Positions 1 to 64,000 of a stretch of 64,000 bases of DNA are shown here, piece by piece. The translations under genes were made by a program, and so were the position numbers. Within the stretch, counting starts at the first letter, position 1, and the number at the start of each line of letters is the position of its first letter. The notes under the pieces are model-generated. The model searched no databases. It was not told the DNA's origin and saw only the letters and a list, made by a program, of their open reading frames with translations. The DNA lies in the NCBI GenBank assembly GCA_964520655.1, contig CAZFNI010000010.1:371-64370 (forward strand). Reading direction: 5' to 3'. The DNA comes from an uncultured Planctomycetales bacterium (GTDB taxonomy: Bacteria > Omnitrophota > Gorgyraeia > Zapsychrales > Fredricksoniimonadaceae).

Positions 1-3000
1 TTTCCGAAAATATAAACCCCATTTCGGATTCTCCTTCTTTTGCCTCGCAGCCAACACCCAAAAGCCGCTTTAGTCTCTGGACCCGTTCTGTTGCGCTGTT
101 TGTCTTAACAGTCTTTATTCCCGACCAGGTCAGCTGGGCGTTTAATTATAATCCGAGTGTCCTCTGGGGCGAAAAAGCCGGGCTGGTGCGTTATGCCCAG
201 CAAGATACGGGGCCTGCTGTTCCTGCGGCTGCCCAGGTCAGCGGTTCTGTCCGTTATTTACTAAATCAATTATCTAATAACAAAGAATCCCTTAATGTTT
301 TAATTAATCTAGATGCCTCAAAGAAAAACGCCCTAAAGTTACAGACCCGCACCGGTTTTGACCAGGCCAAGATCCAAAGCATCATCAAATGGATCAATGC
401 CCCGGGCATACACCCGATCAACTGTGCCTCTTACAGTTTAAAAGACATTGCCGACAGCAAGCATTTAAACCGCACCGTTGAAGAGATCGCGGTCCTCAAT
501 ATCGCGACCGACTTGATGAGCGACATCATTAAAGTCGGTGAGCCGCAATTAAAAACAACATTGTACGCGATCAACAAAGTCGGCCAGGCTTTGGGGATTG
601 ACTATGTCAGCATCAAGACAGCCCGCGAAGACGTCTTAAAACTGCAGACGCCTTTTATTGCCCACTTAAAAGGCGAGCATTTTATCACCATCACCAAGGT
701 GACGGATCAGGATGTGCATGTCAATGATCTGGGACGTCTGCAGGTGGTCAATCGTGCAGACCTGCAGGATAAGCTAGACGGAATTGCCTATGCCCCGGAT
801 CCCTCCAAATCAGAGTCTACTAAGACAATAGAGTTTGAGTATGTGCCCAAAACCCTTCAGGCGTTTGCCTGGGGCGATAAGTGGGTGGATAAAAGCAAGA
901 ATTTGCCGGGGCTTGTCAGTGATAAATCTGTTTACATGAATTTGGCGATCACGGTGGCGGCGACCCTTTTGCTTCCAGGTTCTAATGGACTCACGGGAGC
1001 TGGTGCGGTGGCGATGGCTTTGGCCACTTCCAGCCTTGCTTCCACGGTGGCCACAATATGCGTGCAAAAAGGGGCGTGCAGCGCTTCAGGAGCGTTTATT
1101 TTATCCGCCGCGATCAGCATGGGGGTTGGGAGCATTGATTGGGGCAGTGGTGGTTCTGCCGCAGGATCGGCCGCGTCTTCTTCAACCACTTCGGCATCCA
1201 ATCTATCATTCTTAGACACGCTGAAAGAATTTTTCGACAAGCTTTGGAGCGGGATAAAAGAAGTGTTTGGAGGCGAGCCTCCTGTTACTGGGAGCGCGCC
1301 GCCAGCAACAACACCAGTTGATCCAAGCGTTACATCGCCTCCTCCCACAGGCAATACAGGCTCAACGCCTTCGCCAGATGTTCGGCCAGAGGGAACCCCT
1401 CCAACAGGTGCTGCGCAGACCGCTAAACCGTCAGCCCCAACCAGGGTGGTCAGGCCGTGGTATCAAGCTTTTGCTATTGGGTTTGTTGGCGGCGCTGTTA
1501 CGGGATGGGTGAAGTATAAAGTCCTTTCATATATCAACAATAAAATGTGCGGCGAAAAAGGCTGCACCGGCACACGAGAGATTATCAAGGACGCGTTGGG
1601 CATTATCGCATCTTCCCTGGCTTCTGCTGCTGTTCTTCGCGCAGGTTCATCATTGGTCGATCAGGCCACGAACAATGAATATAAGATCAGCGAATTCTTT
1701 GGATACGCCAAATCTGAAGAGGCCCAAAATGAGGCCATGGGTAAATACACTGTTGAAAAAGATGGGAAAATAACAAGGACGGGCGTCTATGGAGCTATTC
1801 GCGAGATGTCTTTTGAACAGGTGAGGGATGAATTAATTGCAAAATTAAAAAGTGATGATCCTGGTTTTGTTTTGAAAGGTTGGAAAATAGATGATGAGGG
1901 GAATCTTCTTGCTGAAGCTGTTGGTGGAGAAAGCAAGAAGTGGTCCAAGAAAGATTTTGAAGCGTTGGTTGATTCTCGGGAAGAGTATAACCTCAACAAT
2001 TACATAAAGCTGGATGATCAAGGCAATGTTTTTCTGACCCAGGCTAATTTAAGAGGGATCTATGCCCGCGGCTATACCCAGGCTTTTGGTAAGTTACAAG
2101 TTAATGAAAAGGGCAAGATAGAGCTTCTTATTAAGGATTCACGTCCTGAAACCCTTGGGGAAGCATTGGTTGCTGCCCTTAAGGGAGAAGTCCCCAGCAT
2201 GGCTGGACAGTTGGCGTTAATGGCAACGCGGATTTTCTTATTAAAAGCATTTAAAACTAAATCCGACAATACATCGGCTCAAGCATTAAGCCAACTCATG
2301 AGTTTTGCGGCCAGCGCATCAGCAGATCAATGGATGGCCACGGGCAGCACAGGAGATCTATTTAGGGGAGAGGACAAGGCTTTTCTATCCAGTACAGTTG
2401 GCAAGGCTATGCAATTCGCGCTTTATCAAGCTATTTTTGGCGCGCTGTTCAATTCTTTGGAAAGATCTGTTATTGGGAAAGATGACGGGACTCATTCTTA
2501 TGAGTATCGTGATAAGAGAGCGCAATTTAGAACGACGATGTTCATGCTTTCTTCTGTATTGGCTGGATCGTTAAACTATGCATTAAACAGCCCTGACACG
2601 GACACAAAGGTTGGTTTTGGGAAATCTTTGTACAATGAATTGGTTGGCGGCAAAGGCGTTAAAGGGTTAGCGGCACCCGGGCTTGATTCTTTCTTTGGGG
2701 TCTCCTTAAGCAATCAATATCAGCAGGACGGTAACTGGGGATCTGGTAAAAACTTTTTAGCTTATCAAGATACAATGGCCGGTTTATCCGGATTTACCGC
2801 GGAGTGGGCGGTCCAAGCTGAGAACTTGGAGAGACAATATAAAGCTCAAGCGGCTGCGGAAGGAAAAGAGTATAATCGCGACCAATTCCTGTTGGCTTTG
2901 TGGGGCAATAAAATGTTGACCCCCGGCTTGATGAGCGTGGAGTATATATCTGCCACTTTTGCCGGACCTATCTATGACAATTTAAAAGATATCTTCATCA

Positions 3001-6000
3001 ACATTCCGTGGTCAGCGATTATTTCAGCGCCTAAGAGCAAGGCTGATTTGGAGGTATCAAAACTACAAATGGCGAGAGTCGAAAATCGAAACACTACGAA
3101 GATAGCCTCGTCTTTAAATGAAACAGTTCCTGATGGGGTTGCGGTTGATGCCTTGACTGAAGCCTCTGCACCAAATCCCAACAATGAAGGTGAAGACATA
3201 ACAACAAAATTAGTTGTGGCAAAAAAAGCCTCCGCGACCGCATGGAATAACTGGTGGAAAGACGTCCAGACCATGAGCAATTGGGGGTTGACGTTTAGAG
3301 GGTATACCTTCTTCTATACAGCCAATGATGATAAGAAGGATAAGGATGCTGCATCCAAAGCGACCCCACTCTTGGCCATCAACTTGATATCTCAGGGTGA
3401 CTGCAAAGACGGCAAGTGTACGGTGGCCGGGTTTAATGAAAAAGATTACTTCACCATGTCTGCTGTTCAAAATAAAAGCGGGGATTTTGTTTTTTCTAAT
3501 TTCTTCGCGGATATTTCCCGCAATAGCCAAAAGGCCTTAGGGTTAAAATATTTGACGGATTCCGGTTGGAGAACCGTTGCCATGGATGAGGTTAAGGATG
3601 GAAAGTCAAGTTTCATGGCAGAGGGCAATGTTCAGCTTACAGGTGCTAACGGCAAGGGATTTCGGTTAACAGGCAGTTCTATCGGCGAAGGCTTCCAAGA
3701 TATCCTGGGCCCGGCACAAGTGACGATCATTGACCGCCAGGGCGATGGCACAGGTGATCTAACCACCAACACATACTCTGATAACCGCCTTGTATTAAAC
3801 AGCGCTTCAGACAGCCTCAACATATATAGAAAGGACGGAGGTGTTTACAGCGGCCAATGGGACCAGAATGATCCCAAGAAAAAACGCCAGGGCGCGACAC
3901 AGGATATCGCTTTTGATGGGAATAGGGTTTCCTTAATACAGCGAGATCTGAATGAGGCCAACGGGCAGATGATGAGGGGATGGGTTGCTACTGTTGGCTT
4001 GAATGGCGAGACATCGCCAAGCGATTTGGCCAGGTTCGGATTTCTTAAAACAGGCGGCATTGTTAAAGATATTAGGGATAGTTTGAAAGAGTTGCAGGGG
4101 AAGCTGGGAGAAAAAGCTACACTTGAACAGATCACGACAAAATTGTTAGAGGCTGGTTACAGCGCGGAAAGTGTGAAATTTATTACATCCATAGGATCTG
4201 CGGGAGCTGCTATTCAAACAATTGATTTTGGGGCTGGAGAGGATGAAAAGAACCCTAATTATTTCTCCATTAAAGGGGCTGTTTCCAAAGGAAACTTGAT
4301 TAGCACACTTATGTTTAGCCCATCAATGGGGAAGAAAGATGATCTCAGTGTAGTGCGTTTAAGTGGTCAGGATGTCGGGATTCTTGATTTGGTGACACCT
4401 AATTTATCCCAGGCGCATTATGCAACTGTCGTAGGCGCGAATTTATTGGGTAATGCCGTACAAGGCGGTAGCGTTCTCGATGCGGCAGCGTTGACGTATT
4501 CGGATGGAAAAACGATCTTTAAACCGACCCTTGCGGCTAATATTCAACCCAGCGGCATTTCAGCAGAACAGGCGAAGTTATTTGAGGCTAATGGTTTATT
4601 GCCCAATGGAGAAGAGGTTGGCGGAAAGCCAGCCAAGACTCAGAGAGTTTCTTCCGAACAAGCCAGATTTTATGAAGCTAATGGACTGTCAGAAGATGGC
4701 TCAGATATTGCGCTAGATTTCTATGGACCGGGAAGCAATGCGACTCGCCGTTTATTGAAGGGCAAGGACGATGGATTCATGCAATTTACCCGCGGTGAGG
4801 CGAAGACTGACGGGAAAGGGAATTGGAGTTTTGTGTTAGCAGGGGGCACGGGATCCTACATTAATAACAGGGACGGAATCCCAGAAATGTTTGAGGCGGA
4901 AAAAGGAAAGAAATTTGCGGTTGGCGGGAAAGAATATGATCAAGGGGTGATTGTCAATGATGCCGGTGTGTTTACGAATTGGGGCGTGTTTAGATATCTG
5001 GATCAGGCAGGCAGACACGATGCATACACAGCGCTTAATAAGGCCTATAGTTCCAATGGAGCTATGGCGGAAGCTATGAATATGTATGCGGTGGTCGGCA
5101 AAGACGGCAGCGTCAAACATTACGGCCTCAATGGAACAGATATTGTAAATCCTAAGATTCTTGAACAAACGCCTAATCTACAGGATGGCACGTTAACAAC
5201 GATCATTGAACGGCCGGTACCACAGTTTATTTTCCAACAAGGATTCCTGAAAGAATCTAAACTCTATGATTCAATGAATAGTTATGACGCATTTGGAACG
5301 CCGATAACGAAAGTGCAAGAAACGAAAATAGAATCTATTGTCAAAGAAGACCTTGTATTAAGGGCGCATGGTTTGCCTGGAACAATGTTGACAGCAGATC
5401 AAGGCGGCGAATTAGGGGCATTTGATGTTGTATCTGGTAAAGTTCAAGACTTAAGGGGCGATGTGTTCTTGGATGGCGTATGGACAAAAATGCTTACCCC
5501 TAGAGAGGTTGTTGATCAAGACGGCAATCGAGTGAATAGTGATGATTCAACGGTGGTGCTTCGTAACGGGGTCAAAACCCTGGCGTCTAGCTGGACGGTT
5601 AAAGACATCACCATCGATCCGTATTACTTGAAGGTGGCCCAGGATAAAAAGGGCGGCGAAAAAGGTGCAAAGACAGGAAAGCCCAACGAAGAAGCTAATA
5701 CGCTGGTTCGTTTGGATGGAAGTATTGGCGCCGCGGATGGTTACACCGCTGTTCAAGTAAACGGGGTTAATGACGAGTATCGGTATACTCCGTATAGAGA
5801 TAAAATTACAGGGAAGATCGGGTATGGTCTTTCTGGTACGGGTCTTACGGATGGTTATCTCGGATTTAACGATGATTGGTCTAAGGGTGCACAAAGCTTA
5901 AGTCAAGATACACATTATATTCGTATTCTTTCGACAGAGGATATGACTAGGGCGGATGGTTCAAAGCTTTATACAGAAAAGACCCGGCCTAGTATTGGAA

Positions 6001-9000
6001 TTGATATTGTCGAAGGGCAATGGTTCATTGATGATGGCACATTAACGGGGGTTTCCAGGGATATTAACCAGAGGACGGCTAAGGGCAGCGTAGTCGGCAA
6101 TACGTTTGTATTGGCAAGATATTTAAATAACACCCCAACGCTTGTTCTGAACAAAAAGTTTGATGTCACTGAGAACAGAAAAGGGGAAGAATTTAATATC
6201 GTAAAAAGTAAATTTGGGGTTACGGCAAAAGGTGATGCGGCAAGCTATATGTTTTTGTTAGCCAACGGCGATGTTTACGTTCCAGCGTGGATGAAGAAGG
6301 TTGGTGTTCAAGGAACTGAGCAACAGATCAATTCTAAAACAGGAGCAACGCCGGGAGTTGTTTCTTTGAACGGATTTATAAGAAATAGATCCGGATTGTT
6401 ATCTGAAAGCTGGGTATTAGGGACGGGCGGGTATGTCGGGGATAGCGTTATGAATAAAAATGCCCCAACTGAAGATGGAAAAGAAGGCAAGAAGGAAAAA
6501 GGACGAGGGACAGGACATATTACGTTTAATGAGGACAAGGTTGGGAATGAATATGCATCGAATAATGCCAATATGGTAGAAATGAGCGCATATGGCAATA
6601 AGACATTATATAGCGCAGGAGCAGCACAGTTAGGGAATTTTAGAAATTTTAAGACAGCAAAAACATTTAGAGCATTAGATGCCCAAACAGCAAAAATGCA
6701 GGGAGATGAAGGGTCTGCGGCATTTGTTGTTGAGGTGGTAAGAAAGTCTGATTCGACCAACAGCCGTCTGCCATTTAAGATCGGTTCGGGTGCCCTTACT
6801 TTTGATCCCAGTCAAGTGGATGTCTTTACCGTTAGCTCTGCAACAAATGAAGCAGCGCCGCTTAATACAAAACGTTCGACGGTTGTTGAAAATAATGCCG
6901 GTGAAACGGGCAAGTTAAGCATTTCTTCAGATATGGATATTGCCAGAAGAAAGGGTGAGGCTGATGCTTTAGTCGGGCTTGTCACTATGCCGACGTACTC
7001 TGACGTTTCTGGTAATGTTCGCGGAGGAGAACAGCTTTTGGTTGGTACGGGCAGCGTCTCAGCGCGTGTTAATGAACTTATTCTTAATGGCAATGTCAAG
7101 ATTGCACGAGATGATAATAAGAATTGGGTGGCGGGAACAACGATAGAACCGATCAAGATCACGTCTAATGGATTCAGCGCTCTTTTAGATACTTATCTTG
7201 GTGTTTATCCTTCCCGAGAAGATGCTTTTAATATTTTAAGCGGAAAAGTGAGAACTGGGTGGGATGCCGATCACCCGTTGGATGCCACTGTTCTTAAAGT
7301 TGTGTTTGGTGAGAAAACAGATGAAGCATTAATGAGGAATGGGGATACTCGCGGTATTTCCTGGGGATTCTTATTTTCAGGGAATATGCTGCAAGCGACG
7401 AATTTAAGCACCACCCCCCTTGAAAAGCCATCTTCAAAAACGGTTGGTCCTGAACAGAGGGCACAGGAATTTGTTCGCAGGAATCTAAGTGAAGATGATT
7501 TCTATGCAAAAGCAAAAGCGTTAGGAATCGATTCTTCCAAAATACGGAACATTGTCTTTAATCCAGAGAAAAATGGCCGCGTTGAGGCGGTGGTTGAATT
7601 TACCGATTATCGATCCGTAACAGGCATAAGATTTAGAAATATTTCTTTGGATACCGTACAGGGAGCAACACCGTACTCAGTTGCAACCGCTAAAGCGGTA
7701 ATGTACACCCCAGATTACGTTCAATTGTCTGCAGATGGAACGACAAACGATGGGAAGCCAAGAGGGATGTTCCTAGCCTTTAATCAACAGACTGGAACTT
7801 TGACAGCCAATTCGGCTACAAAGATCGAATCTAATGGAGCGCTTTACGCATTGTCTCTTGATGCAGATAAAAAGGGAGATAAGCAGGATGCATATTTTAG
7901 AATATCAGAAAAGGATGGCAGCATTTCTTTTAAACCAGAAGTGCTCACAACGTCAAATGCTGATGGAGAACTGGTTCCTTCTATTAATAATGACGGAGCC
8001 TTAGGCAGCCCAATTCGGGCAATTGAAAAAATTCGCGCGGGTGAGGATCAGCAAACAGGAAATTATAAATTTGCGATCATTGCAAAAGACGATGTCTTTA
8101 TCAGCGACTATATAGCAAAAAATAATGCCGCTGCTCAAGTAAATTATTCAGAGTATGCGGGAATATCTCCTGAAGATGCTGCGGCGATGGATTTTGCTGC
8201 AACGCAGAGAATGAGTCACGAACAGTATTTAAGGAATGCCAATCAAGCATATGATCTGGTCTCGGGTAAAGCCATCCAGAACAAGCTAACGATAAAAACA
8301 GGAACCGATGAATATTGGACCTTTGAACCAAGCGATGTTTATCAAGAAAAAACACGCTGGTATCAATCAATAACACACGGCATCAAAGGAGAGGGCAGGC
8401 AAACAGAATTTAAAGACAGACTAAGGACTTCGTTTAATTTTTCAGATGATCAGGCGGATAAGTTAGATGCCAGCAACATGTCTATTTTAGGAATGGCCAA
8501 TACAGCTTTAATGGCCGCCGGTGGTATTGGTTTTCTAACAAAAGGCGTTGCGGCAGCTGAAGGGGCCTCAGCGTTGACGCGAACAGCTGCTGTAATGACA
8601 AATGGATTTTTAGATGTCGGCAGAGCAGTGGTTGTTCAAAACGGTGTTGGTTTTGGATTGTCAGCAGGGGTGACTTGGCTGACAACCGATGGAACAACCG
8701 ATCGCAGGGCACAAGAAATTTTTGCTTCAGGCGTTTCCGGTGCGAAAGACACAGGTTTAATTGTCGGAGGATTGGGGCTCGCGGCTAAAGCAGTCGCGCC
8801 TTTAGATAATCTAATTGCGACAAGGATACTAACACAAGACTCCAAGATCACGAATTTTATAACCAGTTCATACATGCCCCTTGTTACCACCACTATTGGT
8901 GGCGGGACAATCAATGCTTTGCGAGGGGCTACAGAAAATTATTTGAACGGGAAGGATTTCAGCGCTTCTCAAGTAGCTTCTGATTTTGGAACAGGCGCGG

Positions 9001-12000
9001 GGTATGGATTTGGCTTCGCTCTTCTAAAAACGAAAACAGGGGCGTTTGGAAATAAGATTAGTAATAGCCCTTGGTTGAATGGTATTGGATACTCAGGTAT
9101 ATCCGTTTTAGGAGCGATGACAAGTGCTGGCGCTGACTATAGTTTCAAGAATTTGCCATTTGATGCAACTTTTGGTTTGTTGGCAGGGAGATATTTGGTT
9201 GCCGGCGCTCCAAAATGGCTTGGTGCAGGTGCTTTTCCGAGAACAGCCGCACAAGTAGAAAGAATAACAGCAACCGTTGAACCAGTTATGGCAAGAACGG
9301 CAACGGAATTAACGTTTACAGATAAGATCATTAAGGCAACAAATGCTAAACCTGTTGCGGTTGGAGTTGTTTCTGGAGCAGCATTAGGCGCAGCAACCGG
9401 TTTAAGATCTGACGGGGATTTGTCAACGATTGGTAGTTATGCATTAGGCGGTGCTCTGCTAGGCGGGGTCGTTGGTTCTGGGTTGCCAAAGTTTGCCTTC
9501 ACTCGTCCCGACATCACAACAGCAGCAGCAACTAAAGCAAATGCCGTTCTTTCTTTGGGGGGGGCGACAGGCATCGCCGCGCGTCTCACAACCGGGACCA
9601 TTCTGGGCGGGTTAAGCGGATTTGCTTTATCTTACGCTGATTCTAATTTGCAGAATGCGGATTTTTCAAAGAGATTGAACCATGTGGCCTATGGAGCATT
9701 GGCTGGACTTTCTTTGAGCGGTCTAGGCATGATGCGCAGCAACATGCAAAGTTGGGCACAAACAGGAAAAGTTGGCGGTCAGGTAACAGGGGGATCAATG
9801 CTGGAGAAGATCGCAGCTAATCCGATGATCTTGCCGAGACTTTCTGTTGTTGGCGCGGCCGATTTTGGTGCGATGATGCCGGCATGGAGCATGGTCGACG
9901 TTCCAATCCGGGCGTTGGTTCAAGGCGGGGGGATACAGAAGGCCTACACAGATCATTTTGCGAAAGACCCCAAGACAGGTGGAGTCATTAAATCTGAAGA
10001 TTTATTGGGTAAGAAATTTTTATCGGATATTGCGGGCGGCGTAGAGATGGGCAAGACATTAAATATGTGGATGCCGATCGCCCAGATGCCGCTTAGTGCT
10101 GTGGCCCCCAAAGCATTTACTGCGAAGATGGAAGGAGAGTGGTATAGCAGTTTATCTAATATAGGAAGAACCCTTGCTACGGGGGAACGACTGGTCCTTG
10201 AAACAATTGCGATCAAGGGCCACTCAATGCCGATCACAATTTTGCAGTTAGATGTCACCGAGAACCTGGCGCATAAGTTTCTAAATAATCAAGATGGATT
10301 GCAATTGCGTTTGAATAATGAGGGACGGGAGTTGGCGAGGATTAGTGGGTATACAAATGAATTTGATATCGCGCTTGAAGCCCAGAAATACCAGGAACAA
10401 AAGACACAAGAATTGTCACAAAACATTGCTTTTTACAGCTTGATGTTGAAACCCTCTGGCGCAACCGAAGCGCAAACAGCAATGTCCGAAGCCAGACGGC
10501 TTCGTGAACAGGGTAATTATCAGGGTGCACAAAAGGCCATCGACCTGGCCATGGCGATCGCTCCCAAGGGGACAGCAGAGGCGGAGTATTTAAATTATGC
10601 TAATACTCTGGATTTGACAAGAAACAGTAAGGACGATGCCGCAGTCCAGCAAGCCCGACAACAGGCTTATTCTTTAGTGGTACAAAAAGTCAATACGATT
10701 GTTGATCAAGGCGGCAGCGTTGAAACGCTTTTTGGTGCAGGGAAGGCGGATGCGCTGACATTGGCTGCCCAGACGGAGGGATTGCGCGCTGAAAGTCTTT
10801 GGATGAGCGGTAATAAGGAAGAGGCTCTCAAAGCTGAGAAGTCACAGGATGTTTTGATCGATCGTGCGCAGGATGCTTTCGGCAAATTTAGTGTGATGCA
10901 CGCCGAACTTGGTAAAGTCAAAGACATGCTTCCGGCGGCGCGTATTGTCAACGAGATCCAGTCCCTTGTCAATAAGAACGAATTGACACTGGCTGTGGCC
11001 AAAGCCCAGGAATTTTCTAACCGTCCCGACCTACTTCCAGAACAATTTGTTGCAGGGAAATTATTGCTTTCCGATGTAAGCCTTGCGTTAAGCAGAGACA
11101 TGGGGAATAAGTCTAAGAATTCTGGATTGGAGATGGATGGGCCTGTTTATGAGCAAAAGGCAGTTAAATTGCAGCAGGATGCCGCAGCTGCGCTTCAAGA
11201 GGCGTATGGATTTTTAAAGACAGGAAATGACGCCGGAAAATTACCCAGCGTTTTTCAGAGAGCCCAGATCCTTAATCGTATGGCAGGCATTGAAATGATG
11301 AAAGATGGCTCGGATTTAGAAAACGGCTTGGCATTTTTAGACAGCAGGATACAGGCTGATCCTAAAGAATCTTCTTTATATCTGGCCAAGATCCAAATGT
11401 TAAGCGGCAAGGCTTCGAGAGGCGGCGAAAGTAATTTGAACCGGATCAATGCGGTTGTGGAATTAGCCAGAACCAATGGCGTAGGCCATATTGATGCGAT
11501 GCAAAAGATCGCTGACCTTGTTCACGTGGACAATAAGATGGCAAGGATTTCAGAGATCTATGATAGAGAAGGTAAGCGTGATAGCGACGATTTGGTTGAA
11601 GTTATTAAGGCGGCTGATGAAGGGTTGAAAAAAGCACCAGATGAGCCGATGTTATACATAGCTCGCGCCGAGGCGCGTTTCGCTTTGGAAGGAGAAACTT
11701 CCCAAGTATCGACGGATTTGGTAAGAGCTGCACAATTGGTTAAGGTATCTGGGCGCATAGAGGCGGAAATTGAATTGGCTACTTTGCAGGGCAAGATCGC
11801 TCTTTATAAAGCGGCAGAACGTCCTGCGCAAGAGCAGCAGAAGCTGTATCAAAGAGCATTAAGAGAATTCGATAGGTCCGTTGAATTGTCTGGGGAGAAT
11901 GTTTCGGCCGAACAGTTGTATAATCAGGCGTTAGCACTGCATTTGACAGGCGAGCTCAGAGAAACGCAGCCACCAGTTCAAATATTGGAAAAGGCGTTAA

Positions 12001-15000
12001 AGATCACCCAAAACAGCGAATTAGAAGGAAGCATCAAAGAGTTGATGTCAACAGTCAGCGTTGGCGGCAGCGACAATTTACAAGGGCAGCAATTGACTCA
12101 GCAGCAAAAAGAGCAGATCGGTCAAGTTGTTTTAGCTGTGGCGGCCAAACAGGAAAACGCACCTACTAGAAAAGAGATCAAAGACAAGGAAGGCAAAGTT
12201 ATTGCGGTTCTAGAAGTGCACAGGAATGCGGATACCGCAGAGTTAGGTAGGGACGGTGCATTTGCGATCATTGAAGGGCAGGACGGCGTAAAGAAAATTG
12301 TTATTGTAGCCAAGAATAATCAGGCAGCTCTCCATGAGTTTGGTGAATTGCGCTCTAAAAGACAGATCGACCTTATCGAAGGGAGCGTTGAAGGAAAGTC
12401 ATTAAAGGATCTAGGAAAAGATACAATGGCGTTATTAGGATTTGAGGAAGGCGCTCTAACGTCTGATAAATCTCCCCACACTATTGCGGAACAGTTATAT
12501 GGTAAGGGCCAAGAAGCCCCGGCGGGGTTGACGCGCGCACCGCCGACTGAGGTCGCATCCGGACGCATTTTAGATGCCGGAGCTTCTGATAACGCCCTCG
12601 TTGCAGCACCCGAAACTTCCCCGTCAGTTCTAAAATCTACCAAAGATTTAATCGGCACATTCAGGCCTGGTTCATGGTCCAGAATGACGGCAAAGATCGA
12701 TTCATTGGTCCGTCAATTAGGATTAGGGCATTTGGTCGATAGAAATGACGTCGTAAGAACTGAAACAAAGTATTTAGAAACAATGGGGACAAAAGAGATC
12801 AAGGCAGCTCGTTCCGAGCAGATGAAAGAAGCTAATGTTAGGGAAGAATCGTTGATCAAAGCGTTCAATGAAATGTCAATAGAGGGGGGCAATATTGCTC
12901 CAAAAGCAATTATTGAAGCTGCCGTAAGAAATTATACGGGAGAACAGAAAGAGCAATTCCGGTCTCACTTAGAGAAATGGTTTGCGGAGAAACCTTTAGG
13001 GAAGGAAAGCACAGTCACCCGCGGAGAGATGATGGGTGAATTCTTTGGGGCATTTAGATCGTCTATCGGCGGGAAAGATCTTAAGTGGATCGAGGGTCAG
13101 GTCGCGGTGGTCAGCAAGATCATTGATTTTTCATTCGGTAAGAAGCCGGTGGACGGTTCCATGTTAACGGCAATTTTGAACATGGGCGGCGGTAAGACAG
13201 ATATTGCCGTTAATATGATGCCGATCATAGCCAAGTACGCAAAAGAAAAACAGGCTATTTATATTGTCCCCGACAAGCTGGTTCATGACATGGCAGGAAA
13301 AATTTCAGGCGCTCATGTAGTTGAAGGGGCAGTTGGAGAAAGCCTGCAATTTAAAAATGATGTCGTCAATGTCATGGGGCAGACACAAGCTAAAACAATT
13401 TTATTGAATTTGCAGAGCGCAAAACCAGGTGAGATTGTCCGCAATCCATTTAAAGATTCCATTGTGTTTGGTGATGAAGCGCATCTTTTCTATACACTGC
13501 CTTCTTTGATCATCGGCGGAGATTCATCGGCTGGTCAGCACCGGGTAGCAGAAATGAAAGCCACAGAAAAAGGCCGCAGCGAACTTCAATTCCAGGGCGA
13601 GAAGATGCTCGCGTTGCGTGACATCGTGGCAACGATCTACGACGCTGTCGAACAAGTTAAAACCGATGGTTCTTTTAGAGACGCAGTTGTTACGCTGAAG
13701 GTTGGGGAGAAAGAATATAACGGTGCCTATGACCTTGCGCAAAACATAAAAGAGATCGTTAAGCAAAAGCACGGCGAGGCCATAAAGAAATACTTTACCA
13801 AAGAGGCGGGGGTTGAAGAAATGGAGCATTTCTTCCGCGGCGCCGCTTCTGTGTTAAGTGCGGTTGAACATAAAACCATCCGTTTTAATGTTGATAAGCA
13901 AACAGGCTTGAAGATCGAATATGACCCATTCGACTTGCAGACAACAGGTGATCCGCAGTTAAACCGCATATTCACTGACCAGCAAAAGATCAACGCCCAG
14001 GCCAAAGTGATCGTTGCGTTATTTTCTTTAGATAGGGCTCCGTTAAAAGAAATGGCCGGCGCCACATTAAAGATGACCGATGCTTCCGGTAAGAGTGTCT
14101 CAAAAGAAGGGGAGGCAGTGTGGGCTCAGCATACAGGAAAAGAAGATCCTCGCAAGGCCAGCGGTGTTGATGTTCTAAATTCTATACGTGATAATGGCGG
14201 AAGGGTGCTTTTGTTGACTGGTTCGCCGGGTGAATCTTTTGCGGCCATGCGCCAAATGGGGACATCCATCTGGCAGTTGAGAAAAGCGGCTGATTTAGCT
14301 GATATCAACTATGCACCTGTGATTAAAAGCAAGACTGGGTTTATGGATGCCATTGAAGGCTATGCGAAAGAGTACTCATCTGACCAGGGGCAGTATGGGG
14401 ATGCTTTGGTCATCAATACCAAGATGTTGGCGAGTTTAACACATTATTCCCAAGCAGAGCTAAGTGCGTTTGTACAGAAACTTGAGAAAGAAGGAAAGAG
14501 AGTTGATGTTTGGTCTTCTGAACAAGCACAAGGTGGCTTTAATAAACTCAAAGAGGAAGTTAAAGAAGCGGTTGCAAAGGTGACTATTCAGGAAAAAGAC
14601 ATTGTTACAAAAGAGCCTGGTGAGCAAAGAAATGCTGAAATAAAGGCACTTGCGGAGCAGGCAGCAAGAAAGATCGTTAAGGAAGTCCTTAGTGGAAGAG
14701 TTATCATCACATCCATGGTGGAAGGCGTTAACCCAACTGTCGGTCGCAATGTTGATGTTCAGGTCAAAATCGAAGGGGAGGACAAATCTGTTGAACCCGT
14801 AGTTGAACAAGTGAAAGTCGACAATATCTTTTCTGTTGATCACGTGGTTTTGGGGACTCGTTCCGTAGATGCGGGATTACAAAGTATGACCCGTTTCAAT
14901 GCGTATGAAAAAGATACCGACTTTGCCAGCCAGAGTGAACGTACCAAGGCCAGCCGTACACGGCAAGTTTTCCTTACAGATGCTGATCCTGAGTTGGGAG

Positions 15001-18000
15001 ATCGTCAAATTACACGTTTAAAAGAGATCGAAAAAAGGTTGAGCGACGGAAAGCCGTTAACCGAAACAGAAAGAAAAGAAATAGAAGCTATTGCTCAAGA
15101 ACGTTCTGCGGAATTATCCGATCGTGGTGCGATTGCAGTAACCATGGCGGTTCCCCATACGAGTCCTGAGCTTAGCAACGATGCCATTAGAGAAAGTCAT
15201 CAGTCGAATTTGGAACAACGTTTAGCCTCTTCTTTGGCTGTGGAAAGATCTTCAGGATACAGAACAAGAGTCGGAGGACAGGAAATTGTTCTGGATAAGA
15301 ATCAATCTGTTTACATGAATTCAGACGGTACAGCGCGCATTGTGGAAGAGAATCCGCTTTCCCGCAAACAAACATTGAGTGATCGATATGTGGTGGTGTT
15401 TAGCACGCCGTTAGTTTTTGATAGTAATCAAAGTCAAGGATTCCTGGGACAAGTTCAGTTGGAAAATAGTGTTTGGGATACTCAGACGGGTGAGGTTTTC
15501 ACGATCAACGAATGGAACAAGGGAAAAGGAGTTCGTCAATTTGACAGGGTTATTCAGCAAATGGATGTTGTTCGTGATGATTCTGAACGGGGAGTGTCGC
15601 CGCAAGCTGCAGCAACGGAAAAACGTTATGTTGCCTTTGATGTTAAAAAGGATGGAAGCGGATATATTGCTCAGCACAACACAACGGTCATTGATACCGT
15701 TACAGGTGAGCGTCACGAACTTAGATTGACAGCGGCATATAACCAACATTATCAGCAGATCACATTCCCGGAACAATTAAACAAATCCGTTAAGATGATC
15801 TCTAGGGATCAAAGCGGCAAACAGACGGAACGCACATTCAGCGTTAAGCAGGGGCAGGTTGCCGGCAGCCGTTCGCCCATGTTGATCTTAAACGCTGCGG
15901 ATAATTCTAGCCAATATGTTTTGTTTGAGGGCCAATTGATGGATACGGCCAACAAAGAACGTATGGCAACGTCCGCAAAAGTCAGGGTCTATTTCGACAA
16001 GGAAAGAGGTTGGGATGACCTGACGGTTAAACGCGTTTGGGAATTTGATGCGGACAAGGGAGAAATGAGATCCACCCGCAGTGAAGTTGTCTTGCCGGGC
16101 GCCACCATGCGCAATGCCCGCGTTGCGTTTGAACAGGGCGACCGGTTGATCGAAAAGGTGAATAATGCCCAGGGTGATGAGATCTGGGAGGTTCATGATA
16201 AGAACGGGCGTCAGAAAGGTTTATTAATCAATGGCAGCCTGGCGCGCATTGCCGATAAAACCGCAGTGACAACGCGGTATGAAACAAAGATCGTTGTTGC
16301 GGACAAGCCATCTTCTGATACGGCGATGAATCAACCGGTACGCAATGTCACGGTGACATTGCCGACTGAGCATCGTTATGAATATTCCAAAGAGAATGAC
16401 ACTTGGGAATCTCAGGAGGTTGTTTTAAAAACAGGCGCTTTTGAAGGCATACAGGCCGGTGATGTGATTAAGGATGGCGCGGTACGCACGCCTAGAGGGA
16501 CGATTAAGTTCGTTAAGTTCATGGATCAGATCGCCGGTGTTCAAAACGATCAAGTGACCCTAGACTTAAAGGCTAACAAGGGCATTTGGTCAGATAATCT
16601 GCAAGCCCTTGGATATAAGAAAGAAGATCTTGGTAAGGAAAGAATAACTTTACCGGTAAAGGAATTGATGGCGCGGATCAAGGCGCATGAAAACGATCTG
16701 GCCTATTTGAATCAGCGCAGGGCATTGATCAGCGGTAAGGAAACGATCGATCAAAAGGCCATTGCGGAAATGTTATTAAAGGTAAAAGAAATGGCTGGGC
16801 GGTTTAATCTTGGGGCAGAGCTTGTGGTTGGTAAAGAGGCCGTGAAGGGATCAGAGAAATGGTCTGTTGAACAATTAACCCAATACTTGGCTGCTAATAA
16901 GAATACGGAAGTTGTATTGAAGTTCACCCATAATGCCGGTGCGAACAATGCTATGGCGGATATGATCCATACGTTGATGGGGAATAATATTTTAGGTAAT
17001 GGCTTTGAAGAACAGGCCCGGCAATTGATCGCATTCAAGCCGAACAGCACTGAGGTTGAAAAGGAACAGATTATTCATGACGCCAAAGATAAGATCCAAA
17101 AGTTCTTGCAAGATAAACCGATCGATGTTGTTTATGACCCCTACATGGAAGCCAGGAATACGGCAGGGTTGGCGGATAATAAACGATTTGGGTTGGGCAC
17201 CAACGCCATGTTGTATGTAATGGGCATGGGATGGAAGCTTCCTGAAGCGGGTGTTCCCAACCATGAGCGCGCGCACATTTTTGACCGCGTTGCCCGCATG
17301 GTCGGGGTAGAAACGATCTTAGGGGCTTCACGCGTTAACATCAAGGAAGATCTGGCAGAAGGGTTAAACAGGGGTATTTATAACCTTGGAGGATACGCCC
17401 TGGGCGAAATTTATACACACCTGATAGAAGGCTGGGGTAAATTAGACAATGCGTTCCGCGCTCAAGAACTTGGTGATGAGCAGGGTTTTGTTTCTTTTAC
17501 CTCGGAGGCCAAGAAAGTATTTGAGCGCAGTCGAAATATTTCCATTGCCAGTTATCAAGCGGCCTCGGGTGCTTTGAACGCAGTTAACCAGGATATCGCT
17601 AACCCCCACAGTGTTAACGTGTCCATTGCGGCAGATGATGAAGTCTCCAAAGATGGCCTTGTCGATAATCCTGAAGAGCTTCAGGATGCGAACATTGATG
17701 TTTTTGATTCCGATAATCAGCATCTATATACCTATACATTGAAACTTCCTTTGGCCTATGAAGGGAAAAAGGTTGTTGATATGCCGCACGAGGACAAGCT
17801 GAAACTTGCTAAAGGCCTTCTGGAACAGACAGTTCGTGCGATGGAAGTCAAAAGCGTGGAAATGGATATCACTGTCAGTATTGCCGCAGAACATATCCAA
17901 GATGACACATTACGCAGCCTTGCTCAGAACATACAGAAAAGTCGGCTCAAAGAATCCGACCCAGTAAAACTGAAAGTATTAGCCGCGCTGCTTAATAACA

Positions 18001-21000
18001 AACCTGTCATTAAAACCAATGATGACGGCAGTAAAACCATAACACATGAAGGTAAAGACGTTCTGGTTACAATTGACAAGGATGGACAGATATTGAAGGT
18101 TGAAGGAAATCAGACGGCTTTTGCAGCCAAGGATTTTGAAGATACCTTTACACATATTTCTAGAGAATATGCGGAGGCGCTTCATCAGAGGTCCAATGAT
18201 TTTACTAAGCTGGCCCGTCTTTCTGCTGAAGGCGCTAAAGAAGTTTCTGCGATCGATCCAGATGATAAGGATAATGCTGTTGAAAAAGCTGTTGAAAGGA
18301 TCACGAAAGGTCAATCAGCTACAGCCGTTTATCAAGTGGTTGATGGAGTTTATGGAGTTATCACTAATGAAAGAGTTGGCAAGGCGATGTTCAACCGCAT
18401 GATGGTCCATCGCGAAGGCAATGACAAGATCGCCAGAGGGACAGTGATCACGCCGCAAACTTCTTCCACCATTGGTTTTCGCGGAGCGAACCATTCGACG
18501 GCTAGCATCATTGCGTTCTTAAACGATACTGATCAGCAGAAAGTAAGATTGACACCTCAGGAACAAGATATTGTTGATCTAATGGTGACAAAAGGTCTTA
18601 TTGCCAAGAAGGAAGATGGCGTCTGGATGGAATTAAAGAAAGGCGCGGTGTTCGGCGTCTATGTAAACCCAGTCAAGAATGATCCACAGGATATAAGAGA
18701 AGCATATCAGCATGAATTACGCCACAGCATCGAAGAAGTTGATCCTCAATATCAGAGAGACAATGACGCTACCCGTGCAGCATTCGATTCTAAAGCTAAC
18801 GGTGGCGAGGCAAAGGCGGAAGTTCCTGTTTACGATGCACAAGGGAAAGCGCAAGAACAAACGATTAACTTGATGGATGTAGCTAAAGATTTCCTGGTGT
18901 TTAAAGGTTACAGCAAAGAAGATGGTGAACTTATTCGTCGGGAATTGCCGGCATGGTTGAGTGATCTACCGAGCATGCAGCGGGAGATCAGTGATATTTA
19001 CGAACAATTTAAGACGCCTGATGAAATTGTGAAAGCATTTGGTAAAGAAAAAGCTGTAATGATCGTGAAGCTGCTTCCTTTGATACAAAAAGAATATCAG
19101 ACTAAATGGCAGGAGATCGAGCAGGCCTTTGCGGGAAATTATACAAAAGCTAAAGAACGGGCTGTGGTAAATACTCAAACGTCCGCAAAAGATTCTGGAT
19201 TAAAACCGGTCGTTCAATCGATAAGCCCTGCTGGCGCGCTTCCCACTGTCACCATTACAACACCTGCTCGCGTTGCGGCACCAAGCCCGGTATCGATCGC
19301 GCCAATAGCACAGACCAACTCAGCGCCACAAGGACAAGCGGCACAAACACGTTATGTGCCGGCGACAGCATCCCCGAGCGTTCCATTGAAATCCAACGAA
19401 CTCTATGACACCAAGACCGGCGAGATCTTCACGGCGCCGACTCCGGAAGCGGTCGGCGGCACGGCAACAATGCCCGCGCAGGCATTGCCGCATGCGGTCA
19501 TTGTACCTAATAATGCGTTGATGAATTTAGGTTTAAGTGCGGCTTCCGTAAAGGATCAGCCGGAAGCGATCCGTCTGGAGATCACACCTGCGGCAGGACA
19601 AGAAGGGCAATATGTCGGCACAGTGGTGGCCCGCGCGGTTGATCAGACCAGCGGCGATATCTTTGAGATCCCGCATGCGATCATTTATGATAGCAAGACC
19701 AATCAAATAGTACCTGCTGCCCCAGAACCCGTCACGGTCACGGTGGTTAAAAAGACAGGAGAAGCGCAGGCCCTTCCTCAGAAAGTCACGGTCGCTCAAG
19801 CGGCAGGGATCGATGCGCAAGCACCGGTGTTTGAAATGAGAGACGCTCTTGGAGCGCCCGCAGCGTTGATCAAGGATGGTCAAGTCATTGCTGTTTACAA
19901 TAATATTGCAGCACCAGCCGCGGCGCCAAAGCAAATGGAAATAAAGACGGCTGCCGGTCCGGTCAGCGTTACAACGGCTGATCGTTATGAATATGTTCCG
20001 GCAGAAAGATCATGGCGGACAGCCGCGGTTGTTGCAAGCGGTGCCGAGGGCATTGCCGCAGGCAGCGTCATCCGCAATAATTGGATCTTTGCCAATGACA
20101 ATGCCGCGCCGCAAGCTGTCATCCTCAACGGGCACGTTGTTCCTTTGGCAAACAGGAATGTGTCTGAACAAACAGCTCTCATGGGCTTGGCCGCGGGATC
20201 CTCTCAAAAGGGTAATACAGTGACCATCAATGGTCAGCCGGCCGTGATCACGCCAAACGGCGATATCACTGTCCCACTCGCGCAAAAAGAAGCGTTTAAT
20301 TCATTGCCTGTCACAGAGGCGACTTATCGGATGGTCCAACCAGATACGTCCATAGCGCCCCGGGTTGAAGTTCAACAATATCTTGTGGCCAGAACACCTG
20401 AGATCGAAAGTGCTCTGGCACAATTGCAGGCGGCAGAACCGCAAGCGTTCAAGATGCCTCAGGTGCAGCAATCAGCCGACAACGTTGAATATGTCGCTTT
20501 GGCCCCTGATCAAGTCGAGCCCGTCATTCGTGCCATTGCCCAAAATACGTTAACTCAGGCCAATGCATTGACGGCCAAACCTGTTGCCGCCGCAAGGCCG
20601 CAGGTTGCTATGCGGGAATTGACCATTGTCCCGCCGGCGGGATCCGCTGATAAAGATATTCTGCATGTGACCTATGCTGTTCCTGTCCAGGCTGGCAGCG
20701 AAAAAGCAGCTCCCAAGCTTGTGCGCGTGGAAGCGCTGGTGACGGGGACGATACAGAAAGTATTAGAAACTGTTCCCGGCATTGCAACGCCAAGGAATAT
20801 TGACGGCGGACAGCAAGTGATCGATGTGGCCCCGGAATTATTCACGGCGATCAAGCAGGCGGGTATGACCCTGATCCAGTCTGAGGCTGCCGGAAGAACA
20901 GTCGATGTTGCTGCCTTAAGAACCGCATTAATGAATGCCGTGCCCAAAGCGGCTGTGCCTGTATCGCTTCCTGTGTTAACGGAAGTGATCACCCCGGCCG

Positions 21001-24000
21001 AGCAGGTGATGGGTGCATTTCAATTTGCTTTTGGTCAGAAGGCAGCCGAAGCTAGTGCAGTGGTAAAGCCGGAAGCTAATATCGGCGGGATCAGTATTGA
21101 CCGTTTGTTAAGTCTTAGAGAAGACAGCGAAGTTAAAGCGTTCTTAAGCGCGAATAATATCGGTGCTTCTGACATGGATAAGGCCCTTGAGATCGTCCGC
21201 CGGTTAAGTGCGGATCCTGTGGTTGTTAAGGCGAAAGCAGAAGTCAGTCAGCTGCCTGCGGCACAGGCTGAGGCTCGTTTGCGGGAGGTGGCTTTAGCAA
21301 GGTTAAATACAATGGTGTTGGAAAATGCATTACCGGTTGCTAATTTATCGCTTGGGGTTAAGCCGGCCCAGGCAGTGATGCCTGCAGCCCAAGACACAAC
21401 ACCTGCGGTTGAGCCGGTTGCAGCGCCTGCCATTGAACCCGTGGCCCCTGTTCAACAACAACAGCCGCCAGCCGGCGTTGAATTACCGGTCCTTCGCTTC
21501 GTGCCGATGGCTCAGGTTCCTCAAATAGATGTTCCGCAAACCACCGGTGAGATCGTGGATATCAAGTCAGGTCTTGTTTATCCGTCGATGCCAACGCCCG
21601 AGAATAATACGGCGCCAACCGCGGTGGTTGTGCGCGGCGAGCGTTTCTTGAACCAGGTGGGATTGACCCCGACCGCTGGTGATAATCCGCAATTTGTCAG
21701 GATCGAGCTTGAACCAGCCAGCACGGGAACCCAGGAATTTAGAGGTTCATTCCCCATCAGCATCAATGGCAAGGATGTTGCCGCGCCGGTTGTGGTCAAT
21801 ACGGCAACCAATAAGATAAGCTTGGTGTCTAACACCATTGAATTACCTCAAACGGAAGAACGCGCCATCAATGATCTATCCGTTCCTGTCCGTCCGGTCA
21901 TGGTCTTTAATCCTGCTGCTAAGACTTGGGAACGCCGGGATATTGTTGTGAGCGCTCCTGTACAATTGGAGAGCGCCGGCTTGGTCCCGGGGGCTGTGAT
22001 CAAAGAGAATGGGAAAGTATATGCCAGCACCGACAGTAAGGATGTTGTCGCGGTTGTGGCCGAAGATAAGTTGATCAGCATTAAAGACATGCCGGTGATC
22101 ACAACAGAAGTTTCTCAGACAAGAGTTGTCCCGCAAAATCTGCCGGTTTTAACCGATGTGATAGAGCCAGTTTTTGTCAACGATACGCCGGTCGTGCCTG
22201 TTGTCAATACAAAGGCACAGAGACGCGAAGTAACGATCACCAGGCCCGCAGCTGCCAAAGAAACGCCGTCAGGTGTCGTCGCGGTGACCTACTCTTTACC
22301 GATGCACGCGGAAAAAGGTGAACGGGTAACCCCAATACCGGTACGTTTTGCGCTGGCCGCCACAGAGGCTGTGACCACCGCTTTAGCAGAAATGAATATG
22401 TCTCCAACGAAAGGCCAGGAAGCCGGAACACCGGTTGTTTATCTAGCTCCATGGGAATTGGGCCGGGTCATGGCATCTCATCCTGGATTAGCGCAGGTAG
22501 ATAGTTATGCCCAGCAATTCATGTCATTGTCAAATAAAGCAATGGCATCTGACAAAGCCATGTCACCTAAAACAGTGATCGCGGTCGCGGCGGCTTCCTT
22601 AATATCGACAGGCAGCGTGCCTGTCGCAAATGCGCCTGTTGTTGCCCCCGTCATTGAACAGCAGCCCGCGCCAACGTCTGTTCCTCTGAATTTAGTTGGT
22701 GTTAAAGATGTGCCGGCAACGCTGCCGGTAAAAGACATCACGGTCAATCAAGCGATGATCAGCAACACGGGCATGCCAGTGGCTGTTGTAAAAGACGCCG
22801 CGCAGACAGCTGTGGCGGTGGTCATGGATGGTGCTTATGTGCCGATCAAAGATAATGCCGCAGAAGCAGCCTCCGTTGAACGCATGAGCGTGATCGATAA
22901 CGGTGTTGATCATAAGGTCCCAGTCCTTTCTGTGATCAGGAATATGCCGGAAGGATTCATTGCGGAGAAAGTCGTAGCGATCGGGGCGGGGACACTTAAG
23001 CGCGGGGATGTGATCCGTAATAATGTTGTGTATGGCAAAGACAGTAAAGAGGCCAAGGCGGTGATTGTAGACAATCGCGTGGTTCCATTAAAGAATATGG
23101 ATGTGCTTGAGCAAACGGCCTGGAAGGCGCTGGCAGCAGGAACGGCGACAGTCTTAGTTAACGGCGCGACGGTCAAGGTTGCGACCGATGTCGACGGGCA
23201 GAAGGAAGTGGTGATACCTAATAAGATAGACGCGGTGACATCCGCCGCTGTGCCGGTAGCTGAGGTCAAGTATACGCTGCAGACTAATAATGAAACGGTA
23301 AGCGTTGAGCCGGTTTATAAGGTTCAGGCAACACGGGATGTTTTAGCCGCGACGACGGCAACAACAGTTAAGAGCGCTGGTAAAGATCAAGACGGCAAAG
23401 AATACCTGCTGCTGGACCGTGACACAATGCCTCGTGTTGTGCTGAGCGTCGTGGACAACAAGATCGCCCAGGTAAAAGCCCAGGTGGCAAGCGGCGCGGA
23501 CATGGGAGCATTGTTAACACAGGCCATCGCCCAACAACATGATGTGCCCACACAACAAGCTCTGCGCCAGGTCCAGGTCAAGATCGCGGCGCTGACAGAA
23601 ACTTACAAACAGTGGCATCAAGCCCTCGCCGTACAAGCTCCCGGATCAACGATCAATGAATTTAAGACACGCATCTCTTCTCTCGTCAACCAGATCAAGT
23701 TTGTTGATCCAAGAGCAGCAGCTATCGCTGATGTCCCGGCGTTAATGAAAGTCCAGGTTGCTCCCTTGCTTAACCTGGCGCCGGATACCAGTATTCGTTA
23801 CATGCCCATGACCCAAATGCCGGCTTCTTTTAAGGGGACGTTGGATGCTAAAGATGCAGTTGTCGACGTTCAGACAGGGATGGTGTATGCCAGCAGCACG
23901 GATGTCTTCGGCAATATCCAGCCGCAGTCGGTGATCATTCCAGCAAGCGCGATCGACCGTTTAGGATTAAGCAAAGAAACCAAGGGCACATTGACCTCTG

Positions 24001-27000
24001 CGCCGCTTGTGCCGGTGGCAGGAATGCCGGATTTCTTTACGGCCACAGCCAAGGTCAATGTTGCTGATCCTCAAACGGGCGTTAAGACAGAGGTGCCGGT
24101 TGCCTTGACCTTCAATAAATTGACAGGCACCGTCAATGTCGCCAAAGACCAGCCGCGGCAGGAAATGACAGTTGCTCCGGCGTTTATGCTCAATGAACAG
24201 CCGGTCTATCAGGTGGCCCAAAACGGTCAGCCGGCAGCGGCCATCATGCAGGGTGCATCACTTCCAGTCAGCTACAGTTCGACGGATAATAGCTATGCGG
24301 TGACAGTACCGGCGACCGCGCAAGAAACAGCAATGTTTGGTTTATCCGGCACAGAATATCTGATGCCGACAATAATGGAAAAAACATTGGGTACAAATCC
24401 ACAGGCACAGGTTAGCGCCTATGTGCTAGATCTAAATGTACCGGATGTGAAAGAATTCATCGTCAAAATTCAAAAGAGAGCCGACAGCAGCAAGGTTAGG
24501 ATTGTCAAAGACGCCGGCGGTGAACGTGCGTTGATCGCACCAGCGGTATATCGTGCATATGTCGTCAATTCGACCGTTAAAGGGATTGAACAGGCAAGTG
24601 CGGCCCCGTTAAATTCGGCCGCGATCAAACAATTGGAGACGCGTTTACAGAAAGTGATGTTGATGGCGGCTGCGGCACAGGATAAAGATGCCGCTGCGGC
24701 CCTGCGTGCCCTTGAACCTCAGGTTGAACGCATTAGAAATACCCATGAAACGTTGACGTCTCAGGCTGCCGCGGCCCTTAAAGTTGCTCAGAATGCGAAT
24801 GATACACAAATGATCGATGTCTTGGCCCCCATTGTTCAACAGCTCAATGACACAGCCGCGCCGTCAGCCTTACCCCAGCTTAAAGATATCCAGGAGGTAA
24901 CGTTCAATCCCAAGGTCATTGAACAGCAAACGGCATTGAATGACGCGGGTATTTATAGAACGCTCATGCCAGCGATCCGTACCATTGTCAACGCTCCGGC
25001 GGATGCCAGCGATGCGGCCGTGGAACGTTACTTAAATAGGACCGTCAGTGCCAAGGATGCTGCGTCTCAAGAAAAGGTTGCCGCGGTCACAGCTGAGATC
25101 GAGAATGCGCTGGCTAAGACCCTGCCATCTCTAACAGTGGCAGAGCGCAAGAATATTGCCAATATTGCCGCGGGCGGGCGTTTAGAGGTCTTAAAGGGCA
25201 GCAGTAAAAAAGAAGTTGCCGCGGCCATGCAGTTTACTCAAACAGCCAGAACATCACAGCCCAGCCAGCGTTTAAGCGCAGTTGTGAATTTATTCACTTT
25301 TGTCACCGGCCAGCGACCCTCTGATGAAGTTGTCAAGAGCATTGAGAATGTGGTATTAGCTGCTGTTTCCAATACGGGCTCAACAAAGACGCAGTTCACC
25401 AATTTGCCTGAAACATTGCTGTTGCGTGTATTGACAGAGAATAAGGCAACATTGAGTGCTGACCAAGCGGTCAAATTAAAGACATTGCTTGCAAAGAAAT
25501 TGTCAAGGCCGGAACAGCAGAGAGAGTTGCGGAAAGGATTGGAGGAAGTTGAAAAGATCTTGGCTGGCACAGAAAGGTTGGCAAGGGAAGCGGGCAAGCC
25601 GATTCCCGTCGTAAAAGACCAGGCCATGTCTGCCGGCATCATGAAGACCTTAGCTGCCACGGCGTTTGTGTCTGCGCTAAGTTTGACAGGCAGCAGCGGT
25701 AGGAACGATATTCCGGCAGCATCCAAGCAGGATCCGGTTGTTTCCATTATGCTTAGCGGCAAAGATGAGAGCGTCATCCGTCAGGATGTAGCGCGGTATA
25801 TTAAGGCAAGCCCCTTAAGCGATGAACATAAAGCGCGCGCTGTCAGGGTCATGGATCAGGTCTTAGTCCAGGATGATACCGTTAAGACTTTGCGTGAAGC
25901 TGCGGCCAATGCTCCTGAAGGACAAGAAAAGGCCGAGGCTATTGCGCGTTTGACTACTGCCCTTAGCGCTGCGGTTGTGGAAGGGGTAAATCAAGACATT
26001 TTCCGTTCTGTAGAGTTAGCTACAGCTCCTCAGGTGTTGGCTGCGCCAGGGCAATATGTACCGATCGATAACAGACAGTTAAGCTATCGGGAAGCTCCGC
26101 CGCTGCGTACGGGTGAAGCGTTGGTCATCGCTTTGGATCCTCGATCAAAGAGCACAGTTGGGACCGCACTGATCACACCGCAAAGCGAACGTCCTGTGGC
26201 TGAACAGATCGCCGCGATAAAAGCCAATGTAGCGGGCAATGATATCCGTTATTTTGTGGTCTTTGCTTCACCGCAAGGTAAAGTCCCGGCCGTGATGGGT
26301 GCGATAAAAGAAAATTTAGTCAACATTCAAGAACGTCCGGTTAAAGAGAATGCTGTGGTCGTTGCGGCCAATAACAATTCGATCGCCATCAGAACGACCG
26401 GCGGTGAAGAAATTCAAGAATTTGGTGCCAATAAAGAGCTGCGTGTCCGGGCCGCTGGGCATGGCTGGCAGGAGGTCAAGAATTTCGCGCAGGATGTGTA
26501 TGCCCAATTGACAATGCCCAAAGACCAGGCGATGACTGCGGGCCGAGTGGCTCCAGCAGTAAGCAGCGCGCTGGTCAAGGTCACCGAACAACTGGCAACA
26601 GAGCAGGCACAGCAATGGGTCGATATTCTCTTCCCTGTCCAAAAGGCATCCATGACTCAGCGCGTACTGGGTATGTTTGGGGCCGGTACTAAAGAAGATA
26701 TGGTTGTTGCTTCACCATTGACAGGAAGCCTGAGCATGAAGCTGCAGCAGGAAGGATTAACCGGTGATCATTTGATCCAGGCTGTGGCAGAGATCACACA
26801 GGTCATCGGGAAAGATCCATCTGTTCGGAAATTCACCGGGGAGTATCAGGCTTCTTTAGGCCGGCAGATCGATCCATTTAATAAAGTAAAGAGCGCTCAG
26901 GCAAAGGAAGCGGTTATTTCTAATGCCAAAGCTCTTTTAGCCCATGTGTTCGCGCAGGCGTTGAAAGAGAGGATCGGTAAGACAGAACCGACATTGTCCA

Positions 27001-30000
27001 ACAGTATTGTGAATATTCCGGATGCTAAAAGCATTCCGGTCCAGATCTTCAGGGCGTATCACGAGGTCACCCAGCCGAATTCATTTGCTGTTCAACGTAT
27101 CGGCAGCACGCTGGTTGTGTTGATGCCTAAAGAAGCCGGCGCCAAACATTTTGACCGCTTCATCAGATTTGTCCGTGAGAACGAAAATGCTGCGTTTGCC
27201 GGCAATACACTGACGGTCCAGCAAGTGGTGAATTATCTAAATGACAGGAATGTTCAGAATTACAAACAGGCATTGACCAATGAAGAACAGGAGTTCTTGA
27301 AGATCCTGATGGTGCCGGGCCGGGAAATGATCCGGCAGGATGAAGGATTCAAATGGGATGTCATTGTGCCGGGTAACGTGGTCATGGTTGCGGTTGACAG
27401 GAATAGTCCGCAGATGGCTTCGAAACAGATCGTTCCGGCCGTCGCTCTTGTTTCAAAATTGTATCAGAACGAACAAAAAGGCGAAGCGGCCGACAGCGCC
27501 ATGTCTTCAACTGTTAGGGCTGTATTTGCGTCCTTGTTAGCTTCAGCTTCTTTGACCGCAAGTACGCCAAGTACGACAGCGGTGACAGATAAAAATGTCC
27601 CAGCGTCTGACGTTAAGGCTGATCAGGCCAATGAACAGGCCATGATCACGACGGGAACGCGCACGGTTGAACCTAAAAAGGTTGAACGCCGTGATGAAGG
27701 TGCCGGCGGCGGCGCGGGTGGTGGTACAGGCAGTGCCGCAAGAGTGGAATTGGTCAAAGCCTTAACGGCAGGATCACCGGCAGCAGCGGCAAGCATCATG
27801 ACCGCTAACAGCAGTCTCTCGGTTGAGGGCGTCAGGGCGGTTGAGAGCGTCGTTGCCCAAGTCATGAGGACGCCGGCATTCCAGACGGCATTAAACGATG
27901 TGCGCAAGGCTCAGGTGGAAAAAGGTGATGTTCCAGCGGCAGCGAATGTTCTTTTAAAGGTCTTTGCCCAGGAAAGCACCAGCGTCATCGACGCACGGAC
28001 AACGCGTACTGTCAGAACTGCGCAGGCTGCCCCAACACCAGTGACAGCCGCTGTACATCAAAAAGACGCGAATAATGTGGCGGCGATCCTCACGGGAACA
28101 ACACCCAACAGCATTGCTTCTCTGAAAGCCGAAGAAGATATCCCGGCGATCACTAAATATAGAGAAGGCGTCCAAGCACAGCAGGCGATCGACAACATGG
28201 TCTCTGAACCGAGCGTATTGTCTTCAGACGCTTTTGTCCGCGGCAATTTCGATCAGATCACGGATGTTGTGACCAAGGGTCTTAAAGGTACGACCAAAGA
28301 AAAGACAGCGAATATCATTAAAGCCCGTCTGCAAGATGTGTACAGCATGCCGGATGTTGTCCGTCAGTGGAATGTGATCAAGACTCAAACGCCTTCGGCT
28401 AAAGAAAGAGAAGTCTTCAATGCATTTGTCATGCAGAAGATGTCAGCCTTGCAGCCGAGTTTTGCTAAAGCGGTGATCTTGGCGTATGCGCAAAGCGTCG
28501 AGAATATGACACGAACAAGTGAGCATGTCGGTACGGATATCATGGGCGTTATCGACGCTGTTTTCACCCGTCCGGATCAGCTCATAGAAAAGCAAGCCGC
28601 TCAAGCTGCTGCCCAGACCTACTTTGATCGCAGGGAAAATATTGAAAAGAATCAATACTATAAGAACAAGGTCGCGGCTGATCCATCCTACGCGATTGGT
28701 GAATGGGCAGCCACATTAAGAGATATTGCCACGCGCATGCCGGATACGATCGTGGTGGAAGCGCCGAAGGCCGTCGCAGCGCCTGTTGTAGAGGCTGTTG
28801 CTCCTGTTGCGCAGCAAGTAACGGCTCTAGTAAAAACGGTTGTTCCTGTTCCAGTGGTTGTCCCGAATGCCTCAACGTTAGTTGATGGCAGACAACAAGC
28901 CGTGCCGGCAAAGATGGTCAAGCCCGCTGCCAACAATGATTCCTGGAAAAATAGAGTAGTCGACGCCTTAGAGAAAGTCTCACCGAGGGTTGCCGCGTTG
29001 GGCGCGGCCATTTTGCTTGGTTCCACACCAGTGGCCCAAAAGCAATTAAGTGGCACACAGGCTGTCGGTTCTGCTCCAGCGGTCGCGGTCATGCATCAAG
29101 GGCAAGAGGCACAGCTGCCAACCCTGACCGCAATGCCGATCCCTTCCACCAGCATGCCGGCAGCGTCAACAGTCAATAATGGTCCGGCGGCGGTTGTTAA
29201 TGCTTCAGGCAGCGTCGCGCCTCAAGCGAAATCCATTGCCGTGGTCCACAGCGTTGAATTGACCCGGGATGTTTCACAAGCTATTGCGAAATTACCGCAG
29301 GCGTTAAAAGAAGAAGTGTTCAGTAACCCCAGTGGCAGCGGTGCGATCGTCAGTGACCGTGTGTATCAAGTCATCAAGCCGGCCGTGGAGAAAAAAGATC
29401 TCAGTTCCCGTTTAAGCGCCTCTATAGCGGAAGCCAGCAATGCCGCAGCCGGGGCGCTGCTCATGGTCTTAGGCGGACTTGGGGTAGGCAAAAGACGCGA
29501 ACAGGCCCAAACAAAAGCACCGCAGCAAGCAGAGATCAAGACAAAGCCTGTGACCGCTTCCTTAAATGAACAGATCGCGGCCGTCAAGAATGCGGTCGCC
29601 CTGCACGCCAAGACATTACCGGATGCTGATCCAGCCAGGGTCAAGGCCGAACGTCTGGTGAAAGTATTAGACACCATGCGTTCTGTCGTGATCCCGGGCG
29701 CCGCCAATGAAGCTGTCATCAAACAGTTCGCCGCAACCGAGATCCCCGCGATCTCTGAAGATATTGTTGCCGCCTTGCCGGCCAAGGATCAAGAGACATT
29801 CAGATCCGTGGTGCAGTTCAGAGCTGCAGAGAAAGCCGAATATGAACGTCAGGAGCAGATGAAAGTTGAAACTGCCGCGAAGAAAGAACAGCAGGATATC
29901 CGCGATGGGCGTCTGCAAGCTCAGACGCAACGCGTGATGCAGGCGGGTGCTGATATAACATCGAAGGATCTGGTGGCGGCCGGGATCGCTGAAACAACAG

Positions 30001-33000
30001 TTGGCGCATCCGTCGTGAAGTGGCAGGATACACCGGATGTGAGAAATGCCCTTGAGGTCATCAAGGCAGCAGGGGAAGATATTTCGGATGTCACTTATGT
30101 CAAGGGTGAATACACGGCTCCGCTAAAACCATCAGCCCAGATCGCGATCGTGCAGTTGGCTACGGCGTTTGACCAGACAATTGAGCAGGCGGCGCAAGGG
30201 CGGCCTGTTTTGGCGGCAACAGCTCAGCAGATCAGGAACCTGGCGCGCGTGGCTATGGTGGCCGGCTATAAGGCAGAAGAACCTGATTATGTGGATCATG
30301 TGATCGCCCTCATGCCGCAAATTGAGCAGATCGAACGCGCGGTCTTTGCCTTACCGCAGGCACAGCTGGTTTTGAAGGTTGTGGAATATAATGGAAAGCC
30401 GGCGGATATTTCTTCCGCCCGCATCGTTGTTGACCGTTTAAAGCAATTTGAAACCACAGGCCAGATCGAGCCCGCCCAGGTCAAAGCGGTCTTAAATGTC
30501 GCGCCGAAATTAACGAAAGCCCAGCTGGATGACATGTTGAATTTACGCCAGGTCAGCCAGATCGCGTATCAGACGGTTCGCCAGGAAATGGCCATCTTAA
30601 AGGGCAGCCTCCCGGCAAAAGAGATCATTCAAAACAGAATTGCACAGTTGCTGCCGGCGTCGGTTAGAGGCGCGGCAGATATTAGCCGCAGCATTGCCGA
30701 TGCTGTTGTTGCCCCAGGTGCCGATCAGGTGGAATTGCCGGGCATCAGCGAAGCTGAACACAAGGTCATGACCGCGATCATTAATGATCCGCAGATCAGC
30801 GCGATCGGTTCTTTGGCAAGCGTGATGGATATGGGCGCAAAGAAAGCCGAAGGTTCCGTCGATCAGGCCCAGGTTTCTACAGCCATAAAAGTAATGGCCG
30901 CAGCCGCGGCTGCATCAACGGTGCTGTCGATCCCCAGCGCAACATCTCAACGGGAAATCAATCAGGTCTCACCGGCTGTTGTGGCGCCGGCACCCGTTAA
31001 GATCAGAGAGGTTGTGGCTCCGGTGATGGTGGACACAATGGTCCCGCAGGTGATCGCGCCGACCCAGACAAGATTTGACGTCAGCACGCCGGTCATTGAC
31101 AGGTTCAAGGGAGGGGTTGTCATCGTCGCTGTTGATGTGACAACAGGCAAACTAAGCGGCATTGCGCAAGTTGTCCCCGGCATTGACGGGCAAGTGGAAT
31201 CCTTCAAGAAAAGCCTTCCGAATGCCGAGAGCGTAAAATATGAAGTCTTCTATTCAGGTCCGCGTCCAAACTTTGTCAGCACGGTGATCAATAAGCTGGA
31301 TATCTTAAAGTCAGAAGCCAGACAAGTTGGCGGCGCATCTGCTCCGGCCCAGTTCATGGTGAAGGCCAATGAACAAGGGCTGTATGTTGTGAACTCTAGA
31401 AATGATAAGATCCATGAATACCGCTACAGCAGCAAAGGTCTGGAAAAAGCCGATCAAGCCATGGCTGCGGTCGCAGAAGTGGTTATAGAGAAAGGGATCG
31501 CGCCGGAAATATTGGCCAGGGGAGGCGCGGAATTAACCGCTGCATTAGGATCTATCGGGTTGACCGGGAATGAATTAGATGCCGTGAAGTTATCCGTTAA
31601 TCAAGTCAATCAGGACCGTCCGGCTGTTACGGCCGCGGTACAAAGAATTGAAACCGCCCGTGCTACCGGCGATACCCAAGCGGTCACGGCCGCTGTTGGG
31701 GCCTTAAATGAGATGTATCAAGGGAAGGTCCCAGAGGCTGTGTTAACAGCGCCGACGGTGCGCGGCATTCGTCTGGATGACGGTACCAGTGTCCCGGCGG
31801 TGTATAATGCCCAGCAAAAAGCCTATATCGCGGTTGCCCAAACACCTAAAGCACGCATCGCGTTGAATGCCGGCATCATCGAAACGACCTATCGCATTGT
31901 GCCGGCAGCTAAAGGCGACTCAAAACCGGAAGCTGTGATGTACACCTTGGAATCAACGCCAGCCGTCAACAAGGCCTATGCCCAGGTGATCGCGTCGTTA
32001 ACGGATCAAGAAAGAGTACAGTTGCCTCCAAGTACAGCCAAAACGATCAAGGCGACCCCACAATTGTTAGGTCGTATCTTCAATGTTCAGATCGCCAATG
32101 CTGTTAATGAACTGATCGCCGGAAAATCCTTCGAGAGCGTCAATGACGGCCGTATGGGGGCATTGCTCAATCAAGCGTTGGCCTTGGCTCAGGAAAACAA
32201 TGATACCGAAACTGTTGCCAAGATCAATGAACTTCAACCTCGCATTATTTTACTGCAAAAAGCGTACAGCGAATTAAATGCCCAAAGCGCGTTAGCCCTC
32301 AAAGTCGCATTATTGAGCAAAGATCCTCGAACGATCGCCCAGGCCCAGGCGGTTGTCGACCAATTGACCCAAATGAACGCCGACGGCCGCTACAGCAAAG
32401 ATGTGTTGACGCAATTGAAAGATGTTCAATTCCCGAAGATCAGTAAAGAAATGCTGGCTGTGTCGGTTAAGCTCAATGGGGCCAGCGCCTATACGGTTGT
32501 GATGTCCGCATTGCGCGGCCTGCTTGGGTTAAAGACTAAGGGCACGGATGCCCAGGATGAAGAAGCCGTCAGTCAGGCCATGAAAGATCCCGGCAAGAAT
32601 GACCAGATCACCGCGGCTATTGAAGAAGAATTAAGATCACTTGGCTTGACCGAGGGCATTAGCGATATTGCCATCGCCGTTGTCCAAAGCGGTAATCTGA
32701 AATTACTGCAAGGCATGACCAAAGAAGAAGCGCGTGCCTATGAAAAGATGATGCGCAGCCCGAATAATCAAGCGGTGGTCACTATTCTGGATTTCTTCGG
32801 ATTCAAGGGTGACGAGATCTTCGCCGGTGATAAAGCGATGGCAGTAAAGCCGCAGGAAAAAACGGCTGCCAGTATGCGCGAGATGTTCAATTTAGGCGCG
32901 GTAGGCAAATACATTGCCCAAGCCATAGGCCAGGGATACAAGACCAACAAGACCAGCGTGATCGCTTTTGATCCGGATGATCAAGCACAAATACGCGCCC

Positions 33001-36000
33001 TGAAAGACATGGTCATCACGATGGGCCGTAAACCGCTGGACATCACCTCGGCCAATATCACCAAGGCGGCAACCGATCCTAAGGCGTATGTGTTCTTAGT
33101 GCCCAATAACAAGGATATCCGGCGTGAACTGGCCAATGATCCAGAGGCCATGAAGGCGCTGGAATTGATCACCGATGTCCATGATAACAACGTCCGCACG
33201 GGAAGCGAGCTGTTCGCCGCGCAGGAAAAACTCATTAAAACGAATTATGTCGATCATTTGACCGGGATCGGCACGCAGGCGGAACTCAAACGCAGCGTCC
33301 AGGACATGATCAAGACGATGATGATGGGGACTTCATTAAGGTCCCGCGTCGCCCCGGCCAAAGAACCAACAGAGCGCAATGTTGCCTTCACTTATATCAT
33401 GTTCGACGGCAATAAATTCGGTTCGACCAATGTCCTCTTCGGGTTTGAGAATGGGGATGCGGTACTGGCCAAATTAGGCGAGATCGTTCGCGGCAATTCC
33501 CGTGAATCAGATATCTTGGTCCGCTGGGCGGGGGATGAATTCGTGATCGTTTTGCCGCAAGCCGGCAGAGAAGAAGCGGCCGCCTATTTGACCAAATTGA
33601 CTAAGGCCATTAACGAAGCCTCGTTCGTGCCGGAAGTCTTTGGCCGCAGCGCGGTATTAGAGAGATTACAGGCGAAACAGAATGATGACCTCTCCGAAGG
33701 CGACCAGGAAAAGATCCGTACCGGTTTGATCGCCCAGCTGAAGATGCAGAATCCCGGCAAGGAAGTCCCGGCGGATATGACCACTGAAATGGCTGTCAGG
33801 GCGATCAAGGCAGATCAATACGCCTTTGACCGCTGGATCGTTTCCATCACCGCCGGCGCAGCGGTGGTCAATAAATCTATTGAAGAGATGAAAGACAAAG
33901 ATCCAGAAAGCCTGCGACTGGAAGTGGAAAAAATGGCCGATACCGCTCTTGAAGGCGCTAAAGGCAACGGCAAAAGCTTTGATATCGTCAAAGACGGACA
34001 GCATTTTGTTTCCAATGAACCAACGGTGCTGGCGTTTGAGTCCAAAGAAGAACCTGTCGCGTATGCCGACCGCGTGGCTGGCCGCGGTGTGCTCGAAGGG
34101 TTAATGGATGAATCCATCCGCTGGGCGGAGAAGAATCATACCGTTCCTGTGCTGACCTATACTACAGGCGATCAGCTGGCAGGCATTAAAACATATTTGG
34201 CTAAGGAACATCCGGATAAAAAAGTTCGGAGCATCTATGATGCGAATTCGATCGGCGCGCTGGTCAATAATCCAGCGCTGTCACAGCAAGTGATCGTCAT
34301 CCCTGAGACGATGAAATTCAATTATCTAAAAGATTCTCCAGAGCTGCTGGCTGATTTTGAACGCATCACCGGTGTGCATGATGCCAAACTAACCGCTGAG
34401 GCCTGGTATGAATCTCAGCGCCGGGAGATCGATACTCCGGGGACAGACTTGTTGACAGGCTTGAAGAATAATGCCGGATTGAATCAAGCTGCCAGACAAT
34501 CCTTGAAGGAAATGGGCCGTATTATCGAGGCCGGGACCCCGGCCCGCATGGCCGCGGTTGTTGTCACCCTGCGTGATTTTAAGGCCGTCAATGACCTCTT
34601 CGGACATCATGCCGGCGATGCAATTTTAACGCTGGCCGGAAATTCTTTGAAAGCAGCGTCGCGCTTGACGGACAGCGAGGGACGTTTGGGCGGCGATAAA
34701 TTTGCCGCGATCCTGCCGAATACGGGAGAAGAAGGGATTGGCGCTTATGTCAGCCATGTGGTTGAACGTTTTAAGAAAGATCAGACACAGGATGCAGAAG
34801 TCGCCAGGATCTTAAGCAGAGACAATGTGGCTGACGTGTTGACACATATCTTGATGGATCCAACCACGACGGAGGAGAAAAAGATCAAGGTCTTGGGATG
34901 GGTGAAGACGCAGTTGAAGATCCAGAACCCCGGCAAAGAAGAGAAGATTGATGCGATTACAAAACTTTGGGATGCGATGAATGTGATCGACGAAAATAGC
35001 GACTTGACGTTCGACCGCTGGGTGATTGAATTAACGGCGGGCGCAAGCGGGATGACCCAGGTATTGCCGCAGAAGATCACCGATAAAGACGGCCGCCAGA
35101 TCTATGAGAAATTGATCACGGAAGCAAAGACCGCTGTTGCCCAGGCACAGAAAACAGGGGAGGTCGTAAAGCTTGGCCAATTTGATATCGCCTTAGAGAA
35201 AGCTCAGGCCGCCAAGCAGGAAAGCAGCGACAAGGCCCAGATCGCACGGGAAAAAGCACAGGCGGCCTCAGAAAAAGCTATCGAGAATGCCCGTGAGGCC
35301 CGCGATAGAGCGCAGATGGCTGCATATAATTTCAGTGCCCTGCGCAGCGCGGCAGTCCGTGAAGGCAAGTCCTACTTTAGTATATTGAAGGATGCTGTTT
35401 CAAACGGCCGTTTTGCCCAGAAGGCTAAGGATTACGGGGAAAATATCCGCGCCAAGATCTTGGATAATTCCTCCATCGCCAGGATCTTAGCGGCGATCGA
35501 GCAGCATAGGGCCTTTTTGAATGACCACCTGCAGGCCGTCAGAGGCCAGGTATTTAAGAAAGACGGCCAGGTCGGTTCTTCCGTCCAGACTAGCGCCGAT
35601 TCTTCGCAGGATCCCAATGACGCCACATGGTTTGAATATTTGATCAAGAAGATCAAGGATGCCGCCGATCAGGTGGTCTTTATCCTGGCGCGCCGCACCG
35701 CTTCATTCTTTAAGCCGGTATTCACCGCGGCCAATAGTTTCGCCGAGAACGTGGATTATGCGGCCTTAAAGGGCACCCGCGACATTGTCCGGGGCGTGCT
35801 GGCCTTCTTTGATCTGAATTCTGACGCCAAGATCGTTGACGTTTTTGCCGGCATCATTTCCCGTAATAAGGAAGCTTTGGCCAAGGCCAAGAACTTGCGC
35901 ACGATGCTCGTTGAGATCATTGAGATCGTCAAGATCGGGGACAATGACAACGAGGAGCTGCAGGAAGTTCCGGCCGATGCCGCGCAGATCGCCAACACTT

Positions 36001-39000
36001 TGGCCGATCAGATCATCGCTAAGTCCGGTATTAATTCATCCGCCTCCGCGGAAGATAATATGATCTTGGCCGTAGATCGTCAGACATTCAATGCCTACAA
36101 AGCGCTGCATTTGGAATTAATGGCCGCGGCAAGCAATCCGGCAGAGAAAGATGAAGCCATCCAAGCTTCCACGCAATGGTTCATGCGCTGGAAGATCAGC
36201 CCGCTCAATGCCCAGATGATCGTTGCCGGTTTAAATAACGGTAAAGGATTCACAGATCTTAAATCCTTATTGATGATCGATAAGAAGGATTCTTACTATA
36301 AGGCCAAGGATATCCAGCCGGGCCACAGCGTTGAAGGTGTGGAAGAAGTTGAAGAAGTTGAAGAAGTCCCGGCGGCAGTGCAGCCTGCGGATGTTCCTCA
36401 AGGCCCGTCTTACGCCGATCAATTCAATACGGAATACGGCGCGGAAGAGACCCAGACGATCGATGTCGAACCAATGGCGCCGCCAGCACCAGCCGACCGC
36501 AACAATATCAATGATTTCGATAATGAATTGCCGGTCATGCCGCAAGCGCCGCTGCCGCCAGCACCGAATAATATTCTGCCTAAAGTCGGTCCTTTATCCG
36601 ACGCCACAAATGATGTGCAATATGATAATGTCATTGAACTCTCGGCCGTGATGGCTGCGGGCAGGAGAAACACCGCGAAGTTAGAAGGCGAAGGCGGCAT
36701 TGCCACCGATGCCATGCCGGCGACCGGAACAGGCGACGAAGCGATGACATCTGTCGATCCCAACGATCCTTTGAAAGATAAGAAAGCTGTATTGCCCCAG
36801 ACCAATAAAAGCGGCAAAATGCCGCTGGATGAAGGCGGCACCACCGCTCCCATGAGGACCCCGACACTGCCAGGACCCATCGGCAACCCTGTGTCTGTGC
36901 CAGGCACAGCTGCGGCGCAGCCCACAGGTCCAGTGGCTGCCAATAATCCATTAGAACCAGCAGCACCTGAGGCGCCCGCGCCCAACACAACACCGATGGC
37001 TCAAAATAGTCCTTCGGCCCAAAATACTCAGGCACGGGTTGCGGCACCAACACCTTCTCCTGTACCAACTCCGTCCGCGGCAGGCGGAGCCCCGGCTGTA
37101 CCGCGCGCATTGACTGGCCCGCAAACGCCGCTGGGAATAACCTATAATCCGAGTGCTGTTGGATCCCAGGCTGAAGCGCCGCCTCCAGGGGCCTCACAGA
37201 CAACAAGAACAGCTCCTGCTGAACCGGTCAGTGAGCCAATACCATTACAATCACCTATTCCAGTGCCCGCGCAACCTTCTGGGGCTGGGTCAGGCTTAGT
37301 ACCGATCGTTTATGCGATCAGGCAATTGAGATATCAAGTCACAGAACCAGTTCCTACCGGTTCAAGATTAAGGGGGTATAATCCGTTTGCCAGAGTGCTT
37401 TTAAAAACGGCGCCGGATCACGCCCCGGGTCGTAACCCATCTGTCAGCGATTTCTCCGATCGCTCCGACAGAAGAAATGTAGGAAATGGAGAAAATGTAC
37501 AAACGTTTGCAGTACAAGCAGTTGCAGCAAAATCAGTAGTTTCTGTAAAATTAGCAGAAAATGACTTAGCGCAAGCTATGTCATCAAGCAAAAGCAGCAC
37601 AAAAGCAGTACAAGCAGCAAATCGTAGCGCCGAAGTAGCAGCAAGTGTCAACGCAGTACAGGTAGTACGTAGTGTTGCACAAAGCAGTAGTAGTAACAAT
37701 GTCCAAACTGGTAATAAGTCCTCCCTTAGGGGTAGGATGGCAGCGCAAGTAGCAGAAGCAAGAGCTGTAGTGTCAATGGACATTATGGCGGAAACACCTA
37801 GATCTGACAGGACTGTTTATAATAACAGTGCCGCTGGTAATAGTAATAGCAGCAGAGTACATATAGGAAATACTGCATCAAGCCTACGTGCAAGAAGTGT
37901 GCGCATAGACTCTGGGCACGGTATAGATAGTGTAGGTAGACTGTCTAGTGCTAGGGCTATATACACAGATACTGCCATAGGTGTGAGTGCTCGAGATTTG
38001 CCAACCGGGCTTGCCGGGGATGGTCTGCGTATGGGGACTGTTTCTGGAGGTTCAAGAAGTGTTGGCTTCTATTCGTTATTGTCAAAACGAGCACTGACAT
38101 TCAGCCAAACTAATCTCACACAAGCACAATTAAGTATCATCCGTTTCATCCATCAAAAGGGGAGGTACGTATGGTTACCGAACTTAAAATTAACCACATT
38201 ATCCGCGTCCGCGACGACGACTCCAGGATCGCAACCGCACGCGACGCAAACAACAAGATCCACATTTACCGCATCAGCAAACTGGGCATCATCACCAAAC
38301 ATAACGGGCTTAAATCCACATGGGATCCTGTTGAGGCCAGGATCAAGGAAAGTCTCCGCATTCTTATTGACGCCGCAAGCAAATTCGGCCGCAGTTACAA
38401 GATCGACCACGTCTGATCCATCACTCAATTCTAATAATGTTTTTGATCATGCGCGTATTTGGCTAGCCAAACAAAGCCAGGGCCGCTTTGTGTTTGACAG
38501 GGCACAGCGCGCATCCTGGAAAGACGCGCTCCAATCTATCCGCAGAGATCTATGGCAATACATCGCTGTTGCGGTGGGGGGCGTGATCGGTTCTGCGGTG
38601 ACGGTTGTCGCCATAGAAAAGGGATGGATCTCGCCGCGGGCCATCGAGATCATCCGCGTCAATACCTGGATTGTTTTAGGCGTATATGCATTTAAGGTAT
38701 TGATCGACCGCGTTTTTGGTAAGAACGATCGATCAGCTTCTTCCAAAGAAGAAGGCACAAAGAACGACGAAGACAAGAAGATATTGTCCGTCGCCTTGGT
38801 TTTAGGCACCGGGGCGGCCTTGATGTCTGTTTTAGGATTTACACCTGACGCCGAGGCGGCGCAGGCGCATTTAACACAACACAACGGAGGTGCACTATGG
38901 TTAAGATCACCAACATCATCGACATTCCCAGCACTAACAGCCACATTGCCACGGCCAGGGATGAACGCAACAAGGAGCACATCTTCTGCATTACCGATGA

Positions 39001-42000
39001 CGGTCAGGTCTTTAAACGCAAAGGCCGCAGTAAATGGGAAGAACTTACGGGTGAGCGCGCCAAACGCGTTATCTATACCACCTACGAAGAGTTCTGCTCC
39101 AGCGGCGAGAAAAGACACAGCGTCGAGGGCTATGTCGGCGTTCCGCTCTTTATGGCTGCAAAATAATCTGCGTGATGTGGGTGGCATGACCTCGCCCCTG
39201 TTAGGAACAGGGGCCGGCCTGGGAATTGTTCTGTTGGGGCTTGGTTTAAGAGCGCGCCGTCTCAGTGGCGCGCTTGGGGCAGGCGGATATTGGGGCAATG
39301 TCAGTGACGACCTGGAGAAACAGATCAGGTCCGTTCTACCCCGGGCCAGGGACATTAAAGGCCGTCGCCTGCCGGTGGAATTCAACGGCGTGCCTGTTCA
39401 GCACAAGTATTTCGAAAAAGAGTTTTTTGAGAAAAAAGATGTTTCATTTATCTGGGCAGCTAAGAGCCGAGGGAAACTGGTCATTTATTTTTCTTCATAT
39501 GGGCTCTTTACGCAATTGACCCGAGAGTTCCCCCATGAAAAGGAGTTAGAGAAAGCGCTCGAGATGGTTTATTACCACGAGATCAGGGAACAATATTATT
39601 TATCACGCGGGTGGGGGCGCGGCGACAGCCACCGGTTTGCCGTGACTGGCACCCGTATCCAGTATCTGCGTGAGAAGGACATTCTCTCTAGAATAGAATC
39701 CCTGATCGATCCTCTGCCAGCAGCAGCTAAGGACCATGTGCGCGTCCACATTGGCAAGAATGACGCCGAGGAGCTGGATCTAGGCGCTGCGCGTGCCGAT
39801 GCGATCGTACGGCAGCAAAAGGGACGAATCAATATAGCTGTCGGCGGCGGGGAAACAGTCCCGGCACTCCTGGATGCCTGGGTGAGGTTGATCGCAGAGA
39901 ATCTGCCGCTCTACAAAAGCATCATCTCCAGGATGCATGTGTTCATGGTGTATGAATCCAGGAACAGCAACACGCATCAGGTGGTGATTGATAGATTCAT
40001 CACCCCGCTTAAGGCCATGGGCATCAGCGTTGACAGCAAACAGATCCATGCCGTAAATTTACAAAACGCGCATACGCTTGAGGAATACAAAAAGATCGCG
40101 AAGGATTACACCATCGCCATGAGGAATTCGTTAGGTCCCAAGGACCAGTTCGATCTGATCTTAAGCGGGGTTGGCCAGCACGGTGAATTCGCCGGTTTTG
40201 AATCCAATTCACCGGTCATTTATGCCGCCAAGCCGGTGATGATCGCCTTTGAGCGGCGTGACGGTGTTTTGATGACCTCACTGACACCGGATGTGTTCCG
40301 TAAGGCCAGGAACATTATCCTGGTATTGATCGGGCCCCATAAGCGCGGAGCGCTGCTGGATATGATCGCCCCCGAAGGGTCCATCGGTCAGTCCCCGGCC
40401 AGGGTGATCCATGAACAGTACTGGGGCCAGACGGACATTTACACCGATCGTTCTTCCAAGCGCTGGCCGCAAAAAGAATTTTTATTGGATGATGGGACTG
40501 TATTTTTCGCGGATGTGCATGAGGGGCTTAAAGGATCGGATGTGGTCATTTTTATTCCTGGCTTTCATGACCATAATTATGACCAGCAGTTCCGCGGCCT
40601 GCCATATGCCGAGACCATCGTTGTGCGCCGCGACGATCTGCCGGTGAGATTAGGCAAAGATGAGGTGATGGCGTATTACGCACAAAAGATCAAGGCGGTC
40701 ATCAAATATTATCAGGACCAAGGCCGCCGGATCAAAGTGGTGACGCATTCTGACGGGAATGAATTCTTTGGATATTTCCTGGCGCATGCCGCCATGGATA
40801 TTCAGCCGATCGCCGCGCTTGACCGCATCAGCCCATGGAATGCGGCGGATATCGCTTTTGTTATTGAGCGGTTTGCTCAACATAAGCTGGGCCCCGCGGC
40901 TTTTGGGATCGGTTATGTCTCCCCATTGCTGGCATCGATCATGAGCTCGTCCTGGGGATGGTTGCCGATGCTTGGGCCCGCGGCCAATGAAATGCTGCGC
41001 TCATTCATCGCTTCGAACATGGATGCCTTCAGCAGCCTGTTTGACCAGGAGGATGCCACGTTAAGCGGTCAGCTGCGCCGTGATGACCTGGAGTCATCCA
41101 TGGAGATCCCGCTGGAATTGCTGTTCGCGGAATTGTATGCCGTGTCTCATCAAGACAAGGAAGTCACGACCAAGGCACAGGAACGTCTGATCGCCTGGGG
41201 AACGTTCGTGACCACGATCGCGCCTAAAGAGGACAATATTAGCAATGTCAAACGCATCGCGGAGGAACATCAACGATTTATCAGCATGAAAGGGAAAGGG
41301 GAACTTGTTGAATTATCAATCGATCCTAAAGGCGGCAGTTCATTTACGCAGGCCCATTTTATTCACCGTTTTGCGGCGCGGGTGAATGCCTTGATCGCCA
41401 GATTCCCCGGCGATGAAACGATCGTGCCTTCTGCGGAGACAGCGTTTGAAGGGATACAGGCAGCCTTAAGCATATCAAGAGAGAAGGGCCATACATTACT
41501 GCGTATTCATTTTGGTCAGGATGAGATCGACGTGCGGGCGCTTGCGGCTAATGTGGAAGATGCACAGATATATATTGATGATCTCACGACCCACCAAAGG
41601 GTTGTCAATTACACCATTGACCAAACCCGCCGGTATTCAAGCTCGGTGACGCTGCGTTTTAAGGACGGTGAATTACCCGCGGCGTTCTGGATCAAGATCG
41701 GGCAGGGGATCGAGAACACCATCGTGACAAGAGGGGCGGTCGATAAGAAGCTTCGTCCGTATTCATTCTTTGTGACTAAGGATGCCCATGGTCAGCCGTT
41801 CCCGCAAAGTCCAAGAACCGCGGAAGAAGCGTATGGGCTGATGCAGTCATATCGGATATCTGACGATGAAACCCAGGACCATGCCATCAGCGCGTCAGGA
41901 CAGATACTGGCAAGCACGGTCAATAATCATTTTGCTGCCAGGTTTATCCGGCATGCCGATCTGATCCAAAAGATCAACCGCTATTTAGGCCGCGGCGACC

Positions 42001-45000
42001 CGTTGGGAGCGCCGCTGGCGGTGCGCGAAAAAGGTCGGGTAAAATGGTTTGTGGAACCGGACCGTCTGGTGACCATATTATCGCAAGAACTTTCCGAATC
42101 AGAGAGAATAAGCGTTGTTGAAGCGCTTTCCGTTGTCCGCAGCTTTCTCCTTCATGAGTCACGACCGACGGAGAAAGAGGGTATTGCTGCCCAGATCACT
42201 GGGTTTATCCAGGAAGAAGAGATATCCAGAACACGTGACGCTTATGCGACGATCCAGGCGGCCGCGCGTCAGGGCGGTATCAAGACCCTGCAGCAGCTGG
42301 AGAAAAAATATCGCAAAGACCAAACCCTGATGTTCAGATTTGAACACCGTACCGCAGAAAATGTCATTATTTTGTACCGCTGGCCAACGCTCTTTGACGT
42401 ACCGGAAGTCCATAAGGTTCACAATGATATTTGGTTCAAATTCCCCAAAGAGCAGATGTCGCTTTTGCAGGTATACGCTCAGATCCAGAATTATCAGCGC
42501 GGGCATGTTGTGGCGGAAGTTTTTGATTTAAATGTCCCTGGCCGGCAGTACATTTACGCGCCGATCTGGAGCGTGCGGGTCAATGTGTCTCGTGATCTGG
42601 CCCGTCGACTGATGTTTTCTGATGTGGCAGGAACGATGTTTCAAACAGTAGATGCCTTGACCAATGACAAGACGCTTGACGGCGTCGTATCCGTTGACGG
42701 CCAATGGACGTTTAATTATGCCACGGGTCTACCGACAACCAAAGTCGCCAATCAGGACGCGGTTGCCGGGTATCTTGTCAAGGGCAAGCCGCTCAAAGGT
42801 ATTGATGATGGGTTGGTCATGACCCAGGCGTACCAGCAGCACCGCGACAGGATACGGTTCTTAAGAACATACAGCCCGATCACCGCGCTTGGCCTGCATT
42901 GGAAAAAAGGCGCGTTCAAATTTAATTTTGGTGAGATTCCCGATGGAAGATACCCTGGGGCGCATGCGATCATCATGGCCTACCCCTGGCATGATTTTAT
43001 GACCATTGGCAAAGGGCGCTTCTCTGAGAAGCTTTCCAGGGTAGTGATCGTGCCTTCGTATCGTTTTGGCATTGACCGCATCGCTTCACCGGTCGATCCG
43101 GATAAGGAAGAATTGGTCATTCGTGTCGCGGTTCCCGGGTTCAAGCAGGCCTTGCCGCGCAATAACCCGCTGCGCCGTCCTTTTGTGAAGGTTAACAAGG
43201 ATCTGATCCTCAGGAATGGGAATAATCATTACCGTGTTCCTGAGATCTTTAACATGACCGCGGTCGGACATGCCAAAGCATTGCTTAAACGGTATTTAGG
43301 GTTGGATACCATCACCTTGGCATCACTGCCTGAGCACAACGGCATGAAGCTCACCGTCGCTGTATTAGGTGACCATGAGACCCGCTCATTTAAACCGTGG
43401 ATCAATTTTGGGGTGATCAAAGCTCTGCTTAAGAACCGTCAGATCAATACGGTGGTCACCGCAACGACAGGAAATCAGGGTATCGCGCTGGCCTGGGCCG
43501 TGCGCATGCTGGCTAAGACCATGAAGAGGGAAGATCTGAAAGTGATCGTCTATGTCGGTGTTAATACGTCAGAAGCGAAGATCGCGCGCATGCGGGAGTT
43601 CGGCGCCATCGTCATTGGGGATCCTTCCCGCAACCCGGATGTTGTTTTCGAGAATTATGAAGCAGCTTATCAGGCGGCGCTTAAATTCTCCCAGATCCCC
43701 GAGATCAAGGAAAAGACATATTTTGTGGAACATGCCAACCGTGCGGCGATCTTGGGGTATGCCGCATTAGGATCAAGGGTTTTGGAGATCTTGCGTTCAC
43801 AGGATAACGCAGATCATTTGGCTATTATTGTACCCGTCGGGGCCGGAGGTCTGGCCAGCGGCTTTGCAGTTGCGTCACGATTGGAGAAAGATCCGACCAA
43901 GGTGTATATAGTCCAGACAACACGGACAAAGCATGCGTACATCTCGTTGTTGACCGGTAAGAGGGTCGTATTTGCCATGCCTCAAAGTCAAGAGTACGAC
44001 GAGAACGGCATCGACACTAAGAGTCTTGAGCCAATGGCATTAAAGACACTGCGCACTACCGCTGATGGTTTGGCGTTAGTTGACCCGACGCTGATACCTC
44101 AGACGATCGCATATTATCGCGCCCAGGGGATCATTGCTGAGGGGGCCGCGGTATTGCCATATTTGGCGCTGGAGGCCTTGAAGGAAGAATTGGCAACCAA
44201 AGGCATCACCCATGTTCTTTTGGTCGCAACCGGCAGCAATGTCAGCGATGCTGCGCAGAGTTCTCGGGACATCATGAGGCATGAAAGGGCGGCGGCACAT
44301 CGTTTGTACCAGGCCACAAGGAATTTGGAAAAGAAGCGCGCCAAGAACGGGCTGATGCCGATCGTCTCTGTTGGGGCGGCCACGTTTGAGCAGGGCAGGA
44401 GCGTGCATACGGCTTTCAATGATTTTAGCGTGCACGCTGAGGGGAATCTTGTTTTTGATGTGTTGGCCAGTCAGGTTAAGAAGGCACATCCAGCACTTCA
44501 AGAGCCATTAGACCGTCTCTATGCGCTAGTTTCAATGAGGAAGCTGTCCCGTGATCAGACGTCATTCAAACGCCTGGTCAAAATATCCGCGCAATTGGGC
44601 CATCCCATGAAGGGGCTGGATGTGATCGTGACATATGAACCTTGCCCGAGCTGCTTTAATCTCCTTTTCTCCGTCGGTGTTCGCAAGGTATTTTATATCG
44701 ACGCGCATCCTAATGATGAGTTCGCGCAAAAGCGCGGGCATGCCGGCCTTATGAAGGTACAGTTGGAAAGCTTGGCCAGGAAAAGCTTGATGAACCAAAG
44801 GTATAAGCACTTAGTGGCGCAGGACCAGATGGCATTTAGCGATGATCAGCGGGCAGCGCAGGATGTCTTTGCCAATTCATTCAGGCAATGGTTCAAAGAT
44901 CATTTGAATGCCAGCATTGCCGATGTCAGGGGGATGAAAGAACAAATCGGGAATGTTAGCGGCGCAATGTTTTGGAAGATGCCGCGCGGTGACAAGGGGA

Positions 45001-48000
45001 TGGCCTCTCTGAAGCCTGGAGTGCATTCTGGGTCATTGTCCTGGATCGATGGCTTACGATCGAATATCCGCATTCTCCACAATTGGTCCGCCGAGGAACA
45101 GATATTTGCGGCTGATCTATACCGCAGTCAGCCGGAAGTAAAGAAAGCATTTTTGAAAAATGCGCGCATCACCATGGATCTGGAAGCGTATTTAAATTCG
45201 AAAGGAATGCTCCCATTGGGGGTCATTGCCCGCCGTGAGAGCATTAGAACCAAAGTCAAGGATCTGGACCTGGGGTGGCGATGGCTTATCCGAACCGACA
45301 GTCATGAGAATGCAGAAGATGTTATTTTTAGAGTATTGACCCAGGAGCTTCCGGAGGATCAGCAGTTGACGCCGCGTGAAGCGTTGATGTTCATCGCCCA
45401 GGTCAAAGCACATGAAGAAGGAAAAAGCGAAGCGAAAGGCATTGTCCGTCAATACAGAGACATTAAGGCCCGCAATGCTGTTGAACCGAAATTGCGCATT
45501 GATCCGGTGTGGGCCAAGTCGGAGCAGATTAAGGATAGGATCAGGAAGCTTATGAATGTTCTGTGGCATGTGATCATAGGGATGGCATTTATTGCGCCGG
45601 TGATTAATTCAGAACTTTGGATCGTGGCTGCAGTGTATACGGCAGGCATGTGGCTTGCGGCTGCTTTTTGGATATTGATGTTATATTTCTCTGAGGTCCT
45701 GATGGTTATTGGCTGGGGGATCCTGGGGCTGTTTGTCTCTCCGGTGCAAGCCAAGATGGAGTTTGTTAACAGGATATTGACCGCGGCTTTTGCGGCAGCG
45801 ACCGGGATCGCGGGCTATCAGGTGTGGAATATGCCCAACGACGCCAGATCATGGCTTGTTTTGATATTTTTGGGGATCTTTACACATCGGAATCTTTCGG
45901 TGGATATCACCATCAAGCAGGATAATGATGCGCTGGACCTCACCCCCGTCTATGACTTAAGGTCAGGCAAAGAACGCAGCAACATCACCACCGCCTTTGA
46001 TAAGACCGAGGGGATCACGCTCCCCTGGATATACGGATTTAGTCCACAAGGCGGTCATACCGACGAGGACATCAACACGGCCTTACAGTATCTTAAGCGT
46101 ACAGCGCCCCGGAAAGCCTTGTTGCTTAAAACGCTGGTGGACGAAAATCGTTTGACTTTTGGGGCTGACGAAGCGTTCCACTCGGCCTGGGTGACTAAGA
46201 ATGGCCAGCAATACTTGTTGATAAGCGTGATGGAGTCCGAGGACAAGGCCAGGGCTCTGGTGCGTGCGATCGCCGGAAAAGAAGCGGTTTCAGGCTTTGA
46301 CCAGCTTAAGCGTGTAAAACAGACGATCTCCTCATCGGGAGGCGCCTTGGTCAATATCAGCAGCGGCGGGGCCATTTTAGATGTTGTCGCGGCCTATTAT
46401 GAGAACACAGATGCCGGGAAATTCAGCCGTTTCTGGTCGCTGGTTGACCAGAAGCAGATCTATATAAGCCGGCAGGTAGAGCAAACCCGATGGGAGGGCG
46501 ATGAGCTGCTGGTATCATTGTCCAATGATAAAGAACTGTCGCATGAGATCGTGGGGGCCATGGCTGTCCAAGGCGAAACAGCGCAGGGAGAGATCGATCG
46601 ATTGAGGCGGTGGCTTGAGGATCACACATCTGGCAAGGGACTAATGGCAAGTTGGGGCATGTCGGATCAGCAGATCGCTCAATTATCTTCCTGGGGCAAA
46701 GAGCAGCTGTTGAAGATATTCAAGATCGCCTGGCCGGAAGACATGGTGTTAAGTCTGCCAGCTGGGACTACGGGGAATTTGATCTGCTTTGAGCCAGTAC
46801 TCTATAAGATCAACCGTCCAGTGTTTAGCGGTGACCTGCTCTTGGTCCAAATGGCGGTCCTGGCTCAACGCAGGCGGCTGACAGGTATTATTGACGAGAA
46901 GGCGCGTTATGCCGCGGCGCTGTTGACTACGGCAGTTCCTTATTTATTAGACCTGCGTCGCGATGAGGATAGAAAGCAGGCGCTGATCACAGCCCTGGGG
47001 CCTGGGAATATGGGAGAGCAGGATACTCTGGCGACTTTTTACCGTCGGGTGTTGAACGATACGGCTTTGCAGAGGCCGGAAGATCTTCTTGTGCATCTTG
47101 CCGGAATTTTTGACTTGGATGAGGATTCCGTTGGAATGATCGGGACTGTTGACCATGCCCAGGCATCTGTAGTGCCGGGGGATAGTTTTATTGATCCCGC
47201 GCGCAGTGAGCCGCCGCTGGCCGTCTCGCATCAACCTTTGGTCATGAAGATCGCGCAGGAGCATATCCATACACATATGACCCCGTCACATTTGGATATG
47301 ATACGCGACGAGGATGGGCACGTTCAAGAGGATGCCTATACGGGAATGCGCAGGGATATTGAGAGATTCTTAAGGCAGATCGGGGATCTGCGGGCCCTGC
47401 GCATTTTTCAGGGAACGGTCATCCTCCCGTTTACGCCGGGTCTTCAGGACAGCTTGCAGGAAACGTTTTGGGGTGCATACACATTCCAGGGGTTAAACGG
47501 GACCTGGCAGAGAAACGCGGAAACATATCCAGTCATCATTGCCAATGATGCCGAATCGATCGTCCATGAGCTGTATGCTTTAAGCGGCAGGGAACATCAT
47601 CTGGCGCATGCCCATGAACAGGCGGAATATAAGGCTAAAATATTCACACAATGGCTGGAGTCACATAATGATTTTAATATTTTTTATTCCGGGCCCAAGC
47701 CGCATCGCATGGGCGCTTTAGGGTTGCTGAAAAAGATCATCCCGAGAATGGCGTCCGCATTTGCCGCCCAAGGTCAAGAGGCAAGGATTAATGTACTTTC
47801 CTGGGGAGGGGTGAGGCACCTGGAGCTTCCGGTGAGCACTGAGGGGCTGAGGGTCCTGATGTATGTGCTTGAACACAACCGCATGAATCTTAGTCAGTGG
47901 AACAATGTCCGTCTAACCCCGGATAATTTTAAGATCACTGTTGTTGCCGACCGCTTGGACACGCTCGATGCCAAAGCGTTTAAGATACACCTGAACCATT

Positions 48001-49187: not shown

Positions 49188-49189
49188 AT

Positions 49190-49212
49190 AAAGGGGACGG
49201 TCCCCTTTATCC
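49190..49212 (+). terminator. rho-independent terminator-like hairpin after the giant ORF
   Basis: aaagggg acggt cccctttat: a 7-bp GC-rich stem, 5-nt loop and T-rich tail, starting 3 nt after the TAG. Confidence 0.5.
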
Positions 49213-49246
49213 TGAATTTTCTCCTGATTTCATTAGACATTCTCCA

Positions 49247-49984
49247 TTGGGCCGTGGCATAATCCCTCCCATGGAATTATCATTAAAAGAACTGCGTCAG
49301 AAATTACGTTCACATGCCAACCCGGCTAAAGCAGAGGTCTATAAACGTTTCTTTAAGACAGGCAAAGGCCAATACGGCCACGGGGACCGGTTTATCGGAC
49401 TGACCGTTCCTCTTCAGCGTTCGCTTGCCAAACAGTTCGTGCATTTAGGTCTAACGGATATTGACGCGCTGCTGCAAAGCCCTATCCACGAGGAGCGGTT
49501 GACGGCGCTGCTGATCTTGGTGGCGCAGTATAAGAAAGCCCCCCAGCGCCAGCGGAAGGTTATCTTTGAATTCTATTTGAAGAGATCCGCCCGGGTCAAT
49601 AATTGGGACCTGGTGGACCTAAGCGCGTATCATATCGTCGGGGCGCATTTGGAAGGCCAGCCGCATGATATTCTTTTCAAGCTGGCCAGGTCGAAGAATT
49701 TATGGAAGCGGCGCATCGCGATCGTGGCGAGTTTTCATAATATCACCCGCGGTAAAAGCGAGCCGACGCTTATTTTGGCCGCGATGCTGCTCAAAGACAA
49801 AGAAGAGTTGATCCATAAGGCTGTTGGCTGGATGTTGCGCGAGGTGGGCAAACGGGTGGGGCGGGATGTTCTGGAAGATTTCCTGTGCCGCAATTATAAG
49901 CGCATGCCCCGGGTGATGCTGCGTTACGCCATCGAACGCCTGCCGCTGGAAAGACGCATAGCCTACCTGAAAGCGGAGTTGTAA
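49247..49984 (+). CDS. DNA alkylation repair enzyme (AlkD/AlkC-like HEAT-repeat DNA glycosylase); probable true start ATG 49271
   Basis: PAKAEVYKRFFKTGKGQYGHGDRFIGLTVPLQRSLAKQF and HEERLTALLILVAQY match the DNA_alkylation family signature (..YFKTG.GQYG.GD.F.G...P..R.LA). Confidence 0.7.
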   Translation: MGRGIIPPMELSLKELRQKLRSHANPAKAEVYKRFFKTGKGQYGHGDRFIGLTVPLQRSLAKQFVHLGLTDIDALLQSPIHEERLTALLILVAQYKKAPQRQRKVIFEFYLKRSARVNNWDLVDLSAYHIVGAHLEGQPHDILFKLARSKNLWKRRIAIVASFHNITRGKSEPTLILAAMLLKDKEELIHKAVGWMLREVGKRVGRDVLEDFLCRNYKRMPRVMLRYAIERLPLERRIAYLKAEL

Positions 49985-50011
49985 ATCGGGGGTTGTCCAG
50001 GTCCCTTTTTT

Positions 50012-50428
50012 ATGTATAATACGTTCATGATGAAATTTTTACTGATCATTCTTGTTGTTGCGGCTGGGGCGGGCTGTGCTTTTAATGAGACGTATAATCC
50101 TGTTGCTGCCTCGACCTCCGGCACTTTTGAGCTTAATCAAAGCGCGTTGAAAAAAGTGACGCTTGGCATGCTCCAACCCCAGGTCCACCAGCTGATGGGG
50201 GAGACGATCATTATCGGATATAATTATGCCGATGATGTTCACGGGACGGCCACGCCGTTGACCTTGCAGAATCCTTACAAGACATCTGTGGCGGCGGATG
50301 GGTGTGTGGTGGAATATTATGCCACATCCGTGGTTGTTCCCGACGGTGTTGTCAGCGACGCGGAGCTTTTGCCGCTAAAATTCTGTCAGGGAAAGCTTGT
50401 CGCCAAAGGATGGGATAGCGCCAAGTGA
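50012..50428 (+). CDS. BamE/SmpA-OmlA-like small lipoprotein
   Basis: Signal peptide MKFLLIILVVAAGAGC with a lipobox-like Cys. KKVTLGMLQPQVHQLMGE matches the BamE motif (..GMT..QV...LG.P). Confidence 0.5.
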   Translation: MYNTFMMKFLLIILVVAAGAGCAFNETYNPVAASTSGTFELNQSALKKVTLGMLQPQVHQLMGETIIIGYNYADDVHGTATPLTLQNPYKTSVAADGCVVEYYATSVVVPDGVVSDAELLPLKFCQGKLVAKGWDSAK

Positions 50429-51354
50429 CACCGTTGTATGTGACACTGAAACCCTATCTGGATGCGGCCGTGCTTGACAGGCCTGTCAACTGGCAGCACA
50501 TTTTCGGCAACGCCAACCCTTTAGAAGTTGAGATCGGCATCGGCAACGGGGAATATTTAGCCAGGATCTGCGGCGAGAACCCTCGGGTCAATTATGTCGG
50601 TTTTGAGGAATATTGCGAACGCGTCAGCCGGTCGCTGCGCAAGTTAAGCCGGGTTTCTTCTGCGAATGCCCGGGTGATGCGCATGGATGTCCGTCCGGCT
50701 TTGGAATATCTGTTCGCTCCCAGAAGTGTCCGGTTCTTTCATTGTCTGTTTCCAGCGCCGTGGCCCAAGAAGTCTGATATCAAGCACCGGCTGATGAGAA
50801 CAGATTTTTTACGTCTGGTCAACAGCCGCCTGTGCGACGGCGGCGGACTTAAAGTTGTTACCGATTTTAAGCCGTATGCGACCTGGGTCAAAGAGCAAGT
50901 TTTAGGCAGCGGGTTTAGCCTGATTGAGACTGTGATCGGAGCCAATTACGGGACCAAGTTCGAACGTAAATGGCAGGAGTCAGGCCAGAAAGAATTCTAC
51001 GAACTGTTGTTGACCAAAATAGAACATTGCGATGTTCCCATCAAGAAGGCGGCGGATATTCAACATTACACGTTACCTGATTTTAATCCCGATCGTTTTT
51101 CCATGCCGGATGTGACAGAAGGAAAATGCGCGGTTGTCTTTAAGGAATATCTTTTTGATCCCAGGCAGGCCAAGGCGCTGGTCTATGTGCTTGTTTCCGA
51201 CGAGGAATTGCTGCAGCATGTACGGGTGTCGGTCGTGAAGACAAAAGCAGGATGGCACGTGGGGCTGGCGCAAGGGTCGATGCAGATGCCGACCCCAGGC
51301 ATCGCCAGGGCTATCGCGTGCGTGCGCGACGCGGTCATCAAGAGCGTGGCATGA
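50425..51354 (+). CDS. trmB: tRNA (guanine46-N7)-methyltransferase TrmB with ~100-aa C-terminal extension
   Basis: EVEIGIGNGEYLARICGENPRVNYVGFEE is the SAM-binding region. FHCLFPAPWPKKSDIKHRLM is the TrmB PDPWPKK.H.KRR motif. GTG start overlaps the previous stop. Confidence 0.8.
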   Translation: MTPLYVTLKPYLDAAVLDRPVNWQHIFGNANPLEVEIGIGNGEYLARICGENPRVNYVGFEEYCERVSRSLRKLSRVSSANARVMRMDVRPALEYLFAPRSVRFFHCLFPAPWPKKSDIKHRLMRTDFLRLVNSRLCDGGGLKVVTDFKPYATWVKEQVLGSGFSLIETVIGANYGTKFERKWQESGQKEFYELLLTKIEHCDVPIKKAADIQHYTLPDFNPDRFSMPDVTEGKCAVVFKEYLFDPRQAKALVYVLVSDEELLQHVRVSVVKTKAGWHVGLAQGSMQMPTPGIARAIACVRDAVIKSVA

Positions 51355-52181
51355 TCAGACGCGTTCTCATCGGCATATTGATCATCTCTTTGGCTGCGCC
51401 TCCAGAAGCCTTTGCCGCGAAGAACCGCCGTAAGAAACACCGCTCCCGCGGTTCATATTCCGCATCCACACTTTTGCTCAAGGATATCACAACGAATACG
51501 ACTTTGTATGGAAGAAATGCCCAGCGGCCTGTTTATCCGGCGAGCACGACCAAGGTCATGACCGCGCTTTTGGTGTTGGAAAAGCTCCCGCTCGACGCGC
51601 TGGTGACGGTTTCTGCCTCAGCGATCAATGTCCCGGAAACAAAGCTTGGGCTGATCCCCGGCGAGCAATACCGGGTCAGGGACCTGCTGTTCGCGATCTT
51701 GCTAAAATCCGCTAACGATGCGGCCAATGTACTGGCGGAAGCTGCCGGCGGTTCCCAGATGAAATTCGTGAGCCTGATGAATGCCAAGGCCAAAGCGCTG
51801 GGGGCCTCGCGCACGTGTTTTAGCAACCCCAGCGGCCTGCCTTCAGCGACGGTTCAGTATACAACCGCCAGCGACATGGCAATAATTATGCAAGAAGCCT
51901 TGAAAAACCCGGTTTTCTGCAAGATAATATCTTTCAAATACCGGATCATCTATTCCAAAGATGGCCGCAGGTTCTTTTTGAAATCTCACAACCGTTCGCT
52001 GTTCCTGCGCTGGAAAAGGGATGTCTACGGAAAAACAGGCTACACGCGTCAGGCGCAATCCTGTTTTATCGGGTATGTCCAAAAGAACGGGCATATGCTG
52101 GTCATTGCTGTCTTTGACAGCCGCCGGCGCTGGGAAGACGTAAAACATGTTATTGAACGTTATGGAAAAGTGGATCTATAA
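51351..52181 (+). CDS. D-alanyl-D-alanine carboxypeptidase (peptidase S11, low-MW PBP, short form)
   Basis: Signal peptide MIRRVLIGILIISLAAPPEAFA. SxxK (PASTTKVMTA), SxN (KSANDAAN) and KTG (GKTGYT) motifs. The ORF track begins at 51252, but an ATG at 51351 overlaps the trmB stop (ATGA) and precedes the signal peptide. Confidence 0.8.
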   Translation: MIRRVLIGILIISLAAPPEAFAAKNRRKKHRSRGSYSASTLLLKDITTNTTLYGRNAQRPVYPASTTKVMTALLVLEKLPLDALVTVSASAINVPETKLGLIPGEQYRVRDLLFAILLKSANDAANVLAEAAGGSQMKFVSLMNAKAKALGASRTCFSNPSGLPSATVQYTTASDMAIIMQEALKNPVFCKIISFKYRIIYSKDGRRFFLKSHNRSLFLRWKRDVYGKTGYTRQAQSCFIGYVQKNGHMLVIAVFDSRRRWEDVKHVIERYGKVDL

Positions 52182-52196
52182 ACCAGGAGGAATTGT

Positions 52197-53027
52197 ATGA
52201 ATAATATTTTCACGGTGATCATATCAGTGTTGATAGGGATCGTCGCAGGTATCAGTTTGCTGCTGGGGATCAATTCGACCGTCATGAACGCCAATATGCC
52301 CATGTATGTGCAGATCAAGGAATTGACGACCCATTCTGCCGAGCTTCAGAAAAAGATCGATGTGATCAAGGAGCAGGTCGCGGCGCAGGATAATCTATTA
52401 AAGTCGCTGGTGACTAAGGGCGACAAGCTCATCCAGCTTTCCCAACAGCGGCCGGTTGCGGCTCCAACACCTTCTCCAGTAGCCGCACAGCAGCCTCCGG
52501 AAGAGGACATGGACAAGGTCTATACGATCCCCGATGGCGGCTCTCCCATCATCGGCAAGAAGAACGCGCCTGTTACCATCGTGATGTTCTCTGATCTTCA
52601 ATGCCCGTTCTGCAACCGTTTCTATCCGCCCGTACGGGATGTGCTCAAAGCTTATCCGGATAAAGTGCGTTTGATCATCAAGCACTTCCCGCTGCCGTTC
52701 CATCCGAACGCGCGTCCGGCGGCAAAGTTGACGCTGGCAGCCAATGAACAGGGGAAATTCAAGGAAGTGATGGAATTATTATTAGAGAACGGCGCGGATG
52801 TTTCCGAAGCGAAGGTCAAGGAGTACGCCACGAAGGCCGGATTGAATCACACCCGTTTGGTCAATGACTTAAAGAACAATGACGCCAAGTATGAAGCCCA
52901 GCTGGAGGAAGACGCGAAATTGATCAATTCCAGCGACGTGCGCGGGACCCCGACATTCTTTATCAATGGTAAAAAAGCACAGGTCCGTGACTTAGACGGT
53001 TATAAAGCGATCATCGATAAATTATAG
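52197..53027 (+). CDS. membrane-anchored DsbA-family thiol:disulfide oxidoreductase
   Basis: N-terminal TM anchor. Thioredoxin-fold CPFC active site (SDLQCPFCNRF). DsbA-like C-terminal region GTPTFFINGK. GGAGG RBS at 52186-52190. Confidence 0.75.
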   Translation: MNNIFTVIISVLIGIVAGISLLLGINSTVMNANMPMYVQIKELTTHSAELQKKIDVIKEQVAAQDNLLKSLVTKGDKLIQLSQQRPVAAPTPSPVAAQQPPEEDMDKVYTIPDGGSPIIGKKNAPVTIVMFSDLQCPFCNRFYPPVRDVLKAYPDKVRLIIKHFPLPFHPNARPAAKLTLAANEQGKFKEVMELLLENGADVSEAKVKEYATKAGLNHTRLVNDLKNNDAKYEAQLEEDAKLINSSDVRGTPTFFINGKKAQVRDLDGYKAIIDKL

Positions 53028-53092
53028 TTGCCAAAAAAGCCTCTCTGCGGTATAGTATGGGCTTTCAAAAAGACGTTAGGGAGGAGTGTTTT

Positions 53093-53347
53093 ATGGGTGG
53101 TCGTGTTGGTGGTATAACAAGTAAATATTATAGTGAAACACGCGGGATGAAGGTTTCCGGCGGTCAGAAAGTCAAGTCCGGGACCGTGTTGACCCGTCAG
53201 GGGCAGATCTGGAAGCCCGGCATTAACGTGAACGGTCAAAGTTCATTGACCGCGGCTGTGGACGGGGAAGTGTATTTCACCCGTAAAAAGAACAGCTATA
53301 AAAAAGTGGTCACGTTGATCAATATCAAACCAGCAGCAAAAAACTAA
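53093..53347 (+). CDS. rpmA: ribosomal protein bL27-like (divergent N-terminus)
   Basis: GGQKVKSGTVLTRQGQIWKPGINVNGQSSLTAAVDGEVYFTRK aligns with E. coli L27 [46 protein letters not shown]. GGAGG at 53080-53084 precedes ATG 53093 (ORF track starts at 53057). It is not adjacent to rplU and lacks the AHKKGGG N-terminus. Confidence 0.55.
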   Translation: MGGRVGGITSKYYSETRGMKVSGGQKVKSGTVLTRQGQIWKPGINVNGQSSLTAAVDGEVYFTRKKNSYKKVVTLINIKPAAKN

Positions 53348-53356
53348 GATACGTTT

Positions 53357-55186
53357 ATGTGCGGTATCGTCGGCTTTATCGGCGTCAAGGATGCGACGCC
53401 AATCTTAATCGATAGTTTAAAAAAGCTCGAATACCGCGGCTATGATTCAAGCGGCGTCGCTGTGCTCAACAACGACGCCGTTTTGTTTGTCCGCAAATCC
53501 AAGGGCAAGATCGCGAACTTAGAAGGGCTGCTTGCGAAGGACCCGCTTCCTTTTTCCAGAGTGGGCATCACCCACACCCGCTGGGCGACGCACGGGGGCC
53601 CCAGTGATATCAATTCCCATCCGCATACGGATGCCAAACATCAATTCGCCGTTGTGCATAACGGCATTATCGAAAATTATTTAGAGATCAAAGAACGGCT
53701 CAAGGCCAAAGGCTATAAGTTCGTCTCCCAGACCGATACCGAGGTAATTGCCCATTTATTGGCGCTGCACTATAAAGGTGATTTTGCCCAGGCCGTGCGT
53801 AAGACATTGTCTGAATTGGTTGGGGCTTTTGCGGTGGGGATCATCTGCCGCGATCATCCCGGCGTGCTCATGGCGGCCCGTGTCGGTTCGCCGTTGATCA
53901 TTGGTTTAAGCGATCAGGGTAATTATATCGCCTCCGATGTCCCCGCGATCATCGAGCGCACCCGTCGTGTTATTTATTTACAAGACGGGCAAATGGCTCA
54001 GATCACCGCGGACAAGATCCAGGTAAGTACATTCGACGGTAAAGCGGTCAAGCACAAGGTGGACACGGTGGCTTTTTCCATCGAAGCCGCGCAAAAGAAC
54101 GGTTTCGCCCATTTTATGCTCAAAGAGATCCACGAACAGCCCGGCGTCATCGGGAATATGCTGGATCTGCGCATCAAAAAGGGAAAGCTTAATATGGAAG
54201 GGCTGGGGCTTTCAGCCAAGGCCTTAAAAGCGTTCCGCAAGATCACCATCGTTGCCTGCGGTACAGCCTACCATGCCGGCCTCGTCGGTAAATATGCGTT
54301 AGAGGAGATCGCCCGCGTCAGTGTTGAGATCGACACTTCCAGTGAATTCCGTTACCGCAACCCGATCGTCGACAAGCAGACGCTCATCATCGCGATCAGC
54401 CAGTCGGGCGAGACGGCGGATACTCTGGCGGCGGTCAAAGAAGCCAAAAGACGCGGCGCGAAAGTCTTGGCCATTTGCAACGTGATCGGATCGTCTCTGG
54501 CCCGTGAGGCCGACGGTGTTTTGTACACGCATGCCGGCCCGGAGATCGGGGTGGCCTCGACAAAAGCTTATACCGCCCAGCTGCTGATGATGTATTTATT
54601 GACCATTCATTTAGGGCAGACCCGCGGCACGTTAAAAAGCGCGGACGCAAAGGATCTTATCAAGAATATTTCCCGTGTTCCGTCGCTGTATAAAACGATC
54701 CTGGAGCATCGTGCCCGTATCCAGAAAGTGGCGGAAGCCAATTCTCATTTCGGCTGCTTCCTTTATTTGGGCCGTAACATCAATTTCCCCTCAGCGCTGG
54801 AGGGGGCGCTTAAACTCAAAGAGATCTCGTACATCCCGGCAGAAGGCTATGCGGCCGGTGAAATGAAGCATGGTCCCATTGCTTTGATCGACGAATACCG
54901 CGCGGTCGTCTGTATCGCGCCTCAGTCCCATGTGTATGAGAAAATGGTCTCGAATATCCAGGAGATCAAGGCGCGTAAGGGGACGGTCATTGCGGTCGTT
55001 TCCGTCGGTGATACGCATGTGCACAAGGATGCGGATTACTGCCTGGAAGTGCCTCAGATCGATGAGATCCTGTCTCCGTTGCTGGTCGTTTTGCCGCTGC
55101 AATTGATGGCCTATTATGTCGCGGTCAAGCGCGGATGCGACGTCGACCAGCCCCGCAATCTCGCCAAATCCGTCACCGTCGAATAA
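53357..55186 (+). CDS. glmS: glutamine--fructose-6-phosphate aminotransferase
   Basis: N-terminal MCGIVG with the Cys1 nucleophile. Two SIS domains. Ends in the C-terminal ...KSVTVE motif. 609 aa. Confidence 0.95.
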   Translation: MCGIVGFIGVKDATPILIDSLKKLEYRGYDSSGVAVLNNDAVLFVRKSKGKIANLEGLLAKDPLPFSRVGITHTRWATHGGPSDINSHPHTDAKHQFAVVHNGIIENYLEIKERLKAKGYKFVSQTDTEVIAHLLALHYKGDFAQAVRKTLSELVGAFAVGIICRDHPGVLMAARVGSPLIIGLSDQGNYIASDVPAIIERTRRVIYLQDGQMAQITADKIQVSTFDGKAVKHKVDTVAFSIEAAQKNGFAHFMLKEIHEQPGVIGNMLDLRIKKGKLNMEGLGLSAKALKAFRKITIVACGTAYHAGLVGKYALEEIARVSVEIDTSSEFRYRNPIVDKQTLIIAISQSGETADTLAAVKEAKRRGAKVLAICNVIGSSLAREADGVLYTHAGPEIGVASTKAYTAQLLMMYLLTIHLGQTRGTLKSADAKDLIKNISRVPSLYKTILEHRARIQKVAEANSHFGCFLYLGRNINFPSALEGALKLKEISYIPAEGYAAGEMKHGPIALIDEYRAVVCIAPQSHVYEKMVSNIQEIKARKGTVIAVVSVGDTHVHKDADYCLEVPQIDEILSPLLVVLPLQLMAYYVAVKRGCDVDQPRNLAKSVTVE

Positions 55187-55204
55187 AGGGGACGCTTACC
55201 TTTT

Positions 55205-55867
55205 ATGTTGTATATTGTTTCGACCCCCATAGGGAATCTCAAGGATATAACGCTGCGCGCTTTGGAGGTGTTAAAGGATGTTGATGTGATCGCCGCGGAA
55301 GATACGCGTCACACCAAGATCCTGCTGGAGGCCTACGGCATCGTCAAACCGCTGGTCAGTTTTTTTGAACATAACCAGACCCGTAAGACCAAAGATATTA
55401 TCGCGCTGCTTAAGGAAGGTAAAAAAGTGGCGTTAGTCAGCGACGCGGGCACTCCGGGGATCAGTGATCCAGGCTACCCGTTGATCGAGGCCGTACTGGC
55501 GGAAGGCGTTCCACTTGAGGTAATTCCCGGGCCCTGTGCGGCCATTACCGCCTTGACAGCGTCGGGGATGCCGGCGCATCGTTTTTCATTTGAAGGTTTC
55601 CTGCCCGTGAAAGCGGGGGCGAGACGCAAACAACTAGCGACGCTTAAAGACCAGAACGGCACAACTATTTTTTATGAATCTCCGCATCGCTTGCTTAAAA
55701 CGCTGGAAGATATTGAAGGCGTCCTACCGGAAGCGGATGTTGCCTGCGCCAGGGAATTGACTAAAAAGTTCCAGGAGGTTAAACGCGGCAGCGCGAAAGA
55801 ACTGCGGGAACACTTCACCGCCCATCCCCCCAAGGGCGAGTTTGTCATTTTGATCAACGCGGGATGA
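55205..55867 (+). CDS. rsmI: 16S rRNA (cytidine1402-2'-O)-methyltransferase
   Basis: MLYIVSTPIGNLKDITLRALEVLKDVDVIAAEDTRHT is the canonical RsmI/TP-methylase N-terminus. 220 aa. Confidence 0.9.
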   Translation: MLYIVSTPIGNLKDITLRALEVLKDVDVIAAEDTRHTKILLEAYGIVKPLVSFFEHNQTRKTKDIIALLKEGKKVALVSDAGTPGISDPGYPLIEAVLAEGVPLEVIPGPCAAITALTASGMPAHRFSFEGFLPVKAGARRKQLATLKDQNGTTIFYESPHRLLKTLEDIEGVLPEADVACARELTKKFQEVKRGSAKELREHFTAHPPKGEFVILINAG

Positions 55868-57247
55868 TCAGTGACGATCATTCATTTTTTTTCGCAATTC
55901 GGCGAGGTCTTTCTTTAGCGCGTCGATCTGATTCTGCTGTTGTTTGATGGCTTCGATCAAGGCTCCGACAAGGTTCTCCATAAAAACGTGTTTAATGCCT
56001 TTTTTATCCGTAAAGACAAGTTCCGGGAACACTTTTTCCACGTCCTGGGCGATCACGCCCAAAGATCTTTTTTTGTCTTTCTTCCAGGTAAAGGTAACGC
56101 CTCGCAGCGCTCTTACCTTATTTAAGGCATCGGTGATAGGCGTGATGTTCTCTTTCAAACGTTCATCGGAGGGGGCGCCGTAATAATACCCGCCGCTTAA
56201 GTTGTAAATATCTCCGTCAACGCCCATGTCGCCTAAGACATACAAGCGATAAGAAGCGTTCGGTGCCGCGCCGACCCCGACGCTGCCGCTTAAGGTGGTT
56301 GTGCCGACAGCAACATTTAAGGCTCCGCCCGCAATGGTGACCCCGGCATTGAAAGTGGCCAGGCCGGTGGTGGATAATGTTCCCCCGACGGTGGTATTGT
56401 TGGATAGGGTGGTAACGCCCGTGACACCAAGTGTGCTATTGACCTGCGTGGCCCCGCCCAGGGTTGTTGCTCCGGTGACATTTAACGTGCTGTTGACCGC
56501 GGTAGCGCCATTTAAAGTGCTTGTGCTTCCGGCGGTGAATGTGCCGGGACTGGTGACAGAAAGGGCGGTGGAAACATTGGCTGTGGCAAGGGTTGTTGTC
56601 CCGCTGACACGGGCATTGCCGGTGACATCCAGTTTCTGGGTTGGAACCATGCCGATCCCAAGTCCCGTTGAGGTTAGCCGCATTTGCTCCGCGCTATTAG
56701 TGTAAAAGGTAAGTGTATCAGCCGCGGGGTAGCTTAAATAAGTCGTTGTTCCGCCAAGATACAGGTTTGGGTTTGCGGCACTTAAGATCATATTGCCGTT
56801 GACGTCGAGTTTCTGAGCAGTAGCACCGGCGGGATTGATGCCCAGATTGCCGTTTGCCTCAAGGGTCATCTGGTCAGCGCCGTTGTTGATCCGAAAGTGT
56901 ATGGCCTGCCCAGCAGGGCGGTTAAAGTACAAGGCTTGGTCAGCCGTGCTGCTGCGGATATGCGCATTGGCGCAAGTCCGGTCGCCGGCCAGTCCTATTC
57001 CCACAAAACCCGCGCAGCCGGTTGCTTCTCCGATAGCAACATTGGTCGCTACCGTCACGTTTGAGCCGGCGTTGACGGTGCCGACACCAATATTATTAGC
57101 CGTTAAGATGTCATAATTGCCTGTTGGTGCCGGATAATAGGTGTTGATCGTATTGGATCCGGCAGCTGATGCCGTTAAGGGGGCCGCGAATACCGCCGTT
57201 AACAGGAACATCAGTAGTCGTTGTTTGGTCATCCAGGAATATGCCAT
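55868..57247 (-). CDS. secreted tail-fibre-like repeat protein with C-terminal Peptidase_S74 intramolecular chaperone domain (paralog 1)
   Basis: Signal peptide, then Thr/Gly/Asn/Ala-rich beta-repeats (TGATTLGGATQVNSTLGVTGVTTLS...). The last 100 aa, SDERLKENITPITDALNKVRALRGVTFTWKKD..., match the SDxRLKxNI auto-cleaving chaperone signature (nt 55871-56170). Confidence 0.7.
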   Translation of the reverse strand: MAYSWMTKQRLLMFLLTAVFAAPLTASAAGSNTINTYYPAPTGNYDILTANNIGVGTVNAGSNVTVATNVAIGEATGCAGFVGIGLAGDRTCANAHIRSSTADQALYFNRPAGQAIHFRINNGADQMTLEANGNLGINPAGATAQKLDVNGNMILSAANPNLYLGGTTTYLSYPAADTLTFYTNSAEQMRLTSTGLGIGMVPTQKLDVTGNARVSGTTTLATANVSTALSVTSPGTFTAGSTSTLNGATAVNSTLNVTGATTLGGATQVNSTLGVTGVTTLSNNTTVGGTLSTTGLATFNAGVTIAGGALNVAVGTTTLSGSVGVGAAPNASYRLYVLGDMGVDGDIYNLSGGYYYGAPSDERLKENITPITDALNKVRALRGVTFTWKKDKKRSLGVIAQDVEKVFPELVFTDKKGIKHVFMENLVGALIEAIKQQQNQIDALKKDLAELRKKMNDRH

Positions 57248-57265
57248 AGAGGAGGCCTCGCCGAT

Positions 57266-58648
57266 TTATTTGTTAAGGGTCATTTTCATTTGCTCGATCT
57301 CTTGTTGAATTTTGTCGAGCTGCTGCTGCTGGTCTTTGACATCCTCGATTAAAAGGCCGACCAGGTTTGGGTACTGCACATGTTTAAATTTTTTTCTGTC
57401 TTGATAGACCAGTTCCGGGAAGTTTTTCTCCACGTTCTGCGCGGTTAGGCCCAGGGCTCTTTTCTTGCTGTCTTTCCAGGTGAAGTAAACCCCTTTAAGT
57501 GATCTGGTCTTGGTTAATGCGTGTGTGATGGGAAGGATATTGTCTTTAAGCATCTCATCCGATGGTGCCGGGCCGTATTTGTATTCACCACTGATATTAT
57601 AAAGGTCTCCATCAATGCCGACCGCCTCAATGATGCCTGCTTCCTTGACGATCAGTCGATAGGGCAATGTGGGGGCTATTCCCATCCCGGTGCTGCCCGT
57701 TAAGGTGGATGTGCCGGCAACGCTTAGATCGCCCCCGGCAATGTTGATCCCGCCCGGGTTAAAGGTGGCAAGCCCGGTTGTGAGCAGGGTGCCTGTGACC
57801 GAGGCATTGCTTGATAAAGTGGCAATGCCAGTAACGCCAAGCGTGTTGTTGATCTGCGTGGCCCCGCTTAAGGTTGTTGCGCCGGTAACGGCCAGCGTGC
57901 TGTTGATGGCTGTTACCCCGTTTAGAGAACTGGTGCCTCCGGCGGTGAATGTGCCGGGATTGGTGACGGCAAGAGCGGTGGAAACATCAGCGGTCGAAAG
58001 AGAAGTGGTCCCGCTGATGCGGGCATTGCCATTAATATCGAGCTTTTGTGATGGGGCATAGCCAATGCCAAGACCGGTTGAATTCAGGCGTATTTGTACG
58101 AGGCTGTTGGTGTTAAAAGTTATGCTATTCGCAGAAGGGGAAGTTAAAGAGGTGGTCGCGCCTCCGAAAAAGAGGCTTGGGGCGGCTGAGCTTAAGATCA
58201 TATGACCGTTGACATCTAGTTTCTGAGCAGCAGCGCCACCGGGATTGATGCCCAGATTGCCGTTTGCCTCAAGGGTTATCTGGTCGGCGCCATTGTTGAT
58301 CTTATAATGGATATTCTGCCCAGTTGGCCGGTTGATATACAGAGCGGTGTCTCCCGAACTGCTGGAGAGTTGATAACTGGCGCAGGAAGCACTACCCGTA
58401 AATCCGATAGCGCCATAACCGCCGCATCCTTCTCCAATGACGGCATTATTGGCAATGGTCAGGTGGTCGCCGACAGTTGTTGTGCCCACCCCGATCGACC
58501 GGGCGTATAAATTATCATAATATGTCCCTGGTCTGGGATAATAGGTGACCATGGTCAAAGAGCCGGCATAGGTGATCAAAGGGAGGATGAGGACGGCGAA
58601 AAGCACAGCAGGCCATAATTTCAGTTTCATATTTAAAGTATACGACAC
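57266..58648 (-). CDS. secreted tail-fibre-like repeat protein with C-terminal Peptidase_S74 intramolecular chaperone domain (paralog 2)
   Basis: Same architecture as paralog 1. SDEMLKDNILPITHALTKTRSLKGVYFTWKD at the C-terminus (nt 57269-57562). The N-terminal TYYPRPG.YDNL...IGVGT block is shared with paralog 1. Start may be the internal MKLKL at ~58630. Confidence 0.7.
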   Translation of the reverse strand: MSYTLNMKLKLWPAVLFAVLILPLITYAGSLTMVTYYPRPGTYYDNLYARSIGVGTTTVGDHLTIANNAVIGEGCGGYGAIGFTGSASCASYQLSSSSGDTALYINRPTGQNIHYKINNGADQITLEANGNLGINPGGAAAQKLDVNGHMILSSAAPSLFFGGATTSLTSPSANSITFNTNSLVQIRLNSTGLGIGYAPSQKLDINGNARISGTTSLSTADVSTALAVTNPGTFTAGGTSSLNGVTAINSTLAVTGATTLSGATQINNTLGVTGIATLSSNASVTGTLLTTGLATFNPGGINIAGGDLSVAGTSTLTGSTGMGIAPTLPYRLIVKEAGIIEAVGIDGDLYNISGEYKYGPAPSDEMLKDNILPITHALTKTRSLKGVYFTWKDSKKRALGLTAQNVEKNFPELVYQDRKKFKHVQYPNLVGLLIEDVKDQQQQLDKIQQEIEQMKMTLNK

Positions 58649-58681
58649 AAAAGGGATATGGCAAGGAAAGGATTTGAAAAC

Positions 58682-58710
58682 TTGCTTATTCCAGCAAATA
58701 ATGGTATATT
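58682..58710 (+). promoter_or_regulatory. sigma70-like promoter for pyrR-pyrB-pyrC
   Basis: TTGCTT, a 17-nt spacer, then TATATT, read directly about 65 nt upstream of the pyrR ATG. Confidence 0.4.
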
Positions 58711-58741
58711 CTCAATCAACATTTGTGATCCTTTACCTTTA

Positions 58742-58766
58742 ATCCGGTTCCGAGAAGCCGGGAAGG
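58742..58766 (+). promoter_or_regulatory. candidate PyrR-binding hairpin overlapping the pyrR Shine-Dalgarno
   Basis: TCCGG-ttccgagaag-CCGGGAAGGG: a 5-bp stem with the loop UUCCGAGAAG, resembling the PyrR RNA site consensus (UCCAGAGAGGCU). The 3' arm runs into the GGAAGGG SD. Confidence 0.3.
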
Positions 58767-58773
58767 GACTTAA

Positions 58774-59310
58774 ATGACCATACACCCCATTTTAGACCAA
58801 GACGCTATCCGCCGCTGTATCATGCGCATGGCCCACGAGATCTGCGAGAAGCAGGAGCAGTCCCCTCTGGCCTTAGTCGGCATCCGCACCCGCGGGGTTG
58901 TCCTCGCCCAACGTTTAAGCAAAGCTATCGAAGAGATCGAAAAGATCAAGGTTCCCGTTGGCATTCTTGATATCACCTTGTACCGCGATGATCTGACATC
59001 GGTCGGCAGCGCGCCTCTGGTGCGCGAGACATTGATCGATTTTGATATCACCGATAAACGCATCGTCTTAGTTGACGACGTGTTCTTTACCGGACGCACC
59101 ATCCGCGCGGCGCTGGATGCCTTGACCGATTTCGGCCGTCCTGCGAAGATCGAGCTTGCGGTCTTAGTTGACCGCGGCCACAGGGAATTACCCATCCGGG
59201 CGGATTTTGTGGGCAAAAATATCCCGACTTCCAAGGGACAGAACGTGAAGGTTGATCTAGGCGAGACTGACGGCAAGAATGACGCGGTGACCGTTGAGGA
59301 GGGGCGATGA
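58774..59310 (+). CDS. pyrR: bifunctional pyrimidine operon regulator / uracil phosphoribosyltransferase PyrR
   Basis: 178 aa. PRTase motif [34 protein letters not shown] is typical of PyrR. Confidence 0.9.
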
Positions 59311-60236
59311 GCACGTGGACGCGCAAACATTTACTGGGTTTATCTGATCTAAGCAAAGAAGAGATCGAGCTTATCCTGGAAACTACACGGTCGTTCAAAG
59401 AAGTTTCGTCGCGCGATGTTAAAAAAGTCCCGGCACTTCGTGGTAAAACGGTCGTCACCCTGTTCTTTGAACCTTCCACCCGCACGCGGGTGTCTTTTGA
59501 GCTGGCGGCCAAGCGTTTGTCGGCGGATACGCTCAACATCGCGGCGAATGTGTCATCGACGACCAAAGGCGAAACGTTATTGGATACAGCCAAGAATATC
59601 GAGGCGATGAGCGTGGATGCCATGATCGTGCGTCACGGTTCTTCCGGCGCGCCCATGATCCTGGCGGAGGGTTTGAATTGTTCGGTTATCAATGCCGGCG
59701 ACGGCTGCCGCGAACATCCGACCCAGGCGCTGTTAGACATGTTCACCTTAAAAGAAAAATTCGGACGCATCGATGGTCTTAACGTGGCGATCGTCGGAGA
59801 CATTTTGCATTCCCGCGTGGCGCGTTCCAATATCTGGGGATTGACCAAGCTGGGGGCCAAGGTCACTGTCTGCGGTCCGGCGACGCTCATTCCCCGCGGT
59901 GTTGAGGCCATGGGGGTCAAGGTCTGTTACGATATCAAGCGCGTCATCAAGGATTCGGATGCGGTCATTGCCCTGCGCCTGCAGAAAGAACGCCAGCAGG
60001 ATAAATTCTTACCGTCGCTGCGCGAATACGGCAGGCTGTTTGGGATCAACGCGGCCAAATTAAGCGAAGGGACAAGCGATCTGATCGTCATGCATCCGGG
60101 GCCGACCAACCGCGGTGTCGAGCTCTCCGCGGAGGTCGCTGACGGCAAGCAATCAGTCATTTTAGACCAAGTGACCAACGGGGTGGCGGTGCGCATGGCC
60201 GTTCTGTATCTGGTCCTGGGAACAAAGGCGGAATAA
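59307..60236 (+). CDS. pyrB: aspartate carbamoyltransferase catalytic subunit
   Basis: FFEPSTRTR (carbamoyl-phosphate binding STRTR), HPTQALLD and the HPGP.NRG motifs. 309 aa. Start overlaps the pyrR stop. Confidence 0.92.
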
Positions 60237-61514
60237 ATGGGACTTTTGATCAAGAACGCAACGATCGTCAACAACGACAAGATCTGGGATAAACCACAGG
60301 ATATTTTATGCGAGAACGGTACGATCATAAAGATCGCACCGTCCATTTCCAATGACAAACATGAGATCGTCGACGCCAAGGACCGTAAGGTCATGCCGGG
60401 CTTGATCGACATCCATGTGCATTTGCGCCAGCCTGGACGGGAAGATAAAGAAACCATTGAGACCGGTTCAAAAGCCGCGGTCAAAGGCGGTTTCACCTCG
60501 ATCTTTTGTATGCCTAATACTACCCCAGTCACTGATAATGCCATGGTCGTGGAATTCATCATCCGCGAGGCCAAACGCGTCGGGTTGTGCAACGTTTATC
60601 CGATCGGGGCGATCACCAAGGGACAGAATGACGGCGAGCTGACCGATATGTCGGAATTAAAGAACGCGGGCTGTCTGGCGCTCTCCGATGATGGTAAGTC
60701 GGTCTTAAACAGCCGGTTGTTCCGTCTGGGGATGGAATATGCCAAGATGCTGGATCTGTTGATCATAGAACACTGCCAGGATCCGCTGTTGACCGGCGGC
60801 GGGGTGATGAATGAAGGCGCGGTGTCGACCAGGATCGGCTTAAAAGGCGACCCGGGCATCGCCGAGACCGTCACGGTCGCGCGCGACATTGAGATCGCCC
60901 ATTATTTGGATGCCCGCGTGCATCTGGCGCACATGTCCTTAAAGCGCTCCATTGAATTGATACGTCAGGCCAAGAAACAGGGCATTAAAGTGACGGCGGA
61001 GGCCTGCCCGCACCATTTTGCCTTGACCGATGAGGCTTGCGCGAGCTTTGATACATCGACAAAGGTTAATCCGCCGCTGCGCACTCAAGCGGATGTGGAT
61101 GCTATTAAAGAAGCGATCGCCGACGGGACCATTGACTGCATTGTCACCGACCACGCGCCGCATACGAATGAAGATAAAGAGGTTGGGTTTGACGGGGCGC
61201 CTTTTGGATTGATCGGTTTGGAAACATCATTAGGGTTGACCATTAAAGAACTGGTCAAGCCGGGATTCATTGATCTGCCCAAATTAGTGGACAGGATGTC
61301 GGCCGCGCCGGCACGGATCACGGGATTGTCGACTAAAGGGGTGATCAAAGAAGGGTTTGACGCGGATATCGTGATCATTGACGATGATAAAGAATGGAAA
61401 GTCACTAAAGAAGGGTTTGCTTCGAAATCCAAGAATTCCCCCTTCATCGGTTGGACGCTGACGGGAGAAGTCAGCACAACCATTTGCGCGGGGAAAGTCG
61501 TCTATAAGAAATAA
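60237..61514 (+). CDS. pyrC: dihydroorotase
   Basis: MPGLIDIHVHLRQPG metal-binding HxH, DHAPH motif. 425 aa. Confidence 0.9.
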   Translation: MGLLIKNATIVNNDKIWDKPQDILCENGTIIKIAPSISNDKHEIVDAKDRKVMPGLIDIHVHLRQPGREDKETIETGSKAAVKGGFTSIFCMPNTTPVTDNAMVVEFIIREAKRVGLCNVYPIGAITKGQNDGELTDMSELKNAGCLALSDDGKSVLNSRLFRLGMEYAKMLDLLIIEHCQDPLLTGGGVMNEGAVSTRIGLKGDPGIAETVTVARDIEIAHYLDARVHLAHMSLKRSIELIRQAKKQGIKVTAEACPHHFALTDEACASFDTSTKVNPPLRTQADVDAIKEAIADGTIDCIVTDHAPHTNEDKEVGFDGAPFGLIGLETSLGLTIKELVKPGFIDLPKLVDRMSAAPARITGLSTKGVIKEGFDADIVIIDDDKEWKVTKEGFASKSKNSPFIGWTLTGEVSTTICAGKVVYKK

Positions 61515-61733
61515 GAGTTTTAGACTTGCAGAAGGTTGCGATTAGCTGCGAAGCAGCTAAAAGGGGATTATTAAGGGGAAAGATTGTTTCTCCTTAAGGG
61601 TAGCGGAAATTATGGTAGGAGGGGTTTGACAGTCAGGACAGAACGAAGTGATGTCGTGACGCCAGAAGGGGAACCGTAGGTTCCCCTAATGGAAAATGAG
61701 CCCCCCGCAGAAAGAACGTAGAAGGCTCATTTT

Positions 61734-61805
61734 GCGCCCGTGGCCTAATGGATAAGGCAGCAGCCTCCGGAGCTGCTGATGCAGGTTCGAATCCCGCCGG
61801 GCGCG
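61734..61805 (+). tRNA. tRNA-Arg (anticodon CCG)
   Basis: Cloverleaf read by hand: acceptor GCGCCCG/CGGGCGC, D-arm GCCT-AATGGATA-AGGC, anticodon arm GCAGC-CTCCGGA-GCTGC (U33, CCG, G37), variable TGAT, T-arm GCAGG-TTCGAAT-CCCGC (one A.C mismatch), discriminator G. No encoded CCA. Confidence 0.85.
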
Positions 61806-61825
61806 TTTAAATTCAAGGAAAGCTC

Positions 61826-62299
61826 ATGAGAAAACAAAAAATATCCATATCCGTCATTGGTGGGAGCTCGATCAGCACCAGGGTGGAAGAATTGGCCATG
61901 AAGGTTGGTGCGATGATCGCCTCTTTAGACTGTGTTTTAGTCTGCGGCGGCTTAGGCGGGGCCATGGAAGCAGCTGCCGAAGGGGCCAAGAAAGCCGGCG
62001 GCCTGACGATCGGCATTCTCCCGGGTAAAGACAAGGATGATGCCAATCCGTTCATTGACATTGCCTTACCGACGTCGATCGGCTATGCCCGTAACACGAT
62101 CGTCGCTTGCTCGGCGGATATCGTGGTCGCGCTGCCCGGTAGTTACGGCACGAATTCCGAGATCTGCTATGCGCTGGTCTACGGCCGTCCGGTCATTGAC
62201 CTGGGGAATTGGAATTTGGAGGGGATGATCAGCGTTAAGAATGTGGAAGAAGCGCAGGAAAAAATAAAGAAGATCATCAAAAAACTGCACCATGCCTGA
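61826..62299 (+). CDS. TIGR00725-family / LOG-like (SLOG Rossmann) protein
   Basis: SVIGGSS...LVCGGLGGAMEAAAEGAKKAGGLTIGILP...RNTIVACSADIVVALPGSYGTNSEI follows the GG.GGVM.A...GA...GG..IGI ... RN ... SD..I.L.GG.GT.SE family pattern. Confidence 0.6.
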   Translation: MRKQKISISVIGGSSISTRVEELAMKVGAMIASLDCVLVCGGLGGAMEAAAEGAKKAGGLTIGILPGKDKDDANPFIDIALPTSIGYARNTIVACSADIVVALPGSYGTNSEICYALVYGRPVIDLGNWNLEGMISVKNVEEAQEKIKKIIKKLHHA

Positions 62300-63095
62300 G
62301 CTCCCTGAAGTTGAGACTATCCGCAAAGACTTGTCGCGCTGTCTTTTACGAACGCGTATCATATCGGTTGACGTCAAAGACGCCCGAGTGCTGCGCCAGC
62401 CGGAAAATGATTTTATCCGCCGATTAAAAGGAAAAATAATACAGCGTATCGAGCGGCGGGGGAAAGCGCTGATCATCGATTTAAGCGGACGGGAATTTCT
62501 CGTCGTCCAGGTCATGATGACCGGGCAGCTGGTTGTCGACGGCGCAATTGAGAAACATACTCGGCTGGTGTTCAAGCTGGATAAAAGAACATTGGTGTAC
62601 AATGACCAGCGCGTGTTCGGGCAGCTGCGCGTTGTGGGCGACTTGGCGCAGGTCCCTCATCTAAGAAAACTTGGGCCTGAACCCTTTGGGGGCGCGTTTA
62701 ATGCGGATTATGTCACGGAGTATTTAAGTCGGACGACGCGCGCGATCAAGACGGTCTTATTGGACCATGTGTTTGTCGCCGGTATTGGTAATATTTATGC
62801 CAGCGAGATCCTGTTCCGCTGCGGCATTGATCCGCAGCGTTCGTCGGCAAAGGTCAAGAAAACGGAGGTCCAACTGCTGCTTGAAAGAACGCGGGAGGTG
62901 CTGCAGGAAGCGATCGATCTGCGCGGATCATCCATGCGCAATTACCGCGACGGCCGGGGACAAAAGGGGGATTTCACCAAGGCGATCCGTGTGTATGCCC
63001 GGGAAGGTCAGCCTTGCATGGTTTGCCAGACGCCGATCGTGCGTGTTGTTCTTGGTGGAAGAAGTACATTTTATTGCAGGAAATGCCAAAAGTAA
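62292..63095 (+). CDS. mutM: formamidopyrimidine-DNA glycosylase (Fpg/MutM)
   Basis: N-terminal MPELPEVE with catalytic Pro2/Glu3. H2TH region. C-terminal zinc finger CMVCQTPIVRVVLGGRSTFYCRKCQ. Confidence 0.9.
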   Translation: MPELPEVETIRKDLSRCLLRTRIISVDVKDARVLRQPENDFIRRLKGKIIQRIERRGKALIIDLSGREFLVVQVMMTGQLVVDGAIEKHTRLVFKLDKRTLVYNDQRVFGQLRVVGDLAQVPHLRKLGPEPFGGAFNADYVTEYLSRTTRAIKTVLLDHVFVAGIGNIYASEILFRCGIDPQRSSAKVKKTEVQLLLERTREVLQEAIDLRGSSMRNYRDGRGQKGDFTKAIRVYAREGQPCMVCQTPIVRVVLGGRSTFYCRKCQK

Positions 63096-63119
63096 TTTGT
63101 TATACTAGACCCTGTCCAT

Positions 63120-63896
63120 ATGGAAAAGATCCAGAATATCTATAAGGTTGTCAGCAACGAGCAATTATGTCCGCAGTATTGGCGGCTGGTCTTTGACGCG
63201 CCTCCTTTGGTCCGCGAGGTCAAACCTGGACAGTTCGTTCACATCCGCACCAATGAGAAGGGGCTTGAGCCATTCTTCCGCCGGCCGTTCTCTGTTTATC
63301 GTGCCCAGAAACATGTGGAAATATTCTATGATGTCAAAGGCCCGGGGACAAAACTTCTTGCGGCCAAGACAAAAGGCGATACGCTCGATGTGCTGGGGCC
63401 GCTAGGCAAAGGTTTTGTGATGCCTCCAAAGGGGACCAAGCAGGTGGTCATGGTCGCTGGCGGCATCGGTGTAGCCCCCATGCTCATCCTCTCGGATGAG
63501 CTTAAACCATTGAAATATCAGCTGGTCCTTATTTACGGCGGACGCTCCCGCGCCCACGTTTATCCGTTAAAAGAATTCAAGGATAATGGTGTGACCGTGC
63601 ATATCGCGACCGATGACGGTTCCGTAGGGTTTAAGGGAAGAGTCAGTGGTTTGTTCGATAAGATCAAGCTGGATCCCCAAACAACGTTCGTGTACACCTG
63701 CGGACCAAACCCGATGATGAAGGCGGTGCAGGACTTTGCCGCAACGCATCAATTAAAAGGACAGGCGGCCTGTGAAGAGATCATGGCCTGCGGCCTGGGC
63801 GCGTGCCTGGGATGTTCGATCGAAACAACCAAAGGTTTCAAGACGGTCTGCTACGACGGGCCGGCGTTTCCTTTAGACGAGGTCAAGTTCCACTGA
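63120..63896 (+). CDS. pyrK: dihydroorotate dehydrogenase electron-transfer subunit
   Basis: FAD/NAD-binding ferredoxin-reductase-like fold (RPFSV, MVAGGIGVAPM). C-terminal 2Fe-2S cysteines CGLGACLGC...C. 258 aa. Confidence 0.85.
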   Translation: MEKIQNIYKVVSNEQLCPQYWRLVFDAPPLVREVKPGQFVHIRTNEKGLEPFFRRPFSVYRAQKHVEIFYDVKGPGTKLLAAKTKGDTLDVLGPLGKGFVMPPKGTKQVVMVAGGIGVAPMLILSDELKPLKYQLVLIYGGRSRAHVYPLKEFKDNGVTVHIATDDGSVGFKGRVSGLFDKIKLDPQTTFVYTCGPNPMMKAVQDFAATHQLKGQAACEEIMACGLGACLGCSIETTKGFKTVCYDGPAFPLDEVKFH

Positions 63897-64000
63897 TGAA
63901 TATTTCCATCCGCATAGGCAGCGCGATTTTCAAGAATCCGGTCACGGTCGCCTCCGGCACCTTCGGCCATGCCGAGCGGTATTTTGATCTGGAAGAGGTT
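63896..64000 (+). CDS. pyrD: dihydroorotate dehydrogenase catalytic subunit (class 1B), 5' fragment truncated by window end
   Basis: ATG overlaps the pyrK stop (TGATG). MNISIRIGSAIFKNPVTVASGTFGHAERYFDLEEV is the typical PyrD N-terminus. Confidence 0.7.
   Translation, partial: MNISIRIGSAIFKNPVTVASGTFGHAERYFDLEEV

Follow-up and report, generated by a model that had tools for sequence, protein, structure and literature searches.

The segment from 39700 to 49187 of the window (the whole stretch of 64,000 nucleotides that was analysed) represents the 3' end of one unbroken open reading frame (ORF) of 49 kb. The positions of its domains and flanking features are collected in Table 1. The frame stays open to base 3 of the window, and another transmembrane (TM) helix is encoded there. 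Because the frame is open this far back, the true start of the gene is probably located upstream of the window. Downstream of the giant ORF an AlkD-family enzyme is encoded first, followed by the housekeeping genes for TrmB, a DD-carboxypeptidase, DsbA and GlmS. A PilZ gene was looked for in this downstream region and none is present, and the place directly after the giant ORF is taken by the AlkD-family gene and not by a small immunity-like gene. Using PADLOC, 0 matches to defence-system models were obtained.

Table 1. Features of the giant ORF and of its C-terminal part. Nucleotide positions are those of the window, residues are counted from the GTG.
Feature	Residues	Nucleotides	Strand	Evidence or remark
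Giant ORF		186..49187	+	ORF call; 16,333 aa from GTG at 186
TM cluster 1, four candidate helices	12792-13021	38559..39248	+	hydropathy; both outer flanks K/R-rich
Lead-in, 160 aa	13030-13190	39273..39755	+	best Pfam E=0.17
6-phosphogluconolactonase/NagB-like domain	13209-13410	39810..40415	+	Pfam Glucosamine_iso 51.9 bits, cut-off 27
Alpha/beta-hydrolase-like domain	13432-13760	40479..41465	+	PGF(H) oxyanion-type strand end, T-H-S13522-D-G nucleophile elbow
Connector repeat copy 1, ends 'LLHESRPTEKEGIAAQ'	13883-14005	41832..42200	+	repeat comparison
Conserved domain	14005-14340	42198..43205	+	homologues in P0001: aa 3855-4134 and a second copy
Fold-type II PLP domain, Ser/Thr dehydratase/serine racemase family	14381-14683	43326..44234	+	Pfam PALP 99.1 bits, cut-off 35
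CDA-fold zinc deaminase	14725-14840	44358..44705	+	H14750-A-E14752, P-C14820-P-S-C14823
Connector repeat copy 2, ends 'KAHEEGKSEAKGIVRQ'	14956-15091	45051..45458	+	repeat comparison
TM block in tail, four clear helices, possibly a fifth	15122-15240	45549..45905	+	Kyte-Doolittle peaks 1.9-2.15
Region of ~600 aa	15241-15840	45906..47705	+	core aa 15495-15648 (nt 46668-47129) kept in P0001
CheR-like class I methyltransferase-fold domain	~15850-16070	47733..48395	+	profile, Foldseek
RelA/SpoT-type HD, small-alarmone-hydrolase-like	~16100-16328	48483..49169	+	profile, AF2 model, residues
Terminator-like hairpin		49187-49211	+	begins at the last base of the stop codon

At its N-terminus the protein has a signal-anchor-like TM helix; the C39 domain behind it retains Cys80 and a His. 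The bulk of the sequence is rich in Ala, Val and Thr, and two GGDEF domains with degenerate motifs (AGDEF and GGDKF) were detected upstream of the tail with Pfam. TM cluster 1 divides this bulk from an enzyme tail comprising the last ~3,300 residues, which contains more His and Arg than the upstream part. The GC3 of the tail (0.59-0.67) is the same as that of the neighbouring housekeeping genes, and the first 18 kb of the ORF differ in GC3 from the remainder. The complete protein contains only ten Cys residues; two of these are the zinc ligands of the CDA deaminase and a third is located at the nucleophile position of C39.

Six elements had been proposed for this segment from the sequence alone: a Pgl/NagB-like domain, an alpha/beta hydrolase, a fold-type II PLP domain, a CDA deaminase, a block of 4-5 TM helices and a SpoT-type HD domain. 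All of them lie within the giant ORF in this order, with the first domain starting at nt 39810 and the last one ending at nt 49169, and the TM block is located between the deaminase and the HD domain as described. The concatenation of domains in the tail is real and far beyond chance. Five of the six family assignments are right, and the alpha/beta hydrolase is plausible at the fold level only. The key residues named for the PLP, CDA and HD domains are present (K14403 in SFK, H14750-A-E14752, C14820/C14823, H16141 and H16175-D16176). PALP, Glucosamine_iso and the CDA deaminase pass their Pfam thresholds; the HD domain stays below its cut-off and is supported by a family profile. Absent from the proposal were the fusion of a CheR-like domain to the HD domain, the connector repeat, the displacement of the catalytic His in the 6PGL-like domain, the context of taxon and family, and a total of ~1,400 amino acids of the tail to which no fold could be assigned.

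The enzyme tail starts with the 6PGL/NagB-like domain. A two-sequence profile of this domain matched 6PGL (2j0e, E=6e-8) and NagB (6nbg, E=4e-6) in the PDB, and given this result a match of the same piece to Protease III (E=0.005) was regarded as spurious. The GGGET loop and HKRG are retained. The His of the canonical 'DGH' motif aligns to E13334 (GQHGEFAGF), with H13332 two residues upstream, and the relative P0004 has a Gln at the same catalytic position. Binding of a sugar phosphate or an altered enzymatic chemistry is the more likely role of the domain. Of the triad expected for the subsequent alpha/beta-hydrolase-like domain, only the Ser (S13522) was located; the domain gave a poor model and aligns poorly over its C-terminal half.

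The match of the PLP domain spans the full PALP model. In an alignment with serine racemase, K14403 falls on the Schiff-base Lys, and the PLP loops 'TGN14430QG' and 'GAGGLASG' (phosphate loop, GAGGL from 14552) are intact. In a test against the IlvA/TdcB/EutB equivalogs the best score was 69.7 bits versus a cut-off of 421. By its sequence the domain is a family member and the orthologue of no named enzyme. The adjacent deaminase scored 27.5 bits with dCMP_cyt_deam_1 when it was searched as a 191-aa piece (cut-off 25) and 20.2 bits within a long query. Its C-terminal motif aligns with dCMP deaminases, and MafB19 gave merely E=0.15. The HAE/PCxxC site and the C39 Cys account for three of the only ten Cys residues of the protein, which argues for selection on function. 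The top PDB match of the deaminase piece, 7uek ('OT3'), was disregarded; it aligned with a repetitive helical segment. The 7uek sequence itself is apparently internally repeated and possibly belongs to a designed protein. A scan of GTDB with the PALP and CDA domains revealed no relative.

The TM block carries seven K/R residues at its N-terminal flank, and at the equivalent position the relative P0001 contains a hairpin of two TM helices. With five helices in the block, the CheR-HD module behind it would come to lie on the outer side of the membrane, and alarmones are not expected there. Two copies of a connector repeat of ~130 aa are located in the tail, and the ending 'HE..PTE' occurs here and in P0001. 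In other relatives the module boundaries bear 'SS[PA]V' linkers, with 7-13 of them per protein. For the conserved domain at residues 14005-14340 no Pfam or PDB match was obtained, including searches with a 3-sequence profile, and an initial guess of a GNAT-like fold was dropped on the basis of this profile.

The end of the tail is formed by a CheR-like domain fused to an HD domain. A family profile of the CheR-like domain matched CheR in the PDB (5ftw, E=5e-5), and Foldseek identified CheR1/CheR with E=4e-6 to 1e-5 and a target-normalised TM-score of 0.51-0.57. Pfam CheR gave no match with the window sequence itself and was found in 4/9 members of the family, the best relative reaching 26.6 versus a cut-off of 27. 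The canonical SAM loop of CheR reads 'AxCxTGEE'(PYS); this sequence is absent, and the corresponding position is occupied by 'SWGGVRH'. The HD domain on its own sequence reaches 16.7-18 bits with Pfam HD (PF01966), below the cut-off of 22, and HD_4 was not reported for the window sequence and is present in 5/9 relatives. A profile of the 9-sequence family matched the hydrolase domains of Rel/RelA/SpoT with E=1e-12 to 4e-9 and RSH hydrolases to 1e-7. The AF2 model (pLDDT 82) matched small alarmone hydrolases with a target-normalised TM-score of 0.72-0.75. In the catalytic set, H16141, H16175, D16176 and D16271 make up the H...HD...D metal-site motif, and R16131, E16179 and N16275 are the RSH-specific residues; the whole set is invariant in the nine aligned relatives.

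The CheR-HD module comprises ~490 aa. The last 1,094 residues (15240-16333) were used in an exhaustive HMMER search of 1.84 billion representative proteins. All 14 matches fall within residues ~15822-16331. Five of these relatives exceed 3,600 aa in length, and NCBI labels five as Candidatus Omnitrophota. In P0012 the same module runs on into a RelA_SpoT synthetase (HD_4 44 bits, RelA_SpoT 38 bits). A word-index search with the module alignment returned ordinary RelA/SpoT proteins only, and a metagenome scan with the HD alignment two short loci only.

A comparison of the relatives demonstrated that the tail is a mosaic. P0001 is collinear with residues 13979-14269, 14962-15146, 15495-15648 and 15841-16322 and shows no detectable match to the 6PGL-like/hydrolase or to the PALP-CDA segments. 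In P0004 the 6PGL-like and hydrolase domains are followed directly by the CheR-HD module. This independent shuffling of modules argues against an obligatory ordered pathway, and the term 'assembly line' used in the sequence-only reading is not supported. The full combination and order of modules in the tail was not found elsewhere (the exhaustive HMMER search covered residues 15240-16333), and no close orthologue was found in word-index, GTDB and metagenome searches. Word-index searches with the whole 3,333-aa tail and with the 6PGL-like and hydrolase domains returned no homologue, and tblastn of the giant protein against 80 GlmS loci identified no syntenic giant gene.

For the GlmS encoded 4 kb downstream, the best matches in GTDB (56-65% identity) come almost exclusively from MAGs of Candidatus Omnitrophota. 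These matches and the labels of the module relatives indicate that the DNA probably derives from an uncultured Omnitrophota bacterium. In giant proteins from this phylum, numerous unrelated enzyme domains are lined up between TM helices (bioRxiv 10.1101/2023.11.21.568195; 10.64898/2026.06.07.730766). The fusion had been called unprecedented, which does not hold, since such multi-enzyme giants are published and P0004 and P0001 carry subsets of the modules. PALP, CDA and Glucosamine_iso are unmentioned in the text of both preprints. According to published reports on this class, predictors place many domains of the giants extracellularly, and the authors doubt some of these calls.

Taken together, the region probably represents the C-terminal enzyme tail of an Omnitrophota membrane giant of at least 16,333 aa, in which separate enzymes facing the cytoplasm are stapled to the membrane. 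The orientation of the soluble domains towards the cytoplasm is suggested by several features: the K/R-rich flanks of both TM clusters, which fit the positive-inside rule, the even-numbered hairpin in P0001, the larger content of His and Arg in the tail, its housekeeping-like GC3 and the need for cofactors and substrates. The chemistry of the domains requires PLP, possibly SAM, and nucleotide substrates, which are cytoplasmic. The PLP, deaminase and HD domains have intact cofactor, metal and catalytic positions. The tail domains would act as separate enzymes at the inner membrane without a channelled pathway. The PLP domain is predicted to catalyze a beta-elimination or racemisation of the Ser/Thr type, and the CDA domain may deaminate a pyrimidine nucleotide, nucleoside or base. 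For the terminal HD domain the catalytic set and the model suggest a membrane-tethered, metal-dependent hydrolysis of alarmones of the (p)ppGpp or (p)ppApp type, and the fused CheR-like domain could set the activity or the target choice of the HD domain. For a very small cell that depends on a host, such an arrangement might keep metabolic and second-messenger activities concentrated at the envelope. The earlier suggestion of an assembly tethered to the membrane, with a metabolic or signalling role, can be reconciled with this explanation.

A more specific version, to which we attach only a slim chance, assumes that the tail is a membrane-tethered hub for salvage and signalling in a host-dependent nanobacterium, which would process substrates of a host at the contact membrane and couple their flux to (p)ppGpp/(p)ppApp. 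In this case the substrates would be amino-sugar phosphates for the NagB-like domain, esters or acetyl groups for the hydrolase, D/L-Ser/Thr-type compounds for the PLP domain and pyrimidines for the CDA domain, and the CheR-like and alarmone-hydrolase module, which is apparently undescribed and nearly confined to the giants of Omnitrophota, would link the flux to the alarmone levels.

The same arrangement of domains could also be read as a polyprotein, i.e. a precursor from which free enzymes are released by its own C39 peptidase or by cuts at the connector repeats, with the tail domains becoming ordinary soluble or small membrane proteins after cutting. C39 peptidases cut after double-glycine leaders, and the C39 domain of the giant keeps the catalytic Cys80 and a His. 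The connectors and linkers described above mark module boundaries, and the possibility of a polyprotein was raised by West-Roberts et al. (bioRxiv 10.1101/2023.11.21.568195). However, the cleavage sites are putative only and the TM clusters would tether most of the fragments anyway, and we consider such processing unlikely. It is very doubtful that most of the tail domains are fossils, which would have lost catalysis and would bind ligands or act as a scaffold within a giant protein of structural function. The loss of the canonical His in the 6PGL-like domain here and in P0004, the degenerate GGDEF motifs, the SAM loop of the CheR-like domain, which is not conserved, and the scores of every domain far under the NCBIfam equivalog cut-offs would fit such a scenario. 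Against it, the PLP domain keeps its Lys and loops, the deaminase retains the HAE/PCxxC zinc site in a protein from which Cys is otherwise purged, and the RSH catalytic set is complete.

A toxin-like multi-effector had been mentioned as a further possibility, i.e. a secreted or surface-exposed array whose enzymes would work extracellularly, at or within a host or prey cell. Giant proteins of Omnitrophota are proposed to act on prey surfaces, the N-terminal helix is signal-anchor-like and the protein is almost Cys-free. Polymorphic toxins include deaminase and alpha/beta-hydrolase domains. We regard this reading as highly improbable: defence-system matches and a downstream immunity-like gene are absent, the genes after the AlkD-family enzyme are housekeeping genes, and the deaminase is internal and resembles dCMP deaminases, with an insignificant MafB19 match. 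The K/R-rich flanks, moreover, put the tail inside the cell, and a chemistry that involves PLP, alarmones and possibly SAM belongs to the cytoplasm. That neighbouring genes were joined in one frame by an assembly or sequencing artefact is extremely improbable. Nothing specific points to it apart from the different GC3 of the first 18 kb; 49 kb are free of stop codons in one frame, the terminator-like hairpin is located right after the stop codon, and independent relatives from other samples contain the same modules within proteins of 3,669-7,967 aa.

The giants of Omnitrophota are among the largest known proteins, and the present example is small enough to dissect. The three domains with intact sites (PLP, zinc deaminase and alarmone-type HD) could be expressed and assayed separately, and the CheR-HD module provides a handle for testing a role of giant proteins in the stringent response or in second-messenger signalling at the membrane. 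In addition, the mosaic sharing of modules among the relatives shows how giant proteins are assembled.

Compared with known enzymes, the PLP domain shares the Schiff-base Lys, the Asn loop and the Gly-rich phosphate loop with fold-type II enzymes such as serine racemase and threonine/serine dehydratases (6lut, 3l6b, 2gn0). In contrast to these, it has no regulatory ACT domain, lies within a giant protein with a deaminase immediately behind it and reaches at most 70 bits versus NCBIfam cut-offs of 317-801. The deaminase has the HAE...PCxxC zinc site followed by the 'GV(R/K)KV(F/Y)Y' strand in common with dCMP/cytidine deaminases (4p9c, 1vq2) and differs by an insertion of ~65 residues between HAE and PCxxC and by its borderline Pfam score. 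The 6PGL-like domain resembles 6PGL/NagB (2j0e, 6nbg) in fold family, GGG(E/S)T loop and the basic residue in HKRG, but the catalytic His of 'DGH(T/I)AS' is exchanged for Glu here and for Gln in P0004, and the score with the Pgl equivalog is 30.8 bits versus a cut-off of 124. The CheR-type topology and the arrangement of the motif 'FDLIxxNY...GGxLxTT' are shared with CheR (1af7, 1bc5, 5xly, 5y4r), whereas the SAM loop is replaced, a chemotaxis context is absent and the domain is fused to an HD domain. Small alarmone hydrolases (SAH from P. aeruginosa 6yvc/6z3n, RelH 7qoc, MESH1 and the (p)ppApp hydrolase 7smg) have the same fold as the HD domain (target-normalised TM-score 0.65-0.75); as in these enzymes the R, H, HD, E, D, N set is kept and no synthetase domain follows. 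Unlike in SAHs, the HD domain forms the end of a membrane protein of 16 kAA and always stands behind a CheR-like domain; furthermore, the 'HDxxED' motif of RSH/SAH proteins reads 'HDYIEE' and is followed by an insertion of ~20 residues.

With respect to the giant proteins, the ORF differs from the many giant genes for which a downstream PilZ gene is reported. The glycosyl transferases, glycosyl hydrolases, NUDIX and SecA-like domains of the 'Archaeovorins' (West-Roberts et al. 2023, bioRxiv 10.1101/2023.11.21.568195) were undetected in the 16,333 aa with Pfam at E<=0.1, as were Pfam SAM methylases; the C39, GGDEF and methyltransferase-fold traits alone are in common. It shows the properties of the class 1 'multi-enzyme metabolic clusters' (Nielsen & Lui 2026, bioRxiv 10.64898/2026.06.07.730766), i.e. 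a probable Omnitrophota genome, a length of at least 10,000 aa, TM helices and a diverse set of domains of which none dominates in copy number (C39, two GGDEF, Glucosamine_iso, PALP, dCMP_cyt_deam_1, a sub-threshold HD and, by profile, a CheR-like domain). Like other giants of Omnitrophota, it combines an ORF of more than 10 kAA, C39 beside an N-terminal hydrophobic helix, GGDEF and TM helices with numerous enzyme domains that are unrelated and highly divergent, HD and methyltransferase-type domains among them, in a group whose members are poorly conserved. The protein is a new example of the described multi-enzyme giants of Omnitrophota, a class that is already known and of which nothing is overturned.

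The domains that the sequence-only reading had described at window positions 39700-49187 are the last ~3,160 residues of one giant ORF. This observation was confirmed, whereas its interpretation was borne out in part only. Upstream of position 186 the frame stays open to base 3, contains no in-frame start codon and codes for a hydrophobic helix preceded by K/R (FSLWTRSVALFVLTVFIP), so that translation probably begins 5' of the window. The giant ORF looks compositionally mosaic. Its first ~18 kb (186-18185) are strongly GC-skewed, with 0.36-0.47 for GC3 and 0.43-0.48 for total GC. From 18186 to 49187 the GC3 is mostly 0.52-0.67 (0.59-0.67 in the tail, the C-terminal ~3,300 aa), near the 0.57-0.67 of adjacent housekeeping genes, but falls to 0.47 at 18.2-21.2 kb and to 0.45 at 36.2-39.2 kb. 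The unannotated middle contains ancient internal duplications and an Ala/Val/Pro-rich part with a weak CARDS-toxin D2 match. Among the neighboring genes, two adjacent paralogues of ~460 aa, situated amid housekeeping genes, both end with a Peptidase_S74 intramolecular-chaperone domain, a domain characteristic of endosialidases and phage tail spikes.

The SpoT-type HD domain claimed for the C-terminus was substantiated by its relatives, while the Pfam HD score of the window sequence alone stayed below the cut-off of 22 (16.7-18 bits). An exhaustive HMMER search of 1.84 billion representatives, with only the last 1,094 aa (15240-16333) as query, revealed 14 proteins, all matching exclusively at aa ~15822-16331. 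In an alignment of nine of them, R, H, HD, E, D and N are invariant (R16131, H16141, H16175, D16176, E16179, D16271 and N16275), within the motifs 'KRERGEPYxxHPL', 'LLHDxxEE' and 'IKxxDRxDN'; the HD His and Asp are thus present. Compared with solved structures, the alignment profile matched Rel/RelA/SpoT hydrolase domains (E=1e-12 to 4e-9), MESH1 (8e-9) and a small alarmone hydrolase (1e-7). The C-terminal half of the corresponding AF2 model (pLDDT 82, pTM 0.77) resembles small alarmone hydrolases with a target-normalised TM-score of 0.72-0.75. In the 950-aa relative P0012 a CheR-like domain is followed by HD_4 (44 bits) and then by a RelA_SpoT synthetase domain (38 bits), which ties the HD domain to the RelA/SpoT homologue (RSH) family. 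P0012 resembles a long RSH that carries a CheR-like domain at its N-terminus; possibly it is the ancestor from which the module in the giant protein arose.

The N-terminal half of this ~490-aa module, overlooked so far, has a CheR-like class I methyltransferase fold. Foldseek retrieved CheR1/CheR (E=4e-6 to 1e-5), the alignment profile matched CheR 5ftw (E=5e-5), and Pfam CheR was found in four of the nine relatives. In contrast to CheR, the SAM-loop sequence is not conserved. A full-text literature search for CheR together with 'small alarmone hydrolase', judged by title and abstract, gave nothing that seemed relevant; the combination is a modest, apparently undescribed detail.

Two further enzyme assignments were upheld, including their catalytic residues. 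The PLP fold-II domain (PALP, 99.1 bits) has serine racemases and threonine dehydratases as closest solved relatives; K14403 aligns with the Schiff-base lysine, and two loops, 'TGNQG' and 'GAGGLASG', are retained. With NCBIfam scores of at most 70 bits versus cut-offs of 317-801, the domain is orthologous to none of the named enzymes. The CDA deaminase domain, scanned alone, reached 27.5 bits (cut-off 25), with both zinc motifs intact (H14750-A-E14752 and P-C14820-P-S-C14823), and the strand after PCxxC aligns with dCMP deaminases. The 16,333 residues include only ten cysteines (aa 80, 292, 298, 455, 460, 1073, 1078, 14820, 14823 and 15534). Since two of these are CDA zinc ligands and one occupies the catalytic position of the C39 peptidase domain, their retention strongly hints that function has been under selection. 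The relatives P0001 and P0004 are likewise Cys-poor (two and none).

For the 6PGL/NagB-like domain, superfamily membership holds according to Pfam Glucosamine_iso (51.9 bits, cut-off 27) and a two-sequence profile with P0004, which matched 6-phosphogluconolactonases (E=6e-8) and NagB (4e-6). Canonical chemistry is doubtful, however, as the catalytic His of 'DGH(T/I)AS' is replaced by E13334 (GQHGEFAGF, with H13332 two residues upstream) and by Gln in P0004. The alpha/beta hydrolase is the weakest of the six claimed elements. A strand-turn-helix at T-H-S13522-D-G is present and its 'THS' is kept in P0004, but neither LCAT (14.5 bits) nor the PDB gave a significant sequence match, and neither an acid nor a His to complete a triad was located. 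The AF2 model from two sequences was poor: its pLDDT was 44.5, and values of 57-82 were confined to the first ~100 residues.

The claimed TM block was found as four clear helices and a possible fifth. Also overlooked was a connector repeat of ~130 aa ending in 'HE..(P/S)(T/S)E', or more fully 'A(L/F)xx(I/V)...HE..(P/S)(T/S)E...AQ', with two copies in the tail and three in P0001 (aa 3849-3880, 4305-4336 and 4528-4657; two partial). Among the sequences examined it is common to these two proteins only. No domain assignment was found for ~1,400 aa of the tail (13030-13190, 13760-13880, 14005-14340 and 15241-15840); two of these four stretches are conserved in P0001. In the giant relatives P0004, P0007, P0011 and P0013 the modules are set apart by Ser/Pro-rich tandem repeats and by 'SS[PA]V' linkers, of which each protein has 7-13. 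Neither occurs in the window protein or P0001; two linker styles seem to exist.

Coordinates of the giant ORF, its features and neighboring genes
Feature	Window	Residues	Strand	Remark
Giant ORF	186-49187		+	16,333 aa, uninterrupted
Peptidase_C39	543-737	120-184	+	31 bits; Cys80 at 423-425
CARDS-toxin D2 beta-trefoil	18525-18701	~6114-6172		21.8 bits (cut-off 26)
Duplication 1		6346-6797, 7058-7768		26-32% identity (both duplications)
Duplication 2		8166-8372, 10673-10873
Two tandem GGDEF	33198-35198	11005-11671	+	29% identical to each other
TM cluster		12792-13021
Glucosamine_iso		13209-13410
Connector repeat 1	41832-42200	13883-14005	+	precedes domain without recognised fold
Connector repeat 2	45051-45458	14956-15091	+	precedes TM block
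TM block		15122-15240
Terminator-like hairpin	49187-49211			directly 3' of stop codon
Promoter-like site	49234-49263			at AlkD-family gene
AlkD-family DNA-alkylation-repair gene	49247-49984			200 bits; starts 60 bp past giant gene
Paralogue pair	55868-57247, 57266-58648		-

Both flanks of the TM cluster and the N-flank of the TM block are K/R-rich, in P0001 the place of the TM block is taken by an even-numbered (2-TM) hairpin, His and Arg are more abundant in the tail than in the upstream bulk, its GC3 equals that of neighboring housekeeping genes, and chemistry of this type requires PLP, nucleotides and possibly SAM. From these features we read the tail as cytoplasm-facing. It would form a membrane-stapled array of separate enzymes with the terminal module as a tethered small alarmone hydrolase, which we consider reasonably likely. 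Extracellular effectors, in line with the toxin-like role suggested earlier, appear improbable. The C39 domain adjoining the N-terminal helix has a Cys (INCASY) and a His (GEHFITI) where the catalytic residues are expected, and could process the giant chain; release of free enzymes from a chain that also carries TM segments is rather unlikely.

The replaced His of the 6PGL-like domain would suit largely inactive binding or scaffold fossils, and the GGDEF pair with its non-canonical 'AGDEF' and 'GGDKF' motifs could represent degenerate cyclases or c-di-GMP/GTP sensors. With the PLP lysine and the zinc ligands in place, we give fossils a low probability for the tail as a whole. The exact module order was not found elsewhere, the exhaustive search having covered the last 1,094 aa only; the frame is continuous, the 5,926-aa P0001 is collinear with four tail segments in a local comparison with the 14 relatives, and an assembly or sequencing artefact is extremely improbable. 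Independent shuffling of the modules among relatives counts against the proposed assembly line in an obligatory order. In this comparison the 6PGL-like/hydrolase and PALP-CDA segments had no detectable counterpart in P0001, and in P0004 (3,669 aa) methyltransferase and PP2C domains precede the 6PGL-like domain (79.7 bits) and the hydrolase, with CheR-HD directly next.

With this partial overlap of P0001 and P0004 the fusion is not unprecedented as a kind. Five of the module relatives carry the NCBI label Omnitrophota, and the best GTDB matches of GlmS, encoded 4 kb downstream, are almost all from Candidatus Omnitrophota MAGs (56-65% identity). Giant proteins of this phylum combine C39 near an N-terminal helix, GGDEF, TM clusters and tiled, divergent, unrelated enzymes (bioRxiv 10.1101/2023.11.21.568195; bioRxiv 10.64898/2026.06.07.730766; Nature Microbiology paper). 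Pfam did not detect the Archaeovorin-defining domains (GT, GH, NUDIX, SecA-like) on the giant protein, and we therefore filed it in the broader 'multi-enzyme' class rather than with the Archaeovorins. Taken together, the window protein shares C39 with an N-terminal helix, GGDEF, TM clusters and tiled divergent enzyme domains with the Omnitrophota giants, and its tail fusion belongs to an already known kind of protein.

Follow-up and report, generated by a model that had tools for sequence, protein, structure and literature searches.

A CDA-fold deaminase domain with a family-wide insertion, embedded in a giant protein of the Omnitrophota type

Introduction

Multi-enzyme giant proteins have been described in Omnitrophota (bioRxiv 10.1101/2023.11.21.568195; bioRxiv 10.64898/2026.06.07.730766), and they have been proposed to serve as predation or surface effectors. 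The protein studied here resembles these giants ('Archaeovorins' and C39-group long proteins) in being longer than 16,000 residues, in carrying an N-terminal C39 domain, transmembrane (TM) clusters and GGDEF domains, and in its mosaic of unrelated enzyme domains. It differs from them in having no downstream PilZ gene and no glycosyltransferase, NUDIX or dockerin domain detectable with Pfam. The main text of neither preprint mentions a deaminase domain, and a search of the literature indicates that the insert-bearing clade to which it belongs is apparently undescribed. New deaminase clades are sought because they shed light on how nucleotides are metabolized and on conflict systems, and because they may serve as scaffolds for base editing. 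An earlier note on this DNA had recognized HAE and PCPSC motifs within the giant and had likened the domain to the deaminases of polymorphic toxins (DddA-like, DYW-like). Here, we describe the domain, its relatives and its surroundings, and weigh what it may do.

Results

The deaminase lies in an enzyme block between two membrane clusters

The giant open reading frame (16,333 aa) occupies positions 186..49187 of the window, by which we mean the whole 64,000-nucleotide stretch of DNA analysed; it and all features given with window coordinates below lie on the + strand. As the frame is open back to base 3 of the window, the true start is probably further upstream and the gene 5'-truncated. Near the N-terminus are a signal-like segment and a Peptidase_C39-like domain (aa 120-184, 543..737; Pfam 31.5 bits, cut-off 22), which C80, one of the giant's cysteines, closely precedes. 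Two GGDEF (diguanylate cyclase-like) domains are found at 33276..34778 (Pfam 116.5 bits, in two stretches, the best at aa 11420-11531); their motifs read AGDEF (aa 11116) and GGDKF (aa 11503). Four hydrophobic TM-like segments (aa 12792-13021, 38559..39248), the last of them followed by RARRLS, stand ahead of an enzyme block. This block comprises a Glucosamine_iso family domain (NagB/6-phosphogluconolactonase-like; aa 13209-13410, 39810..40415; Pfam 52.7 bits, cut-off 27), a fold-type II PLP-dependent domain like Ser/Thr dehydratases or serine racemase (aa 14381-14683, 43326..44234; PALP 99.3 bits) and, directly C-terminal to the latter, the CDA-fold zinc deaminase domain (aa 14698-14858, 44277..44759), which was identified by Pfam, a family HMM, an AF2 model and Foldseek. 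We considered and rejected a description of the block as three ammonia-releasing enzymes in a row (NagB-like, dehydratase-like, deaminase), as the Glucosamine_iso domain is not assignable to NagB over lactonase.

The deaminase is internal, as the earlier note had stated: about 1,475 residues follow it, where the note had given more than 1,400. Among them are four to five hydrophobic TM-like segments (aa 15122-15234, 45549..45887) preceded by KDRIRK. The placement of RARRLS after one TM cluster and KDRIRK before the next fits a cytoplasmic enzyme block under the positive-inside rule, and suggests that the deaminase would face the cytoplasm. The TM helices that the earlier note had seen after the deaminase are borne out as hydrophobic TM-like segments; its HD domain fared less well. 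The HD-like region (aa 16140-16275, 48603..49010) scores 15.3-18.1 bits in Pfam, below the cut-off of 22, and has no match in a PDB sequence search. Nor does an HD-GYP profile find anything in the giant, and we discarded the region as a counterpart of the HD-GYP partner seen in relatives (below). The protein ends in ...NLPIEP.

Downstream of the giant is a gene for a DNA_alkylation (AlkD-type) repair protein (49247..49984; E 4.8e-59), then genes for a small, weakly DUF3192-like protein, a TrmB-like methyltransferase and a D-Ala-D-Ala carboxypeptidase, all of housekeeping character. An immunity-like gene, which the earlier note had thought worth seeking, was found neither here nor after the small fusion proteins described below. 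A PyrB-like protein is also encoded near the giant gene. Scans of genome-contig and metagenome-contig collections with the segment spanning the PLP-dependent and deaminase domains gave no match, indicating that these collections hold no close orthologue of that part of the giant.

Motifs and profiles place the domain in the CDA superfamily

Both motifs are present in one reading frame where the earlier note had put them: HAE at aa 14750-14752 (44433..44441) and PCPSC at aa 14819-14823 (44640..44654). His14750, Cys14820 and Cys14823 are predicted to bind zinc, and Glu14752 to act as the proton shuttle. HAE alone occurs three times in the giant. The combined pattern [HC]AE-x(20-90)-PCxxC did not arise in any of 5000 shuffles of the protein (0/5000). 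Pfam PF00383 scores 26.5-27.2 bits on the isolated domain and 20.9 bits when the domain is embedded in 2,333 aa (cut-off 25); it is also the best Pfam match for 9/9 aligned family members (best E 3.1e-9). A family HMM built without the giant's sequence scores 72.8 bits on precisely aa 14724-14853, the best of 1000 shuffles reaching 7.7 bits, and its alignment to the giant is contiguous through the insertion described below.

When the family profile was compared with PDB sequences, it retrieved CDA enzymes only: 6l2m (7.8e-7), whose alignment spans both the HAE and the PCxxC halves, followed by CDADC1 and the human and T4 dCMP deaminases. The top PDB match by phmmer, 7uek ('OT3'), was treated as spurious because it aligns to the insert segment alone, in repeated stretches. 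The flank VTYEPCPSCFNLLFSVGVRKVFY, read in the earlier note as TadA-type, is indeed there, but it is a generic motif of the superfamily and by sequence fits dCMP deaminases at least as well. No single subfamily is indicated, the scores for TadA, RibD and dCMP deaminase being much the same.

The predicted structure has the CDA topology

An AF2 model of the domain made from a nine-sequence alignment reached a pLDDT of 72, with core blocks at 75-92; a single-sequence AlphaFold run reached 41 and was unusable. The model is a three-layer a/b/a fold around a five-stranded sheet, in the order a1, b1, b2, a2 (HAE), a two-helix insert, b3, a3 (PCxxC), b4, a4, b5, which is the CDA topology. HAE and PCxxC both sit at helix N-termini, the first helix starting at model residue 61 (aa 14751) and the second covering model residues 131-139. 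Beyond model residue 170, in the C-terminal region, pLDDT falls below 50. Foldseek against the PDB gave 63 matches at E<1e-3, and the top 50 were all TadA, RibD, dCMP deaminase, ADAT or guanine deaminase. The match probability was 1.00 for more than 50 CDA structures, at modest TM-scores (0.3-0.55), an rmsd of about 5 A and 10-21% identity; inactive CDA-fold subunits such as ADAT3 are among the matches. A fold search of BFVD returned phage dCMP deaminases at the top. The earlier note's CDA-fold assignment is therefore upheld by family profile, AF2 and Foldseek, with a PF00383 score that is borderline and clears the cut-off only for the domain scanned by itself. The likeness to toxin deaminases is not, as the nearest folds are of the housekeeping TadA, RibD, dCMP and guanine deaminase type.

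A two-helix insertion defines a rare family

A family-specific helical insertion (aa 14768-14808, 44487..44609) of about 40 residues, with two predicted helices, separates the HAE helix from strand b3. It is conserved to the same degree as the core, with a mean column identity of 0.35, compared with 0.31-0.46 for core segments. The insertion accounts for the extended distance between the motifs, which in the giant is 66 residues from the E of HAE to the P of PCPSC (69 counted from the H). The earlier note, which had estimated about 64 residues and suspected an insert, was right about the insert. The insert is not confined to this protein but is a property of the whole family, all members of which have 66-75 residues between HAE and PCxxC.

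An exhaustive phmmer search of 1.84 billion representative proteins returned 10 matches, eight of them with the 66-75-residue spacing. Word-index protein searches with the giant's domain or the family profile returned no relatives at all, although the exhaustive search finds them, and a word-index search with the relative P0004 returned only two close ones; these empty results look like a limit of the index, not an absence of relatives. Locus scans with a four-sequence alignment (A3; alignment A2 was too divergent) added further members and brought the alignment to 12 distinct full domains. The H, A, E, C and C of the two motifs are invariant in 12/12 of these sequences. Named members come from Omnitrophota metagenome-assembled genomes, apart from one labelled Planctomycetia. 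The domain belongs to a rare clade on the TadA/dCMP-deaminase/RibD side of the superfamily, almost confined to Omnitrophota. This origin of the relatives, together with the architecture of the giant, suggests that the window too may come from an Omnitrophota genome.

Within this family the giant's domain is the most divergent, at 20-25% identity. It lacks two residues ahead of HAE (HRHAE in relatives, HAE in the giant), and its HMM match ends at aa 14853, with no trace of the C-terminal EPNxLFF region and ...QAI tail that mark the small-fusion subgroup. Without this tail or an HD-GYP partner, the giant's domain stands at the margin of the family, as P0007 and P0008 do.

Relatives are mostly small fusions with HD-GYP domains

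Most family members are proteins of about 600 aa that combine the deaminase with an HD-GYP domain and begin with a signal-like segment. P0001-3 and L003-L006 are such fusions, with HD_5/HD matches and the HD-GYP motifs HDIGK...GYP; in L001/L007 and L002 a TGA codon or frameshift interrupts the same fusion. Other insert-bearing deaminases reside in multi-enzyme giants. In P0006 there are two LOG domains, and NUDIX is among the domains of P0007. A Pol-beta nucleotidyltransferase motif seen by eye at the C-terminus of P0005 gained no support from Pfam and was set aside. The PADLOC model for anti-phage dCTP deaminase matches 5/9 members. In all members whose N-terminus is complete, a signal-peptide-like segment is present and no TM helix comes after it. 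This arrangement speaks for a role outside the cytoplasm or against prey, and is hard to square with housekeeping metabolism.

The predicted zinc-ligand cysteines persist in a nearly cysteine-free protein

The giant has 10 cysteines in 16,333 residues (0.06%), compared with 1.32% in neighbouring genes. Extreme depletion of this kind is more typical of exported proteins. Beyond residue 1078, over a stretch of 15,255 residues, there are just three cysteines, and C14820 and C14823 are two of them. That both predicted ligand cysteines have been kept where nearly all others are missing is difficult to account for unless the metal site is under selection, though a purely structural zinc would account for it too.

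Discussion

Positions 44277-44759 encode a genuine deaminase domain of the CDA fold, which is most likely active as a zinc-dependent hydrolytic enzyme. His14750, Cys14820 and Cys14823 would hold a water-activating zinc, Glu14752 would shuttle protons, and the exocyclic amino group of a pyrimidine or purine ring would be exchanged for oxygen. The domain forms one module of a block of metabolic enzyme domains, with the Glucosamine_iso-like domain, unassigned regions and the PLP-dependent dehydratase-like domain, bounded by the TM clusters. We consider it fairly probable, judging from sequence, that this is an active module of a multi-enzyme giant and that its substrates are free nucleotides, nucleosides or bases, not the DNA or RNA of a competitor. 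The substrate class is suggested by the company that the deaminase keeps elsewhere, fused to HD-GYP or LOG domains or placed in NUDIX-bearing giants. As the giant itself has no HD-GYP domain and its HD match is sub-threshold, this part of the reading leans on relatives that are 20-25% identical.

If the giant were instead an effector, then the deaminase would belong to a new toxin clade, and the giant or one of its cleavage fragments would, like the small HD-GYP fusions with their signal-like segments, be exported and would deaminate the nucleic acids or nucleotide pools of prey or competitors. We regard this as unlikely, yet there are reasons to take it seriously: the predation or surface role proposed for Omnitrophota giants, the signal-peptide-like segments without later TM helices in relatives, the near absence of cysteine, a C39 peptidase domain that could cut the giant into pieces, and weak, sub-threshold matches to MafB19-, Bd3614- and XOO_2897-type deaminase models in 4-7/9 members. 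Against it, the domain is internal, its flanks suggest a cytoplasmic block, its nearest structures are housekeeping enzymes, and immunity-like genes are missing after both the giant and the small fusions. Toxin models also stay below threshold: on the giant's domain MafB19-deam scores 12.7-14 bits against a cut-off of 27 and Bd3614-deam has no match at E<=1, and on the relatives P0001 and P0002 Bd3614-deam scores 19-21 bits against 38.5. Pfam scans of the whole giant revealed no RHS, LXG, filamentous haemagglutinin or PT/pre-toxin domains. Collectively, these results speak against the polymorphic-toxin likeness drawn in the earlier note.

A domain that has kept the CDA fold but fallen silent, as a relic or as a ligand-binding or scaffold module, would agree with the divergence of the giant's sequence, with the loss of the two residues before HAE and of the EPNxLFF region, and with the presence of inactive subunits such as ADAT3 among the structural matches. 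We find this improbable, as the catalytic and zinc-ligand residues are all intact and invariant, and as both ligand cysteines escaped the purge, for which a structural zinc is the alternative cause. Less credible still is a captured copy of a housekeeping TadA, dCMP deaminase/ComEB or RibD deaminase domain in its usual role. The best PDB profile and fold matches (TadA-like 6l2m and 2a8n, RibG, dCMP deaminases), the dCMP deaminases found by single-sequence searches and the label 'TadA' given to P0002 in one source would all suit such a copy; the NCBIfam scores given below, an identity of 10-21% to any solved enzyme, and a conserved 40-residue insert and fusion partners that the TadA, ComEB and RibD families lack make it very unlikely. 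Finally, so long a protein offers many chances for short motifs, as the three occurrences of HAE illustrate, but the shuffling results, the family HMM and the agreement of fold prediction with fold searches leave practically no room for a coincidence of motifs without a deaminase domain.

Whichever role it plays, the clade is very rare, it conserves a structural insertion beside the catalytic helix, and its fusion to HD-GYP recurs. The giant's deaminase is moreover among the few enzyme modules of Omnitrophota giant proteins that are arguably under selection, given the survival of its zinc-ligand cysteines. The domain of about 170 residues, or a natural fusion of about 600, offers a practical starting point for biochemical work on proteins whose size otherwise puts them out of reach. 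A bolder proposal, which we hold to be doubtful, is that the insert-bearing clade is a new class of enzyme that predatory or episymbiotic Omnitrophota export and direct at prey to modify nucleotides or nucleic acids. If this were true, then the small fusions would couple a secreted HD-GYP phosphodiesterase to a deaminase, for example to destroy host cyclic-dinucleotide or other nucleotide signals or pools; the two-helix insert would be a novel substrate-recognition element; and the giant would be a cleavable effector of many enzymes, with its deaminase as one of the warheads. Were the deaminase to act on polynucleotides, it would provide a new base-editing scaffold.

Returning to our preferred reading, of an active metabolic module, we compared the domain with the known deaminase groups. 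With the polymorphic-toxin deaminases (DddA/SCP1.201, MafB19, Bd3614, XOO_2897, DYW-like) it shares a very large, probably surface-associated carrier and a predatory or episymbiotic lineage. It differs from them in position, being internal where theirs is C-terminal, and in its modelled helix between b4 and b5; the DddA-like and DYW-like clades reportedly have a hairpin at this place, not a helix. With TadA/ADAT2 it shares the side of the CDA superfamily, the b4-b5 helix and the top profile and Foldseek matches (6l2m, 2a8n, 7nz7). It differs from TadA in that no NCBIfam TadA model matches at E<=1, in its low identity and in the insert, which TadA lacks; TadA has a C-terminal tRNA-binding helix, and the matching region of our model is of low confidence. 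RibD is set apart by an NCBIfam score of 12.6 bits against a cut-off of 156, and ComEB by 20.5 bits against 219 (TIGR02571). The dCMP deaminase/ComEB/CDADC1/anti-phage dCTP deaminase group (PF00383) shows no sign of sharing its allosteric or second-zinc features with the insert-bearing family. It does share the HAE-x-N and PCxxC...G(V/I)(K/R)x(V/I)xY motifs, the best single-sequence PDB matches (4p9c, 1vq2, 9hfq) and, as far as sequence can suggest, a free nucleotide as the likely substrate. From this group, in turn, the family of the giant's domain is distinguished by its two-helix insert and by its partners, which are HD-GYP and LOG domains and giant proteins.

A deaminase domain deep within the giant protein

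A single ORF (186..49187, + strand) encodes the 16,333-aa giant protein. Within it, HAE spans aa 14750-14752 (nt 44433-44441) and PCPSC spans aa 14819-14823 (nt 44640-44654). PCxxC occurs once in this protein and HAE three times, and none of 5000 shuffles of it contained [HC]AE-x(20-90)-PCxxC. No stop codon interrupts the frame between window base 3 and 186, nor does this stretch contain an ATG, GTG or TTG in frame; the window thus probably cuts off the 5' end of the gene, whose true start would lie upstream. The residues encoded ahead of position 186 include a hydrophobic stretch, RSVALFVLTVFIPDQVSWA, that looks like a signal peptide or anchor. Over the first ~20 kb (window 1-20000) GC content is ~43-49% and GC skew is strongly positive; GC content is then ~50-54% (20001-64000). 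This shift, which lies inside the gene, accompanies a change from an N-terminal part rich in Gly, Asn, Thr and Lys to a middle part rich in Ala, Val and Pro.

An earlier note had read a CDA-fold deaminase domain here and proposed structure prediction as a check. With a Pfam cut-off of 25 bits, PF00383 matched the isolated segment (aa 14698-14858, nt 44277-44759) marginally (26.5-27.2 bits) and scored 20.9 bits on the segment within a 2,333-aa context. By phmmer, the PCxxC half aligned with PDB sequences of the dCMP deaminases 4p9c and 1vq2 and of CDADC1, and the NCBIfam equivalogs ComEB, RibD and anti-phage dCTP deaminase matched only far under their cut-offs. AlphaFold on the single sequence was useless (pLDDT 41); with a nine-sequence family alignment it reached pLDDT 72 and pTM 0.69 (core blocks 75-92). 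In the model the secondary structure runs a1, b1, b2, a2, two extra helices, b3, a3, b4, a short helix and b5, a CDA topology with HAE at the N-terminus of a2 and PCxxC at that of a3. Foldseek returned 63 PDB matches at E<1e-3, the best 50 all from the CDA superfamily (TadA, RibD/RibG, dCMP deaminases, ADAT2/3, guanine deaminase), and phage dCMP deaminases ranked first in BFVD. The TM-scores are modest (0.3-0.55), as is to be expected with the ~45-residue insert and the low-confidence tail of the model. Collectively, these results uphold the CDA-fold reading. The domain is most likely an active zinc deaminase module; its predicted zinc ligands are His14750, Cys14820 and Cys14823, with Glu14752 as the predicted proton shuttle.

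The insert is shared by a small family

Word-index homologue searches returned no relatives. An exhaustive phmmer search of 1.84 billion cluster representatives gave 10 matches at E<1e-3, eight of which (P0001-P0008) have a long HAE-PCxxC spacing of 66-75 residues. Scanning GTDB species representatives for loci added three full-length members (L004-L006), and a metagenome contig scan yielded no new distinct sequence: the protein of Ga0307992_1000004 (L008) is identical to that of L006 (CAYTGV010000001.1, 'uncultured Planctomycetia'). Across 12 aligned sequences H14750, A14751, E14752, C14820 and C14823 are invariant, as are P14725, V14729, L14778 and P14807, and mean column identity is 0.35 in the insert and 0.31-0.46 in core segments. 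A family HMM built without the window sequence found exactly one domain in the giant protein (aa 14724-14853, 72.8 bits), its alignment running unbroken through the insert; 1000 shuffles scored at most 7.7 bits. Profile positions 17-72 and 121-194 aligned to residues 9-66 and 71-140 of 6l2m, leaving roughly 45 positions without a counterpart in a canonical enzyme. The insert that the earlier note had suspected from the extended spacing is thus recovered, as the two extra helices of the model, and on these alignments it is a trait of the whole family, as conserved as the core.

All named sources are Candidatus Omnitrophota MAGs, with one further locus, L006, carrying the Planctomycetia label, which may be wrong. 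L004, an Omnitrophota locus, is syntenic with L006 (PilT-like, PFOR-like and a small HD paralogue upstream). P0001-P0003 and L003-L006 are ~600-aa proteins with a signal-peptide-like N-terminus, an HD_5/HD domain bearing HD-GYP motifs (HDIGK...HHxxxDG(S/T)GYP), the deaminase and a helical C-terminal region ending ...QAI. The same HD-GYP-deaminase fusion is broken by one in-frame TGA in L001 and L007 and by a frameshift in L002; it is such breaks that make the deaminase genes look 'stand-alone', an artefact. The TGA, which may reflect an error, a pseudogene or read-through, falls between the two parts (L001 6470-6472; same position in L007), and the L002 frameshift at ~1540-1565. The L001 and L007 contigs, near-identical in length, may represent one population. 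P0006 has two LOG-family domains upstream of the deaminase; LOG domains recur as a stand-alone small SLOG cluster4/LOG-like protein near the giant gene (window 61826-62299; PF18306, E 9e-41). P0007 (4,637 aa) carries NUDIX, radical SAM, PPDK, GT4 and DUF218 ahead of the deaminase, and P0008 (3,390 aa) is a long multi-domain protein with weak CofD, DUF1152 and HAD matches.

As none of these members has a convincing TM helix beyond the N-terminal segment, their domains are predicted to be extracytoplasmic, a puzzle also discussed for multi-enzyme giants (10.64898/2026.06.07.730766). Family proteins that otherwise differ share a conserved short C-terminal tail (...QAI, ...MAI or ...TAI in P0001-P0005 and L004-L006; ...EAA or ...QAA in P0007 and P0008), which may serve for sorting or recognition. 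The giant protein differs, ending in ...NLPIEP.

Domain context and cysteine depletion

The giant protein has an N-terminal C39 peptidase-like domain followed by two GGDEF domains, four TM-like segments (aa 12792-13021), a Glucosamine_iso-family domain and, abutting the deaminase on its N-terminal side, a fold-type II PLP enzyme domain. Of the TM helices and HD domain that the earlier note placed after the deaminase, the helices stand, as a TM cluster at aa 15122-15234, but the HD-like region near the protein's end is sub-threshold. This region proved unrelated to the HD-GYP domain that partners the deaminase in the small fusions. RARRLS follows one TM segment and KDRIRK precedes the next; by the positive-inside rule, rather than a trained topology tool, these borders suggest that the enzyme block is cytoplasmic. 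The ~2,100 residues on either side of the enzyme domains (window 40443-43325, 44763-45560 and 45963-48605) gave no convincing Pfam match even at E<=1, the sole match being weak and LCAT-like (14.5 bits). By eye, an alpha/beta-hydrolase-like THSDG motif lies in 40443-41465.

Dehydratases have SFKxRGA where the PLP domain reads SFKPWINFG (window 43380-43400, aa ~14400-14406). The domain retains the Lys of SFK and a glycine-rich loop, PVGAGGLASG; judged from its sequence, its activity is uncertain.

Cysteine makes up 0.061% of the giant protein (10 of 16,333 residues; 14 neighbouring ORFs, 1.32%), the ten lying at aa 80, 292, 298, 455, 460, 1073, 1078, 14820, 14823 and 15534. Beyond residue 1078 there are three in 15,255 residues, with ~201 expected (Poisson P ~5e-82), and two of the three are C14820 and C14823. 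That an otherwise Cys-purged protein keeps exactly its two predicted zinc ligands is a strong argument for selection on the metal site. Depletion is milder in P0007 (0.8%) and P0008 (0.5%), and in the giant protein it may reflect export or extracellular life.

A toxin is the less likely reading

This Cys depletion, together with the export signals of the deaminase relatives, would fit an effector, and the earlier note had likened the domain to polymorphic toxins. We consider a toxin unlikely, however. The domain is internal, as that note had said, not at the giant protein's C-terminus; toxin-deaminase Pfam models stay below threshold, and Pfam finds no RHS, LXG or pre-toxin domains in the giant protein. 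By the helix between b4 and b5 of its model, the domain falls with TadA and the dCMP deaminases within the superfamily; in DddA-like and DYW-like clades a b4-b5 hairpin reportedly replaces this helix. The suggested search for an immunity-like gene instead met an AlkD-type repair gene (DNA_alkylation, E 4.8e-59) at 49247-49984, 60 nt downstream on the same strand, and then housekeeping genes, and small-fusion neighbourhoods held no immunity-like partner. Farther along, two tandem paralogous ~460-aa genes (55868-57247 and 57266-58648, - strand) encode products that begin with signal-like segments, carry repeats rich in Thr, Gly, Ala and Asn and end in a Peptidase_S74 intramolecular-chaperone domain; they look like tail-fibre or surface-fibre proteins.

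For the zinc deaminase we favour, we infer a free nucleotide, nucleoside or base as substrate, both because HD-GYP, LOG and NUDIX domains recur in the family and on the strength of its closest sequence and fold matches. The chemistry is probably conventional. The family is a rare clade, found almost only in Omnitrophota and marked by its conserved helical insertion and by novel fusions; this deaminase-family reading is well grounded and testable.

Comparison with described giant genes

The literature searched gave no description of the insert-bearing family, which is absent from the main text of the giant-gene papers, and those papers do not mention cysteine (bioRxiv 10.1101/2023.11.21.568195; 10.64898/2026.06.07.730766). 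Most giant genes described in bioRxiv 10.1101/2023.11.21.568195 have a PilZ gene after them; this one does not. The layout of the giant protein matches both the 'Archaeovorin' description, with N-terminal C39 and GGDEF, in Omnitrophota and the Omnitrophota 'multi-enzyme metabolic cluster' + C39 architecture group (bioRxiv 10.1101/2023.11.21.568195; 10.64898/2026.06.07.730766).

Follow-up and report, generated by a model that had tools for sequence, protein, structure and literature searches.

Described fibres with S74 chaperone domains

The nearest characterised analogue of the two proteins studied here is the S74 subgroup (e.g., Bd3182) of the mosaic adhesive trimer (MAT) fibres of Bdellovibrio bacteriovorus (Caulton et al. 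2024, PMC10769870). MAT fibres are trimeric surface proteins involved in the handling of prey, with a signal peptide and a conserved domain at the N-terminus and an S74 domain that is autoproteolytic (PMC10769870). The gene pair found in a 64-kb stretch of Omnitrophota DNA (hereafter, the window) is likewise cell-encoded, and in its predicted products a beta-rich shaft lies between an N-terminal part, made up of a signal peptide and a conserved element, and a C-terminal S74 domain with the SDxxxK motif. Both families are mosaic, with other members bearing other tips, and the MAT capping-loop V-G-G/N-pi-x-x-P-x-x-x-L corresponds to GNLGINPAGATAQKL, GLGIGMVPTQKL and SVGVGAAPNASYRL in the present proteins. 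Foldseek matched the Bdellovibrio fibre Bd2133 (8ond, E 6e-4, low TM-score). Of the MAT traits, a signal peptide and a capping-loop shaft with structural similarity to MAT fibres are both recognisable here.

However, Bdellovibrio belongs to another phylum. The MAT N-terminal element, common to 21 Bd MATs, is a beta-rich domain of ~130 aa, whereas here it is a short motif at the mature N-terminus. MAT fibres reach ~550 Angstrom in length, whereas the proteins described here are much shorter (a predicted ~330 aa when mature). Since conservation across the family to which they belong is limited to ~16–20 N-terminal residues, membership of the MAT family is doubtful.

Phage ICA fibres and tailspikes (K1F endoNF, 3GW6; phi29 gp12, 3GUD; T5 pb1; S16 gp37, 6F45) contain the same S74 domain, with the dyad and the terminal helix, and viral fibres also share the shaft repeats. 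Trimerisation through S74 and templating of the shaft are established for the domain family. In contrast to the proteins considered here, with their export signal and TYYP module, phage fibres have a virion-attachment N-terminus with no signal peptide and are encoded among structural genes. The eukaryotic MYRF ICA (7DC3) also undergoes Ser-Lys autocleavage after trimerisation, but MYRF is a membrane-tethered transcription factor, and the domain frees a DNA-binding trimer, not a fibre. Entries from MAGs listed by NCBI as "tail fiber domain-containing protein", such as P0064 from Candidatus Gygaella obscura, carry the same domain-level annotation under a name that is automatic only.

Organisation of the gene pair

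The open reading frame listing of the window contains the two adjacent minus-strand genes of 459 and 460 aa that the initial annotation had reported, named here fibre A and fibre B (Table 1). Their products are 60% identical over the full length (277/463), and the signal peptide and TYYP block ascribed to this paralogous pair are seen in both. The ATG of fibre A is preceded by GAGG at 10–13 nt, and the public gene call (P0121) is of the same length. For fibre B, the ATG is a more likely start than the GTG and agrees with the public gene call P0003. The shortness of the spacer suggests that the two genes are co-transcribed. Between fibre B and the divergent pyrR, a minus-strand TTGCCA-16-TATACT element ends at 58637 and would put the transcript start near the ATG. 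The evidence for a promoter is weak, because this region contains three promoter-like hexamers vs. 3.2 in shuffled sequence; the counts from the promoter and terminator scans did not exceed shuffled expectation either.

At both N-termini, an 11-aa hydrophobic core (Kyte-Doolittle 2.7 and 3.2) is preceded by a basic n-region and followed by a site of the A-x-A type (ASA/AG and TYA/GS). From this n/h/c-region pattern, assessed by inspection and hydropathy, both proteins seem to start with a Sec-type signal peptide. A signal-peptide-like N-terminus is kept in all positional orthologues, and residues 3–25 of copy A were modelled by AF2 as a helix. In the motif that follows, Y37, Y38, P39, P41 and Y45 (copy A numbering) are invariant among 24 relatives. 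The motif of copy B is divergent: Arg replaces Ala/Ser, and the Gly is displaced by one position. A search of the window for codons spelling TYYPxP gave exactly two matches, at equivalent sites of the two genes, with 0.01 occurrences expected by chance.

Table 1. Coordinates of the fibre genes and their predicted features in the window
Feature	Position	Strand	Details
Fibre gene A (downstream copy)	55868..57247	-	459 aa; signal peptide, TYYP motif, beta-rich shaft, S74 intramolecular chaperone
Copy A signal peptide, aa 1-28	57164..57247	-	predicted, MAYSWMTKQRLLMFLLTAVFAAPLTASA/AG; hydrophobic core KD 2.71, A-S-A site
Copy A N-terminal motif, aa 33-48	57104..57151	-	TINTYYPAPTGNYDIL; pattern match 57126-57142
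Copy A mature shaft, aa 49-359	56171..57103	-	Cys pair, capping-loop units, Thr/Gly/Asn-rich repeats (aa ~205-335)
Copy A predicted cleavage before Ser360	56168-56170 (Ser360 codon)	-	Lys365 at 56153-56155
Copy A S74 intramolecular chaperone, aa 360-459	55871..56170	-	Pfam; AF2 pLDDT 80-93; fold matches
Spacer between fibre genes	57248..57265	-	18 nt
Fibre gene B (upstream copy)	57266..58648	-	460 aa if read from GTG 58648; the more likely start, ATG 58630, gives 454 aa
Copy B signal peptide	58565..58630	-	predicted, MKLKLWPAVLFAVLILPLITYA/GS; hydrophobic core KD 3.24, T-Y-A site
Copy B N-terminal motif	58508..58558	-	LTMVTYYPRPGTYYDNL; pattern match 58530-58546; alignment
Copy B S74 intramolecular chaperone, aa 363-460 (ORF numbering)	57269..57562	-	Pfam; motif SDEMLK
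Copy B Ser363 codon	57560-57562	-
Region between fibre B and divergent pyrR	58631..58773	.	promoter-like hexamers, both strands

S74 domain and structural model

The assignment of C-terminal chaperone domains in the initial annotation is borne out by the HMM search with PF13884 (Peptidase_S74), in which both copies score well above the gathering cut-off of 22 bits (73.6 bits at aa 360–411 of copy A and 45.6 bits at aa 363–415 of copy B). The Ser-Lys dyad, the indispensable element of the S74 domain (PMC8326128), is intact in copy A (S360/K365) and in copy B (S363/K368). The motif originally given as SDxRLKxNI for both proteins is correct for copy A (SDERLKENI) but not for copy B (SDEMLKDNI); the S, D and K of SDxxxK are invariant in alignments of 16 and 24 sequences. 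Arginine occupies position +3 in 91 of 119 homologues. The Met of copy B, replaced with Gln in the copy B of the sister genome, could weaken cleavage.

The AF2 model was that of a monomer, with an overall pLDDT of 70, a pTM of 0.40 and values below 50 for the N-terminal motif. The S74 fold of copy A (pLDDT 80–93) includes a C-terminal helix at aa 423–458. The best Foldseek match of the C-terminal domain was the MyRF ICA (7dc3, E 3e-4), and 3gud and 3gw6 were matched as well. The AF2 and Foldseek results thus place an ICA fold at the C-terminus, with a terminal helix of the kind that could assemble into a trimeric coiled coil.

Shaft composition and divergence of the copies

The shaft of copy A contains a conserved Cys78/Cys92 pair, kept among positional orthologues, and two GNxGIxxxxPxxKLDV capping-loop units. 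Beta-strands were modelled at aa 100–200 (pLDDT 76–89), and the fibre sequence shows hydrophobic periodicity at lags of 6 and 18. The composition of aa 205–335 (24% Thr, 15% Gly and 8% Asn) agrees with the Thr/Gly/Asn beta-repeats described initially. The PDB sequence search also returned a weak match to 9f5x, "CAG1", an entry published with work on the mitochondrial respiratory chain; the match was discarded as reflecting repeat composition only. CAG1 is presumably a complex I subunit of the gamma-carbonic-anhydrase-like type, with a left-handed beta-helix.

Five of six related genomes contain a single fibre copy; hence, the duplication is recent. Orthologues are 80% identical in the motif and 68–71% in the S74 domain, and the shaft is 32–37% identical with ~47% gaps. 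Overall, the fibres are 39–51% identical, while GlmS, compared in those of the six genomes where pairing was possible, is 78–89% identical. Copy B outpaces copy A in evolution, and its dN of 0.075 vs. 0.008–0.015 for neighbouring genes corresponds to a 5–9 times faster rate. In the sister genome, aa ~181–240 of copy B are 90–98% identical to copy A at the nucleotide level, compared with 62–70% in the window, and this segment is a gene-conversion tract. No signal of gene-wide positive selection was obtained (whole-gene dN/dS 0.18–0.22). The combination of conserved ends and a hypervariable shaft suggests an evolution like that of receptor-binding proteins.

N-terminal module

The module can be described as a hydrophobic signal segment with [LI]T[LI]TTYYP[SA]PxGxYxxL no more than a few residues behind it, and both copies conform to it, B in its divergent version. 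The motif was found in at least 137 ORFs from at least 120 genome stretches, with ~4 expected by chance. By label, the 120 loci belong to Omnitrophota (69), Elusimicrobiota (23) and Planctomycetes (15), and 13 are unclassified. P0064 (Candidatus Gygaella obscura) features a TYYPAPYGSY start. The motif always begins 3–86 aa into the reading frame (typically ~25–45) behind a hydrophobic segment. Several copies per genome are common, and only ~14% of module-bearing members possess an S74 C-terminus. The TYYP block, noted initially only as a trait of the pair, thus defines a much wider, mostly non-S74 family. Judging by the motif, the module marks a larger mosaic family in MAGs labelled as Omnitrophota, Elusimicrobiota and Planctomycetes.

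The module was absent from 2.9 million viral contigs; all 11 viral matches to a looser motif were rejected, as they fell either in tiny ORFs or in the interior of proteins of no relation to the family. No Pfam or NCBIfam model covers the motif in the window proteins or in 7 + 116 other members. The literature search gave no match to the motif string and no description of the module, its family or its context. Clustering of 839 neighbouring ORFs from the 120 loci revealed no universal neighbour gene and no anchoring partner next to the motif genes; radical SAM, Memo, PhoH/PIN and barstar genes are clade-limited neighbours.

The N-terminal tail of the adenovirus fibre (FNPVYPY) docks on the penton base, and the foldon of T4 fibritin (GYIPEAPRDGQAY...) is a C-terminal trimerisation nucleus. 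These short Tyr/Pro-rich docking or trimer-nucleating peptides may be regarded as functional analogies to TYYPxPxGxY, without demonstrated homology. It is tentatively proposed, as a possibility and not as the expected outcome, that TYYPxPxGxY is the address label of an undescribed surface display or mounting system of Omnitrophota and Elusimicrobiota. In such a system, one conserved platform would take interchangeable cargoes (S74 fibres and Gly-rich, Gp34-trimer-like or Cys-rich tips), and the pair in the window would represent two exchangeable heads recombining to alter host or prey specificity. If true, the display platform would be a cellular counterpart of the phage baseplate or the adenovirus penton base.

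Genomic context and probable nature of the fibres

The window comprises a giant gene encoding 16,333 aa and housekeeping genes only. The flanking genes named in the initial annotation, rsmI (TIGR00096, 266 bits) and pyrR, were confirmed. In six related genomes the fibre gene occupies the same rsmI–fibre–pyrR slot, with pyrR on the opposite strand, and all named GlmS relatives are Omnitrophota. Since this slot is common to seven genomes, the fibre genes are chromosomal and vertically kept. The search for tRNA and integrase hallmarks revealed only a tRNA-Arg 3 kb off, unrelated to the fibre genes. The giant gene lies ~6.7 kb from the fibre genes, and the Pfam matches of its product are enzyme-like, not adhesin-like. 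The link between them consists of conserved proximity only.

The pair might represent a remnant of a prophage, tailocin or contractile injection system, whose virion or tailocin fibres, relict or still in use, would be assembled in the cytoplasm. All PHROG matches of the proteins are indeed to tail-fibre or baseplate families, 676 phage records are similar, and 289 viral ICA-fibre models are structural neighbours of the fibre model (E ≤ 1e-3). However, this similarity is confined to the C-terminal ~130 residues (aa ~330–457), none of the 676 records covers 80% or more of the query, and the N-terminal module was absent from the 2.9 million viral contigs. No other phage gene was found in the window, as the initial annotation had stated, or within ±10 kb of the related loci, and the slot between housekeeping genes is conserved. 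Sec-type signal peptides are incompatible with cytoplasmic assembly. Neither the adjoining structural genes nor the full-length phage similarity with a cytoplasmic N-terminus typical of virion fibres was observed. Gene context, synteny, signal peptides and the partial nature of the phage similarity rule out the prophage reading, and the wider reading, with the pair as fibres of a prophage, tailocin or contractile injection system, is already largely refuted and very improbable.

The same architecture would also fit a structural envelope or matrix fibre with no cell-binding role, such as a scaffold in the periplasm or on the surface, a spike of the S-layer type or a component of biofilm, the fast-evolving shaft then reflecting immune or phage-evasion pressure and not ligand tracking. 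The large, often multi-copy family, the lack of a recognisable ligand-binding domain and a dN/dS below 1 are in line with this. Nevertheless, a hypervariable middle between conserved ends, together with gene conversion, is typical of receptor-binding proteins, and in all characterised trimeric fibres capped by S74, cleavage leaves a tip exposed that binds or acts as an enzyme (PMC10769870), which makes a purely structural role rather unlikely. Still less probable is an enzyme of the tailspike type (polysaccharide depolymerase), secreted or at the surface, or a soluble, released lectin or bacteriocin-like factor, in place of an anchored adhesin. The first S74 domain to be described was that of an endosialidase tailspike (PF13884, "Chaperone of endosialidase"), giant-gene Omnitrophota have been proposed to digest prey surface polymers, and weak fold matches to hyaluronidases (4ufq, 6wv2) were obtained. 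Yet the searches gave no catalytic domain, just a thin repeat of ~330 aa makes up the mature part, and strict conservation of the N-terminal motif points to attachment or sorting and away from free release.

Most probably, the proteins are surface fibres that belong to the cell itself and not to a phage, because the genes are stable in the chromosome and the N-terminal tag is found only in cellular genomes. The intact dyads, the lack of a prophage, the C-terminal restriction of phage likeness and the absence of the module from viral contigs support the overall reading of the initial annotation. Based on sequence and modelling, we consider it fairly probable that the pair encodes cell-made trimeric surface fibres of an Omnitrophota bacterium. 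Adhesion, trimerisation and autocleavage are predicted properties, as are export, surface display and ligand binding, and "adhesin" is a putative label for the pair, as is "domesticated", which would presuppose a passage from phage to cell.

Proposed mode of action

According to this model of cell-made fibres, A and B would be transcribed as one unit from the pyrR-proximal side. Sec would export each pre-protein, and removal of the signal peptide would leave a mature chain starting a few residues before TYYPxPxGxY. Outside the cytoplasm, contacts between the terminal helices would bring three S74 domains together, and this assembly would act as the template on which the beta-rich shaft folds, after which the Ser-Lys dyad of each copy would excise the ~100-aa chaperone. 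The resulting mature fibre of ~330 aa would have the newly exposed C-terminal end as its distal tip. Mounting of the fibre on the cell, or its registration there, may fall to the N-terminal motif. Of all the steps this one is the least certain: the motif could serve for docking, as a nucleus of the trimer or as a signal for outer-membrane export. The variable shaft and the tip may serve ligand binding, and the ligand would plausibly be carried on a host or prey cell surface in view of the predicted lifestyle of giant-gene Omnitrophota. Tandem duplication and gene conversion between A and B would diversify the binding part. A predatory or host-dependent lifestyle of the source organism is assumed from phylum-level literature (PMC10066038; bioRxiv 10.1101/2023.11.21.568195).

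Significance

Omnitrophota are ultra-small, uncultured bacteria, thought to be host-dependent or predatory, and work so far has dealt with giant proteins, Tad and type IV pili (PMC10066038; bioRxiv 10.1101/2023.11.21.568195). No mention of the fibre proteins was found in the Omnitrophota literature searched. The pair offers a handle on how these bacteria recognise partner cells: the genes are small enough for synthesis and expression, with a predictable processing site and a hypervariable putative binding part, and recombinant mature fibres may be used as probes to capture or stain partner organisms. The N-terminal motif provides a simple sequence rule for listing such proteins in each genome of two or three phyla and points to an anchoring or export step awaiting discovery. 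The fibre pair would extend the observation made in Bdellovibrio that bacteria re-use phage receptor-binding architecture for cell–cell recognition.

The S74 Fibre Genes

Two adjacent minus-strand genes, copy A (downstream) and copy B (upstream), are separated by an 18 nt spacer and encode paralogues with 60% identity over their full length. The start of copy B is more likely the ATG at 58630, giving a protein of 454 aa, which agrees with public gene call P0003. A GAGG sequence precedes the ATG of copy A by 10–13 nt. The stop codons of rsmI and copy A adjoin (55867/55868), and a hairpin followed by a T-run spans the junction; this may be an rsmI terminator located inside the 3′ end of the opposite-strand fibre gene.

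Both proteins match the Pfam model PF13884 (Peptidase_S74, ‘chaperone of endosialidase’; cut-off 22 bits), with 73.6 bits for copy A (aa 360–411) and 45.6 bits for copy B (aa 363–415). No NCBIfam model matched either protein, and PHROGs matches were limited to tail-fibre and baseplate families, chiefly via the C-terminal ~100 residues. The catalytic motif SDxRLKxNI, assigned to both copies in the initial annotation, holds for copy A (SDERLKENI), but copy B (SDEMLKDNI) has Met in place of Arg. Position +3 is Arg in 91 of 119 homologues and Gln in the copy B orthologue. Alignments of 16 and of 24 relatives show no substitution of the Ser, Asp or Lys; S74 domains depend on the Ser-Lys dyad as an essential catalytic element (PMC8326128).

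By inspection, both N-termini resemble Sec signal peptides, as initially annotated, with basic residues, an 11-residue hydrophobic core (Kyte-Doolittle 2.7 in copy A, 3.2 in copy B) and putative sites ASA/AG and TYA/GS, respectively. The AlphaFold2 monomer model, built from a 24-sequence alignment (mean pLDDT 70, pTM 0.40), features a helical signal peptide, shaft beta-strands (pLDDT 76–89 at aa 100–200) and a confident S74 domain with a long terminal helix (aa 423–458); the TYYP motif following the signal peptide has pLDDT < 50. The top Foldseek match in the PDB was the MyRF ICA (intramolecular chaperone) domain 7dc3 (E 3e-4), followed by the Bdellovibrio Bd2133 fibre 8ond (6e-4) and the phage chaperones 3gud and 3gw6. 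All 289 predicted viral structures matched at E ≤ 1e-3 are ICA-domain fibre proteins. The ORFs, PF13884 matches, dyad, N-termini and predicted fold therefore confirm the initial observation of tandem S74 fibre paralogues.

The proposed Thr/Gly/Asn repeats correspond to a Thr/Gly/Asn-rich shaft in copy A, with hydrophobic periodicity at lags 6 and 18. This shaft has a weak sequence match to 9f5x ‘CAG1’, deposited with a mitochondrial respiratory chain study, a chain which we take to be a gamma-carbonic-anhydrase-like left-handed beta-helix. The periodicity and the weak match hint at hexapeptide-type turns.

Coordinates of the fibre genes and related features (window positions unless a locus is named)
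Feature	Location	Strand	Size or content
Giant ORF	186–49187	+	16,333 aa
Fibre copy A	55868–57247	−	459 aa
Fibre copy B	57266–58648	−	460 aa if started at GTG
Hairpin and T-run	55862–55883	+	rsmI/fibre A junction
Copy A Thr/Gly/Asn-rich shaft	56244–56634		aa 205–335
rsmI-fibre-pyrR slot, sister genome	L001 (GCA_041910255.1)		two fibre copies
rsmI-fibre-pyrR slot, related stretches	L002–L004, L005, L038, L137, L138		one fibre copy each
IS200-like Y1 transposase gene	L002:11405–12064
HepT-like toxin gene	L005:6178–6498
Short TTYYP-start gene, example	L122:1645–2325	−
Short TTYYP-start gene, example	L044:880–1425	+
Short TTYYP-start gene, example	L083:5271–5981	+

Chromosomal Setting

The rest of the window consists of the giant ORF and then housekeeping genes. 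On the rsmI side of the fibres lie trmB, a D-Ala-D-Ala carboxypeptidase-like gene, a gene for a DsbA-like thioredoxin, rpmA, glmS and rsmI; on the pyrR side lie pyrR, pyrB, pyrC, tRNA-Arg, a TIGR00725 protein gene, mutM and pyrK. All named relatives of the window GlmS are from Candidatus Omnitrophota/Omnitrophica. The order rsmI, opposite-strand fibre gene, pyrR-pyrB-pyrC is repeated in six other genomes, which makes the fibre gene part of the chromosome that this clade has inherited vertically. Only the window species and its sister carry the tandem duplication.

A tblastn search of 50,697 phage genomes with copy A matched 676 records at 44–56% identity, over about aa 330–457; none of the 676 covered ≥80% of copy A. 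A prophage was rejected on the basis of this partial-length similarity, the housekeeping genes of the window and the slot conserved in six other genomes. The non-phage setting described initially, with rsmI and pyrR flanking the fibres, was upheld by the scan of the flanks, which revealed the giant ORF and housekeeping genes only.

In the single-copy stretches L002–L004 and L005, a transposase and a toxin gene, respectively, occupy the place of the second fibre or the adjoining spacer. The slot beside the fibre gene seems to tolerate insertions.

Where the contig is long enough, a giant gene is found at an equal distance (16,700 aa in the sister genome, 23,593 aa in L002). In four 2,500-aa chunks scanned, the giant ORF of the window gave Pfam matches to an N-terminal Peptidase_C39-like domain (aa 120–184), GGDEF, Glucosamine_iso and PALP. 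The name ‘giant surface protein’ is not established, because these domains are enzyme-like, as in the ‘Archaeovorin’-type giant proteins described for Omnitrophota. The speculated link to the fibres amounts to a proximity of about 6.7 kb, conserved in one clade. The first ~19 kb of the giant ORF have a GC-content of 0.43–0.48 vs. 0.51–0.54 in the rest.

The TYYP-Start Family

Outside S74 and one shaft glycine, the only invariant positions in the alignment of relatives are Y37, Y38, P39, P41 and Y45 of copy A, in agreement with the N-terminal block noted initially. This TYYP motif lies directly after the signal peptide and is shared by 24 of the best 120 S74 homologues. Pfam and NCBIfam have no model for it, and the motif string is absent from the literature searched.

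TTYYP[AS]PxGxY was back-translated into a degenerate DNA pattern (about 38 bits; roughly four matches expected by chance in 596 Gb, both strands) and matched at least 120 genome stretches in a database of one genome per GTDB species. The 120 listed are labelled as Omnitrophota (69), Elusimicrobiota (23), ‘uncultured Planctomycetia/Planctomycetales’ MAGs (15) and unclassified (13). The pattern had no match among 2.9 million viral contigs; a looser one gave 11 matches there, all rejected as unrelated, since they were tiny ORFs or lay inside members of a ~207-aa protein family. In all 137 ORFs listed, the motif starts 3–86 residues into the frame, typically about 25–45, past a hydrophobic segment. 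Positions conserved though not forced by the pattern include Glu −5 (83%), Thr −2 (83%), Leu/Ile −3 and −1, and Leu +13 (74%). From this placement and these positions, the predicted mature chain begins approximately with E-x-[LI]-T-[LI]-T-T-Y-Y-P-[SA]-P-x-G-x-Y-x-x-L.

The C-terminal parts of the family are a mosaic. Among the 116 complete members listed, 16 carry Peptidase_S74, five Gly_rich_2 and one each Gp34_trimer, ApeC and Dockerin; the remainder have no Pfam domain. At least two Cys occur in the last 60 residues of 60 of the 101 non-S74 members listed. Tandem arrays of two or three members are found at no fewer than 16 loci, and no universal neighbour gene was found across the family.

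A search of 1.84 billion representative proteins with the N-terminal half of the predicted mature copy A (aa 29–215) recovered 1,144 relatives at E ≤ 1e-3. Most match through the repeat GNxGIGxxxPxxKLxV; very few have the TYYP start, and some others start like phage fibres. Thus, the shaft and S74 end are a common currency of phages and cells, and the export-plus-TYYP start is cell-specific.

Most TTYYP-start proteins at the pattern loci (L006–L125) are short (130–300 aa), without a Pfam domain and with Cys-rich tails (...MLCCRIY, ...YVCCQ, ...FLCCAYT); judging by sequence, they form a putative family of secreted proteins, so far uncharacterised, in Omnitrophota and Elusimicrobiota. At 9–14 of the 120 loci listed (L018, L027, L043, L083, L090, L092, L093, L101, L105 and others; many Elusimicrobia-labelled), the neighbours include two radical SAM proteins (one of about 480 aa with Fer4_12), a small acidic protein of 147 aa and a Memo-like protein. 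This set could reflect clade synteny or maturation of the Cys-rich members. The motif context in at least 15 MAGs titled Planctomycetia/Planctomycetales (L006, L013, L023, L027, L028, L041 and others), AEEITITTYYPSPYG, looks identical in type to that in Omnitrophota, and these titles may reflect coarse placement of genomes that are not true Planctomycetota.

Evolution of the Fibres

Mean identity among positional orthologues is 80% in the TYYP motif, 68–71% in S74 and 32–37% in the shaft, where about 47% of columns are gapped. Fibre identity is 39–51% in genomes with a GlmS identity of 78–89%. All positional orthologues retain the two Cys at C78 and C92 (copy A numbering), as fits an extracytoplasmic protein.

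Between the window and the sister genome, glmS, pyrR and pyrB have dS of 0.19–0.26 and dN of 0.008–0.015; rsmI is identical and copy A nearly so (dS 0.049). For copy B, dS is 0.35, dN 0.075 and dN/dS 0.22, and its N-terminal half (57800–58700) has the lowest conservation in the 17 kb compared (83–87%). In the sister, copy B aa ~181–240 shows 90–98% nucleotide identity to copy A, vs. 62–70% in the window, and is a gene-conversion tract. Synonymous divergence marks the paralogues as old (dS about 1.4–1.6, dN/dS about 0.19). The dN/dS values, copy B divergence and conversion tract point to overall purifying selection with fast change in the predicted binding part and exchange between copies. The check for diversifying selection proposed initially thus recovered fast change and exchange, with selection purifying overall (dN/dS about 0.19–0.22).

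Comparison of window 47300–63900 with the sister also revealed tracts of 100% identity (about 52400–53600, 55400–55700, 56300–56900 and 63000–63600) between stretches of 87–95%. For rsmI and copy A, the low dS (0–0.05 vs. 0.19–0.26 in the flanks) suggests a recent exchange between lineages.

Relation to Known Fibres and Proposed Mechanism

Among characterised systems, the nearest is the Bdellovibrio mosaic adhesive trimer (MAT) family. Its 21 surface fibres combine a signal peptide and a conserved N-domain of ~130 aa with a trimeric shaft bearing capping loops V-G-G/N-pi-x-x-P-x-x-x-L; the C-termini are autoproteolytic S74 domains in 13 of the 21 and other tips in eight (PMC10769870). The window fibres, known from sequence and model, share the architecture and mosaic principle but differ in phylum, size and N-terminal element. 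Given this combination, they would be expected to work like MAT fibres and are not filed as members. Fibre proteins of this type are not mentioned in the Omnitrophota literature searched. The initial reading as cell-encoded S74 fibres is supported; such fibres are a known kind, to which the phylum-spanning N-terminal module is apparently an undescribed addition.

Sec-exported trimeric fibres are the best-supported reading of both proteins; we infer export, trimerisation, cleavage, surface display and adhesion alongside the observed domain, dyad, fold, signal-peptide-like start, chromosomal context and evolutionary pattern. After Sec export, the C-terminal S74 chaperone would template folding of the trimer and then cut itself off at Ser360 in copy A or Ser363 in copy B, so that about 330 residues remain as the mature fibre. 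The conserved N-terminal motif would mount, register or sort this fibre, and the variable shaft and tip would bind a ligand. The TYYP motif may serve to dock the fibre, to nucleate trimerisation or to signal export at the outer membrane; the finding would be of greater interest if this module turned out to act as an address label for a surface-mounting system of its own.
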